Shown: piece after piece, positions 1-32,000 of the stretch | Layout: each line of letters begins with the position of its first letter | How positions within the stretch are numbered: the first letter of the stretch is position 1 | Assembly (NCBI RefSeq): GCF_001735745.1 | Contig: NZ_CP017260.1 | Span: forward strand, 510,001-542,000 | Origin: Formosa sp. Hel1_33_131 | GTDB lineage: Bacteria > Bacteroidota > Bacteroidia > Flavobacteriales > Flavobacteriaceae | Direction of reading: 5' to 3' | Length of the DNA: 32,000 nucleotides | Program-made: the position numbers and the translations under genes | The notes under the pieces: generated by a model | What the model saw: the letters and a program-made list of their open reading frames with translations, nothing else | Told to the model about the DNA's origin: nothing | Database searches by the model: none

Positions 1-616
1 CAAATCCTGAAGGGACTCCAGAAAGTCCTTCTTTGTTGGATATTTCTTCAATTTTTTTCTTAGCTTGAAATACTAAATCTTGGGCTGTTTCCGTCGATTT
101 TTTAATATTTCCTTGGGTGACTTCATACAATCGTGATTCGGCCTTGTCTAATAAATCAAAAACATCTTTGGTTTCATCAAAGGCATCTTCTATGATTTCA
201 TTTGAAATTTTAATTAAACTTCGCTGAATAAATTTTTGTAAAATGATACGTGCATGAAACTCAATATGTGCCGATGAAGATACTTTTTGAGTCAATGATA
301 TAAGGTAGAAATCCCCTCCTACTAAATCAAGTTTTGAGTTTTTACGTAATTGAGTTGAAACTGTTAATAAATCTACAGGTTCACTGTTTTCAAATAATTG
401 AAGAATCGCTTCAAAAATATATTGATGGGCATCTTTATAAAAAGCATCCATACTAAGAATATCGATGACTTCATCGACTCCTTTTTTATCAATCATCATG
501 GCCCCAAGAACAACTTCTTCCAAATCAGTCGCTTGTGGTGGGATTTTTCCTTTTTCCAAGCTAATGAGCGTGCTTTTGTCTTTTTTGTAAACTTTTACTG
601 GTTCTGGTTGCTTCAT
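1..616 (-). CDS. dnaB: Replicative DNA helicase DnaB, N-terminal part (gene continues past the left window edge)
   Basis: Not in the ORF track because the frame is open to the window edge. Hand translation of the minus strand from the ATG at 616-614 gives MKQPEPVKVYKKDKSTLISLEKGKIPPQATDLEEVVLGAMMIDKKGVDEVIDILSMDAFYKDAHQYIFEAILQLFENSEPVDLLTVSTQLRK...EGLSGVPSGF. The PPQ..LEEVVLGAMM, F....H..IF and GVPSGF patterns are the DnaB N-terminal domain and linker signature. Confidence 0.85.
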   Translation of the reverse strand, partial: MKQPEPVKVYKKDKSTLISLEKGKIPPQATDLEEVVLGAMMIDKKGVDEVIDILSMDAFYKDAHQYIFEAILQLFENSEPVDLLTVSTQLRKNSKLDLVGGDFYLISLTQKVSSSAHIEFHARIILQKFIQRSLIKISNEIIEDAFDETKDVFDLLDKAESRLYEVTQGNIKKSTETAQDLVFQAKKKIEEISNKEGLSGVPSGF

Positions 617-806
617 CTAATTTTATTCAATGTTTTTTAACGGTCCTATAAGATCGCTATGAATCATTACTTTGGTAATACTATTTTAAAGGGGGCTTGT
701 TTAACGCTTACGAAAGTACTTAAAATATGAGTATAAATCGTATTGTAAAGGTAAGGGATACTCAACAATTGAACTGTTTATAAGTTCAAAATATTGTTAA
801 TAAGCA

Positions 807-844
807 TCAAAAAAGTCAAGTGAAACACTTGACTTAATTTTTTA
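807..844 (-). terminator. Rho-independent terminator downstream of accA (symmetric, potentially bidirectional)
   Basis: Perfect 10-bp stem AAGTCAAGTG (813-822) / CACTTGACTT (826-835) with a 3-nt loop. It is flanked by an A-run on the left and a T-run on the right, so either transcript ends in a U-tract. It lies about 20 nt after the accA stop codon. Confidence 0.7.
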
Positions 845-862
845 TAAGATGAAGTCTATAAC

Positions 863-1816
863 TTAATCTTTATAAACCCCCATTTGAGAGTACTTATCCA
901 TACGTTGATCTACCAATTCTTTTGGTGATAAGTTTTTAAATTCATTATACGACTTCACAATCGTATTGGAAACTGTAACAAATGTTTGCTCCCGATCTTT
1001 ATGAGCACCTCCCAGTGGTTCTTTTACAATTTCGTCCACCAATTTCATTCGCTTCATATCTTTAGCGGTTAGTTTTAAGGCTTCAGCTGCTTGCTCTTTA
1101 TATTCCCAACTTCTCCATAAAATAGAAGAGCAGGATTCTGGTGAGATCACTGAGTACCACGTATTTTCTAACATCAAGACTTTATCTCCTACCCCAATTC
1201 CGAGGGCGCCTCCAGAAGCACCTTCACCAATAATGATGGTGATGATTGGGACTTTCAAACGGGTCATCTCAAGAATATTTCGAGCGATGGCTTCCCCTTG
1301 TCCGCGTTCCTCCGCTTCCAATCCAGGGTATGCACCAGGGGTGTCAATTAACGATACGACAGGAATTCCAAATTTTTCAGCAGATTTCATCAAGCGCAAA
1401 GCTTTTCGATACCCTTCTGGATTTGCCATTCCGAAGTTTCGGTATTGACGGGTTTTGGTGTTATATCCTTTTTGTTGACCAATGAACATAAAACTTTGAT
1501 CGCCAATTTTTCCCAATCCGCCAATCATTGCTTTATCGTCCTTAAAATTACGATCGCCATGAAGCTCCAAAAATGAATCTCCACAAATTGCGTTGATATA
1601 ATCTAAGGTATAAGGTCTGTCGGGATGTCTCGACAACTGTACGCGCTGCCAAGGTGTTAAGTTTTTATAAATATCCTTTTTGGCAAGGTCCAGTTTCTTT
1701 TGAATCTGAATACATGTTTCAGTGACATCTACATCACTCTCCTCTCCAATAATTTGACATTTTTGTAATTGATCTTCTAGTTCCTTTATAGGCAACTCAA
1801 ATTCTAGATATTCCAT
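863..1816 (-). CDS. accA: Acetyl-CoA carboxylase carboxyltransferase subunit alpha
   Basis: The 317-aa ORF has the typical AccA length and sequence: [14 protein letters not shown]...[22 protein letters not shown]...[24 protein letters not shown]. Confidence 0.93.
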
Positions 1817-1887
1817 AGAAATTCAAGATTAGTTTTTAGTTAGTGTACAAATATAAAACTTTAATAGGTTTAAATAGATTTCAAAGC

Positions 1888-2775
1888 TTAGATTTTGGAT
1901 TTATTGATGTTTTTAAACATGGCATTAAGAAGTACAGTGGAAATTATAAGGGCTGCACCGATGTAAAATAGCGGTCGCATGGTTTCTGTTTGTGGAAATA
2001 ATATCACTGCAAGTACAATTCCATAAATGGGTTCTAGGTTATAAGTAAGCACCAGAGTATAAGGGGTGATGTGTTTCATCACATGAATGGAGGCTATAAA
2101 TGCATAAGCTGTACAGATGGATGCTAGAATAAAGAGACATATCCAATCGGAACTGCTAAGCTGAAAATAAGAGGCGTCAAATCCATCTCCTGTAAAGGCA
2201 ATAAAAATAGACATAAACAAAACGCCACTTACAAATTCATAAAATGAGATGACACTGGCTTTATATTTTTTTACAAATTGCCCATTGAGAACAGCAAAAA
2301 GCGTAGAAAATAAGGCCGAGGAAATGCCAAGGGCTATTCCTAAAAGATATTGTAACTCCGTTTGTGTGATTAAGACAACCCCTGCAATGACAATGAATCC
2401 AAATATAATTTCATAGCCGATAATTTTACGTTTGTAAAACAAGGGTTCTATCAGAGAGGCAAAAAAGGCACCTGTAGAAAACATGGCAAGGGTGATAGAA
2501 ATATTAGAGGCTTTGATGGCGGCAAAAAACGTGATCCAATGCAAGGCGATGATCACCCCCGCAATTGAAAATCTAATGACTGCCTTTAGCGGTACTTTAA
2601 GCGACATCTTTTTAAACTTGATAAACAGAAACATGAGGACGCCTGCGATGGTCATTCGGTACCAAACCAAAGAAATTGCCTCTATCGAAATGAGTTCTCC
2701 TAAAATAGCTGTAAATCCCGCAATGAGCACCAAAAAATGAAGGTGGAGATAGTTTTTGAGTTTATCGCTTTGCAT
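1888..2775 (-). CDS. EamA/DMT-family inner-membrane permease
   Basis: 295-aa, highly hydrophobic, about 10 predicted TM segments in two similar halves. This architecture is typical of drug/metabolite transporter (EamA) proteins. Confidence 0.7.
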   Translation of the reverse strand: MQSDKLKNYLHLHFLVLIAGFTAILGELISIEAISLVWYRMTIAGVLMFLFIKFKKMSLKVPLKAVIRFSIAGVIIALHWITFFAAIKASNISITLAMFSTGAFFASLIEPLFYKRKIIGYEIIFGFIVIAGVVLITQTELQYLLGIALGISSALFSTLFAVLNGQFVKKYKASVISFYEFVSGVLFMSIFIAFTGDGFDASYFQLSSSDWICLFILASICTAYAFIASIHVMKHITPYTLVLTYNLEPIYGIVLAVILFPQTETMRPLFYIGAALIISTVLLNAMFKNINKSKI

Positions 2776-3835
2776 TGTACAAGAGGTAAATTGCTAAACT
2801 TCCAAAGACAATGTTTGGAAACCAAACGGCCAATAATGGAGAAAAATCAGATTGCTCCGCCATCACTCCAAAGACTTTATCGAAAAATACATAAATCATA
2901 GCAATGACTATTCCGAATGCTAAATTAACACCCATCCCTCCACGGCGTTTGACAGAAGATACTGCAACAGCAATAATGGTGAGTATAAAAACGGATACTG
3001 GTAAACTCCATTTTTTATATTGCACTACTTTATAACGGTTGATATTAGAAGACCCACGTACTTCTTCACGAGCAATAAATGTCATTAACTCTCCATAGGT
3101 CAGTGTTTCAGCAACGTACATTGGGGGGGTTAAATCTTGCAAGTCAAAACTGAAAATGGTGTCTTTTTTACGAATGTATTCAAGTTGATCTTCGTTTTCA
3201 CCTATGGTTCTTAAATTATAATTTGTCAATTGATAGGTACTGTCTTTTTCGATATAACGAATTTGAGAGGCATGAATTTTGTAGGCTAACTTATTACCTT
3301 CAAAATGTTCAAGGGTGAAATTATTTCCCCGCTTTGCCTTGGTGTCAAAATTACTAACATAAATGTAATCATTATCATTTATTTGTCGGTAGATGTGTTG
3401 GGTTTCAACAACTTTATTACTGTTTAGATACTTGTATGTAAATTCATTAAATCCTTTACTGGCAATAGGTGCCCAGTACATTCCTAGCATCAATGCGAGG
3501 CCTGCAACAAAAGTAGCTCCAATTAAATAGGGTCGTAAAAACCGTGAGAAAGATACACCTGAACTCAAAAACGCAACAATTTCTGTGTTGTTGGCGAGTT
3601 TGGACGTAAACCAGATGACCGATAAAAATAAAAACAACGGAAATAAGAGGGTGGCAAAATATATTGTGAAATCAAAATAATAAGAGACGACTTCTGGAAA
3701 AGGGACTTCATACTCTAAAATACGATCAATTTTTTCAGCAAGATTGATCGTAATTCCGATAGGAATAAACAGTAATAACATCATGAAAAATGTAAACAAA
3801 TACCGCTTTAATATGTACCAATCTAGAATTTTCAT
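2762..3835 (-). CDS. LptF/LptG-family (YjgP/YjgQ) LPS export permease
   Basis: 357-aa with an N-terminal MKILDWYILKRYLFTFFMMLLLF motif, three TM segments, a roughly 130-aa periplasmic beta-jellyroll insert, then three TM segments. This is the characteristic LptF/G layout. Confidence 0.8.
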   Translation of the reverse strand: MKILDWYILKRYLFTFFMMLLLFIPIGITINLAEKIDRILEYEVPFPEVVSYYFDFTIYFATLLFPLFLFLSVIWFTSKLANNTEIVAFLSSGVSFSRFLRPYLIGATFVAGLALMLGMYWAPIASKGFNEFTYKYLNSNKVVETQHIYRQINDNDYIYVSNFDTKAKRGNNFTLEHFEGNKLAYKIHASQIRYIEKDSTYQLTNYNLRTIGENEDQLEYIRKKDTIFSFDLQDLTPPMYVAETLTYGELMTFIAREEVRGSSNINRYKVVQYKKWSLPVSVFILTIIAVAVSSVKRRGGMGVNLAFGIVIAMIYVFFDKVFGVMAEQSDFSPLLAVWFPNIVFGSLAIYLLYNAKR

Positions 3836-3839
3836 ACGC

Positions 3840-4970
3840 CTATAAACGATTATCCATTTGTTTGACCATCATGGCTTTCCAAGTTCCAAAATCACCTGCT
3901 AAAATATGCTTTCGAGCTTCGCGAGTCAACCATAAATAAAAGCCTAAGTTATGAATTGTAGCGATTTGTTTTCCTAATAATTCGTTAACACTGAACAAAT
4001 GTTTTAAATATGCTTTTGAATATTCGGTGTCTACAAAGGTAATTCCCATCTCATCAATGGGAGAAAAATCATCTTTCCATTTTAGATTTTTAATATTTAT
4101 AGAGCCATGGGCTGTAAATAACATTCCATTTCTAGCGTTACGCGTTGGCATCACACAATCAAACATATCAACACCCAAAGCAATGTTTTCTAAAATATTG
4201 ATTGGCGTTCCTACACCCATTAAATAGCGGGGTTTATCTTCGGGAAGAATTTCGCAAACTACATCGGTCATGGCATACATTTCATCTGCTGGCTCTCCTA
4301 CTGACAGTCCGCCAATGGCATTCCCTACCGCGCCGGCATTGGCGATGTATTCAGCTGATTGCTGTCTTAAATCTTTATAGGTACTTCCCTGAACAATCGG
4401 GAAAAACGCTTGATCAAAACCGTATTTTAAGGGTGTTTTATCGAGGTGATTTATACAACGGTCCAACCAACGGTGCGTCATGTACATCGATCGTTTTGCA
4501 TAGTTATAATCGCAAGGATAGGGCGTACATTCATCAAAAGCCATGATGATATCGGCGCCAATACTGCGCTGAATTTCCATCACATTTTCTGGTGTAAAGG
4601 TGTGCATACTGCCATCAATATGACTTTTAAATCGGACGCCTTCTTCTTTAATTTTTCGATTGGCAGAAAGGGAATACACTTGATACCCTCCGGAATCCGT
4701 CAGAATATTGCGGTCCCAATTCATGAATTTATGAAGTCCCCCTGCTTTTTCTAAAATATCTATTTGAGGGCGAAGGAATAAATGATAGGTATTTGCTAAA
4801 ATAACATCTGGATTGATGTCATTTTTAAGTTCGCGTTGGTGCACACCTTTGACAGTTCCCACGGTGCCTACTGGCATAAAAATGGGAGTTTCAATCACGC
4901 CGTGATCTGTTGTTATGGTGGCTGCACGCGCCTTCGTATCCGTGTCTTTTTTTAGTAAATCGAATTTCAA
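3840..4970 (-). CDS. tgt: tRNA-guanine transglycosylase (queuine tRNA-ribosyltransferase)
   Basis: 376-aa with diagnostic Tgt blocks: TPIFMPVGT.GTVKG, LANTYHL, TDSGG.Q, MAFDEC and LMGVGTP. Confidence 0.93.
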   Translation of the reverse strand: MKFDLLKKDTDTKARAATITTDHGVIETPIFMPVGTVGTVKGVHQRELKNDINPDVILANTYHLFLRPQIDILEKAGGLHKFMNWDRNILTDSGGYQVYSLSANRKIKEEGVRFKSHIDGSMHTFTPENVMEIQRSIGADIIMAFDECTPYPCDYNYAKRSMYMTHRWLDRCINHLDKTPLKYGFDQAFFPIVQGSTYKDLRQQSAEYIANAGAVGNAIGGLSVGEPADEMYAMTDVVCEILPEDKPRYLMGVGTPINILENIALGVDMFDCVMPTRNARNGMLFTAHGSINIKNLKWKDDFSPIDEMGITFVDTEYSKAYLKHLFSVNELLGKQIATIHNLGFYLWLTREARKHILAGDFGTWKAMMVKQMDNRL

Positions 4971-5057
4971 ACTCTTAAATTACAAGGTTAATGGTGAATT
5001 TTTTTTAGGATATAAAAATAACTTTAATACCCTAAGCACAAAAACTTCTGATGGCTA

Positions 5058-5627
5058 TTATTTCTTCGGACGCGGCTTGTAGTTGATTAAGTAATCGCCT
5101 TTGGGCGCACCTTCATCAAACGAGCTGCCTTTTAGGAGTACACGAGTTTGTTCGCGAGCGTCTTGATTGCTCCAACCTTCGTACTCCATTCTATAAATTG
5201 CAGAAAATAATTGTGCACGACCCACCCCATGATAGCAATGAAGCAATACAGGATAGTTAGACGGATCGTCCATGATGGTTAAGAATTTATCAACTGTTTC
5301 TTGTGTTGGCACTTGATCGGTTCCTAGGTTAAAATAAGTCACTCCTTCAAGCTTTTCAACGGCTTCTTTTTCAGCAGTGAGTTCTTGAGGAATTTCTGGA
5401 TTATTCACCTTGTCAGTGGTATGAGGAAAACGTAAATCGATTACACTATTGATTTGGTGATCTTGAATGTATGTTGCGATTTTCTCAGGAGGAATTACCC
5501 CTGATTTATAAACTTTATTTTCTGAAATTTCTTTGAAATTATAATTGATATGTACATCGTACACATATTTTGAAACACCTATCACAATCACACTTAAAAG
5601 AAAGAGTCCTATTTTTTTCTTCATCAC
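5058..5627 (-). CDS. Membrane-anchored or secreted Cys-based (dual-specificity/tyrosine) protein phosphatase-like protein
   Basis: 189-aa with an N-terminal hydrophobic signal/anchor (MMKKKIGLFLLSVIVIG). The CX5R P-loop HCYHGVGRA is visible in the translation. Confidence 0.65.
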   Translation of the reverse strand: MMKKKIGLFLLSVIVIGVSKYVYDVHINYNFKEISENKVYKSGVIPPEKIATYIQDHQINSVIDLRFPHTTDKVNNPEIPQELTAEKEAVEKLEGVTYFNLGTDQVPTQETVDKFLTIMDDPSNYPVLLHCYHGVGRAQLFSAIYRMEYEGWSNQDAREQTRVLLKGSSFDEGAPKGDYLINYKPRPKK

Positions 5628-5640
5628 TATTCTATTTTAA

Positions 5641-7569
5641 TTATAAATTTCTATCAATAATTCGTTCAAAATAATCTTTTAAAAATGCTTTACAAGCCAA
5701 CTCAACAGCGTCCATTTCTTCAGTACGGTTTGCTATTAAATTTGTTTCCAGCTTTAAATCATTTATATCATAAAAACCAATGGCTTTTGCTCCGTCAAAG
5801 ATACAAATTATATTCCCCTTACTGTATTGATAATTTTGCCCGTTAAAATTCATCACATAAGGGGGCATTCTGTCAACACTACTATCCACTAAACTACGCC
5901 CCCAACTTCTAAACGGCTTGTTGTATCCGACCATGTCTAAAATGGTTGGGTAGATGTCAATTTGTTGTGCCAAATCAGTATTAACTCCTATATATTCTTC
6001 ATTAGGGCTGTAAATCAAAATGGGAACGGCATACCTGTTAATCGGATTCAAATACTGTTCCTTGTAATAAATTTGATTGGTATGATCGGCGGTAATGATA
6101 AAAATCGTGTTGTCAAACCAAGATTCTTTTTTGGCGGCTTCAAAGAATTGTTTGAAAGCAAAATCAGTATAGCCTACACATTGGTGCATTGGCAGGTTTC
6201 CTTTAGGGAATACCCCTTCATATTCCTTAGGAACAATATAGGGTTCGTGAGAAGTGACCGTGAAAATTGTAGAGAAAAAGGGCGTCGTTTTGGTATCTAA
6301 AACCTCTTTTGTGTATTGAAAAAAGGGATCGTCCCAAATCCCCCAAACACCATCAAATAAGAGGTCGTTGTTGAATTCTGTTTTTCCATAATAGTGATCA
6401 AATCCTAGAATGTTTGAAAATCCTAAAAACCCCATAGACCCATTGGGAGCTCCATGGAAAAAAGAAGTGTCGTAGCCTTCGTCGTTTAACACAGATACGA
6501 GCGATTCCACATCTTGATTTGCAAAAGGGGAGGACGTAAACGCATCTTTAAAGGAAGGAATTCCTGCCAATACGGAAGACATTCCGTGGATGGATTTTCT
6601 GCCGTTTGCAAAGGCATTGTTAAATATCAAACTTTTCGTTGCTAGCGAATCTAAGAAGGGCGTATAACCAACATAATCCTTGATTTCTGTAGGGTTATTA
6701 AAGGCGCCTATATATTCTCTGCTGTAACTTTCGGTAATAAAAACAACGATGTTTGGTTTGTTTGGAACTGTTTTTTGATAGACTTTCATCGGTTGCACTA
6801 AACTGTCAACAACCGATTTCTGCAAATCAAAAGATACTTTTTTAAAAGTCTTTTTATTGAAGGTTCTAATAATTGCAAAAGGAGTGTTTAGCACAAAATC
6901 GGCATGTTGAATTTTAGAGGTATGCCTGTTTGCATCCACTAGATTTATGGGGCGTGTGCTGTATTTAAAATCACCTCTAATCCCTCCGACCATAAGCGTT
7001 GCCATAATAAGAAACGAAACTACGGATGTAAGGATGTAAGCCGTTAAACTTTTCGCATAGGGTTCTGTGCTCACTTTTACCTTTTTGTAAAGGAATATCC
7101 ACAAAGCAGCTGATAAAATAAATAAGAGAAAAACATGCCAATAACTGACGGCAAAACGCCCAAGCATTTGAGGGAGATTGCTTTCATTTTCAATCACATC
7201 CCACTCAGAAACGGTGGTCCTGCTAAAATTATATTTGTAATAAATCAAATCCACAAAGTTCAAGACCATCCCGATCAAGTTGGTCAAAAAGTAAATAATA
7301 AACAAAAATTTCTGATAGCCTCTTTGCGTATTAACTCTCAATGGAAGCATTGAAAACAACACAAATAAACCATTTAGATAAAATATAGCGGTCGTATCAA
7401 ATGCAAGTCCGTGATAACTCAGTCTTAAGTACTCAAATAGAGAATCAATTTCTAAAAACGAATAATTATAAATAAAGAATAAAAAACGACTTAGTGTGTA
7501 AAAAAAATAAACAAGTAACAGTCTGTAAAGCATTACTTTATACTCTTGTAGTCTGAGGAATTTTAACAT
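5641..7569 (-). CDS. LTA-synthase / sulfatase-family (alkaline-phosphatase superfamily) membrane transferase
   Basis: 642-aa. The N-terminal ~200 aa is polytopic membrane domain, followed by an extracytoplasmic sulfatase-type domain (NIVVFITESYSREY..., FFHGAPNGSMGF, ITADHT). Confidence 0.7.
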   Translation of the reverse strand: MLKFLRLQEYKVMLYRLLLVYFFYTLSRFLFFIYNYSFLEIDSLFEYLRLSYHGLAFDTTAIFYLNGLFVLFSMLPLRVNTQRGYQKFLFIIYFLTNLIGMVLNFVDLIYYKYNFSRTTVSEWDVIENESNLPQMLGRFAVSYWHVFLLFILSAALWIFLYKKVKVSTEPYAKSLTAYILTSVVSFLIMATLMVGGIRGDFKYSTRPINLVDANRHTSKIQHADFVLNTPFAIIRTFNKKTFKKVSFDLQKSVVDSLVQPMKVYQKTVPNKPNIVVFITESYSREYIGAFNNPTEIKDYVGYTPFLDSLATKSLIFNNAFANGRKSIHGMSSVLAGIPSFKDAFTSSPFANQDVESLVSVLNDEGYDTSFFHGAPNGSMGFLGFSNILGFDHYYGKTEFNNDLLFDGVWGIWDDPFFQYTKEVLDTKTTPFFSTIFTVTSHEPYIVPKEYEGVFPKGNLPMHQCVGYTDFAFKQFFEAAKKESWFDNTIFIITADHTNQIYYKEQYLNPINRYAVPILIYSPNEEYIGVNTDLAQQIDIYPTILDMVGYNKPFRSWGRSLVDSSVDRMPPYVMNFNGQNYQYSKGNIICIFDGAKAIGFYDINDLKLETNLIANRTEEMDAVELACKAFLKDYFERIIDRNL

Positions 7570-7744
7570 AGAAATGGTTCAAAAATATGTGTAAAAATAG
7601 AAAATAAATTACACTTTCAAACACTGCTTCTCCCTTTTTATAAATTGTTAGTTAAATTGTAAAAAATACAAGATTAATTATCTTATCTCTTTAAAATAAA
7701 AATTATATTTGGAGATCGATTTTTTAACATCTAAAACCTAGTCA

Positions 7745-8587
7745 ATGTCAAACAAAAATTTACATGATTTAACAACCCAAGTTCGTAGAGATATTTTACG
7801 AATGGTTCACAAAGTAAACTCTGGACATCCAGGCGGTTCCTTAGGCTGTGCAGAATTTCTAGTGGCACTTTATACGAACATCATGCATCGCAAAGAAGGT
7901 TTTGACATGGATGGGATTGATGAGGATTTATTTTTCCTTTCAAATGGTCATATTTCTCCTGTTTTTTACAGCGTATTGGCACATTCAGGCTACTTCCCAG
8001 TTGAAGAACTGAACACGTTTAGATTGTTAAACTCACGATTGCAAGGCCACCCAACAACACATGAAGGGCTTCCCGGAATTCGAATTGCTTCTGGATCTTT
8101 AGGTCAAGGGCTTTCGGTTGCTATTGGTGCGGCACAAACAAAAAAATTAAATAAAGATGCACGTTTGATCTATAGCCTTCACGGCGATGGCGAATTACAA
8201 GAGGGTCAAAATTGGGAAGCGATCATGTATGCTTCTGCAAAAAATGTTGACAATATCATTGCAACCATCGATTTAAACGGCAAACAAATTGACGGCGCTA
8301 CCGATGATGTACTTCCTATGGGAAGTATTAAACGGAAGTTTGAAGCTTTTGATTGGACGGTTATCGAAATTGAAAACGGAAATGATATTGAGGCCATCTT
8401 AGAAGGAATGGCAACGGCCAAAGCTGCTACTGGAAAAGGAAAACCGGTTTGTGTGCTCTTAAAAACCATGATGGGCAATGGTGTTGATTTCATGATGCAC
8501 ACCCATGCATGGCACGGAAAAGCACCGAATGACGAACAGTTAGAAAGTGCTTTAAATCAGAATCCAGAAACTTTAGGAGATTATTAA
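7745..8587 (+). CDS. Transketolase, N-terminal (TPP-binding) subunit
   Basis: 280-aa with SGHPGGSLG, FFLSNGH, GSLGQGLSVAIG and GDGELQEGQNWEA motifs. It is followed 18 nt later by the C-terminal subunit gene. Confidence 0.9.
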   Translation: MSNKNLHDLTTQVRRDILRMVHKVNSGHPGGSLGCAEFLVALYTNIMHRKEGFDMDGIDEDLFFLSNGHISPVFYSVLAHSGYFPVEELNTFRLLNSRLQGHPTTHEGLPGIRIASGSLGQGLSVAIGAAQTKKLNKDARLIYSLHGDGELQEGQNWEAIMYASAKNVDNIIATIDLNGKQIDGATDDVLPMGSIKRKFEAFDWTVIEIENGNDIEAILEGMATAKAATGKGKPVCVLLKTMMGNGVDFMMHTHAWHGKAPNDEQLESALNQNPETLGDY

Positions 8588-8605
8588 TTTCAAAACCAAC
8601 ATAGA

Positions 8606-9559
8606 ATGAAAACTTATACATATACAGAGAAAAAAGATACGAGAAGTGGTTTTGGAGCTGGTCTTACAGAGCTTGGAAGAACCAACCCAAACGTCGTGGC
8701 ACTTTGTGCAGATTTGATTGGCTCTTTAAAAATGAATCAATTTATTGATGAAAATCCAGAACGTTTTTTTCAAATTGGAATTGCGGAAGCGAATATGATG
8801 TCTATTGCCGCCGGCTTGACTATTGGAGGTAAAATACCCTTTACAGGAACGTTTGCTAACTTTTCTACCGGTCGTGTTTATGATCAAATCAGACAATCGA
8901 TCGCATACTCTGACAAGAATGTAAAAATATGTGCATCTCACGCTGGATTAACCCTAGGTGAAGATGGCGCTACCCACCAAATCCTAGAAGATATCGGATT
9001 GATGAAAATGCTTCCGGGCATGGTGGTTATCAATACCTGTGACTACAACCAAACCAAAGCAGCAACGATTGCGATTGCGGATTATGAAGGTCCTGTCTAT
9101 TTAAGATTTGGAAGGCCAGCAGTGCCCGTTTTCACTCCTGCTGATCAAGTGTTTGAAATTGGAAAAGCCATTCAACTTCAAGAAGGTTCGGATGTGACGA
9201 TTGTTGCGACTGGACATCTTGTTTGGGAAGCGCTTGAAGCCGCCAAAGTATTGCATGAACAAGGCATTTCAGCGGATGTGATCAATATCCATACCATCAA
9301 ACCCTTAGATGATAAAGCCATTTTAGATTCTGTGGCGAAAACAGGTTGTATTGTCACTGCCGAAGAACACAACCACCTTGGAGGTTTGGGAGAAAGTGTG
9401 GCGAGAGTCTTAGGACTTCACCATCCAACACCGCAAGAGTTTGTAGCGACGAATGATACGTTTGGAGAGTCAGGAACCCCTGCTCAATTGATGGAAAAAT
9501 ACGGACTTAACAGTGATAGCATTGTTGAGAAAGCATTGAAAGTTATTAAGAGAAAATAA
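8606..9559 (+). CDS. Transketolase, C-terminal (pyrimidine-binding plus C-terminal domain) subunit
   Basis: 317-aa with FFQIGIAEANMMSIAAGL, HAGLTLGEDGATHQ and NIHTIKPLD motifs. It pairs with the preceding ORF as a two-subunit transketolase. Confidence 0.9.
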   Translation: MKTYTYTEKKDTRSGFGAGLTELGRTNPNVVALCADLIGSLKMNQFIDENPERFFQIGIAEANMMSIAAGLTIGGKIPFTGTFANFSTGRVYDQIRQSIAYSDKNVKICASHAGLTLGEDGATHQILEDIGLMKMLPGMVVINTCDYNQTKAATIAIADYEGPVYLRFGRPAVPVFTPADQVFEIGKAIQLQEGSDVTIVATGHLVWEALEAAKVLHEQGISADVINIHTIKPLDDKAILDSVAKTGCIVTAEEHNHLGGLGESVARVLGLHHPTPQEFVATNDTFGESGTPAQLMEKYGLNSDSIVEKALKVIKRK

Positions 9560-9584
9560 CGGTAAATACATTTCTGTTTAAAAC

Positions 9585-9741
9585 AAAGAGGCTGTCTAAA
9601 AAGTATGAAAACCTGTCATTCTGAGCCTGCCTGACGGTAGGCAGGTTTATTTCAGAATCTTAAAACATTGATTTTCAAAATATTATTAGAATCTGAAACT
9701 AGTTCAGATTGACAAAATGTAGCTTTTTAGACAGCCTCTTT
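9585..9741. repeat. Nested palindromic intergenic element (REP/MITE-like, or a compound bidirectional terminator)
   Basis: A perfect 19-bp inverted repeat, AAAGAGGCTGTCTAAAAAG (9585-9603) / CTTTTTAGACAGCCTCTTT (9723-9741), encloses three inner hairpins: ATTCTGA...TCAGAAT, CCTGCCT-GACGGT-AGGCAGG and AATCTGAA-ACTAG-TTCAGATT. It lies between two convergent genes. Confidence 0.6.
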
Positions 9742-9761
9742 AATATCTATAATTGAACTCT

Positions 9762-10787
9762 TTATTCTATTATTTCAGATTCTGTGTCATCCAAATAATT
9801 AGGAATTCCATTGCCATTACTATCTAGGATTGTCACACGATTGGCAGTAAAGTTATTTCGATCTGTATTGTATTTGACTGGAGAGATCAACTGATTTGAT
9901 TCCAATGTAAGCGCAGCGAGCGTTGCTTCAAGAGCACCTCTAGTAGTCTCTGTAAACGTCTCTACACGCACTTCATCCGCAGTGGATGTCCCATCACCAT
10001 CATCATCACCATCTACAAAATCAACCACTAAATCCTCATCTGTATCTTTACCAAATAAATCATAATCTGCTTCAATCACCTCCATATAGGTTGGAATGTT
10101 ATCAAAATCGTGGTCTGCAGTTTCAGATTGCAGCAATTCAAACTTAAAAACCAAATTCGAATAGGACGGAATCGTCTCTTGATAATCCGCATAATAGCCT
10201 AAACCAGAGGGTAAAAACATAACACCCATACCATAATCATCGAAAGATACCGTTCCATCTGAATTCGTAATAAATGTACCCACGTTAAACTCGGGCATCA
10301 CTCGACCCCAACCTGGGACATAACCAGCCAAGTCGACACTAACTGGTATAGATTTCGTATCAAAATTGGTGCCATCCATGAGAGATCCTGCATATTTGAT
10401 ACGTAATTTATCACAAAAATGTGGAGATTCAGCACCCCCGCCTTGGTTGATTCTTAAAATATAATATTCATATTCAACCTCTAAATAAGTGGTTGTTTTA
10501 GTCTCAACAGCTGACATTAAGAGCGTCACATCCGAAGGCAGTGTTTCACCATCCAACAACTCCGTGATTACCACATCTGCCATGCTAGGATTTGCCAAAG
10601 CACTCACCTCTGTAGAGTTGTAATAATGCGTATTAAGGAAGATCTCAAGTGCATCATTGTCTGTAACTTGCTGTTCTGTACGATCGTTTTCGGGCACAGA
10701 TACTATAGAATCCTCATCGTCAGGACTGCAAGAGATGACTGAAATAATCAGCGCACAAATGAAGAGTATGTTATATTTATATTTCAT
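9762..10787 (-). CDS. Lipoprotein with an FKBP-type peptidyl-prolyl isomerase-like domain and acidic Ca-binding-like (TSP3-type) repeats
   Basis: 341-aa. The signal peptide plus lipobox is ...LIISVISC. The central block IKYAGSLMDGTNFDT...VPGWGRVMPEF...MFLPSGLGYY follows the FKBP pattern. The C-terminal part has D-rich motifs DGDDDGDG and DSNGNGIPNYLDD. Confidence 0.55.
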   Translation of the reverse strand: MKYKYNILFICALIISVISCSPDDEDSIVSVPENDRTEQQVTDNDALEIFLNTHYYNSTEVSALANPSMADVVITELLDGETLPSDVTLLMSAVETKTTTYLEVEYEYYILRINQGGGAESPHFCDKLRIKYAGSLMDGTNFDTKSIPVSVDLAGYVPGWGRVMPEFNVGTFITNSDGTVSFDDYGMGVMFLPSGLGYYADYQETIPSYSNLVFKFELLQSETADHDFDNIPTYMEVIEADYDLFGKDTDEDLVVDFVDGDDDGDGTSTADEVRVETFTETTRGALEATLAALTLESNQLISPVKYNTDRNNFTANRVTILDSNGNGIPNYLDDTESEIIE

Positions 10788-10863
10788 AAAACTGTATTTA
10801 ATGCCGCAAGATACAATATTATAGTATTTTTGTAGGGTACATTAACGTTGTTTTAATCATTTT

Positions 10864-11244
10864 ATGAGAATAGATAAATATTTATGGTGTGTCCGTTATT
10901 TCAAAACCCGAAATATTGCCACAACAGCATGTAAAAAAGGGCATATCAGAGTAAATGATGCCATTGTAAAGCCAAGCAGAGATATCTATCCTATGGACAA
11001 AATAGTGCTGCGCTTGAATCAAGTGAACTATCAATTGACGGTTTTAGACATTCCCCCCAGTCGTGTGGGGGCTAAACTTGTGGATATCTATAGAATAGAC
11101 ACCACGCCTAAATCTGAATTTGAAGCACAAGAGTTATTAAAATATTCGAAAGATTATTACCGTCAAAAAGGCGAAGGGCGACCGACTAAAAAAGACCGTA
11201 GAGAAATTGATGGGTATTTAGAAAGTGATGATAATAAAGAATAA
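10864..11244 (+). CDS. hslR: S4-domain RNA-binding protein, Hsp15-like
   Basis: 126-aa. MRIDKYLWCVRYFKTRNIATTACKKGHIRVNDAIVKPSRD is a typical S4 (alpha-L) motif, followed by a basic C-terminal tail. Confidence 0.7.
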   Translation: MRIDKYLWCVRYFKTRNIATTACKKGHIRVNDAIVKPSRDIYPMDKIVLRLNQVNYQLTVLDIPPSRVGAKLVDIYRIDTTPKSEFEAQELLKYSKDYYRQKGEGRPTKKDRREIDGYLESDDNKE

Positions 11245-11291
11245 TACCCTAAGAATAAAAACAGTTTTTTATCTTTGAACAAACGAACACT

Positions 11292-11795
11292 ATGGATTTA
11301 ACAGAGAATTGCATTTTAAATCACGATGAAATAAATCATAAAGTAAAACGAATTGCGTATCAGATTTATGAAACGAATGTTGAAGAACAAGAAGTTATTC
11401 TTGCTGGTATCGAATCCAATGGCTATTTGTTTGCTGAGAAATTAAGAGCCGCCTTGGTTGAAATTTGTGACATCAACCCCGTTCTTTGTAAAGTAAGCAT
11501 TGACAAAAGAAATCCAACAAACCCTATTACCACTTCGCTTACAAAAGAGGCGTACACAAATAAATCATTGGTATTGGTGGATGATGTATTGAACTCTGGA
11601 ACGACTTTGATATATGGAGTGAAACATTTTTTGGATGTTCCTTTAAAACAGTTTAAAACGGCGGTTCTTGTCAATCGAAACCATAAGAAATACCCGGTCA
11701 AAGCAGATTTTAAAGGCATCTCTTTGTCAACCTCTATCCATGAGCATATTTCTGTGATCTTTACAGGAAAAAAAACGAAAGTGATTTTAGAGTAA
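11292..11795 (+). CDS. Phosphoribosyltransferase-family protein (PyrR/purine PRTase-like)
   Basis: 167-aa with the PRPP-binding loop LVLVDDVLNSGTTL. Confidence 0.7.
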   Translation: MDLTENCILNHDEINHKVKRIAYQIYETNVEEQEVILAGIESNGYLFAEKLRAALVEICDINPVLCKVSIDKRNPTNPITTSLTKEAYTNKSLVLVDDVLNSGTTLIYGVKHFLDVPLKQFKTAVLVNRNHKKYPVKADFKGISLSTSIHEHISVIFTGKKTKVILE

Positions 11796-12305
11796 TTTGG
11801 ACTGAATGGTCCCTACAATTTCGGCGACACTTAGGGTATCGGTTTGGATTCCTATTTCGGCCTGGTTGTAATAAAAAGACCGTTCAAATAAATGTTTGGC
11901 TATAAATTCTGGAATGTCTTCATTTTTTAAATTGGCAATCAACGGACGTTTTGCTTTTTCATGAATCAAGCGTTCTGATACATTTTTAATCGAAATATTT
12001 AAAACAACCGTCACCACATTGGGGTGGTTTACCAAAAATTGCATGGTGTCGGAATAGCAAGGCGTCCCACCTCCCAATGCTAAAACTAAGGAATCGGAAT
12101 CATTACACAGCTGTTTGACCGCTTCTGCTTCCACTTTTCTAAAAAATATTTCGCCTTTAGAATTAAAAATTTCAGAAATGGTTGCTTTCTGTTTTTGTTC
12201 AATGTAATCGTCTAAATCTAAAAAATTAGTACCTAGCTTTACTGCAAGTATCTGTCCAACAGTGGACTTACCAGACCCCATATATCCTAACAAAACAACG
12301 ATCAT
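11787..12305 (-). CDS. aroK: Shikimate kinase
   Basis: 172-aa with Walker A GYMGSGKST, then FLDLDDYIE and ALGGG motifs typical of AroK. Confidence 0.88.
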   Translation of the reverse strand: MIVVLLGYMGSGKSTVGQILAVKLGTNFLDLDDYIEQKQKATISEIFNSKGEIFFRKVEAEAVKQLCNDSDSLVLALGGGTPCYSDTMQFLVNHPNVVTVVLNISIKNVSERLIHEKAKRPLIANLKNEDIPEFIAKHLFERSFYYNQAEIGIQTDTLSVAEIVGTIQSKLL

Positions 12306-12380
12306 ACTTTTATAATAATTTGATTATACCCTCTCTTAAATTAACTGCAACAAAAAAACGAAAAATAATCTGAAAAAGCA

Positions 12381-12410
12381 TTGTATAATTAATTAATCCC
12401 TTTATATTTG
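12381..12410 (+). promoter_or_regulatory. Putative Bacteroidota-type promoter for tRNA-Lys
   Basis: TTG at 12381-12383 and TATATTTG at 12403-12410 match the Bacteroidota sigma-A -33 TTTG / -7 TAnnTTTG consensus, with a 19-nt spacer. The site is about 24 nt upstream of the tRNA 5' end. Confidence 0.5.
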
Positions 12411-12433
12411 CAGCCGCATTGAGGGAAATAAAT

Positions 12434-12506
12434 GACCTGGTAGCTCAGTTGGTAGAGCATCTCCCTTTTAAGGAGAGGGTCCTGGGTTCGAGCCCCAGCC
12501 AGGTCA
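12434..12506 (+). tRNA. tRNA-Lys (anticodon UUU)
   Basis: Hand-folded 73-nt cloverleaf. Acceptor stem GACCTGG/CCAGGTC, D arm GCTC-AGTTGGTA-GAGC, anticodon arm TCTCC-CTTTTAA-GGAGA, T arm CTGGG-TTCGAGC-CCCAG, discriminator A. Confidence 0.92.
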
Positions 12507-12510
12507 CTAA

Positions 12511-12541
12511 AAAAAGTTAAGTTTATTCTTAACTTTTTTTA
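12511..12541 (+). terminator. Rho-independent terminator after tRNA-Lys
   Basis: Stem AAGTTAAG (12514-12521) / CTTAACTT (12528-12535) with a 6-nt loop, followed by a T-run. Confidence 0.6.
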
Positions 12542-12560
12542 TACCTTTAACATTCATAAT

Positions 12561-12645
12561 GCGCACGTGGCGGAATTGGTAGACGCGCTAGCTTGAGGGG
12601 CTAGTGGGAATTATTCCCGTGGAAGTTCGAGTCTTCTCGTGCGCA
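12561..12645 (+). tRNA. tRNA-Leu (anticodon GAG), class II with long variable arm
   Basis: Hand-folded 85-nt cloverleaf. Acceptor stem GCGCACG/CGTGCGC, anticodon arm CTAGC-TTGAGGG-GCTAG, long variable arm TGGGAATTATTCCCGTG, T loop TTCGAGT. Confidence 0.9.
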
Positions 12646-12701
12646 CTATTATAGTTTCATATAATCGCATTTAAATTTCTTGATTTAAACACTCCACAGT
12701 T

Positions 12702-13835
12702 TTACCCCAATACATTACTCAACTTGAACATTGGCAAGTACATGGCTATTAAAATAACGCCTACCATCACCCCTACAAACATGATGATTACAGGTTCCAT
12801 GATGGTTGACAATAGCTTTGATTTTTGCTGTACTTGAGAATTATATTGAGTGTTTAAGCGTTCAAAAATAAATTCATTTTGATTGGTTTCTTCGGCGACT
12901 TTCACCATGGCAACCATTTTATCATCAAACAATGCATGTGGCTTTAAACTCTCACTTAGCGATTTTCCTTTTAAAAGGTCTTGTTCAACGGCTTCTAAGG
13001 CTTTTTGTAAGGGATAAAAATTAATCATTTGTTTAACCAATTGAATGCTATTGACCACAGGAACTTTAGAAGCTGTCAACAGAGTCACTGCTTGCGTAAA
13101 CTGAGACAAATACACCTTTTTTACAAATTCCCCTAGAAAAGGCAGCTTGGAAACGAAGGTGTCTTTCGCTTTAATAAACCAGATTTTTTTATTGAAAAAT
13201 GCTCTAGAAATAAAGATGCCGAAGATGAGTAAAAAAAATAACCAGCCATAGCTTTTCATGAATTCAGATGCGTTGATTATAAATTTTGTAATGGCGGGTA
13301 ATTCCACGTTTTGCTGTTCGAATATATCTTGAAACATCGGTACTATAAAGTGCAGCATAAACCCTACAACCATTACAGCGGTTGATAAAATTATTGATGG
13401 ATAAGTCATTGCGCTAATCACTTGTCTGCGTTGCTCATTTTTTCTGATGAAAAAAGCACCTAACTGTTCTGAAACCTGCACTAATGTCCCCGTTTCTTCA
13501 CCAATTTTCAGTGAAAAATATTCATAGTCTGAGAATTCTTTATGAGTTTTTATAGCCGCTGACAAACTAGATCCAGCAACAATAGCTTCCGAGAGTTCTT
13601 GAAGTATTTTCTTTGGTCTTTTTTTCTTTAGGGTATTTTCGATAAGCTCTAAACCATCTTTAAGCGTAATTCCCGCTTTTAACAAGACACTCAATTCGGT
13701 GTAAAAATCTTCTTTGATTTTATTGGAAAATGACTGTCCAAAAAGGGTGATTTCTTTTTGTAAAAAGGAAGGTTGTTCAGCTTCCATTTCTGACAGTGGT
13801 GTTGCTGTTTTTATTTGTTTTAATTGAAAGCCCAT
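12702..13835 (-). CDS. gspF: Type II secretion / type IV pilus platform protein (GspF/PilC family)
   Basis: 377-aa with two repeated T2SS-F-type domains (LSVLLKAGITL..GLE and LLTASKVPVVNSIQL). There are three TM segments and a C-terminal ...AMYLPMFKL motif typical of GspF/PilC. Confidence 0.8.
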   Translation of the reverse strand: MGFQLKQIKTATPLSEMEAEQPSFLQKEITLFGQSFSNKIKEDFYTELSVLLKAGITLKDGLELIENTLKKKRPKKILQELSEAIVAGSSLSAAIKTHKEFSDYEYFSLKIGEETGTLVQVSEQLGAFFIRKNEQRRQVISAMTYPSIILSTAVMVVGFMLHFIVPMFQDIFEQQNVELPAITKFIINASEFMKSYGWLFFLLIFGIFISRAFFNKKIWFIKAKDTFVSKLPFLGEFVKKVYLSQFTQAVTLLTASKVPVVNSIQLVKQMINFYPLQKALEAVEQDLLKGKSLSESLKPHALFDDKMVAMVKVAEETNQNEFIFERLNTQYNSQVQQKSKLLSTIMEPVIIMFVGVMVGVILIAMYLPMFKLSNVLG

Positions 13836-13845
13836 TGCTGCATTT

Positions 13846-14331
13846 TTATGGATTAAGAAGTTCCTTAGTATTCATATATGATGTCGCATCGTTATTTACA
13901 TAAATAAACAACGCACGGTTTTGAAATGCTTTAGTGGTGGTTAACTTTATAGCGTCTATTGAATTTGCTGTGACTTGTTCGCCATCAAAATAAAAATTCT
14001 TGCTTTCTAATTGAACTGGAAATGTATCTTTTTCTTTAATAATATAAGATTCGGACAAGGTATAGGATATCGAATCCAATTCGTTCCTCAATAGCAATCT
14101 ATCCTCGGAAGCATTAAAATGAATGGAAGGATACCGATTAAAATCTAACCACAACTCCGTTTCTAATTTATTTATTTCTAATGTAATATTGAAATTTTCT
14201 TGCATTACTCCCATCTGTTTTCGCACCAATCCAAGTACTGTAAACGCCAGCCCTACGACAATACTCGTCAAGAGCAGGACAATACTCAATTCACTGATTG
14301 TAAAGGCTTTTATTTTTTTAAGGGGTTGCAT
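13846..14331 (-). CDS. Pseudopilin / prepilin-type N-terminal domain protein
   Basis: 161-aa. The leader MQPLKKIKA is followed by FTISELSIVLLLTSIVVGLAF, with Glu at +5 and a hydrophobic helix as in type IV prepilins. The ORF overlaps the upstream gene by 14 nt. Confidence 0.7.
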   Translation of the reverse strand: MQPLKKIKAFTISELSIVLLLTSIVVGLAFTVLGLVRKQMGVMQENFNITLEINKLETELWLDFNRYPSIHFNASEDRLLLRNELDSISYTLSESYIIKEKDTFPVQLESKNFYFDGEQVTANSIDAIKLTTTKAFQNRALFIYVNNDATSYMNTKELLNP

Positions 14332-14653
14332 TGTACGTTTTTCTTATGGTTTTATGACGGTCTAAGTCTGTAGCTTCAAACACAATTAAGGGTTCATTGT
14401 ATTCCACTAAACGCTCTACGGATATGCTCCAATTCTGAAAGCGTTCGCTGTAAGGCATTTCCAATTGTTGATGTTGCTGTAAATACTGTAATTCAATCAA
14501 ATGGGTGTCAATGGCCATCGTATTGGAGGTGACCGCATTGGACACTAGGTTATTTAAAATCATACTCGCCAACAGAAAAGTGATCACTACAAGAACCGTT
14601 GCGATCAGAGTTTCCATGAGTGTGGAGGCCTTTATTTTTTTTAGTACAGCCAT
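14318..14653 (-). CDS. Minor pseudopilin / prepilin-type N-terminal domain protein
   Basis: 111-aa. The leader MAVLKKIKA is followed by STLMETLIATVLVVITFLLA (Glu at +5). It uses the same LKKIKA leader as the neighbouring pseudopilin. Confidence 0.65.
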   Translation of the reverse strand: MAVLKKIKASTLMETLIATVLVVITFLLASMILNNLVSNAVTSNTMAIDTHLIELQYLQQHQQLEMPYSERFQNWSISVERLVEYNEPLIVFEATDLDRHKTIRKTYNATP

Positions 14654-15918
14654 TTTAGCACCTCCTTTTTTGAGTTCTTAAACAAGAGTCCTACATATTC
14701 TTTAGGCAATGGATGCACATTGATTTTTCCGTTATAGATATGATTTTGATAAATGGACCCAAATTGATTGGCTATAAAATTTTTGGCAAATACGGTTCCG
14801 TACACAGTTCCTTTGAGTTCTGTATTTTGATTGCAATACAACTCCCCTATCAAAATAGCCGTTTCTTGAAGTTCAATTTGAGTTTTATAATTATTAGGAG
14901 GATCGTTTCCTTGATAAACAACCACCCCTTTCACTACCGAAGACTTCCCTATTTCTATGGAAGGTTTTTCTTTTGTACCAGTGGTGTTTGGTAGGTTTTC
15001 CACTTGATTTTTATTTAAAATTAATGCCGATGGGTAATTTAATTGAACAGAATTACCAACGCTCATTCTCTTTGATGCGAAGGCTTGAAAATTTGAAATG
15101 ACATTATTTCCAATTTCAATCTCGGGGGCAATGAGCACAATATCCTTTAATACGGCCGATGCCAGAACTGTGATTTTGGTTTTGGACTGCACGACAATAT
15201 GCCCTGTCAATTGAACTTCATTAAGAATAACATTAGTCGTTGAGAAATGAATTTGAAGAGGATCAAAAAATGAATTGTTATATGCTTTTCCGGATTCAAT
15301 TGTAATGAATTGAGTATTTGAAATTTCTGAAACGTGAGATTCAATAGATTCTATTTGATCAACAATATCCGTTGCTAAAGGTGGTAATGTAGAAGACTGC
15401 TGGGTGGAACCATAAAGAAGTTGAGAACCCGTATAGGAGTGCCCAGAAATAGTCCCTGCCTTTACGCCTTGTTTGGGTAAAAAAACGACGCCCTCAATTT
15501 TGGTTCTCCCCACCACTACCAACGGCTTGCGTGTATCTTGAAGGTATAAGGCGGTTCGGTTTTGATCCTTGGACTTTGCTCCTATTAAAGCGACTTTTCG
15601 AAACTGATTGGTTTTGATTTTAGAGACTGAAGTGACTCTTTCAAAAATACCCCAAAAATCACGGTGGATTTCTAAGGTCTTAAAGCTTGGTTCTTCAAGT
15701 GGGATTGCCACGGTGTCCTTCAAACGAATGGAATGGAGCAGAGCGTGCTCAATTCCTTTCTGAGCGTTCTGTGTGGTTTCAAGTATGAAGTCTGTTTGGA
15801 CTTGAAATCGTTTATGACTATGAACCAATAAAACAAACCCCATCAATAACACTGCAATAATAATCGAAATAAACAGCGTCAATTGCAAAGCTCCTGATTT
15901 AAGTTTTAAGAGAATCAT
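14641..15918 (-). CDS. Membrane-anchored GspK-like minor pseudopilin candidate with a beta-helix-like C-terminal half
   Basis: 425-aa. The N-terminus MILLKLKSGALQLTLFISIIIAVLLMGF resembles GspK-type leaders (no Glu+5). The C-terminal half has repetitive short-strand segments (VQLTGHIVVQSKTKITVLASAVLKDIVLIAPEIEIGNNV...GTVYGTVFAKNF). The functional call rests on context only. Confidence 0.4.
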   Translation of the reverse strand: MILLKLKSGALQLTLFISIIIAVLLMGFVLLVHSHKRFQVQTDFILETTQNAQKGIEHALLHSIRLKDTVAIPLEEPSFKTLEIHRDFWGIFERVTSVSKIKTNQFRKVALIGAKSKDQNRTALYLQDTRKPLVVVGRTKIEGVVFLPKQGVKAGTISGHSYTGSQLLYGSTQQSSTLPPLATDIVDQIESIESHVSEISNTQFITIESGKAYNNSFFDPLQIHFSTTNVILNEVQLTGHIVVQSKTKITVLASAVLKDIVLIAPEIEIGNNVISNFQAFASKRMSVGNSVQLNYPSALILNKNQVENLPNTTGTKEKPSIEIGKSSVVKGVVVYQGNDPPNNYKTQIELQETAILIGELYCNQNTELKGTVYGTVFAKNFIANQFGSIYQNHIYNGKINVHPLPKEYVGLLFKNSKKEVLKWLY

Positions 15919-16379
15919 TAAGGGCGTTTTATGGTTTGAAGTTGGCGGTTGTAGCGCACTACAATTTCGCTAGAATTACCACGTACAAGCGTCACACTAT
16001 CGACGGTTTGCCCTTTTTTTATTATATACTGTCGGTTGTTTATATTCAACACAAAAACAGGGGTCTTGCTATGTGTTTTTTGTACGATTCCTGCATAGGT
16101 GATTTGTTTGAGGGACATTGGTTTTGGAGGGGGGCGCAAGGGTCTCTTGATTTTTTTAGGAGGTTTTGAAAACGTTCCTAAAAAGGGATCCCGATCTATC
16201 TTTTGGATGGAAAAAGAATCCATTTCGATAGGAGTAATTGGCACAAAGGTTTGGTTTTGGACGGTCTCAACTTCAAGAAGTTCTTTAGACTGTAGTGCAC
16301 TGTTTATTTTAACAGCAATGAGTCCCCAAACAATAAGGACCGCGGTGATTAGGAGGTATGTTTTTTTCTTCTTATTCAA
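15918..16379 (-). CDS. Bitopic membrane protein, PilP/GspC-like
   Basis: 153-aa with an N-terminal TM segment (TYLLITAVLIVWGLIAV) and a Pro/Lys-rich linker (KPPKKIKRPLRPPPKP). The C-terminal small beta domain ITYAGIVQ...VFVLNINNRQYIIKKGQTV..VTLVR resembles PilP/GspC HR domains. Confidence 0.45.
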   Translation of the reverse strand: MNKKKKTYLLITAVLIVWGLIAVKINSALQSKELLEVETVQNQTFVPITPIEMDSFSIQKIDRDPFLGTFSKPPKKIKRPLRPPPKPMSLKQITYAGIVQKTHSKTPVFVLNINNRQYIIKKGQTVDSVTLVRGNSSEIVVRYNRQLQTIKRP

Positions 16380-17028
16380 CAGTGAATTTTTGTGTGGTAT
16401 AGCTGGTTTGAAACGTTGGGTTTAGAGCGCGGACACGCCATTCATAGCTGTTGACGGCTAAGTTTGAAACGCTAAAAGTTGTGGCGACAGTGGTTTCGTT
16501 TTTTATAATTTCAGTGGCATTTTCAAAACTAGGAATAGCGATTTGAAAGGAATAGGTTTCTGCATTTAAAACGGGATCCCATGAAAAATTGATGGTATCT
16601 GTAGCACCAAAACTAACGGCATCCGCAGGCGCTAGCAACACGACGGTTGCTTCAGAAATATCGACATCATCCGTGGATTCCACCAAAAAACTTTGGGTTG
16701 AAAAAGCGGTGGTATATCCCGAATTTTCTGCGCGGATACGCCATTGGTAATCATTTGGCGTTAATTCCTTTGAGAAACTCGAGGTGGTGACCAAAGAATC
16801 CAACACAATTTGTGTGGCTTCGCCAAAAGTTGGTGTTGAAATTTGGAGACGGTACTGGACAGAATCTCTAAGAGATTCCCAAGAAAACGTGACATTCGCA
16901 CTGCTTAAAACACTGTTGTTTGTGGGGGCTAAAGCCGTCACTGTTTTTTGTGAAATATCTTCGACTTGTAGGATGTCTCCACAACTGATTGCTAGTGCTA
17001 AAAGGGTTATTAATTTTAAATTTCTCAT
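16372..17028 (-). CDS. Lipoprotein with two tandem Ig/Fn3-like repeats
   Basis: 218-aa with the lipobox LALAISC. Two ~95-aa repeats share the pattern LAP..a.V.s....FSW.......Y..QI..P.F..AT.I.......t.F.....L..N.Y.WR.RA.N....T....Q.F.VE. Confidence 0.55.
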   Translation of the reverse strand: MRNLKLITLLALAISCGDILQVEDISQKTVTALAPTNNSVLSSANVTFSWESLRDSVQYRLQISTPTFGEATQIVLDSLVTTSSFSKELTPNDYQWRIRAENSGYTTAFSTQSFLVESTDDVDISEATVVLLAPADAVSFGATDTINFSWDPVLNAETYSFQIAIPSFENATEIIKNETTVATTFSVSNLAVNSYEWRVRALNPTFQTSYTTQKFTVE

Positions 17029-17030
17029 CG

Positions 17031-17810
17031 CTAAAAATTTTTGTAGTTAATTTTCTTTTTGGCTTTTTTCGCAACTCGGTGGGTATTGATTGGACAGCGA
17101 TCGTCACTTTCTACGAAATCCACAATTTCAAGTTGACGTTTTCTATTTTCCTTCCAACAGGCCTTTGAGGTTTGATACCCAAACACCACCCCTTCACTGA
17201 GGTGTATTGAATGTTGTTCTTTATTTTGATTATAGGTTTTTAAGACATAATTATTGATTCCTGTATGTTCCAAAAACACTTGCTGCGCAGTGCTTAATTT
17301 AGCAGCGATTTCGGCATCGAAAACCACTGAAATTGTGGATACTAGATGTGCGTTGGTTTTGTTCTGTAAAAACTGAAAAACATCTTTATTTGCCTCACTG
17401 TTTAAGCTCTTCAAAACAGCGATACGGTCAGCAATTTCTAGTTTTAAAAAGCGAGGTTTTGGTTTCACAGAATCCACATACTTTACAACGATGGCCTTGT
17501 TTTGAGCAGATTTGGCGTTTTCAAAGGCCTTTAACTTGGATTTATTAAACGGTACTCCATTTACATGCACTTTAATCGGATGCTGGAATTGTGGGAAGGC
17601 GGTGAAATTATAGTCTTGTTCTAACAAAAAATTCTTATGGACTCCTATGGTACCAAGTTGTAAGTTTTGAGTGGTTATGTTTTGACGCTCTTGCTGAACG
17701 GACAGGGTTCTACAAGCTGTAAAACTTACTATCATTAGTGCGATGCAACTGTATTTGATCATAAGACAGGGGTGTTTGTATTTGAAAAAACGGCGTTTTT
17801 TAAACTCCAT
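17031..17810 (-). CDS. Hypothetical lipoprotein, first gene of the T2SS/T4P-like operon
   Basis: 259-aa ORF. A lipoprotein signal MIKYSCIALMIVSFTAC begins at an internal Met (nt 17762), which may be the true start. I recognise no family. Confidence 0.45.
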   Translation of the reverse strand: MEFKKRRFFKYKHPCLMIKYSCIALMIVSFTACRTLSVQQERQNITTQNLQLGTIGVHKNFLLEQDYNFTAFPQFQHPIKVHVNGVPFNKSKLKAFENAKSAQNKAIVVKYVDSVKPKPRFLKLEIADRIAVLKSLNSEANKDVFQFLQNKTNAHLVSTISVVFDAEIAAKLSTAQQVFLEHTGINNYVLKTYNQNKEQHSIHLSEGVVFGYQTSKACWKENRKRQLEIVDFVESDDRCPINTHRVAKKAKKKINYKNF

Positions 17811-18010
17811 TCAAAATGAATTTTGTCTGTGGAGCTACTTTGAATTTTAGAGGGATGCCACAAGTCTTGGCAACAACATTTAGAGGCTGTTGTTAGAAAG
17901 TTTTTAGAATGGACTGCAATGGGGGTATTGAGGTGCATTTTAGGTTAAGTTTACATTGGGATAACTAATATATGAAAAAAATGGACATCCGTGGCAAAAA
18001 GCTGAAAAAA

Positions 18011-18046
18011 GGGGCGTTTTAGCGTAAAAAAGACGTGGAGGTTGCC
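18011..18046 (-). repeat. Degenerate third copy (C) of the module-boundary repeat
   Basis: The minus strand reads GGCAACCTCCACGTCTTTTTTACGCTAAAACGCCCC. It aligns with the GCAACCTCTACG..CTTTTACGCTAA core of copies A and B. Confidence 0.55.
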
Positions 18047-18129
18047 GTGCTTACAGCTTGTGAGATATTGCCTTTTTTGGCTGCGAAAGTTATAGACTTC
18101 GTTAGCTAAGATCTTATTCTCTATCCTTT

Positions 18130-18637
18130 TTAAAAACCTATTTTAGTTCTAGGTGTTTCGTTATCTTGTTTATCAACTAATTCATCCAAGTAATTAAATA
18201 CTAATTCAATATTCTTACTGTGATTTGTTAGTTTCTTTTTAATTTCTTCAATATTAAGCTTAAATTATCCGTTAACATTTCACGTAGCTTGGTAAAAATT
18301 CTCATTATATGAATATTTACTGCAATCGCTTTTTTACTGTTCAAGGTACTCGATAACATCAGTACTCCGTGTTCGGTAAATACAAAAGGTAATTTTCTTC
18401 TTCCTCCCCAACTTGGTGTCGCAAATTACGACTTCAAGTTGCCCCATTCTTCTTTGGTCAATTGGAGCATAAAGTCTTCAGGAAACCTTTCTAAATTTCT
18501 TTTAACTTGTAGATTTAAGACTCTTGTCTCTACTTCGTAAAGTTCTGCTAAATCACTATCTTACATTACTTTTTGATCTCTTATGTAGTAAATCTTACTG
18601 ATCACTACTTCGTCTGGTATGATTAGTTTTTACTCAT
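18130..18637 (-). pseudogene. Decayed ORF6N-domain (KilA-N-related DNA-binding) gene
   Basis: The minus-strand translation reads [119 protein letters not shown]. After a frameshift it continues [41 protein letters not shown]. This matches the Bacteroidota ORF6N-domain protein pattern but carries at least two in-frame stops and at least two frameshifts. Confidence 0.75.
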
Positions 18638-18898
18638 ATTTTTAATAATATACGAATGTAATGACTTGACATCACAGATTGTGACATCAAGTTTGGTTTT
18701 AGCTAATTGAAAGGTCTCTATTAATATCCTCTTTTAACCAACACGTAATTACCTAAATTCACACTTGCTTCTATGTTCGTAATTTCAAAATATTATATTG
18801 TAAAAATACTAAAACTACATCAATTTTCATATCTAAAATAGTTTCCAACTGTTTTGAGCCTGCCACGTCTTTAGCGTGGACAACTCCCTATATAACAA

Positions 18899-18949
18899 CA
18901 CATTCCCTTATAAGGGACACTTTAGCGTAAAAGAGCCGTAGAGGTTGCA
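18899..18949 (-). repeat. Module-boundary repeat, copy B (51 bp, contains the palindrome TCCCTTATAAGGGA)
   Basis: CACATTCCCTTATAAGGGACACTTTAGCGTAAAAGAGCCGTAGAGGTTGCA matches copy A (23627-23677) at 47 of 51 positions by hand alignment. It lies 9 nt downstream of the stop of the last immunity-like gene. Confidence 0.8.
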
Positions 18950-18957
18950 CGGAAGTA

Positions 18958-19407
18958 TTAATCTTCAATAAAATCATTAATTCCCAAACTATACAAAATC
19001 CTATTTTCGAACTCTTTGATTTCTGCTTTATTTTTAGATTTTGTAAAGTCTTTATTAATGCGTTTCCAATTACCTAAATCCGAATGCTTTTTTACACTGA
19101 CAAAAGCTAAGATAGTTTCTGTTTTAGATTTTTTACGAACCCAAACATACATTATTTGACTTTTTTGTGGATTGTTAAAATAAATATGATACCAATGATC
19201 TTTACCAGAACTCCTTCCATCAACAAACCCATATTTTGGCTGCACTATGTAATTCTGGTTATCTTTTTTAAATTTTTTTATAACATCAATTAATTTCTCT
19301 TCTGATAATTTAATAGTGTATCTTTCAACATAAGGATAACTACCTGGTGCTAAGTTGCATGATCCAAACAAAAGTAAAAAAAGGCATAAAATTGTAATAC
19401 TTTTCAT
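18958..19407 (-). CDS. Orphan immunity-like lipoprotein (cassette 3)
   Basis: 149-aa with the signal and lipobox MKSITILCLFLLLFGSC. The gene is very AT-rich and sits 11 nt downstream of a toxin-tip fragment, in the same relative position as the other immunity genes. The function is inferred from context only. Confidence 0.45.
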   Translation of the reverse strand: MKSITILCLFLLLFGSCNLAPGSYPYVERYTIKLSEEKLIDVIKKFKKDNQNYIVQPKYGFVDGRSSGKDHWYHIYFNNPQKSQIMYVWVRKKSKTETILAFVSVKKHSDLGNWKRINKDFTKSKNKAEIKEFENRILYSLGINDFIED

Positions 19408-19418
19408 AATTATTATTT

Positions 19419-19724
19419 TTAGTTTCCGGGTTGATTTGTAACACCTACATTGCTAATGTGGAAATCAACCATTATTTGAGCTACACCTACACCTATTGTT
19501 GGAGCAGAATTTAATTTATAAATTGTTTTTGGCAATGCTGATAAGCCTAAACCAATACCTAAAACTCCAGCCCTAATTCTAGTCTTAATCGGTAAAAGTG
19601 GATTTGAAGCTATTTGTAACTCTTCTGATACAAATTTATAATCTGCGAAAACAATTTTCACTTTTACCTCAACTAATGACTGCCAATCTTTGTCACCACT
19701 AGAAAATTCTAGCGGGAGCGGGGG
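19419..19724 (-). other. 5'-truncated toxin-tip fragment (orphan cassette 3) with Gly-zipper-like hydrophobic segments
   Basis: The frame is open from about 19724. The ORF track begins at a GTG at 19661 and there is no ATG. The translation reads PPLPLEFSSGDKDWQSLVEVKVKIVFADYKFVSEELQIASNPLLPIKTRIRAGVLGIGLGLSALPKTIYKLNSAPTIGVGVAQIMVDFHISNVGVTNQPGN. It starts inside junction repeat F and has no Rhs core. Confidence 0.35.
19682..19721 (-). repeat. Cassette-junction repeat F
   Basis: GCCAATCTTTGTCACCACTAGAAAATTCTAGCGGGAGCGG shares two identical 11-nt blocks (GCCAATCTTTG, TAGCGGGAGCG) plus CCACTA with repeat E. It overlaps the stop codon of the upstream immunity gene. Confidence 0.7.
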
Positions 19725-20382
19725 TTATATCCAAAACAACAATTGGTATTAAAGCATAATCAAAAGATATTTCATTATTAGAAATATAGCTTACTAACAC
19801 TCTGTTGATTTTATTTAATAAATTAATATTTATATTAGAGGAACAAGAAATAGACACAATACCATCTTCATACATATATATGGCATATTTATCACGATTT
19901 CTAGTGCCAGAAAACAAAGGTATATAGACTAACGAATCAGTATTTTTAATTAAATATTGATTAATGTTCTTTTCATTTATATTGTCTATTTGTTCAAAAT
20001 TATTTGAATAGAAACCAATTTTCATATTTTTATTAAGACATCTTTGATTCTTATTATTTGGAAATAACTTTATCTCTGATTTAGGATAATTAAATAAGTT
20101 GTTTTTACTAAATACTAAAAGACTATCGTTTTTATCAATTTTAAAAATATATTTATTATCTCTAATAATATCTATTTCTGCGCAGGTTTGGTGTAAATAT
20201 TTATTTATTTTTTTTTCTAATTCACTATCATTAAAATTCAAATCATAATCTAATGTATAAAAAGACACACACTCTTTTATGATTTCTTTATCAGCTAAAT
20301 TTTCTTTTGAAAAAGAAAAAAATATCCAAACAACAAAGGCTGTAACTGAAATAAAGAAAAGGTAGTAGTATTTTAATCTCAT
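19699..20382 (-). CDS. Putative immunity protein of orphan toxin 2 (N-terminally membrane-anchored)
   Basis: 227-aa with an N-terminal TM segment (YYYLFFISVTAFVVWIFFSF). The gene is very AT-rich and lies 12 nt downstream of the orphan Rhs-CT. I recognise no family. Confidence 0.5.
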   Translation of the reverse strand: MRLKYYYLFFISVTAFVVWIFFSFSKENLADKEIIKECVSFYTLDYDLNFNDSELEKKINKYLHQTCAEIDIIRDNKYIFKIDKNDSLLVFSKNNLFNYPKSEIKLFPNNKNQRCLNKNMKIGFYSNNFEQIDNINEKNINQYLIKNTDSLVYIPLFSGTRNRDKYAIYMYEDGIVSISCSSNININLLNKINRVLVSYISNNEISFDYALIPIVVLDITPAPARIF

Positions 20383-20394
20383 AAAAAATATGAT

Positions 20395-21375
20395 TTATTT
20401 CATTATTGAATGTAATGAACTAAAATGCTTATCTGAATGAACTTCAATTATTAGAGTAGGGATTCTGCCTGCGCTGTCAGTAAGACCTCTATCAAAGAAT
20501 ATTGCATTCTCAAATATATCTCCGCCACTACTACTGTAAATTTCATAAGATTTCATAAAGTTAAAAAATCTATTATTTTTACTTAATAACGTTGACAACT
20601 TTCCATTAAATAGAACATTTTCGCCATTGAAATTAAAACCACTTTGAAACCTTATATTTCCAAAGGAATTTGGGAGTTGGTCAATACCTAAGTCAATTTT
20701 AGAGAAAGCTAAACTAATATCTCCATATGGATTATCTCTCAATTCTTGATTTTTGTTAATTTGACTTTGTAGGCCTTGTTCTATTGCTACTGGTATTCTT
20801 CCCGATACATAACTATTCCAATCGAATTTTTGACCATGTCCATCTCCTAAATTCCTATTCCACAAACCTTCAAATCCATCTGTAGTATTAAATCCCCAAT
20901 TTTTTATTACATCAGATTTGGTTGCTCCTCCATATTGTAAGCCAGCAGCAGTTGCTTGTCCTTTAGAAGTTATATCTTCTCGCCAAACCCATGTATCACC
21001 ATCTTTACCTCTTACCCAATCAAACCATTCCCCCCCATCAGGATCTACTCCATTAATCGGATTATTACCCATCCCTAAATACGGAGAGCTATACTGCCCA
21101 GCAGGATCCACAGTCAACCATCTTCCAATCCTACCATCCCAAAGTCTCAACTCAAACGCCTCTTTTCCCGTTTCAGCGTCTTTTTCTTGTCCTTGGAATT
21201 TGTACCTATAATTGCCTTCTATATTGCGGTTAGGCATTGGCATCCCAAATGGATAGTAGTCTGTTTTCGCAGTTAAAGATACAGCATTTTCGCCATTTTT
21301 CATAATCACGGCTCGTACATTTCCTAAATGGTCGGTGAGTTGAACTCGCCAATCTTTGACGCCACTAAGTACAAC
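20395..21375 (-). CDS. Orphan Rhs C-terminal fragment 2: end of the Rhs core plus a 211-aa toxin domain of unknown type
   Basis: The ORF track lists 20395..21309 (GTG start). The frame is open back to the immunity-1 stop at 21376. Translation is VVLSGVKDWRVQLTDHLGNVRAVIMKNGENAVSLTAKTDYYPFGMPMPNRNIEGNYRYKFQGQEKDAETGKEAFELRLWDGRIGRWLTVDPAGQYSSPYLGMGNNPINGVDPDGG followed by a unique C-terminus. It lacks a signal peptide and the YD-repeat shell. Confidence 0.75.
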   Translation of the reverse strand, partial: VVLSGVKDWRVQLTDHLGNVRAVIMKNGENAVSLTAKTDYYPFGMPMPNRNIEGNYRYKFQGQEKDAETGKEAFELRLWDGRIGRWLTVDPAGQYSSPYLGMGNNPINGVDPDGGEWFDWVRGKDGDTWVWREDITSKGQATAAGLQYGGATKSDVIKNWGFNTTDGFEGLWNRNLGDGHGQKFDWNSYVSGRIPVAIEQGLQSQINKNQELRDNPYGDISLAFSKIDLGIDQLPNSFGNIRFQSGFNFNGENVLFNGKLSTLLSKNNRFFNFMKSYEIYSSSGGDIFENAIFFDRGLTDSAGRIPTLIIEVHSDKHFSSLHSIMK

Positions 21376-21388
21376 TTAGCGGGAGCGC
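21348..21388 (-). repeat. Cassette-junction repeat E
   Basis: GCCAATCTTTGACGCCACTAAGTACAACTTAGCGGGAGCGC pairs with repeat F. It spans the stop codon of immunity 1 and the first codons (..LSGVKDWR..) of orphan fragment 2. Confidence 0.7.
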
Positions 21389-21957
21389 AAACTAGCACCA
21401 TCAGGGGCGTATTTCACATGTATAAATATTAAATAATTAATAGAATTTCTAAATACCTCATTTTGAAATTCGTTCATTTCAATTAACCCATATAAAATTT
21501 CTTTTGTTGGGTATCCTTTTTTAAAAATTTCAAAATACTTTTTTCTTATTTTACTTGAAAGTTTAGCTTCGATAGGACAATTATCAAACATGAAATTCAT
21601 AGTAGTAATATCATTGGATATGTAATTAAGAAAACCAGAGTTTTTTATTGTGATTTCTTTAATTAATTCAATTTTATTATGAGTTAATTTTTTGATTAAT
21701 TCATGGTAATCATTCTGATTTTTTCCTAAAAGAATACCTTCATCAATTAATTTGTTTTCAAATACACTAATTGAGTCAGATAAACTGATTTTATTATAAT
21801 TTATAGAATTATATATTGAACTCTTTATGTTTATTCTATTTGTTATCTTAGTATTAATACAATTCTCAAATTCAATAAATGATTTACTATTGTCATTACA
21901 TGAAAATATCATTACCCCTAAAATGAAAAAAATAATATTTTTAATCTTTGAAACCAT
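21376..21957 (-). CDS. Putative immunity lipoprotein of orphan toxin 1
   Basis: 193-aa with the signal and lipobox MVSKIKNIIFFILGVMIFSC. The start overlaps the orphan toxin 3' end by 17 nt and the gene is very AT-rich. Confidence 0.55.
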   Translation of the reverse strand: MVSKIKNIIFFILGVMIFSCNDNSKSFIEFENCINTKITNRINIKSSIYNSINYNKISLSDSISVFENKLIDEGILLGKNQNDYHELIKKLTHNKIELIKEITIKNSGFLNYISNDITTMNFMFDNCPIEAKLSSKIRKKYFEIFKKGYPTKEILYGLIEMNEFQNEVFRNSINYLIFIHVKYAPDGASLRSR

Positions 21958-23482
21958 TGCTTCTCCCTATATAATTATATTTTGGTTTTTTAGTAAATAT
22001 TTGCTGTTGAAATGCATCTTTATTCTTAGTATGAACAGTTAATTGAACAGCACCTGCTAGCTGCCAAACAATCCTACCATTCATCAAATATCCAAATCTA
22101 ATATTGTGATGCGTTATTCTCTTATCTGAGCCAAACATAGTTCCATAATCGTCATCTGGATGTTTCAAAGTATTTCCAAAAACAGCAGGATGGTACTTCA
22201 CATTAAATAAAAAACCTTCAGAAGTATACCACTGAACCGCAAGACTAATATCGACATTTTTTCCATTAATTTCAATTGACCCCTTATAATCAATAGGTGT
22301 TTGAAGTTGATATTTAATACCCCCAAAATAATCAGAAGATAACCACGCATTAGCTCCATCCGAAGCACTGTGCTGTAAAGCAAAGTTAAAATGATCTATA
22401 ACTCTTTGTTGCGTAGCTCTCCCCCCAGTTAATTGTAATCTTAATAAATCAGTCCCGAACATATCATATACGTTTCGACCAGATACAGTAGTAACTCCTG
22501 CTTGAATATTGTTCTCATTCCCATTTAATAAACCCTTTGCTTGATCATATGTAACTCCGTATTGATCAACAAAAGATTGAACAGTATCATTTTCTTCAGC
22601 AACATAAGAAACAGAACCATCAGCATTAACAATAGGTTTCCAAAATGCCCCATCAGGATCCGTTCCATTAATCGGATTATTCCCCATCCCTAAATATGGA
22701 CTCGCATATTGCCCCGCAGGATCCGTCGTCAACCACCGTCCTATTCGACCATCCCAAAGTCTCAACTCAAACGCCTCTTTTCCCGTTTCAGAGTCTTTTT
22801 CTTGTCCTTGGAATTTATACCTATAATTGCCTTCTATATTGCGGTTAGGCATTGGCATCCCAAAGGGATAGTAGTCTGTTTTCGCAGTTAAAGATACAGC
22901 ATTTCCGCCATTTTTCATAATCACCGCACGTACATTTCCTAAATGGTCGGTGAGTTGATAGACATCGCTGTTGGTTTGGCGGTAGTGGACCCCCAAACGG
23001 CTGCTGCCATAAATGGGTTGTTCTTTGAGCACGGTGGGTTGGCGTATTGTGGGTCCAAAGGCACCAGTATAAATGCCCATTGGACTGCCAGAAGCATCCC
23101 GTACATAGTAGGTTAGATAGGTATTCCCTGAACTATAAACTTCTTTACGTACACGCTGCCCCCGATCGTCATAGAAAAAGGCGAGTTTGGAGGCTGTGGG
23201 GACTTGCAGGTTGATGTTGTCTATGGAGATGCGTCCAAAACCAACGCAGTCGCGTTGGACTTCAATAGTAATGGTGGAGGTGGTGGGCGTGAATTCAAAA
23301 CTGTTGTGGGCTGTCAGATAGGGTGCACAGGCAGGGGTGTTTCCTACATTAGAAGTGGCGGTTGGGTTGGGACTGTTATGTGCCGCGGTGCCTAAGATGG
23401 TTCCGTTGGCATCTTTGATGGTGATGATGGCGGGTAAAAGAGCCGTAGAGGTTAGGGGTCCTAGTTTTATATGACAAACCAT
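21941..23482 (-). CDS. Orphan Rhs C-terminal fragment 1: unrelated 5' segment, last part of the Rhs core, and a 234-aa toxin domain of unknown type
   Basis: 513-aa. Residues ~95-275 parallel the end of the main Rhs (FFYDDRGQRVRKEVY..YYVRDASGSPMGIY..YGSSRLGVHYR..YQLTDHLGNVRAVIMKNG...NNPINGTDPDGA). A unique C-terminus follows. There is no signal peptide and no YD shell. Confidence 0.8.
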   Translation of the reverse strand: MVCHIKLGPLTSTALLPAIITIKDANGTILGTAAHNSPNPTATSNVGNTPACAPYLTAHNSFEFTPTTSTITIEVQRDCVGFGRISIDNINLQVPTASKLAFFYDDRGQRVRKEVYSSGNTYLTYYVRDASGSPMGIYTGAFGPTIRQPTVLKEQPIYGSSRLGVHYRQTNSDVYQLTDHLGNVRAVIMKNGGNAVSLTAKTDYYPFGMPMPNRNIEGNYRYKFQGQEKDSETGKEAFELRLWDGRIGRWLTTDPAGQYASPYLGMGNNPINGTDPDGAFWKPIVNADGSVSYVAEENDTVQSFVDQYGVTYDQAKGLLNGNENNIQAGVTTVSGRNVYDMFGTDLLRLQLTGGRATQQRVIDHFNFALQHSASDGANAWLSSDYFGGIKYQLQTPIDYKGSIEINGKNVDISLAVQWYTSEGFLFNVKYHPAVFGNTLKHPDDDYGTMFGSDKRITHHNIRFGYLMNGRIVWQLAGAVQLTVHTKNKDAFQQQIFTKKPKYNYIGRSNGFKD

Positions 23483-23626
23483 TCTCCCTCAAAACTCCCC
23501 TTCTCTCTTTAGTTCTCTCTTTAAACCCTTAATAGATACCAAACCTATACAAAAACCTCCTTAGCTATAAGCTTTGATACCAAATACTCTGTTGTTTCTC
23601 TTTCTTCTTAACACAATTCTTCCAAA

Positions 23627-23677
23627 CACATTCCCTTATAAGGGACAACTTAGCGTAAAAGTGTCGTAGAGGTTGCA
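23627..23677 (-). repeat. Module-boundary repeat, copy A (51 bp, contains the palindrome TCCCTTATAAGGGA)
   Basis: CACATTCCCTTATAAGGGACAACTTAGCGTAAAAGTGTCGTAGAGGTTGCA lies 28 nt downstream of the immunity-0 stop. A 20-nt part recurs at 23434-23453 inside orphan 1. That copy is 18/20 identical to A and 20/20 identical to copy B (18927-18946). Confidence 0.8.
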
Positions 23678-23705
23678 GTGCAGTGCAATTCAATATAGTA
23701 TTTAT

Positions 23706-23945
23706 TTACCAATTATATTTTATTATTAAAGTAGCTAATACAAAAAACAAAACAAACCCTATAAGTGTATTGACTGTTTCACTTTCTATTCCATTGTATT
23801 TTCCACCTTTGCCTTCCCAGATATATTTAAATCCAACCTTTTCTTTTTTAAGAAAAATGTTTTTAGAATTTATTATTACATATCTTAAACTAGCTCCTAA
23901 AAACGAAAAAATATAATGTACAATAAAAATACCTATAACATCCAT
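23706..23945 (-). CDS. Putative immunity protein of the main Rhs toxin (small 2-TM membrane protein)
   Basis: 79-aa with two hydrophobic helices (VIGIFIVHYIFSFLGASL and TLIGFVLFFVLATLII). Its ATG overlaps the Rhs stop codon as TAATG at 23943-23947. Confidence 0.65.
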   Translation of the reverse strand: MDVIGIFIVHYIFSFLGASLRYVIINSKNIFLKKEKVGFKYIWEGKGGKYNGIESETVNTLIGFVLFFVLATLIIKYNW

Positions 23946-26900
23946 TATTTATCTCCATTTAACCAATCATCAACAACACCAATACCTATTTGATAGTATC
24001 CCATATCTCCTTTCATACTTGTGCCAATGTTTTTATGTACCCAATTCATTTTTCTATTAATAAAGCCTCTTATTTTAGGTGCTAATTTAGACAAAGTGCC
24101 CTTAAATTTACTACTGAATTGAGCAGCATTAAGAGATGGTTTTTTTATTCTACCAAATGAGGCTAATGTTAACATTCCATTTATACCTGCATCAATCCCT
24201 TCAGTGCTTCCTCTCACAACACCGTTTCCATTTAAATGTTGTGGTTGATTATTAGGACTCAATAAATCAAAAGATGTTCCAAACACATATACATTATCAA
24301 GAGTATTATAAACTGCCCCTCCGATTTTTGAACTATACGAATCTGATGCATTAAGTTTATTCTCCATTCTACCAAAGAAATTATGCTGTGTACCTCTCAT
24401 CATAGGAACATCAAAACCTTGCCCACTTTCTGTAAATCTCCAGTTACCCCATTGTTGGTTCATATTCCAAGAATCGAGGTCTGCTCCACTTACTGCCATA
24501 AAGGTTCCTGTTAACTCTCCTGGTCCATCACCGCCACCATCATCAAAAGCAAGTCCATATTTCCTTTTTCCAGTTGATACATCACTTGTATAACGCTCCC
24601 CCCTAAATCCATTTCCGACCCATCCCCAAAATCTTCCCCATTTGGTTTTCCAACCACCATCTGGGTCAATACCATTTATTGGGTCGTTACCCATTCCAAC
24701 ATACGGACTCGAAAACTGCCCATAAGGATCCGTCGTCAACCACCGTCCTATCCTGCTATCCCACAATCTAAGTTCAAAAGCCTCTTTTCCCGTTTCAGCG
24801 TCTTTTTCTTGTCCTTGGAATTTGTACCTATAATTGCCCTCAATATTTCGGTTAGGCATTGGCATCCCAAAAGGATAGTAGTCTGTTTTCGCAGTTAAAG
24901 ATACTGCATTTTCGCCATTTTTCATAATCACCGCACGTACATTTCCTAAATGGTCGGTGAGTTGGTAGGCATCTGTTCCTGTCTCGCGGTAGTGGACACC
25001 CAAACGGCTGCTGCCATAGATGGTGTGTTCTGTGAGTATGCTGTTTTCATAAATAGCCATTGGAGTGCCAGCAGCATCGCGTACATAGTAGGTGGTGGTG
25101 GTTCCGGATGGGAGAATACTTTCTTTTTTCATTCGATGGCCTCTGTCGTTATAATAGAACCGGACGCGTGGCGTTCCATTTTTTTGTACTTCTGTGACCA
25201 ATCCACTGGCGTTGTAGGCATATTTTACCTGTTCGTCTTTGTTTTCTATGAGTTGCCCTATGGTGTTGTAAATATAGTTTTCTACGGTGGTTTGGTCTTT
25301 GATGTCTTCGGCATTGGTAGCTATCGTCACCGCATCATCCACACGTTGGAGCTGGTTGGGTTTGTCTGTTTTGTAGGCATAGGTCAACTCATCCATCCTG
25401 TTTGTACCGTTTTCTGTGTTTTTGTTTCGGTTCAGGGTTTGTATGTTCCCATTGGCATCGTAGGTGATGTTGCTGACTTGGTAGTCTGTGGAACCAAAGG
25501 GGTCTGAGTTGTTTGCGGGTACAATTTCGGCTGTAAATACAGAGTTGCCGCTGGCTACTATTTCTGCATTTGGCAAAAAGGTGATGGAATTGGTGGCTTG
25601 TATAGTGGCATTCGGATCTACAGTAAAATCGATAACCTCATCATCTCCTACACGTTGTGTGTTGCCATTGGCATTAAAGGTGGCGCCTGTCAACCAGTTA
25701 TTTCGGTTGTATTCATAGAGGTATTGGAAGGGGGTGTTGCCCAGGGTGTAGTCTGTATTCCAAGCAATGCTTTTGATGTTGCCATTGAATTGGTTGGTGC
25801 CAAAATCTGATACGTCAAAAGCATTGGAGCGTTTGTAATCGCCTTTGTAATAGTTGATACTCATCCCAAAAAGGTCGTTGGCATTTCCGCCGGGGTCGTC
25901 TGCTGCGGCTAAGCTAGGGTGGTTGATGGCTTTGAGTTGGCCTGCTAAATTATAGACGTAGTCTATTTGTTGTATGCCTTCTGCCAATTGCACATTGCGC
26001 AAAGCGCCTGTTTCATAGTAGTTATAGGCGGCATGTGTTGTATAACTCGCCCCATCTTGAGATGTTTCTACCTTGGTTAGACTGTAATCGATAGGATCAT
26101 AGCTGTAGCGGTGTATAAAGGTTTCGGTAGTGCTGTGTTTTTGATAGACTACCTGATTCACTTGGCTGGTAATGTCATCATACACATAATCGATGGTTTT
26201 TATGCCCAAGCCTAGGATGTTTTGCACAATCCATTGTACCCGTCCATAAACATCATAGCTGTAGTAGGTGGTGGATTGGTTGTTCTGAGTTTTGGCAACA
26301 TTTGTAGCTAAAAAGCCGGGATGGTGGTAAGCGGCATTTAATCCTGAAAGCCCCGATAATTCATTGGAGGCAAGAGCATCGTATTCTGTGAAATTTTGTT
26401 CGCTTCGACTGCCTGAAAAATTATTCGCCATATCGCCATTCAAATTGAGGCTGAAAGTGCCTTGGACTACCCCGCTTTCTATGGGTCTGCCCAAAGAGTC
26501 GTAGTTGGTGTAGGAGTATTCATTGGCAATTGCTTGCTTGCTGTTTTGCGAAAAGCGGATTTGCCCATCACTACGGTACACAAAATTAGCGGTGCCCTCG
26601 TCGGGGCTTGTGGTGCTTAGCAACTGTCCAAGTGCATTGTACTCGTAAGTGGACTCTAAGTGGTTTAGGGGTTGTTTTGAACTTATTAAATGCCCAACAT
26701 TGTCATAGGTGTTTAGGCTGTAGTCGTAGTAGTTTTCTTTGTAGGTTACTGCAATTGTTCCTGAAATGTAGGTGTCGGGATTGGTAACGGCCACTCTATA
26801 AAAGCCATTGGGAAGACTGGTGGTAGCTGCTGTTGTTGTGGTTTCTGTTATTAAATTAAAAATAGTGACTGCCGAAGCGTTTATAGAAAATCCAGTAGTG

Positions 26901-28696
26901 CCAGAGGGTACATGGATGTCCACAAAGCCTTGTGCCCCAATGGGGATGGTCATAGCTCTAGAGGTACCACCCCCAGAGCGTGCGGCGGCAAGTGTTTTGC
27001 CGTCGGTGTCTGTAAACACCACATTTTCTATGCCGTGCACATCTCTGACAACGGTTTTCATGATTTTACGGTTATTCGAATCGTATGAGGCACTGTTAAA
27101 AGCATTGGCTTGGGACAATTCTTGACTGGCAGGCATGGAAAAGGTATAGGATTGTAGCCAATCATCATTGTCGTCAATGTCACCATCATTGTCTGTATCT
27201 ACTTTGTTCCCTCCTATGGTTTTTAAGACTGCGCCGGGATTCAGATCGCTGAAAAAAGCTCTTGAAAAGGGATGGTCTGTGATGTCTTGGTAAGGCTCGT
27301 CTGTGTTATTATTGCTATAGTACCAACCTACTGTGTTTTCTTGTATGTTTGTTGAACTAATGTTTGAAAATGAATTCTCATACAGCTGTTTAATATTCCC
27401 TTGGGTTGGTGCAGAAAAGGTGTTAAATGACGGCCTTCCTTGTGGGTCATATTTTGTTTCGGAGAGCCATAGTTTATAGGTTTTAAAACTAAGCGCTTGT
27501 GATTGTGTTGGCTTTCCCAATCGGTTAAAATAATTAAGCGATTGTCCTATCAATTGACCCGATACATCGTAGGAACATTTAGACGTGTAATTAAACGTTT
27601 TGGTTCCCAATTTTTCATCACATGGACAATAGGCTCCTTTGTAGGAAAAATCATCGGAACTGTGATAATCATAGCTGTAATAGAGATGGTTGTTATCTTC
27701 TTGAAAGGGATTGGTTTTTAAAGTGCCTAATGCCAACCAAGCTAAGCTTTTTGGAAACACACTAAAATCCTCTATGCTTAATAAATCTCCATAGGTCAAA
27801 CAAGCAGAGGTCACAAACGGATCTTTTCCAAATACCTCTTTTCCTGTTTTCAGTTTGATGTATTCACTCATAGCAACCACAACTCTGTAATCTTCAATTT
27901 CACTTCCTAGCGTTGTTGATAATACGGTGTTGCCGTCATACACAAATGCAATGGTATTGCCGTCACGTTTCATTGCTATTTTTTTACTAGGGTCAAAAGA
28001 GGATGAGATGTCTTGGGAAGCAAAAGAAACCGCTTGTCTGTTAAAACCAATAAGGTCAATCGTTTCGTTGATAGGGATGTTATCAGGGGTTGTAGTTGGT
28101 GAAATCTCAATACACGTTTTTTTGTCAATGACAAGTCCTAAGGGGAGTTGTATGTCAGAGTTAGAATAAGGGCTTCCTAAATTAAAATTTAAACGGTAAT
28201 TATACCTGTCTTTTATCGCTAATGAATTGTCACCACTTAAAGGAAATGTATCGGAATCAGGAAGCGTACATAATTGATCTTTGTGTACCAAAAAAATACC
28301 CACTTGATAGGATGGTGGAAAATAAAAATAGCCATTATCTCCTGTAAGAGGATACCATCTTTTTTTTAAAATTGGAATTCCACTTATTTCTTCAGACGAT
28401 TGTTTGAAATTTTCTGACTGAAGAAACCTGATGTTCTCCAAACTCATTTCAAAACTCTCATTGTCTTTAGGAATCACTTTTAATGAAAGGATCTTAGTTG
28501 ATTTTGAAGCTTGATTACTAAAATTAATTCCTTCTTGATCTGTAATGATGGACTCATTGTACAGTTGTTCTTCGGAAGTGTTTATTAAAAACTGGGCCGT
28601 ATTAGAATCCCATTGAACAAGGTCTTGTCCAAAAACAGTGTTATGAATCCCCAAAAGGATTAATAACATTAAAATAATTTTTGTTTTAGTTTCCAT
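23945..28696 (-). CDS. Rhs/YD-repeat polymorphic toxin with a Sec signal peptide, DUF6443-like N-terminal region, YD shell, PxxxxDPxG core end and a 235-aa variable C-terminal toxin
   Basis: The ORF track gives 23945..28753. I prefer the internal ATG at 28696, which gives METKTKIILMLLILLGIHNTVFG/QD (a clear signal peptide) and removes the 68-nt overlap with the upstream gene. There are many YD repeats (YDPQGRP, YDNVGHL, YNALGQL, YDSLGRP, YDVYGRV, YDANGNI...). The core end is YQLTDHLGNVRAV...GNDPINGIDPDGG, with DPDGG encoded at 24653-24667. Confidence 0.9.
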   Translation of the reverse strand: METKTKIILMLLILLGIHNTVFGQDLVQWDSNTAQFLINTSEEQLYNESIITDQEGINFSNQASKSTKILSLKVIPKDNESFEMSLENIRFLQSENFKQSSEEISGIPILKKRWYPLTGDNGYFYFPPSYQVGIFLVHKDQLCTLPDSDTFPLSGDNSLAIKDRYNYRLNFNLGSPYSNSDIQLPLGLVIDKKTCIEISPTTTPDNIPINETIDLIGFNRQAVSFASQDISSSFDPSKKIAMKRDGNTIAFVYDGNTVLSTTLGSEIEDYRVVVAMSEYIKLKTGKEVFGKDPFVTSACLTYGDLLSIEDFSVFPKSLAWLALGTLKTNPFQEDNNHLYYSYDYHSSDDFSYKGAYCPCDEKLGTKTFNYTSKCSYDVSGQLIGQSLNYFNRLGKPTQSQALSFKTYKLWLSETKYDPQGRPSFNTFSAPTQGNIKQLYENSFSNISSTNIQENTVGWYYSNNNTDEPYQDITDHPFSRAFFSDLNPGAVLKTIGGNKVDTDNDGDIDDNDDWLQSYTFSMPASQELSQANAFNSASYDSNNRKIMKTVVRDVHGIENVVFTDTDGKTLAAARSGGGTSRAMTIPIGAQGFVDIHVPSGTTGFSINASAVTIFNLITETTTTAATTSLPNGFYRVAVTNPDTYISGTIAVTYKENYYDYSLNTYDNVGHLISSKQPLNHLESTYEYNALGQLLSTTSPDEGTANFVYRSDGQIRFSQNSKQAIANEYSYTNYDSLGRPIESGVVQGTFSLNLNGDMANNFSGSRSEQNFTEYDALASNELSGLSGLNAAYHHPGFLATNVAKTQNNQSTTYYSYDVYGRVQWIVQNILGLGIKTIDYVYDDITSQVNQVVYQKHSTTETFIHRYSYDPIDYSLTKVETSQDGASYTTHAAYNYYETGALRNVQLAEGIQQIDYVYNLAGQLKAINHPSLAAADDPGGNANDLFGMSINYYKGDYKRSNAFDVSDFGTNQFNGNIKSIAWNTDYTLGNTPFQYLYEYNRNNWLTGATFNANGNTQRVGDDEVIDFTVDPNATIQATNSITFLPNAEIVASGNSVFTAEIVPANNSDPFGSTDYQVSNITYDANGNIQTLNRNKNTENGTNRMDELTYAYKTDKPNQLQRVDDAVTIATNAEDIKDQTTVENYIYNTIGQLIENKDEQVKYAYNASGLVTEVQKNGTPRVRFYYNDRGHRMKKESILPSGTTTTYYVRDAAGTPMAIYENSILTEHTIYGSSRLGVHYRETGTDAYQLTDHLGNVRAVIMKNGENAVSLTAKTDYYPFGMPMPNRNIEGNYRYKFQGQEKDAETGKEAFELRLWDSRIGRWLTTDPYGQFSSPYVGMGNDPINGIDPDGGWKTKWGRFWGWVGNGFRGERYTSDVSTGKRKYGLAFDDGGGDGPGELTGTFMAVSGADLDSWNMNQQWGNWRFTESGQGFDVPMMRGTQHNFFGRMENKLNASDSYSSKIGGAVYNTLDNVYVFGTSFDLLSPNNQPQHLNGNGVVRGSTEGIDAGINGMLTLASFGRIKKPSLNAAQFSSKFKGTLSKLAPKIRGFINRKMNWVHKNIGTSMKGDMGYYQIGIGVVDDWLNGDK

Positions 28697-31600
28697 AATT
28701 GTAGTAGTTTTTAGATACTGTTTTAAATCCTCCTGGTACAGAGGGCGTATCAATTATTTCTGAGTAGGTTTTAATAAGTCGTCCAGCGGCATCGTATTCA
28801 AACTTGCTTGCCAAACCATTGGTTCCAATAATGTACCAGAGTTCGTCCCATTCGTTGTAAACATAGCTGGTCATGGAAGAAGCGATGGGGTGTACTCTAA
28901 GATCATCTGCATAAATATTCCCATTATTTGAAGTTATATTGATATATCCACTGGATCCGTTTAAATCCATATAATGATTTAATTGCACCCAATCCCCTGC
29001 CGTTATTTGTTCGCCATTAAAAGGAACGGGGGCACTGCCAAATCCGACCCTCACATTTGCTGCTCTGTCCCTCACATCTACTCCATTGTCTTTTTTGACC
29101 CAAATGGATACTTTGTAAGTTCCGGATCTGTGTTTTCCAGAAACGAAATCAACATGGATGCTGTTGCCAGGGGCTATTTGTATGGACTGGGTTCCTGTGT
29201 GGGCATAGGTACTCACTCTTGAAGCGCCATTGACGAGCTTAATTTGTTGTCCTATAAAATTACTAGCTAATGGATCTTCGGCTCCTGTATAAAAACACTC
29301 TCCATATTTTGCATTTGCAGACATAAACACTTTACTGTTCGCATCTCCCATTTTGGTAGCCGCATAATTCCCATTGATATCTCTAACTTCTAAGGGCATG
29401 GAATAATGATCGTACTGGGTGGTGGTGGATATGTTTTTCCAATCCGCATTGGTTTGAGCGATCTCTGGGCCTACCGTCCAAACGAAATTTTCATCATCGT
29501 GTTCTGGAGTTGAATTTGTAAATCCTTGCAAAGTCCCATCATCGTTTAAACCCCCATCCCATACAAAGGATTTGTGCTTGCGCCAAATCTTAAATTTCCT
29601 TCCAATACCATCATTAGGAGGAGAGGAAACGCCTCCAGAATAGTCCGTATAGAACCAATCATTATTCCAAGTCGTGATCCCTACCCCCGTTTCTTTCCAA
29701 TCACCCGCAATATCTATATAGGTTTTGCTCATCGCTTGTTGACTTAGCATGTTTTTATTGGTAAGGTTATCTACTTTGCTTCCCATACTGTAATCACCTG
29801 AACCATATTCTGGGATGGCGTAAGCAGGCACCAACTCTGTTTTAAAGCGGTTGCCTTTGCTGTCGTCTGTGATGGTTTCTAGGACTTGGCCAGTATTAAA
29901 ATCATATTTACCGTAAACTTCAGTAAAAGTATAGCCTCCACTAGTCTTTCTACTAAATAATAAAGCATTTGGGTTGATTATTTTTGAAGACGAGTTTAAC
30001 AGGTATTGATCGACACTACCTTGTATTTTATTTTTAGTATATGAATAAAAAGTTTCCTGAATTACTCCTTGATTGTTTTCATTAAAATCTCTATAAACAT
30101 TATTTGTCTTAGATAATAATTGGTTAGAAGTATTATAATTAGACACGCTTAATAATCTCCCGATGGCTGATTTATTATCCTTAACGACATATTTTGTAGA
30201 AGAAATTTTAGCATTATTGCCATTAACTGAATATGTACCAGAACTTTCGGTAGGAGTTTTATTTATATATAAAAGACCTAAAGAGTATGAACTATTATCC
30301 GTTTTGACTATAGGTTTAAATGTTTCAAAATTATAAACCGTTTTAGAGCTGACTGTATTGTCTGATCCAATTTTTTCTGTTGTAACATACCCATAAGTCA
30401 CACCAGGAGGGGGCATTTCGGTGACATATTCAATCTCCTTATCAAATTTAGAAGGCGCATAAGATGTTATTCCTGAAGATCTATAACTAGAACTATTTGG
30501 ATCACTACTGTAATTTAAATCATTATAGTAATAATTAGTTTTATAAGATATTGTTCCATCTGTAATAGCAATATCCTTCACCCTAAGCCCACCTCCTTTT
30601 CTGTTTTTTTTAGAATCTTTAGCAAATATTTTAAACAAAAATGTTACGGCTGTATCATCCCTACAAGTATCTGGCAAATCTGGAAATTGACCCCTTAATA
30701 AATTTTGCATTGTATGATCGGAAAAACCAAGCCCCATAGGCCCTGAACTATATAACCAGTTTAGCCCATCATTATAATTATGAGTATGGCTTAATGAAGT
30801 TTCAAAAGTCACCTTAGTATCCGAAACATAGACTACATTAACAAATTCATTCTGTATATCTATACTGCCAGACCTATCTTCACAAAAAGGGTCACGATAC
30901 TCATGTAATAACGCAGCCCATATATCAACTTTAACGGGTGCACCTACTTGAAAATAATCGTTGAAATAATTTAAATCTTTACTATCCGTTTTATTTTCTA
31001 TATCAAATCTTAGTTTCCCTTCATGATTATAAAAATTAAATTGAATTCCATCATTATATGTTCTGAAATTCGTTGCAGCTTCTTGATAAAAATCATCAGG
31101 CTCATATGTAATTTCAAATTTTGAACCTAATGGAGTTGAAATATATTTTAAACTTGAGCTTTCAGGGTAATCAGCCGTGAACCCCCAAGAATCTTCATTA
31201 TCACTATTGTATATTGAAACATCATTTAAGTAACTGAACTCATAAGGTGGAATTAAACTTTCTTGTCCCCTTCCTAAAAAGTTTACATTACTTAAAGTAA
31301 GCTTCCCTTTTTGAGCTAACAATGAATTTGGAGAATTTCGCATCGATGGATAGGTTTCGTCATAATGCATTTCAATGTGATTAATTTTAAAATCATTTAT
31401 ATTGGAAAAATTATTAGCAATATCATTAGAGTTTAATACATTATTATAAAACTCGCCTTTCCACTCCTTTAAGCTTCCATTATTTAATAACGGATAATTT
31501 GCATGATATACTTCTCTATAAGCAGTATCATAAACTCTTATCTCTTCTTCAAAATACATTTCACCAATTTCTTTTCCGTTACTTTCTGATGTATAGGTTT

Positions 31601-32000
31601 TAATATTAGAAGGTACATCTTCATTTTTAAGAACAAAAATTTCTTTTAGCCTCAATGATTTATGTTTATTGATATTAACATATTCTTTATGCCAAATATT
31701 AGAAAAATAGACCCCAGTAGAAATATTCATAGCATGATTATCATATATGCCTTTAACAAAATATGTTGAACCACTATGCCCTAATACTTGTTTGTCTCCA
31801 TAATTATAAACTCGTGGAGAAGTTAAACTCGCTCCAATGTTAATTTCTACTCCATAATTATCATTTCTATCTTCTTTTACAAATAATGCGGTATGTGTTC
31901 TAGTTTTAATCATATCCAAATAATAAATCTCTTTCACCCCCCATCCATAAGATTTTGATTGATCATTCTTGTGATAAGTTAAATCCTTAGTTGGAGTTCT
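28686..32000 (-). CDS. Large beta-rich Rhs-associated protein (5' end outside the window) with degenerate YD repeats and a CBM/jelly-roll-like module near the C-terminus
   Basis: The frame stays open from the listed GTG (31937) to the window edge (RTPTKDLTYHKNDQSKSYGWG-VKEIYY...), so the protein is more than 1104 aa. YD-like repeats occur in the C-terminal third (YGKYDFNTGQVLETITDDSKGNRF, QYDHYSMPLEVRDINGNYAATKM, FEYDAAGRLIKTY). The GTQSIQIAPGNSIHVDF...YKVSIWVKK...GDWVQL...IYADDLRVHP block looks like a carbohydrate-binding jelly roll. The stop codon is 7 nt before the Rhs start. Confidence 0.6.
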   Translation of the reverse strand, partial: RTPTKDLTYHKNDQSKSYGWGVKEIYYLDMIKTRTHTALFVKEDRNDNYGVEINIGASLTSPRVYNYGDKQVLGHSGSTYFVKGIYDNHAMNISTGVYFSNIWHKEYVNINKHKSLRLKEIFVLKNEDVPSNIKTYTSESNGKEIGEMYFEEEIRVYDTAYREVYHANYPLLNNGSLKEWKGEFYNNVLNSNDIANNFSNINDFKINHIEMHYDETYPSMRNSPNSLLAQKGKLTLSNVNFLGRGQESLIPPYEFSYLNDVSIYNSDNEDSWGFTADYPESSSLKYISTPLGSKFEITYEPDDFYQEAATNFRTYNDGIQFNFYNHEGKLRFDIENKTDSKDLNYFNDYFQVGAPVKVDIWAALLHEYRDPFCEDRSGSIDIQNEFVNVVYVSDTKVTFETSLSHTHNYNDGLNWLYSSGPMGLGFSDHTMQNLLRGQFPDLPDTCRDDTAVTFLFKIFAKDSKKNRKGGGLRVKDIAITDGTISYKTNYYYNDLNYSSDPNSSSYRSSGITSYAPSKFDKEIEYVTEMPPPGVTYGYVTTEKIGSDNTVSSKTVYNFETFKPIVKTDNSSYSLGLLYINKTPTESSGTYSVNGNNAKISSTKYVVKDNKSAIGRLLSVSNYNTSNQLLSKTNNVYRDFNENNQGVIQETFYSYTKNKIQGSVDQYLLNSSSKIINPNALLFSRKTSGGYTFTEVYGKYDFNTGQVLETITDDSKGNRFKTELVPAYAIPEYGSGDYSMGSKVDNLTNKNMLSQQAMSKTYIDIAGDWKETGVGITTWNNDWFYTDYSGGVSSPPNDGIGRKFKIWRKHKSFVWDGGLNDDGTLQGFTNSTPEHDDENFVWTVGPEIAQTNADWKNISTTTQYDHYSMPLEVRDINGNYAATKMGDANSKVFMSANAKYGECFYTGAEDPLASNFIGQQIKLVNGASRVSTYAHTGTQSIQIAPGNSIHVDFVSGKHRSGTYKVSIWVKKDNGVDVRDRAANVRVGFGSAPVPFNGEQITAGDWVQLNHYMDLNGSSGYINITSNNGNIYADDLRVHPIASSMTSYVYNEWDELWYIIGTNGLASKFEYDAAGRLIKTYSEIIDTPSVPGGFKTVSKNYYNYGN

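Follow-up and report, generated by a model that had tools for sequence, protein, structure and literature searches.

The Rhs loci of Salmonella and E. coli consist of a full Rhs gene followed by 5′-truncated orphans, each of which retains the end of the core, a variable tip and a cognate immunity gene, and which recombine through the core repeats. Gain of polymorphic-toxin tips and growth of orphan arrays are usually ascribed to homologous recombination alone. The rAID-1 clusters are defined by a XerD-like recombinase that heads the array at its 5′ end and is ≥44% identical to BF9343_RS08045, and by at least two co-directional downstream genes with a GC content ≤41% (10.1101/471110), and are restricted to Bacteroidales (10.1101/471110; PMC12247911). 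REP sequences are defined as short palindromic units with a GTAG or CGTC tag, with GTAG as the tag of REP superfamilies (PMC3733652). For integrons, we took an attC site to be one imperfect hairpin with an inverse core RYYYAAC and a core GTTRRRY at its ends. In the literature, we found no link of REP/RAYT or of ORF6N with Rhs arrays. Here we analyze a junction element, designated E, of an Rhs array in a 32,000-nucleotide stretch of Formosa sp. Hel1_33_131 (the window).

Copies of the junction element and gene order of the island

An earlier note on this DNA had described two 51-bp direct repeats, A and B, a degenerate copy, C, and a recurring 20-mer, which bracket an orphan Rhs array and an ORF6N remnant. 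All four were reproduced by direct reading and a repeat search and are beyond chance, and the order of the genes, all on the minus strand, is as described there. The features are as follows (here and below, a slash within a sequence marks the edge or break point).

23945-28753, minus strand: full-length Rhs toxin gene (RHS_repeat)
23706-23945, minus strand: 79-aa immunity gene of Rhs, immunity-0 (ORF table)
23609..23679, minus strand: junction element copy A (earlier 51-mer, 23627-23677; nhmmer E = 1.3e-20)
23454..23608, minus strand: spacer between copy A and the truncated copy
23434..23453, minus strand: truncated element copy, the 20 nt that adjoin the canonical edge (AACCTCTACGGCTCTTTTAC)
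18958..23482, minus strand: orphan array between A and B (ORF table and protein comparison)
21941-23482, minus strand: orphan 1, matching Rhs residues 1196-1369
21345..21407, minus strand: REP-type palindrome (CCGCTAAGTTGTACTTAGTGG) filling the junction between immunity 1 and orphan 2
20395-21334, minus strand: orphan 2, matching Rhs residues 1264-1374
19643..19724, minus strand: REP-type element at the immunity-2/orphan-3 junction
19419-19661, minus strand: 80-aa toxin-tip remnant in the orphan array
18958-19407, minus strand: 149-aa gene, the last immunity-like gene
18863..18952, minus strand: junction element copy B (core, palindrome 18904-18917, hairpin 18863-18879; nhmmer E = 1.4e-27)
18702..18862, minus strand: leader, common to B and a RelE/antitoxin cassette of sister loci
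18110-18637, minus strand: ORF6N pseudogene with two stops and one frameshift
18009..18046, minus strand: partial diverged element copy C, canonical outer edge GC/AACCTCC

Over the span first compared, A and B are identical at 47 of 51 positions; over 60 aligned nt (23625-23684 and 18897-18956), their identity is 88%, and TCCCTTATAAGGGA is present in both. Copy C (17994-18053) has 60% identity and lacks the palindrome. The 20-mer GTAAAAGAGCCGTAGAGGTT has its exact second occurrence at 23434-23453, where the truncated copy is fused onto the 5′ end of orphan 1. In window scans with shuffles, a 28-mer with ≤3 mismatches gave two matches (0.00 expected), the palindrome two (0.12 expected) and a degenerate 20-mer pattern four (0.12 expected). 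The outer edge of copy A (...CACTGC/AACCTC) lies 28 nt beyond the immunity-0 stop, as previously placed, and this junction recurs in eight other contigs; the spacing of copy B from the 149-aa gene is corrected from 9 to 8 nt. Fifty-one bp also proved too short for the repeated unit, in that B continues as far as another hairpin (CCACG-TCTTTAG-CGTGG) and has an additional ~160 nt in common with sister loci; A, B, C and the 20-mer are the core of the longer element E, of 57 to about 120 nt. The leader next to B contains an antitoxin-start remnant and a decayed integrase C-terminal remnant (about 18696-18777), and recurrence of the spacer next to A is limited to its first ~13 nt (TTGTGTTAAGAAG), found again after copy 1 of locus L028. 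Copy C adjoins the conserved chromosomal flank that begins at about 18007, and no E was found outside the array in the 18-kb flank of the window.

Orphans 1 and 2 retain the end of the Rhs core (73 and 89% amino acid identity, respectively) and are followed by genes of 193 and 227 aa, respectively; we infer from position alone that these small genes encode immunity proteins, and a family search gave no matches. The two other cassette junctions are not empty but carry the REP-type sequences listed above, the first of which provides the last codons of immunity 1. E is found at two of the five junctions of the window and REPs at two more; E thus brackets blocks, not single cassettes, and in this respect the earlier interpretation does not hold.

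Several identities for E were considered and rejected: a tRNA-derived att site, as the sole tRNAs (12434-12646) are unrelated to E; a phage or satellite origin, with 0 matches in pattern scans of IMG/VR; and a structured RNA or attC-like fold, with z-scores from −0.7 to +0.3. No Rfam family was found over 17500-24200 at E ≤ 1, the hairpins reveal no covariation (the copies are too alike and have no compensatory changes) and a sigma-70 promoter scan, with a model unsuited to Bacteroidota, found no enrichment.

Locus specificity and the constant outer edge of E

Among 185,579 species genomes, the single true match to E is in the syntenic locus L002 of an uncultured Flavobacteriaceae metagenome-assembled genome, the closest genome record, which has one copy (exact pattern; diverged copies could escape); all nine true metagenome matches are in Rhs, toxin–antitoxin or ORF6N arrays beside the same flank. 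E is thus found only in this locus type and is not a dispersed genome-wide REP, one of two findings that the earlier note had named as fatal to its reading. The other, identical content between copies in related strains, is not what we see, since the cargo differs greatly. Locus L021 has the order flank - C - ORF6N' - E - TA1 - E - TA2 - Int' - E - XRE', L044 contains six E copies, and L043, with a chimeric copy B and a circularly permuted cassette order, shows that copies are involved in recombination. E bounds the toxin–antitoxin cassettes of L021 and several junctions of L044, and sits between XRE and integrase remnants in L009 and L021; in sister loci, integrase and XRE fragments lie directly against the repeat. 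A target-site duplication at the L021 integrase/ORF6N junction was rejected, because a second decayed integrase remnant there indicates two decayed modules. The most degenerate copies are the flank-proximal ones, as expected if these are the oldest. Copies of E are junction sequences between swappable toxin, immunity and addiction-gene cassettes at one hypervariable locus of marine Flavobacteriaceae, and the evidence speaks for E as a sequence of junction and recombination.

When read with the Rhs genes, each copy of E shares a constant outer edge, ...(G/C)TGC joined to AACCTCTACGG, which meets more than 12 unrelated sequences that include immunity-gene ends, a RelE stop, ORF6N, and interrupted XRE, RelE and Rhs-core genes; in more than 12 contexts, the break point is confined to a 6-nt span (GTT/G/C/A/C/G). 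The edge stands beside intact gene ends after six different immunity genes, the RelE stop and ORF6N. Elsewhere it interrupts genes: XRE1 at about codon 43 (with microhomology AGARGTTGC), XRE3 at codon 9 (compared with intact XRE3), RelE at codon 35, and the Rhs core behind YYPFGMP. Around the edge, there are no evident inverted arms of the kind that a tyrosine recombinase binds at its core site. The arrangement expected of tandem site-specific integration, in which a constant crossover-like point meets unrelated flanks and has a diverged counterpart toward the chromosome, is seen here, the counterpart being copy C, with 38 nt in common with E.

Recombinase modules of relatives and a proposed origin of the array

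As first reported, the window contains no recombinase gene, with no integrase among its ORFs or family matches. The missing recombinase is present in relatives, which at this chromosomal position have two XerC/D-like tyrosine recombinase genes, flanked by ORF6N and an XRE gene. An intact module contains an XRE repressor, a P-loop protein (a putative replication ATPase), the two recombinases, ORF6N, an orphan Rhs tip and an immunity gene, and probably also an invertible switch segment. These ~7-8-kb units occur at the same site in tandem or as an exact concatemer (L029), with degraded neighbours. The ORF6N pseudogene of the window is a remnant of such an XRE/P-loop/two-integrase/ORF6N module, with 72% amino acid identity to ORF6N of L034 and 84% DNA identity to L045; its relatives are found in Arenibacter, Algibacter and Wocania. 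E is absent from all of about 15 intact-module loci (nhmmer and BLAST), including L045, the closest intact module (84-88% ORF6N DNA identity), and within 10 kb of the E-bearing arrays no recombinase is intact. With E absent from every intact module, E is not shown to be the att site of these recombinases; the copy expected in a free or intact element (attP) was not found, among modules that include none of the matching XRE2 type. E is not a simple XRE plus integrase deletion scar, as its non-XRE part has no match in intact modules, and the idea that E began as the natural start of an XRE2-type gene, for which the reading frame is suggestive, was set aside with no intact XRE2 relative retrieved.

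Given tandem modules, recombinase genes and fragments against the repeat, tandem accretion of recombinase-associated toxin/immunity modules is a fair description of this locus. The earlier proposal of tandem accretion, with later decay, is supported, E is unproven as the attachment site, and the earlier interpretation as a whole is partly supported. The palindrome had been read as the site of a dimeric DNA-binding protein, which is plausible, as intact modules carry their own near-palindromes in the XRE/Rep control region; it may be the operator of the repressor.

The constant edge suggests a site-specific crossover by the recombinases of the module. We give an even chance to the reading that E marks the outer (left) end of each sequentially added unit in a hypervariable array between the Rhs gene and the T2SS-like operon. 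Units would arrive as the ~7-8-kb modules (XRE, P-loop, two recombinases, ORF6N, invertible segment, Rhs tip and immunity gene) or, in some cases, as small cassettes such as RelE/antitoxin pairs, and the backbones would decay by deletion to leave toxin-tip/immunity pairs separated by E. Copy C, with 38 nt in common with E and touching the chromosome, would be the flank-side partner of the site, and surviving copies of E would provide portable homology for block duplication, deletion and reshuffling. A more ambitious form of this reading, which we consider unlikely, has Flavobacteriaceae capture genes in an integron-like manner, with E as the recombination site on the cassette side and the XerC/D-like pair, on a concatemer-forming, satellite-like ~7-8-kb module, as the driver. 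Such a module, with its own repressor, putative replication ATPase, ORF6N and invertible switch, and with the palindrome as the repressor operator, would ferry Rhs toxin tips, immunity genes and toxin–antitoxin cassettes between strains and stack them behind the resident Rhs.

Against a crossover site, homologous recombination between Rhs-core fragments explains several of the rearrangements without a site-specific step, and much of the rearrangement needs only such recombination between Rhs-core fragments or E copies. E might then be a mere linker with no role of its own in recombination, a terminator or a relic operator perhaps, which accompanies each toxin-tip/immunity cassette and is multiplied by RecA-type exchange and duplication of cassettes between core fragments. 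The orphans begin at one core position (CAACTCACCGACC, QLTDHLGN) behind E and REP alike, a comparison of L043 with the window matches unequal crossing-over between core fragments, and the spacer from each immunity gene to E is constant in every contig. All three terminator-like matches on the transcribed strand (6.1 kb scanned) fall within A and B, but their number equals the shuffle expectation (3 versus 3.0), and the folds, by the z-scores above, are not unusually stable. This explanation leaves five different genes broken exactly at the edge of E unaccounted for, and toxin–antitoxin cassettes and ORF6N, which lack an Rhs core, are also bounded by E; we regard it as unlikely.

Also unlikely, in our estimate, is that E is a diverged REP/REPIN member spread or kept by the RAYT (Y1 HUH transposase) of sister arrays, with the edge as a RAYT cleavage point set off from the hairpin and the recombinases irrelevant. 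Besides the REP palindromes at two junctions of the window, each immunity-to-orphan junction of L009-type arrays has REP doublets in inverted orientation with a spacing of 151 nt, as does the vicinity of a Y1_Tnp (RAYT) gene, and the ~9.5-kb flank has none; the distance of this gene from E is 200 nt in L009-type loci and in L030, and there is no such gene in the window, L021, L028 or L044. In L020, a REP is inserted at the inner end of E with a CAACTC duplication. Three blocks (GCTNKTTT, CGCTAAGKTGT and CCACGCTAWAG(A)CGTG) that keep their order and spacing give E a weak colinearity with the doublet's first half. The global alignment beats 987 of 1000 shuffles (p about 0.013), whereas a local alignment fell short of significance (152 of 2000 shuffles). 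E contains the GTAG/CTAC tetranucleotide, a REP tag (PMC3733652), but 19 nt from the hairpin, not adjacent to it; its palindrome is unlike the REP hairpin, and the one exact-pattern copy in the L002 genome is unlike typical REPs. Finally, chance similarity or an assembly artefact has next to no claim, as 0 of 100 shuffles reach the observed counts and more than 20 independent assemblies, produced in different studies, contain these junctions.

This locus offers a testable alternative to array growth by homologous recombination, in that it combines a junction with a fixed edge, a tandem or concatemeric recombinase module, and natural variants in which gain, loss, permutation and decay are visible. 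Should the edge prove to be a true crossover site, an abundant marine lineage would extend integron- or rAID-like capture to entire toxin/immunity modules; if not, short palindromic junction elements (E and REP doublets) still organise cassette exchange in Rhs arrays.

Comparison with known systems

The locus resembles rAID-1 (Ross et al., bioRxiv 10.1101/471110; PMC12247911) in pairing a tyrosine recombinase, here in relatives, with immunity-type genes that share one orientation and a low GC content (minus strand throughout, GC 0.21-0.40 across 19000-22500), in having repetitive intergenic sequences between genes, and in a content that varies strongly between strains; E and REP correspond to the rAID-1 motifs by their position at junctions. 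In contrast to rAID-1, the host is a marine member of the Flavobacteriaceae, not of the Bacteroidales; the array retains toxin tips with an Rhs-core fragment plus immunity genes and follows a complete Rhs gene; a recombinase is absent from the window; and relatives carry two recombinases, XRE, a P-loop protein and ORF6N per tandem unit, whereas one recombinase heads a rAID-1 array.

Chromosomal integrons (e.g., Vibrio VCRs) likewise have a near-identical ~60-120-nt repeat at cassette boundaries, one-sided conservation up to a GTT-containing edge, unrelated cargo including toxin–antitoxin pairs, and some insertions into secondary sites. Unlike integrons, this system has no IntI-type integrase, the recombinases of relatives scoring best as XerC/D-like and only 89 and 29 bits with integron-integrase models (cut-off, 265). 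E lacks R''/R' ends and a single imperfect hairpin, having two small independent hairpins with no terminal pairing; its edge, GTTGCAC, fits the core GTTRRRY only partly; it lies upstream of the genes of its own cassette, and many junctions have no E. As to the integron- or rAID-type mechanism put forward earlier, E is not structurally an attC and membership in rAID-1 cannot be claimed.

With REP/REPIN-RAYT systems (PMC5581495, PMC3733652), the locus shares short palindromic units, inverted doublets, a GTAG, which in E stands 19 nt from the hairpin, and, in sister loci, a single Y1 transposase gene flanked by repeats; it differs in that the repeats are concentrated in one array and not shown to be dispersed, and in that E has a perfect 14-bp palindrome and one exact-pattern copy per genome. 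The ~7-8-kb units, which encode a regulator, tyrosine recombinases and what may be a replication ATPase and are tandem or in exact concatemer (L029) with degraded neighbours, are similar, by description only, to tycheposons, VEIME satellites and a RitB-like element of marine Flavobacteriales (PMC11876622); they are distinguished by two XerC/D-like recombinases and by a cargo of an Rhs toxin tip and immunity gene, probably behind an invertible segment. Integration beside an Rhs array in place of a tRNA gene may be a further difference. In layout, the array agrees with Rhs orphan arrays, as orphans 1 and 2 lie behind a full Rhs gene and keep the end of the core, with a variable tip and then a small gene after it, and rearrangement by recombination between core repeats is another common trait; unlike those arrays, its orphans are parted by defined junction elements, E or REP, and are mixed with toxin–antitoxin cassettes and remnants of recombinase modules.

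Repeat copies in the window and their distribution

Every gene of the island lies on the minus strand in the table of open reading frames, and each orphan, a 5'-truncated Rhs copy that keeps the core end and a toxin tip, is followed by a small gene. An 80-aa toxin-tip remnant (minus strand) is also among the island genes.

Features of the island (window coordinates)
23945-28753, minus strand, Rhs gene (RHS_repeat)
23706-23945, minus strand, 79-aa gene (ORF table)
21941-23482, minus strand, orphan 1, 73% match to the Rhs core end
20395-21334, minus strand, orphan 2, 89% match to the Rhs core end
18958-19407, minus strand, 149-aa gene (ORF table)
18110-18637, minus strand, ORF6N pseudogene with two stops and one frameshift

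Direct reading and a repeat search recovered all four sequence items described in the earlier note, namely copies A and B bracketing the orphan array, copy C beyond the ORF6N pseudogene, and a recurring 20-mer. Over 60 nt, A (23625-23684) matches B (18897-18956) at 88% identity (47/51 over the span first described). The perfect palindrome TCCCTTATAAGGGA is present in both and absent from C (17994-18053), which is degenerate. The 20-mer, GTAAAAGAGCCGTAGAGGTT, is found again exactly at 23434-23453, and the observed repeat counts were matched by 0/100 dinucleotide-preserving shuffles. The spacing proposed for A, 28 nt past its gene, is correct, while B lies 8 nt rather than 9 nt past its gene. 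The first 98 codons of orphan 1 (23189-23482) are unrelated to the main Rhs protein and fall where the GC content of the island is highest (0.50 over 23001-23500). Outside the island are a perfect 19-nt inverted repeat, AAAGAGGCTGTCTAAAAAG (9585-9603 and 9723-9741, 119 nt between arms), and tRNA-Lys(ttt) and tRNA-Leu(gag) (12434-12646), which lie 5.4 kb from the island edge, beyond the T2SS-like operon, and bear no sequence relation to the repeat.

We scanned one genome per species (185,579 species) with a degenerate pattern spanning A, B and C, and obtained one true match, in a Flavobacteriaceae metagenome-assembled genome (L002); the other three matches were rejected as coding look-alikes. 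This locus is syntenic, running from a Rhs orphan array through the repeat and ORF6N debris into the T2SS-like flank that the window also has, with 92.6% identity to window 17900-18007. A metagenome scan designed to pass over the particular junction of L002 yielded nine true contigs, all nine of the same locus type as the window. The pattern has 0 matches in IMG/VR, and an Rfam search of the repeat region returned nothing. The repeat is thus not the dispersed genome-wide element that the earlier note had considered, since species scan and metagenomes give only this locus type. With a profile made from the copies, further ones came to light in sister loci; the L044 array has six, and in L021 one separates two RelE/antitoxin pairs.

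A junction element with a constant outer edge

The copies are part of a longer junction element, here termed E, whose shared core reads (G/C)TGC^AACCTCTACGGCTCTTTTACGCTAAGNTGTCCCTTATAAGGGAATGTGTTGG in the direction of the Rhs genes (caret, edge); a second hairpin, CCACGCTAAAGACGTGG, often comes after it. The inner side varies, and may be a toxin-antitoxin leader, an orphan starting from QLTDHLGN, an integrase remnant, or an unrecognised spacer. The outer edge is constant: across more than 12 unrelated contexts, the apparent break falls inside a 6-base stretch of GTT^G^C^A^C^G (plus strand of the window); the 20-mer joined to orphan 1 corresponds to the first 20 nt of the element counted from this edge. 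In most of these contexts the edge follows an intact gene at a distance of a few to 44 nt (ORF6N, the stop of a RelE gene, or one of six different immunity genes), and in five the gene is interrupted.

Genes interrupted at the outer edge
XRE gene, break at about codon 43, with AGARGTTGC microhomology
Second XRE gene, break at codon 9, checked against an intact 112-aa relative
Third XRE gene, break at about the same point
RelE, break at codon 35
Rhs-core fragment, break after YYPFGMP

Many partner sequences at the edge contain TGCA(C/G) pentamers, from one to three each. The edge of copy A (window 23675-23692) reads TTGCAC TGCAC TGCAACC, and one to three tandem pentamers precede the TGCAACC end of the element there and in two relatives (L044 3688-3704; L028 2280-2290), which may be a footprint of repeated joining. 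The element does not form an attC-like hairpin, its folds are no more stable than usual, and covariation analysis of the hairpins was of no use because the copies are too alike. All three terminator-like matches on the transcribed strand fall in A and B, in a total that equals the shuffle expectation. Other truncated forms of the 115-aa XRE (P0005, P0030, P0036, and P0059) break at codons 37-58 into different foreign sequences; one of these, CAATCGTGCGGCAGCTGGGG, lies in L005 between XRE and the neighbouring immunity gene and may be the equivalent junction motif of another lineage.

The two other immunity-to-orphan junctions of the window are filled by REP-type palindromes of the CCGCTAAGTTGTACTTAGTGG family (21345-21407 and 19643-19724), the first of which also encodes the last residues of a 193-aa gene (...PDGASLRSR*). 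In sister arrays (L009-L018, e.g., L009 10780-15330, and L002 1255-5640), inverted REP doublets 151 nt apart occupy every cassette junction and also flank a Y1_Tnp/RAYT gene; the ~9.5 kb of chromosomal flank of these arrays contains no REPs. This distribution speaks for E being a REP-derived element tied to RAYT, as does its colinearity with the first half of the doublet (global alignment better than 987/1000 shuffles); the local alignment score, however, is not significant, and we regard such an origin as unlikely.

Ten contigs share the flank and the junction of truncated XRE with the repeat and differ in their orphan sets. Content between copies, which the earlier note had proposed to compare, is thus not identical among relatives and differs in orphan sets, toxin-antitoxin cassettes, and order: L021 has toxin-antitoxin cassettes in place of the immunity genes of the window, and L028 contains an IS element as well as a pair of copies spaced 209 nt apart. 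In L043 the order is orphan 2, orphan 3, B, the main toxin tip of the window in orphan form, A, and orphan 1, a circular permutation of the window; the tip and its immunity gene (2172-3830) stand there as an orphan after copy B. Copy B of L043 is itself chimeric, with a 5' part of the window B variant and a 3' part of the L028/L020 variant. From this chimera and the permuted order, we infer that repeat copies, as well as Rhs-core fragments, serve as recombination substrates. That E is a passive linker which simply travels along when Rhs cores recombine seems doubtful to us. In a close relative, the L044 array (10001-11617 and 14764-16300) contains the first gene of the T2SS-like operon in duplicate, together with a second ORF6N, which is intact and has a C-type copy of its own; the flank itself was duplicated there.

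Recombinase modules in relatives

Starting from the truncated XRE that adjoins the repeat in L002, we reached full-length XRE proteins (115 aa) and their contigs. The window has no recombinase gene, as first noted, and modules at the same position in relatives (in L005, between the toxin array and a secretion-type operon) carry two. An intact module consists of an RstR-like XRE, a 508-531-aa protein with the Walker A motif GSSGVGKT and no relative in the PDB, two XerC/D-like tyrosine recombinases, ORF6N followed by a ~900-nt gap, an orphan toxin that starts with the Rhs-associated core domain (TIGR03696), and an immunity-type gene. Modules with different cargo occur in tandem in L034 and L045. 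L029 (1-13403) is exactly periodic at 7,980 nt, and is therefore a circular element or a perfect concatemer, with a unit of XRE, a 510-aa P-loop protein, two integrases, ORF6N, Rhs tip, and immunity gene; L032 (8,122 nt) wraps round the same unit. Inverted repeats (36-80 nt) bound a stretch of ~340 bp that lies between ORF6N and the orphan toxin (L029 7549-8051). The stretch has opposite orientations in different contigs (also L034 2345-2754 and L005 5174-5392) and is probably an invertible, phase-variable switch placed ahead of the toxin tip.

Next to the P-loop gene start, intact modules have near-palindromes of their own (ACCTTATTAGGT in L047, TAAGCGTTTTCGCTTA in L005, and TTAGAACATAT/ATATGTTCTAA in L045), and no such module contains E. 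An intact module of the XRE2 type, in which the XRE reading frame runs into the element, was sought and not retrieved. The ORF6N pseudogene of the window is 84% identical in DNA to ORF6N of L045, the match beginning just past the integrase stop, and the stretch between B and the pseudogene still contains the start of an antitoxin gene and the decayed end of an integrase gene. The repeat in L009-type loci and in L021 stands directly between two remnants, an XRE truncated at its 5' end and the final ~35 codons of the second integrase. Judged from these ORF6N, integrase, and XRE remnants, the locus is a graveyard of recombinase modules.

Proposed tandem addition and relation to known systems

The reading of the earlier note, accretion at an attachment site or a recombinase-associated array, is borne out in part, by the junction element, the variable cargo, and the recombinases of relatives; a simple att-site reading has contrary points in the lack of E from the intact modules, the REP palindromes at the other junctions, the colinearity of E with the REP doublet, and a fold unlike that of attC. 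We give an even chance to a model of tandem joining in which E would mark the fixed outer end of every unit. In this model site-specific crossover would take place at the edge of E, with C as the partner on the flank side, and a repressor would probably act at the palindrome; the present layout would come from later decay and homologous shuffling. The main weight of the finding lies in the fixed-edge junction element and the recombinase-bearing toxin modules of relatives.

The locus is a genuine Rhs orphan array and, by analogy, may work like rAID-1 and chromosomal integrons, with no claim of membership in either. It shares gene orientation, low GC, and repeated intergenic motifs with rAID-1 but differs in taxon, and differs from integrons in integrase type and attC fold. 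Finally, the intact modules of relatives resemble reported descriptions of small, concatemer-forming tyrosine-recombinase elements of marine bacteria, including Flavobacteriales.

Follow-up and report, generated by a model that had tools for sequence, protein, structure and literature searches.

Release of a toxin tip by an aspartyl autoprotease at a DPxG motif is established for Rhs and TcC proteins, and the T6SS delivers most of the Gram-negative Rhs toxins characterised so far. A computational catalogue (Zhang et al., 2012; PMC3482391) already includes RHS toxins that combine a signal peptide with a cassette array; the searched passages of that survey give a median of one active toxin to three cassettes. 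A preliminary description of the DNA analysed here had called such loci little studied in Flavobacteriia, which is fair apart from the entries in that catalogue. The type of locus is already known; its toxin families are new and its conserved gene context was previously undescribed. We consider it, with a probability of about 85%, to be a T6SS-independent Rhs polymorphic-toxin locus made up of a main gene, envelope-directed tips and a reservoir of cassettes.

The host is the flavobacterium Formosa sp. Hel1_33_131, in agreement with the Flavobacteriia-like background first proposed, and all features of the locus lie on the minus strand of the window, that is, the whole stretch of 32,000 nucleotides analysed (Table 1). 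The ORF list, Pfam and NCBIfam confirmed that the main Rhs gene is complete; it encodes 1583 amino acids if translation starts at the ATG at 28696 (a TTG start would extend the ORF to 23945..28753), and its product matches FORMB_04830 (WP_069675921.1) exactly. A signal-peptide-like N-terminus (METKTKIILMLLILLGIHNTVFG, with the boundary before QD) belongs to an N-terminal region of about 350 aa that varies by lineage and gave only a weak match to DUF6443. This is followed by a YD-repeat shell (approximately aa 357–1348), the Rhs core, DPDGG and the tip, CT1. Within the protein, matches were obtained to RHS_repeat (PF05593, E = 1.8e-7, Pfam), to a YD repeat at aa 664–702 (TIGR01643, E = 1.9e-8, NCBIfam) and to the Rhs-associated core at aa 1273–1347 (TIGR03696, NCBIfam), the last scoring 53.5–54.6 bits in the main protein and orphans 1 and 2 against a cutoff of 32.5. 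Twenty-three Flavobacteriaceae loci align to aa 357–1348 (about 990 aa) with 44–56% identity. The cleavage motif at the end of the core, as read from the sequence, is DPDGG in the main protein, DPDGA in orphan 1 and DPDGG in orphan 2. Judged by its YD/RHS shell, TIGR03696 core with DPxG, variable tip and adjacent small gene, the locus is predicted to encode an Rhs polymorphic toxin.

Table 1. Positions in the window of the Rhs locus features and the genes around them.
Feature	Position	Strand	Basis
Giant upstream gene, 3' part, running off the window	28686..32000	-	ORF list
Main Rhs gene, 1583 aa	23945..28696	-	ORF list, Pfam, NCBIfam
CT1, 235-aa tip of main gene	23948..24652	-	Homologue comparison
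I1, 79 aa, two transmembrane spans, candidate CT1 immunity	23706..23945	-	Two hydrophobic spans
Repeat R, 60 nt, copy 1, just after I1	23625..23684	-	88% identical to 18897-18956
Orphan 1, 513-aa ORF	21941..23482	-	TIGR03696 at aa 204-278
CT2, tip of orphan 1	21944-22645	-	After DPDGA
I2, 193-aa predicted lipoprotein, candidate CT2 immunity	21376..21957	-	Lipobox-like IFSC
Hairpin (REP-like), junction of I2 3' end and orphan 2 5' edge	21340..21395	-	Stem comparison
Orphan 2	20395..21334	-	Core tail 21031-21334, DPDGG, CT3
CT3, tip of orphan 2	20398-21030	-	After DPDGG
I3, 227 aa, N-terminal membrane anchor, candidate CT3 immunity	19699..20382	-	One N-terminal hydrophobic span
Hairpin (REP-like), junction of I3 3' end and CT4 remnant	19675..19725	-	Stem comparison
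Orphan 3, toxin remnant, last ~78 aa of a widespread domain	19419..19661	-	Family alignment
I4, 149-aa predicted lipoprotein, candidate immunity	18958..19407	-	Lipobox-like FGSC
Repeat R, 60 nt, copy 2, just after I4	18897..18956	-	Pairs with copy 1
Seven-gene downstream block	12702..17810	-	Synteny

The main-plus-orphan architecture proposed earlier was recovered structurally from the ORFs, the core repeat, TIGR03696 and the tip boundaries. The core tail is present as a 300-nt direct repeat in three copies (24657–24956, 22650–22949 and 21035–21334; 87–91% identity), and the toxin tips diverge right after DPDGG, DPDGA and DPDGG. The three orphans had been described as progressively truncated modules, which holds for orphan 1, with about 180 aa of core, and for orphan 3, in whose stretch (19419..19724) NCBIfam detected no Rhs core, and requires two corrections. 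Orphan 2, an ORF of 304 aa with a GTG start (20395..21309; TIGR03696 at aa 18–92), keeps about 100 aa of core, not 95, since homology at the DNA level begins 27 nt upstream of the GTG. Orphan 1 has an extra N-terminus, so that its order is a divergent Rhs segment of about 100 aa, core, DPDGA and CT2; this segment is Rhs-like in composition (GC 0.51) and gave no alignment to the main gene. The ORFs of orphans 1 and 2 are intact, as are those of the four small genes, and GC content is 0.43–0.47 in the cores, 0.33–0.37 in the tips and 0.22–0.27 in the small genes. When the tips and the small proteins, four of each, were compared all against all by BLASTP, the result was nothing better than E = 0.03, bearing out that the tips are mutually unrelated and the small proteins likewise; the order given for the latter (two-TM, lipoprotein, TM-anchored, lipoprotein) agreed with their hydrophobic spans and lipobox-like motifs. 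Tips and small proteins had no Pfam, NCBIfam or PDB sequence match, even at permissive thresholds, and no tip could be placed in a toxin family characterised in these databases. Of the up to four new toxin/immunity families envisaged, four immunity families and three intact toxins remain, the fourth toxin being a remnant without the HD motif. An ORF6N pseudogene adjoins the array, and an Rfam search returned two tRNAs only.

Two copies of a 60-nt repeat, R, flank the three-cassette array; its 20-nt core recurs at 23434–23453 and 18018–18045, and R is also located 3' of the first immunity gene in a sister contig (L031). A role of R as terminator was rejected, its 5-bp hairpin being weak and without a T-run and terminator-like sites occurring at chance level. 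The hairpins at two orphan junctions have stems that covary between copies and conform to REP/IS200-type elements, and the last codons of I3 extend into one of them. In L023, hairpin copies stand on either side of ORFs whose translations, by eye, are IS200-like Y1 transposases; Pfam Y1_Tnp matched an L001 ORF only. No transposase was found in the window, nor were integrase or HTH genes such as those between the orphans of Subsaximicrobium (L024). The hairpin element was present in more than 119 metagenome stretches, mostly behind unrelated accessory genes. In an unbiased metagenome scan, only 8 of 40 informative copies had an Rhs core tail no more than 2 kb upstream, the rest following capsule, toxin-antitoxin and other accessory genes; this count ruled out a cassette-specific recombination site and points to a REP-like element of general occurrence, enriched at cassettes without being specific to them.

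The N-terminal segment of CT1, GWKTKWGRFWGWVGNGF, is common to an AHH-nuclease protein, and the remainder contains conserved E97, D119, H139, R147 and S149. Its 10 homologues are mostly orphan-sized and mostly from Flavobacteriaceae, none (0/10) with a Pfam match, and the AlphaFold model was unusable (pLDDT 36.9). The start of I1 overlaps the Rhs stop codon (TAATG); two-TM ORFs of 75 aa resembling I1 come after CT1 homologues twice in L024 (34% identity) and in L018. Relatives of CT2 accounted for about 90 of the 150 matches listed in a representative search, some being the C-termini of DUF6443/RHS proteins, and a 47%-identical I2 homologue is found directly 3' of the CT2 homologue P0011 in L025. 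CT2 gave a confident AlphaFold model (pLDDT 94.8) with no PDB or viral fold match, and its family has no invariant polar residues hinting at a catalytic site. The model starts with E12–15, H22–29, H33–39 and E53–55, a beta-alpha-alpha-beta order that was compared with LysM; Foldseek aligned it locally with a LysM protein of a phage, 31% identical over 48 columns (probability 0.84, although with E = 0.68), and Pfam found no LysM in CT2. CT3 has only about five relatives, and I3 homologues with 33–35% identity come after CT3 homologues in L029 and L030.

The consensus of the CT4 family comprises YPGGNNP, GHDRRYD and GADW, the first two of which are lost in orphan 3, where the sequence begins at ADYKFV. 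About 52 of the 150 matches listed in a representative search cover the orphan 3 stretch only, which in those Rhs, CdiA-like or orphan-sized proteins forms the very end of the chain. On this alignment, orphan 3 is a 5'-truncated dead toxin, lacking the conserved HD motif, next to the intact immunity gene I4, of which a 149-aa homologue (59% identity) comes after the full-length toxin P0031 in L027 and L028. The motifs are suggestive of a PLA2 of the parvovirus type (YxGxG/HDxxY), but the profile matches were weak: 1 of 19 family members matched PF08398 (E = 0.05), and hhalign against AAV2 VP1u aligned the motif columns with a probability of only 2.5%.

All four tip/small-gene pairs thus recur adjacent to each other in unrelated genomes, supporting toxin/immunity pairing, and tips are shared among carriers, CT2-type and CT4-type domains occurring on DUF6443/RHS proteins and CT4-type also on a Fil_haemagg (CdiA-like) protein. 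Because all candidate immunity proteins are predicted to reside in the envelope (one two-TM, two lipoproteins, one TM-anchored) and the tip of a sister locus is lysozyme-like, the toxins most likely attack the envelope of the target; the predicted site of action would be the membrane for CT1 and the periplasm for CT2, CT3 and the CT4 family. Relatives of the Rhs protein carry nuclease tips (LHH with SUKH immunity in L024, AHH in P0009), which makes envelope targeting a trait of the cassettes in the window, not of the system.

Natural strains carry differing tips on a gene body that is otherwise 98–100% identical. L031 has 98% DNA identity over the giant gene and the Rhs body, yet its main gene ends in a tip of the lysozyme family (PF00959), with an immunity gene other than that in the window. 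Its core tail is 88% identical to that of the main gene in the window versus 93–94% to the orphan core tails, the footprint expected of cassette-to-main recombination. CT1, which forms the tip of the full-length gene in the window, is encoded at 100% identity by the orphan-sized ORFs P0168–P0170. L032 matches the window at 99–100% identity in its first two modules but departs from it in the third, and two 1561-aa variants (P0164 and P0173) as well as P0172 have other tips on bodies in the same 90%-identity cluster; among the 1561-aa variants it is P0173 whose tip is annotated as lysozyme-family. The cassettes would accordingly be a reservoir from which homologous recombination via the shared core tail may transfer a tip, together with the immunity gene that goes with it, to the expressed gene, displacing the old pair downstream, and the retained immunity genes would protect the cell against relatives.

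Such a reservoir has to be weighed against the downstream modules being inert rearrangement debris, with no present role as toxin, donor or immunity. The truncation of orphan 3, the coincidence of orphan junctions with REP-like hairpins and short repeats, a promoter scan of the locus in which no signal rose above chance level, and the adjoining ORF6N pseudogene would all be compatible with debris. We nevertheless regard this as unlikely, given the intact ORFs of orphans 1 and 2 and of the four small genes, the similarity of I4 to the partner of a full-length toxin, the use of the same CT1 by a full-length gene and orphan-sized ORFs, and the orphan-type core tail on a sister main gene.

The stop of the giant gene overlaps the Rhs start by 11 nt. 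A homologue of it is located upstream of the Rhs gene in 23/23 related loci, relatives of the protein measuring 1588–2550 aa. Its fragment in the window, which ends in a YD repeat, gave only weak Golvesin_C and RHS matches with Pfam; no PDB sequence match was obtained, and the 1811-aa homologue in L001 is without Pfam families. Downstream, the seven-gene block encodes proteins of 259, 218 (Ig/fn3-like), 153, 425, 111 and 161 aa (the last two with pilin-like N-termini) and a 377-aa GspF/PilC, and is syntenic in 8–10 related loci and partly in L024. Comparison of loci defined a conserved module of OmpH-like protein, lipoprotein, giant protein and Rhs, often next to type IV pilus/T2SS-like genes, with PilB, pilin and a candidate prepilin peptidase nearby in other genera; the partner gene set is kept across at least ten genera.

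The adjacency of two large genes with overlapping ends, together with the terminal YD repeat of the giant protein, raises the question whether the two products form a TcB/TcC-like two-part cocoon, an ABC-type toxin directed at eukaryotes such as algae or grazers. The mature N-terminus of the giant protein (TGDFTYVLPLL...SLSYHAG) also presumably recalls the SpvB N-terminal motif, and a CT3 relative stands behind an SpvB/TcdB_toxin_midN/RHS protein in L030. Pfam, however, found no SpvB, TcdB_mid or FG-GAP in the L001 giant protein or the window fragment, neither of which is linked to a known structure by a PDB match, and the Rhs shell (aa 357–1348) is full-sized by itself. Since immunity genes, orphan cassettes and the lysozyme-family tip of the sister locus point to bacterial targets, we hold such a eukaryote-directed toxin to be very unlikely.

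No PAAR or VgrG domain was detected on the Rhs protein with Pfam and NCBIfam, and no T6SS, PAAR or VgrG genes among the window ORFs scanned against Pfam. In the two relatives inspected, L001 and L018, the Rhs protein and the giant protein likewise have signal-peptide-like N-termini. Export is, from these features, probably Sec-dependent and not by T6SS. A spike of VgrG/PAAR encoded elsewhere in the genome, of which 32 kb is visible here, might still load the Rhs protein as a T6SS effector, as the precedent of most studied Gram-negative Rhs toxins would have it; the Sec-signal-like N-termini and the different partner set in the examined flanks of related loci argue for another route, and we give this very little credence. 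In the T6SS-independent toxin locus we favour, Sec would export the Rhs protein to the periplasm via its N-terminal signal peptide, the YD-repeat shell would fold around CT1 and the aspartyl autoprotease of the Rhs core would free the tip at the DPxG motif. Passage of the outer membrane in the producer probably involves the OmpH-like chaperone, the lipoprotein and the giant protein, and maybe the type IV filament genes, as their gene neighbourhood suggests.

A bolder proposal, which we find rather doubtful, is that the OmpH-like/lipoprotein/giant/Rhs module and the type IV filament genes constitute one undescribed T6SS-independent machine with which Flavobacteriaceae export the Rhs cocoon or present it, be it at a pilus or at a pseudopilus. 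The literature searched on DUF6443, on Rhs in Formosa and on Rhs associated with type IV filaments or pili in Bacteroidota contained no description of the present system. If the proposal is true and a competence pilus is what the filament genes build, a link between killing and DNA uptake is conceivable. In many genera the module has type IV filament genes on its flanks, and YD-repeat proteins beside pilus genes are reported from Bdellovibrio and Myxococcus (PMC3818213), so one might ask whether the Rhs protein serves mainly at the cell surface or in regulation, in association with pili, as proposed for Bdellovibrio Bd0109, with a secondary toxin role. This seems most improbable for a protein with the hallmarks of a toxin system: a complete Rhs core with its cleavage motif, tips that are polymorphic and turn over from strain to strain, and small genes paired with them.

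How Rhs toxins exit and enter Gram-negative cells without a T6SS is poorly understood, and Formosa sp. Hel1_33_131, a strain associated with North Sea blooms (PMC6246565), offers a culturable marine model. The partner set conserved in at least ten genera provides concrete deletion targets. The three intact toxin and four immunity families are unnamed, CT2 combining a confidently predicted fold with no match to a solved or viral structure. Metagenome contigs show tip replacement between near-identical strains, and turnover of toxins and immunity at the strain level may be one reason for the microdiversity of bloom-associated flavobacteria and for their succession.

Among described systems, CdiA-CT/CdiI shares orphan tip/immunity arrays and tips common to several carriers (CT4-type on Fil_haemagg), but here the carrier is Rhs rather than a TpsA filament and CdiB is absent. 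The TcB/TcC (ABC toxin) cocoon resembles the locus in its Rhs/YD shell, hypervariable tip with predicted autoproteolytic release and large partner gene upstream; the Formosa locus differs in that searches of the partner detected neither SpvB or TcdB nor a beta-propeller, in that TcA is absent, and in that immunity genes and orphan cassettes are present. Closer parallels exist with the Rhs loci of Enterobacteria (E. coli, Salmonella, Dickeya, Serratia), which likewise have a YD body, a core ending in DPxG, unrelated tips with small genes, 5'-truncated downstream copies that keep core homology, and tip replacement between strains. Unlike these, the Formosa protein has a predicted signal peptide in place of PAAR/VgrG-dependent T6SS loading and a different N-terminal region (weak DUF6443 match), its partners are an OmpH-like protein, a lipoprotein and a giant protein, and its toxin/immunity families are unnamed. 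In comparison with the Sec-dependent ('T2SS/Sec') RHS toxins of PMC3482391, the neighbours conserved here are not named in the searched passages of that survey and the four tips are without a Pfam toxin match; unlike Gram-positive WapA, the Gram-negative host needs an outer-membrane step. It is nonetheless these Sec-dependent toxins and WapA that the locus resembles in its signal peptide, RHS repeats, variable tip and cassettes, and the 1:3 ratio of active toxin to cassettes in the searched passages of that survey is found here too.

The main Rhs gene, assigned to Formosa sp. Hel1_33_131 by exact protein look-up, lies on the minus strand together with all other features of the Rhs locus. Counted from the ATG at 28696, its product begins with METKTKIILMLLILLGIHNTVFG followed by QD, an N-terminus that looks like a Sec signal peptide. 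In NCBIfam searches the Rhs-associated core TIGR03696 scored 53.5 bits (cutoff 32.5) at aa 1273-1347, and aa 664-702 matched a YD repeat. Pfam identified an RHS_repeat; the N-terminal 650 aa gave a weak match to DUF6443 and nothing else. The core tail is present three times as a 300-nt direct repeat (87-91% identity), and DNA alignment showed that homology ends exactly after the codons for DPDGG, DPDGA and DPDGG. GC content falls stepwise from the cores (0.43-0.47) to the C-terminal tips (CT1-CT4, from the main gene and orphans 1-3; 0.33-0.37) and to the small candidate immunity genes that follow them (I1-I4; 0.22-0.27). The Rhs stop and the I1 start overlap in TAATG, while orphan 1 and I2 share 17 nt. 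The ORFs, TIGR03696 cores and 300-nt repeat bear out the preliminary description of an Rhs island with one full-length gene and a three-cassette orphan array.

Features of the Rhs locus, its surroundings and related contigs (window coordinates unless a contig is named)
Feature	Position	Strand	Details
Main Rhs ORF (FORMB_04830 / WP_069675921.1)	23945..28753	minus	TTG start; 1583 aa from ATG at 28696
Orphan 1 ORF	21941..23482	minus	513 aa; TIGR03696 core aa 204-278
Orphan 2 ORF	20395..21309	minus	304 aa; TIGR03696 core aa 18-92
Orphan 3 stretch	19419..19724	minus	without core
REP-like hairpin	19675-19725, 21340-21395	minus	orphan 5' junctions
REP-like hairpin, L023	12407-12436, 12761-12791, 14176-14199, 14445-14468		
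REP-like hairpin, L031	17488, 19106, 23320, 23448		
60-nt direct repeat	23625-23684, 18897-18956		88% identical
20-nt core of repeat, recurrences	23434-23453; 18009-18045		orphan 1 ORF 5' end; ~900 bp further downstream
ORF6N/KilA-N-like gene	~18100-18640	minus	in-frame stops
ORF6N gene, L031	21508..22023		intact, 171 aa
CT3/I3 cassette, L031	23155-23500 (vs window 16835)		
Ig/fn3-like gene	16372..17028		218 aa
150-nt deletion, L032	8760-8767 (vs window 24891-25040)		
Duplicated unit, L024	4879-8925, 11215-15261		between Rhs orphan modules
Filament block	12702..17810	minus	GspF/PilC (229 bits), two pilin-like proteins, four others
tRNA genes (two)	12434-12506, 12561-12645	plus	end of pilus-gene block, beside shikimate kinase
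Dual-specificity phosphatase-like protein	5058-5627	minus	189 aa; weak PF22741 and PF22785 matches
Proteins with weakly Phage_T4_gp36-like C-terminus, L001	647-2499		~300 aa each

Searches with the tips and the small proteins gave no Pfam, NCBIfam or PDB sequence match, and among all eight no mutual similarity was better than E = 0.03, in keeping with the earlier statements that they offer candidate new families and that the tips and the small proteins are unrelated among themselves. AlphaFold modelling of CT2 from 33 homologues gave a pLDDT of 94.8 and a pTM of 0.91, and the model had no match at E <= 0.001 among PDB and viral structures. Its first ~55 residues are modelled in a beta-alpha-alpha-beta arrangement and show weak local similarity to a LysM protein of a phage, a hint of peptidoglycan binding. 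Modelling of CT1 gave a pLDDT of 36.9 and no usable model.

Adjacency of tip and small gene was conserved in other genomes for all four pairs, supporting them as candidate toxin/immunity pairs. A 75-aa ORF with two TM spans follows each of the CT1 homologues in Subsaximicrobium (L024, twice) and in a Polaribacter MAG (L018), those in L024 sharing 34% identity with I1. Behind the CT2 homologue P0011 (56% identity) lies an I2 homologue (47% identity), behind the CT3 homologues P0040 and P0029 lie I3 homologues (33-35% identity), and behind P0031, a full-length toxin of the CT4 family, lies a 149-aa I4 homologue (59% identity). I1 has two hydrophobic spans and I3 a single N-terminal one; I2 and I4 contain lipobox-like motifs (IFSC and FGSC, respectively). 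Elsewhere in the window, the phosphatase-like protein has a weak match to PF22785, described as a polymorphic toxin system DSP-PTPase.

CT2, CT3 and CT4 were concatenated as one query against 1.84 billion representative proteins. About 52 of the 150 matches listed covered only the last ~78 aa of CT4, always at the extreme C-terminus of the host protein; the carriers were orphan-sized proteins, DUF6443/RHS proteins and one Fil_haemagg (CdiA-like) protein. The family alignment defined a full domain of ~190 aa with the conserved motifs YPGGNNP, YPAIGHDRRYD and GADW, which resemble the parvovirus-type phospholipase A2 signature; in profile comparisons one of 19 members matched PF08398 at E = 0.05, and hhalign against AAV2 VP1u aligned the motif columns at a probability of 2.5%, so that a phospholipase assignment is tentative. 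The window copy starts at ADYKFV, lacks the first two motifs and corresponds to the last ~78 aa of the domain, so orphan 3 is not the whole tip it had been taken for but, judged from its sequence, a dead toxin beside an intact I4. The proposed four toxin/immunity modules stand as regards conserved adjacency, with the fourth toxin present only as a remnant. The orphan 1 ORF has ~100 extra N-terminal residues (GC 0.51) that could not be aligned to the main gene and that are 70% identical in P0224, a 741-aa metagenome protein in which CT2 follows a longer Rhs fragment; orphan 1 therefore derives from a different Rhs allele.

An element of ~50 nt, CCCCGCT-CCCGCTAG...CTAGTGG...AAAGATTGGCAG, abuts orphans 2 and 3 at their 5' ends and runs over the final codons of I2 and I3. 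Homologues of I3 indicate that this gene normally ends before the element. The hairpin stem of the element shows compensatory changes between copies, and in an Aquimarina locus the element flanks transposase genes assigned from their translation to the IS200-like Y1 family. An unbiased metagenome scan returned more than 119 stretches, widespread in marine contigs. A cassette-specific element was rejected, since an Rhs core tail precedes only 8 of the 40 copies with enough upstream sequence; the remaining copies sit after capsule, toxin-antitoxin and other accessory genes. The hairpin is REP-like and of general occurrence, with an enrichment at cassettes to which it is not confined. The three-cassette array is bracketed by a 60-nt direct repeat, also present after the first immunity gene in the sister-strain contig L031; its 20-nt core, AACCTCTACGGCTCTTTTAC, recurs twice. 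The intact ORF6N gene of L031 matches in position the broken window copy. The duplicated unit of L024 (Subsaximicrobium wynnwilliamsii) comprises an HTH gene, a 507-aa gene and two tyrosine recombinase genes, and in L025 an HTH gene directly follows an I2 homologue; nothing like the L024 HTH/recombinase unit was found in the window.

L031 is 98% identical to the window at the DNA level over 7.3 kb of the Rhs body and the large gene directly upstream (hereafter the giant gene). Over its last ~90 core residues, identity to the main gene of the window drops to 88%, and the core-tail DNA of L031 shares 93-94% identity with the window's orphan core tails. The contig has a tip of the PF00959 lysozyme family, and the downstream gene also differs from that of the window. 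Recombination of an orphan-type cassette onto the main gene would be expected to leave such a footprint. Three orphan-sized ORFs (P0168-P0170) contain CT1 at 100% identity, and P0172 carries yet another tip. The metagenome contig L032 is 99-100% identical to the window through the first two modules and differs in the third; a 150-nt deletion in this contig leaves its main Rhs gene as two ORFs, 1228 and 304 aa long. The L031 homologue of the Ig/fn3-like gene is broken by a CT3/I3 cassette with three hairpin elements ahead of it, which may reflect cassette relocation or else misassembly of the metagenome contig.

The Rhs protein and the scanned ORFs of the window gave no match to PAAR, VgrG or a T6SS component. 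The remainder of the window consists of housekeeping genes. The Rhs start overlaps the stop of the giant gene, which runs off the window, by 11 nt. A giant-gene homologue (1588-2550 aa) lies upstream of the Rhs gene in 23/23 related loci, from Aquimarina, Flagellimonas, Croceitalea, Maribacter, Pricia, Polaribacter, Salegentibacter, Sinomicrobium and others. The giant protein had a signal-peptide-like N-terminus in both relatives inspected and no Pfam or PDB match. In 20-21 of these 23 loci, genes for an OmpH-like chaperone and a ~200-aa lipoprotein lie upstream of the giant gene. Proteins of ~300 aa with a weakly Phage_T4_gp36 tail-fibre-like C-terminus, with homologues in 17 loci, are encoded near the OmpH-like gene, mostly upstream.

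The filament block of the window, whose 111- and 161-aa proteins have the pilin-like N-termini KAFTISEL and KASTLMETL, has syntenic counterparts in 8-10 loci; elsewhere, genes for PilB, a TIGR02532-domain pilin and a candidate prepilin peptidase are found to either side of the module. Among the first 25 sequences compared (the window and L001-L024), 16 had type IV filament genes within the 10-kb flanks, L024 being counted for the same conserved block genes; filament genes were recorded beside the module in L001, L005, L007, L009, L011, L013-L016, L019, L020, L022-L024 and the window. Filament gene order varies among Flavobacteriaceae genera, and linkage to the OmpH-like/lipoprotein/giant/Rhs module is kept. 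Gene neighbourhood is what suggests this connection, and a type IV filament-linked route of Rhs export would be a novel though rather unlikely reading. YD-repeat proteins next to pilus genes have precedents in Bdellovibrio and Myxococcus (PMC3818213); a literature search found no paper describing the arrangement of Rhs module and filament genes in Bacteroidota.

The window locus follows the classical polymorphic-toxin design. Zhang et al. (2012; PMC3482391) already catalogued signal-peptide (Sec/'T2SS') RHS toxins with cassette arrays and reported three cassettes per active toxin as the median, exactly the ratio seen here. The locus represents a familiar type of system in a form that is distinct and undescribed, in which the toxin and immunity families, the confidently predicted yet unmatched fold of the CT2 model, the conserved partner module with its pilus-gene neighbourhood, and the direct metagenomic evidence for tip turnover in a bloom-associated marine strain are new.

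Follow-up and report, generated by a model that had tools for sequence, protein, structure and literature searches.

A conserved Rhs toxin-partner gene pair and its putative link to a type II secretion-like machine in Flavobacteriia

The window, a stretch of 32,000 nt from Formosa sp. Hel1_33_131, carries a polymorphic Rhs toxin gene that overlaps the gene for a large partner protein; on sequence grounds, the two form a conserved, tightly coupled pair. The explanation we prefer, to which we give a little better than an even chance as a whole, is that the window covers the distal part of an antibacterial toxin locus conserved in Flavobacteriia. This would be a type II secretion system (T2SS)-linked, TcA-less, BC-like Rhs system, made up of a bacterial warfare toxin and a conserved shell-like helper. 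The original prediction for this DNA was confirmed in part in its observations and supported in part in its interpretation. The features of the pair are the following:

28686..32000, running beyond 32000, minus strand: partner gene, 3' 1104 codons
28880..29300 (approximate limits), minus strand: jelly-roll/CBM-like module, inserted near the partner C-terminus
28710..28874, minus strand: C-terminal canonical YD hairpins of the partner, SMTSYVYNEWDEL...FEYDAAGRLIKTY...
28686..28696, minus strand: overlap of the partner 3' end with the Rhs ATG, 11 nt, ATGGAAACTAA
23945..28696, minus strand: Rhs polymorphic toxin, 1583 aa (RHS repeats and Rhs core)
24656..24880, minus strand: Rhs-associated core, aa 1273-1347, ending ...GNDPINGIDPDGG (TIGR03696, E 2.6e-14)
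23948..24655, minus strand: variable C-terminal toxin domain, aa 1348-1583

Both open reading frames (ORFs) lie on the minus strand as predicted, the partner entering from beyond 32000 and ending at 28686, Rhs spanning 28696 to 23945. The Rhs start had been placed 7 nt after the partner, which proved wrong: the Rhs ATG at 28696 lies inside the last codons of the partner, whose TAA occupies 28688-28686. The resulting 11-nt overlap is consistent with translational coupling. The proposed association of the two genes held across related loci. All 67 evaluable loci have an Rhs after the partner, even where partner identity falls to ~30%; it is directly downstream in 62 and separated by an inserted TPR gene in 5 more. 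The gap between partner and Rhs had a median of 10.5 nt and was ≤60 nt in 57 of 62 loci, with 5 pairs overlapping. Upstream, a Skp/OmpH chaperone gene (OmpH Pfam match, E 2.6e-27) was present in 62 of 68 loci and a lipoprotein gene in 69 of 74, giving a core cassette in the order Skp/OmpH chaperone, ~200-aa lipoprotein, partner, Rhs toxin.

The Rhs protein comprises a signal peptide, a variable N-terminal region (~aa 24-390), a conserved YD-repeat region, the Rhs core and the C-terminal toxin. Its predicted identity was upheld by matches to RHS repeats (E 1.8e-7) and to the core model, and a Sec-signal-like N-terminus (METKTKIILMLLILLGIHNTVFG, then Q) was again recognized, by eye. Three Asp residues of the core (D1313, D1323 and D1344) are invariant in the family. 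The C-terminal toxin domain of the window Rhs had no family match in domain searches. The Rhs of strain L083 is 97.6% identical over 1348 aa and then carries a Phage_lysozyme toxin instead, and the 70 members compared have C-terminal toxins such as Phage_lysozyme, Tae4, LHH/SHH/AHH nucleases and Tox-PL-2. By these sequence comparisons, Rhs is a polymorphic toxin of the classic kind, in which the C-terminal toxin can be swapped. Downstream of it lie further toxin modules and candidate immunity genes:

23706..23945, minus strand: candidate immunity protein, 79 aa, two hydrophobic segments, right after the toxin
21941..23482, minus strand: orphan Rhs module 1, 513 aa, with shell end, Rhs core and a different C-terminal toxin (TIGR03696, E 1.1e-14)
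21376..21957, minus strand: candidate immunity protein after orphan module 1, 193 aa
20395..21309, minus strand: orphan Rhs module 2, 304 aa, with Rhs core and a third C-terminal toxin (TIGR03696, E 1.3e-14)
19699..20382, minus strand: candidate immunity protein after orphan module 2, 227 aa, by position only

The 79-aa membrane protein is a candidate immunity protein for Rhs, its ORF being found together with exactly the same Rhs on L001 and L002. Orphan module 1 is 53% identical to the C-terminal part of the full-length Rhs encoded at locus L041, and the 193-aa ORF weakly matches the ORF following that Rhs. A 300-nt direct repeat, D1, is present in three copies, 24657-24956 at the Rhs core, 22650-22949 at module 1 and 21035-21334 at module 2, and is a recombination handle common to Rhs and the two downstream orphan modules. 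IS200-like genes are recurrent downstream of Rhs across loci.

Completion of the partner gene upstream of position 32000 from a metagenome contig (L001:1876-6960) gave a protein of 1694 aa with its own signal peptide (judged by eye). It belongs to an unannotated family of at least 1,900 proteins, for which there is no Pfam or NCBIfam model. The partner does end in a YD-type repeat, as predicted: its C-terminal end (...FEYDAAGRLIKTY...) gave a weak RHS_repeat match (E 0.007), 22 of 25 homologues showed the match as well (E 3.3e-5 at best), and this region aligned to the YD repeats of RhsP. Further degenerate YD repeats had also been proposed. Comparison of the partner and Rhs profiles with hhalign matched the last repeat alone and gave no sequence match between YD repeats and the body of the partner, leaving these repeats to the predicted fold. 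The jelly-roll/CBM-like block was corroborated by a Golvesin_C match (aa 957-1035 of the partner fragment in the window, E 4e-4), a CBM61 match (2xom, E 0.28) and Foldseek matches to CBM22 (4xup, E 2e-5, TMt 0.56) and CBM35 (2w1w).

An AF2 model of the partner had a pLDDT of 81.2; the N-terminal 600 aa were modelled poorly (pLDDT 52.8). Foldseek matched the model to SGS1 (E 8.8e-13), TcdB1 (E 6e-12) and YenB (E 2e-11), with a low global TM (TMq 0.20 to TcB and ~0.08 to T6SS Rhs). An independent, published HHpred search with the F. psychrophilum orthologue also returned YenB (4IGL_A, E 5e-5; Duchaud 2018 supplement). In its predicted fold, the partner resembles TcB, forming a YD shell that bears a CBM-like jelly roll and ends in a single canonical YD hairpin. 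The suggested likeness to TcB/TcC is supported by this structure and the YenB match, but not by other hallmarks: no SpvB N-terminal domain was found in the partner, no beta-propeller match was obtained by Foldseek structure comparison among other searches, and no TcA gene was present in the window or in 80 related loci.

These data bear on whether partner and Rhs might each build part of one YD shell, as TcB and TcC do, with the toxin in a shared cavity. Structurally, the partner is matched best by TcB chains and by SGS1, which is a TcB+TcC-like fusion and also the closest solved relative of the Rhs core by sequence (E 4.8e-16). Partner and Rhs add up to 3277 aa, compared to 3364 aa for SGS1, and the terminal YD hairpin of the partner could extend the Rhs spiral. 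However, besides the missing SpvB domain, beta-propeller and TcA, the partner body lacks sequence homology to YD repeats. Moreover, the family-conserved repeat-plus-core region of Rhs spans ~960 aa (~aa 390-1347), about the length of the self-closing cocoon in solved T6SS Rhs structures. A composite shell is therefore not favoured, and we consider it doubtful.

How the proteins leave the cell had been regarded as unexplained by the sequence. The reported absence of T6SS and T9SS hallmarks was borne out, since no model for PAAR, VgrG, Hcp, Tss or the T9SS C-terminal domain matched either protein or any other window ORF. The earlier statement overlooked, however, the T2SS-like genes at 17810..12702, which belong to the same conserved locus type:

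17031..17810, minus strand: lipoprotein-like protein, cluster c11, at the head of the downstream T2SS-like half-cluster (blast matches to c11 in 17 loci, synteny)
16372..17028, minus strand: fn3/Ig-like exported protein, cluster c12
15918..16379, minus strand: single-pass membrane protein, cluster c14
14641..15918, minus strand: 425-aa protein, cluster c16, conserved in the T2SS-like cluster
14318..14653, minus strand: minor pseudopilin-like protein, cluster c18, prepilin-type N-terminus
13846..14331, minus strand: minor pseudopilin-like protein, cluster c24
12702..13835, minus strand: GspF/PilC-type inner-membrane platform protein, cluster c27 (PF00482 T2SSF, E 2.7e-44)
12434..12646, plus strand: tRNA-Lys and tRNA-Leu, locus edge between GspF and housekeeping aroK

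The genes at 17810..12702 constitute the GspF/pseudopilin half of a T2SS-like cluster, with the same conserved clusters as related loci. A GspC-like role of the c14 protein is a guess, and the tRNA-Lys/tRNA-Leu site is a probable island boundary. The secretin/ATPase half for this organism was not recovered on the contigs searched. At related loci the complete set comprises a GspD secretin, GspE, GspF, GspG-like and minor pseudopilins, GspL/M-like proteins and a small prepilin-peptidase-like protein, with profile matches to T2SSE (E 3e-128) and Secretin (E 6e-41) and pilin-type N-termini.

Of 47 fully flanked loci, 28 had T2SS-like genes within 10 kb of the cassette, covering at least 12 genera and several gene orders; the other 19 had none within this distance. 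The two halves may be divergent; in L032 and L067 all the genes lie upstream in the same orientation, and L005 and L082 have the machine genes downstream. Two cassettes are present in Aquimarina mytili and likewise in F. amniphilum, one by the machine genes and the other remote from them. In the reciprocal test, a partner-like gene was found upstream in 18 of 33 secretin-anchored metagenome loci and in none of the other 15. We infer that the Rhs pair is likely exported via the adjacent T2SS-like machine in many marine Flavobacteria. Note that solved structures put the width of a closed Rhs cocoon at roughly 9-10 nm and that the T2SS secretin lumen is usually equal or smaller, which weighs against T2SS export.

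Alternatively, the T2SS/T4P-like cluster could be unrelated to the pair and share an island or hot spot with it, the proteins exiting by outer-membrane vesicles, lysis or an unrecognised route. This would account for the 40% of fully flanked cassettes without neighbouring T2SS-like genes and for the loci in which the two T2SS-like halves abut with no cassette between them (L096, L097, L110), and it suits a locus bordered by tRNA genes with recurrent IS200-like genes. We judge it unlikely, given that the linkage holds across at least 12 genera and several rearrangements, that a dedicated periplasmic Skp-type chaperone is nearly always there, and that both proteins have Sec signals, which T2SS cargo needs.

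The partner might also be part of the secretion apparatus, such as an extracellular secretin cap or adaptor or a pseudopilus-tip protein, with Rhs as the sole cargo. Conservation is unusually high over the first ~90 mature residues of the partner (mean column identity of 81% across genera), as expected of a machine-contacting element. In many metagenome loci, the same N-terminal motif recurs in a shorter (~1000 aa) family encoded directly beside the pseudopilin gene, and cryo-ET of F. johnsoniae revealed secretin-like complexes with unexplained extracellular density (Kaplan 2021). However, partner genes occur several times per genome, every copy accompanied by an Rhs, chaperone and lipoprotein of its own and often far from the machine, which is typical of cargo, and a CBM-like module on a YD-shell fold suits a secreted binding or encapsulating protein. 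We regard a role in the apparatus as improbable. By itself, the CBM-like module might suggest a glycan-binding surface protein that functions independently of Rhs; this is very hard to reconcile with the invariable, closely spaced and sometimes overlapping Rhs neighbour of the partner.

In the T2SS-linked system that we prefer, both proteins would leave the cytoplasm by Sec and be held in the periplasm by the dedicated Skp-like chaperone and the lipoprotein. Rhs would form its own cocoon and self-cleave at the core, enclosing the toxin, while the partner would dock on Rhs through its C-terminal YD strands and provide glycan or surface binding. The T2SS-like machine would then carry both across the outer membrane. 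Outside the cell, the toxin would hit competing bacteria, and co-encoded tail-fibre-like proteins may aid targeting.

Among known systems, mosquito SGS1/SGS4 and the teneurins are likewise YD-shell proteins, and SGS1 ranks first among the structural matches of the partner as well as the sequence matches of the Rhs core. In contrast, they are single-chain eukaryotic surface proteins without polymorphic toxin/immunity logic or secretion-system linkage, with a global TM of just 0.07-0.20 against the partner model. The T6SS Rhs effectors (RhsA, RhsP, Tse5, Tse15) have in common with the window Rhs the YD-repeat cocoon, the Rhs core autoproteolysis motif, the C-terminal polymorphic toxin, a downstream immunity gene (candidate here) and orphan modules. 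The present system differs in lacking PAAR, VgrG, Hcp, Tss and an EagR-type chaperone, in having a cleavable Sec signal in place of the PAAR/prePAAR N-terminus, and in the presence of a partner shell protein.

The BC sub-complexes of Tc toxins (YenB/YenC2, TcdB2-TccC3) resemble the pair in that two neighbouring genes encode them. The second gene product is an Rhs protein that combines an aspartyl-protease core with a hypervariable C-terminal toxin, and the first has no toxin; here, the first has a predicted YD-shell-like fold whose best PDB matches are TcB chains. Unlike the Tc sub-complexes, the present system has no TcA, SpvB domain or beta-propeller detected within the searches described, has Sec signal peptides on both proteins and an Rhs repeat region long enough to self-close, and is associated with an antibacterial toxin repertoire (lysozyme, Tae4, HNH nucleases), T2SS-like genes and a Skp chaperone.

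The closest precedent is a ~35-kb island of F. psychrophilum CC-ST10 (FPSM_02418-02439; Duchaud et al. 2018, Front Microbiol 9:138), with essentially the same gene order as the present cassette locus. There, GspM, GspL, GspD, GspE, a FlaK-like peptidase and GspG are divergent from OmpH/Skp, which is followed by a 200-aa lipoprotein, a 1537-aa YenB-like exported protein, a TPR protein, an exported protein, a 1752-aa YenC2-like Rhs and, farther on, an fn3 lipoprotein (Duchaud 2018). A dedicated translocation role was already proposed for this island, in a one-species genome annotation that framed it as a possible fish-virulence factor (Duchaud 2018); no experimental test of its architecture was found in the literature searched. 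The present analysis extends that description to a family-wide cassette with polymorphic-toxin and orphan-module behaviour, an antibacterial repertoire and tail-fibre-like arrays.

The partner and Rhs genes are both encoded on the minus strand, as are the other genes of interest:

28696..23945, minus strand: Rhs open reading frame, 1583 aa counted from the ATG
32000 (window edge, continuing beyond) to the stop at 28686, minus strand: partner open reading frame

The original prediction had placed the Rhs start codon 7 nt after the partner gene. At the junction (...AAT T ATG GAA ACT AA A...) the Rhs ATG instead lies within the final partner codons, giving an overlap of 11 nt; the tight coupling of the two genes stands. 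The Rhs N-terminus (METKTKIILMLLILLGIHNTVFG, followed by Q) resembles a cleavable signal peptide by inspection, in agreement with the predicted Sec signal peptide; in both partner and Rhs, n-, h- and c-regions are recognizable and the predicted cut is followed by Q. The N-termini of the Rhs homologues at 62 loci are likewise signal-peptide-like. A single frameshifted gene spanning partner and Rhs was excluded, since at every locus Rhs starts with a signal peptide of its own and the length of the gap or overlap is variable. Export by T6SS or T9SS was also dropped, a hallmark of either being absent from Rhs, partner and window ORFs. Pfam and NCBIfam models for PAAR/prePAAR, VgrG, Hcp and Tss matched neither Rhs, partner nor any other window ORF. 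The T9SS sorting domain models (type A TIGR04183/PF18962, type B TIGR04131) had no match in partner or Rhs, T9SS C-terminal-domain models matched no window ORF, and no T6SS family occurred among the conserved neighbors of the cassette. The C-terminal ends are occupied by the toxin in Rhs and by a YD hairpin in the partner.

The exact window Rhs protein was found on two ENA metagenome contigs, one of which (L001) supplied the upstream sequence that completes the partner gene. The complete partner has 1694 aa and its own signal peptide (MKIHPQIKTFSLRFVLLVLTIQMSTA, cut before QG). Apart from the terminal YD repeat, it had no Pfam, NCBIfam or PDB sequence match. The unannotated family, for which no domain database has a model, contains at least 1,916 matching proteins of about 1,650-1,850 aa, mostly from Flavobacteriaceae (Flavivirga, Tenacibaculum, Aquimarina, Flavobacterium, Flagellimonas, Olleya), with 256 relatives in one-genome-per-species contigs. 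The predicted YD hairpin at the partner C-terminus was recovered as a weak RHS_repeat match (E 0.007) and recurs in 22 of 25 homologues. Further degenerate YD repeats had been proposed as well; at the sequence level, repeats throughout the partner were rejected, as hhalign against the Rhs profile aligned the last hairpin only.

AlphaFold2 modeled the 1104 window-encoded partner residues with confidence (pLDDT 81.2, pTM 0.68). In a Foldseek search against the PDB, YD-shell proteins ranked on top: mosquito SGS1 (E 8.8e-13) and TcdB1 (E 6.2e-12), followed by a teneurin-like protein, YenB (E 2.4e-11) and TcdB2-TccC3, then T6SS Rhs cores and teneurins. The Foldseek probability was 1.0 for TcdB1 and YenB at a TMq of just 0.20, with the N-terminal 600 aa poorly modeled. 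TMq was 0.20 for the TcB chains and SGS1 and about 0.08 for T6SS Rhs; these low absolute values indicate similarity of fold class to TcB and SGS1, not a superposable structure. The jelly-roll module read from the sequence is present as a separate domain resembling the jelly rolls of CBM22 and of CBM35 (E 2e-5, TMt 0.56).

The N-terminal 624 residues of the partner were modeled poorly (pLDDT 52.8) and had no significant fold match, the only resemblances, to secretin and porin beta-meanders, being non-significant. The region may conceivably form an outer-membrane beta-barrel. The first ~90 mature residues (aa 28-110; L001:1876-2200) are the most conserved part of the protein, with 81% mean column identity across genera, and AlphaFold2, given them in isolation, predicts disorder (pLDDT about 27), as would fit a segment that needs another protein in order to fold. 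The stretch that follows (aa ~110-290; L001:2200-2750) is Gly/Ser/Tyr-rich and variable in length, with ~12 consecutive long beta-hairpins predicted, whose resemblance to the beta-meanders of porins and secretins is non-significant.

The gene arrangement is conserved. At 62 of 80 genome loci the gene immediately after the partner encodes an Rhs with a signal-peptide-like N-terminus, at a median gap of 10.5 nt (<=60 nt in 57/62; 5 pairs overlap). At 5 more loci a ~500-aa TPR protein is encoded between partner and Rhs, which then follows; the other contigs are truncated. When all flanking ORFs were clustered, two further near-universal genes emerged upstream of the partner: a gene for a ~200-aa lipoprotein is present at 69 of 74 loci, and a gene for a 177-aa periplasmic chaperone of the OmpH/Skp family (PF03938, E 2.6e-27) at 62 of the 68 loci with enough flank. 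The lipoprotein (cluster c1) and the conserved neighbor clusters c11, c13, c14 and c16 matched nothing in Pfam or NCBIfam. In the source organism no Skp/OmpH gene was found within the available 1.9-3.8 kb of upstream sequence, and its contigs, L001 and that of the near-identical strain L083, end before any secretin or ATPase gene. A DUF2059 protein is encoded there upstream of the lipoprotein gene. Cluster c13 is an extra ~200-aa exported protein encoded between lipoprotein and partner at 12 loci, the source organism included. The TPR protein, inserted at the 5 Flavobacterium-type loci as it is in F. psychrophilum, has a twin-arginine-like N-terminus (...TRKDFIK...) and C-terminal TPRs. At several loci, up to ten genes in tandem encode signal-peptide proteins of 250-500 aa that share an NTFPxSGNVGIGT motif and GxxNTxG repeats and match phage tail-fiber and tail-spike PHROGs (E 7.5e-24 to 8e-35). 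One such array is located just upstream of the cassette in L083.

L001:1341-1871; L083:3223-3834: c13 gene
L011:15145-16662 (also in L024, L046, L047, L071): TPR insert gene, ~500 aa
L083:3-1860; L006:2343-8715; L082:147-8788; L074:3272-8644: tail-fiber-like arrays

The Rhs protein taken alone is ordinary. RHS/YD repeats were detected with PF05593 (E 1.8e-7) and TIGR01643 (E 1.9e-8), and the Rhs-associated core (TIGR03696, E 2.6e-14) spans aa 1273-1347, right before the toxin. Asp residues D1313, D1323 and D1344 of the core are invariant in 22 family members, and the conserved repeat-plus-core region measures about 960 residues. The Rhs protein of L083 is 97.6% identical across the first 1348 residues and then continues into a different C-terminal domain, a phage-type lysozyme. 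Two orphan modules of core and toxin lie downstream of the full-length gene in the window:

23482..21941, minus strand: orphan module 1, Rhs core (E ~1e-14), distinct C-terminal domain, small ORF after it
21309..20395, minus strand: orphan module 2, Rhs core (E ~1e-14), distinct C-terminal domain, small ORF after it

The 300 nt encoding the core occur in three copies in the window, at 87-91% identity; core-encoding repeats are the usual substrate of toxin-swapping recombination. Recognizable C-terminal domains among 70 family members are Phage_lysozyme, Tae4 amidase, LHH/SHH/AHH HNH nucleases, Tox-PL-2, metallopeptidases and PT-HINT, an interbacterial-competition repertoire, and Rhs is classed as a polymorphic antibacterial toxin. 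The 79-aa ORF after the window toxin contains two hydrophobic segments and, from its position, plausibly encodes a membrane immunity protein. In many unrelated genera an IS200/Y1-transposase-like gene (~185 aa) is found shortly downstream of the Rhs-immunity pair:

L008:20291-20848 (also in L010, L017, L021, L030, L041, L062, L074, L079): IS200/Y1-transposase-like gene

The recurrent neighbors of the cassette include the parts of a T2SS-like machine: a GspE ATPase (PF00437, E 3e-128), a secretin (PF00263, E 6e-41), a 400-aa PilN/GspL-like protein, a 170-aa GspM-like protein, a 133-aa pseudopilin whose N-terminus is of the classic prepilin type, a 160-aa prepilin-peptidase-like membrane protein and a response regulator. 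A second operon encodes a lipoprotein, an fn3 protein, a single-pass membrane protein, a 425-aa protein, two minor pseudopilins and GspF (PF00482, E 2.7e-44). The window genes at 17810..12702, GspF and pseudopilin genes among them, are members of these second-operon clusters. At 28 of 47 fully flanked loci the cassette has T2SS-like genes within 10 kb (three or more at 21/47); these loci represent at least 12 genera, among them Marinifilum of the class Bacteroidia. Across loci, the linkage extends to a complete T2SS core, consisting of GspD, GspE, GspF, GspG, minor pseudopilins, GspL/M and prepilin peptidase. Gene orders vary, with divergent halves flanking the cassette, the machine upstream and co-oriented (L032, L067), or the machine downstream (L005, L082).

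A genome can have two cassettes, of which one adjoins the machine and the other is distant from it (as in Aquimarina mytili, L054/L069, and in F. amniphilum, L046/L055). When metagenome loci were anchored on the secretin, the 33 with enough upstream sequence comprised 4 with a canonical partner, 14 with a shorter partner-like gene and 15 with none. From these neighbor and secretin-anchored counts, linkage is strong, not obligatory at the 10-kb scale. The shorter partner-like gene lies directly beside a pseudopilin gene, as in L135 (995 aa). Its product (~1000 aa) shares the N-terminal motif and the C-terminal YD repeats of the partner, without the Gly/Ser-rich region and without the CBM; downstream of it is a weakly Rhs-like gene. 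The N-terminal motif also occurs in fragments from Chitinophaga, Saprospiraceae, Mucilaginibacter and Balneola. Tail-fiber-like arrays recur beside secretin-anchored loci without a partner as well.

L135:3914-6901, minus strand (similar in L129, L140, L141, L157-L161, L164): shorter partner-like gene

The locus ends at two tRNA genes, followed by the housekeeping gene aroK:

12434-12507, plus strand: tRNA-Lys(ttt), between GspF, the last T2SS-like gene, and aroK
12561-12646, plus strand: tRNA-Leu(gag), in the same interval

This suggests that the T2SS and Rhs locus as a whole entered the chromosome at tRNA genes as an island, as has been observed in F. psychrophilum. The 1.1 kb between the orphan modules and the T2SS-like operon (17811-18957) contain short ORF fragments and no ORF >=60 aa, at a low GC of about 0.32. 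In the housekeeping part of the window, 5058-5627 (minus strand) encodes a 189-aa dual-specificity phosphatase-like protein with a sub-threshold match to Pfam Tc-R-P ('polymorphic toxin system DSP-PTPase').

This type of locus, and its analogy to YenB/YenC, had been recognized in a single species by 2018. Duchaud et al. (2018; PMC5808330) described a ~35-kb island of the same layout, specific to F. psychrophilum CC-ST10. According to their Supplementary Table, GspM, L, D, E, a FlaK-like peptidase and GspG are divergent from a series beginning with an OmpH/Skp protein and continuing with a 200-aa lipoprotein, a 1537-aa exported protein, a TPR protein, an exported protein and a 1752-aa Rhs (PMC5808330). 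The 1537-aa protein was assigned 'partial structural homology with YenB' (HHpred E 5e-5) and the Rhs homology to YenC2 (E 4.8e-48), and the authors suggested a dedicated translocation role (PMC5808330). In F. johnsoniae, imaging revealed atypical secretin-like complexes that have an extracellular density (Kaplan et al. 2021; PMC8455137). Our literature search found no experimental follow-up to the F. psychrophilum island, and no experimental characterization of the partner family, the four-gene cassette or the T2SS-like association in the literature searched.

On a narrow balance of probability, we consider that the cassette encodes a Sec-exported, BC-like, TcA-independent Rhs toxin pair that leaves the cell through the T2SS-like machine. 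Partner and Rhs would be exported by Sec, the Skp-like chaperone would handle the pair in the periplasm, and the linked machine would export it, with Rhs forming a self-closing cocoon on which the partner is docked. Judged by solved Rhs structures from T6SS, the conserved Rhs region, at about 960 residues, probably has the length of a cocoon that closes alone. On this inference we favor the self-closing cocoon over a composite shell of the TcB/TcC type built by partner and Rhs together, a rival for which the YD-shell fold of the partner model can be cited. The partner might alternatively be a component of the secretion machine. The shorter partner-like gene beside the pseudopilin gene speaks for this reading, and the cassettes remote from the machine speak against it. 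Mere co-residence of cassette and T2SS-like genes on an island would fit the tRNA boundary and the incomplete linkage, but has to be set against linkage in varied gene orders across at least 12 genera. The main physical objection to export of a cocoon by a T2SS-like machine is size, as the width of a closed cocoon equals or exceeds the lumen that secretins usually have.

More tentatively, Flavobacteriia, and Bacteroidota more widely, may possess a dedicated, uncharacterized toxin-export apparatus. It would combine a T2SS-like machine, which has a Skp-type chaperone and a lipoprotein of its own, with a BC-like Rhs toxin that needs no TcA and is made of two proteins, a shell-like partner bearing a CBM and an Rhs cocoon, and possibly with tail-fiber-like arrays for targeting. 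In a more radical version, the pseudopilus would display the complex of partner and Rhs on the cell surface, where killing would depend on contact. Rhs toxins rank among the most widespread weapons of bacteria, and their known delivery in diderm bacteria relies on T6SS spikes and TcA injectors. Dedicated T2SS-like export, if true, would be a new Rhs delivery pathway, the fourth beside T6SS, Tc/TcA and the Gram-positive Sec/T7SS-type systems, and would provide cargo for the little-studied T2SS of Bacteroidota. It would also raise the question of how a cocoon of >170 kDa, together with a shell protein just as large, gets through two outer membranes with neither TcA nor T6SS. The family counts at least 1,900 partner proteins and at least 256 genomic loci; its carriers are marine and freshwater Flavobacteriia, fish pathogens among them. 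Export and delivery of Sec-dependent Rhs toxins in Bacteroidota are directly testable in tractable Flavobacterium species.

Among the closest known systems is the BC component of Tc toxins. The partner N-terminus carries a motif (…TG…S..LPL…P..LSY..G…WVGLGW.L…I.R) that we took to be like the N-terminus of SpvB/TcB. The SpvB/TcB N-terminal domain (PF03534) had no Pfam match in 25 partners at E<=1, and two motif profiles run against PDB sequences, A6 and A8 (one of 100 aa, one broadened to include the short partner-like family), found no TcB. Because of these negative Pfam and PDB profile searches, the resemblance is not substantiated. A search of 5.8 billion proteins returned the motif in unannotated Bacteroidota fragments only, and the domain was dropped as evidence. 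The Foldseek hits of both partner models included no propeller-type match, although the small CBM domain was picked up as a separate match; the N-terminal model is of low confidence. There is no TcA in the window, and across the 80 loci no conserved neighbor >1200 aa besides partner and Rhs. By these searches, the cassette differs from Tc toxin BC in having neither the SpvB/TcB N-terminal domain nor a TcA gene. It resembles Tc toxin BC in pairing an Rhs protein that carries core and toxin with a partner whose fold may be similar to TcdB1 and YenB.
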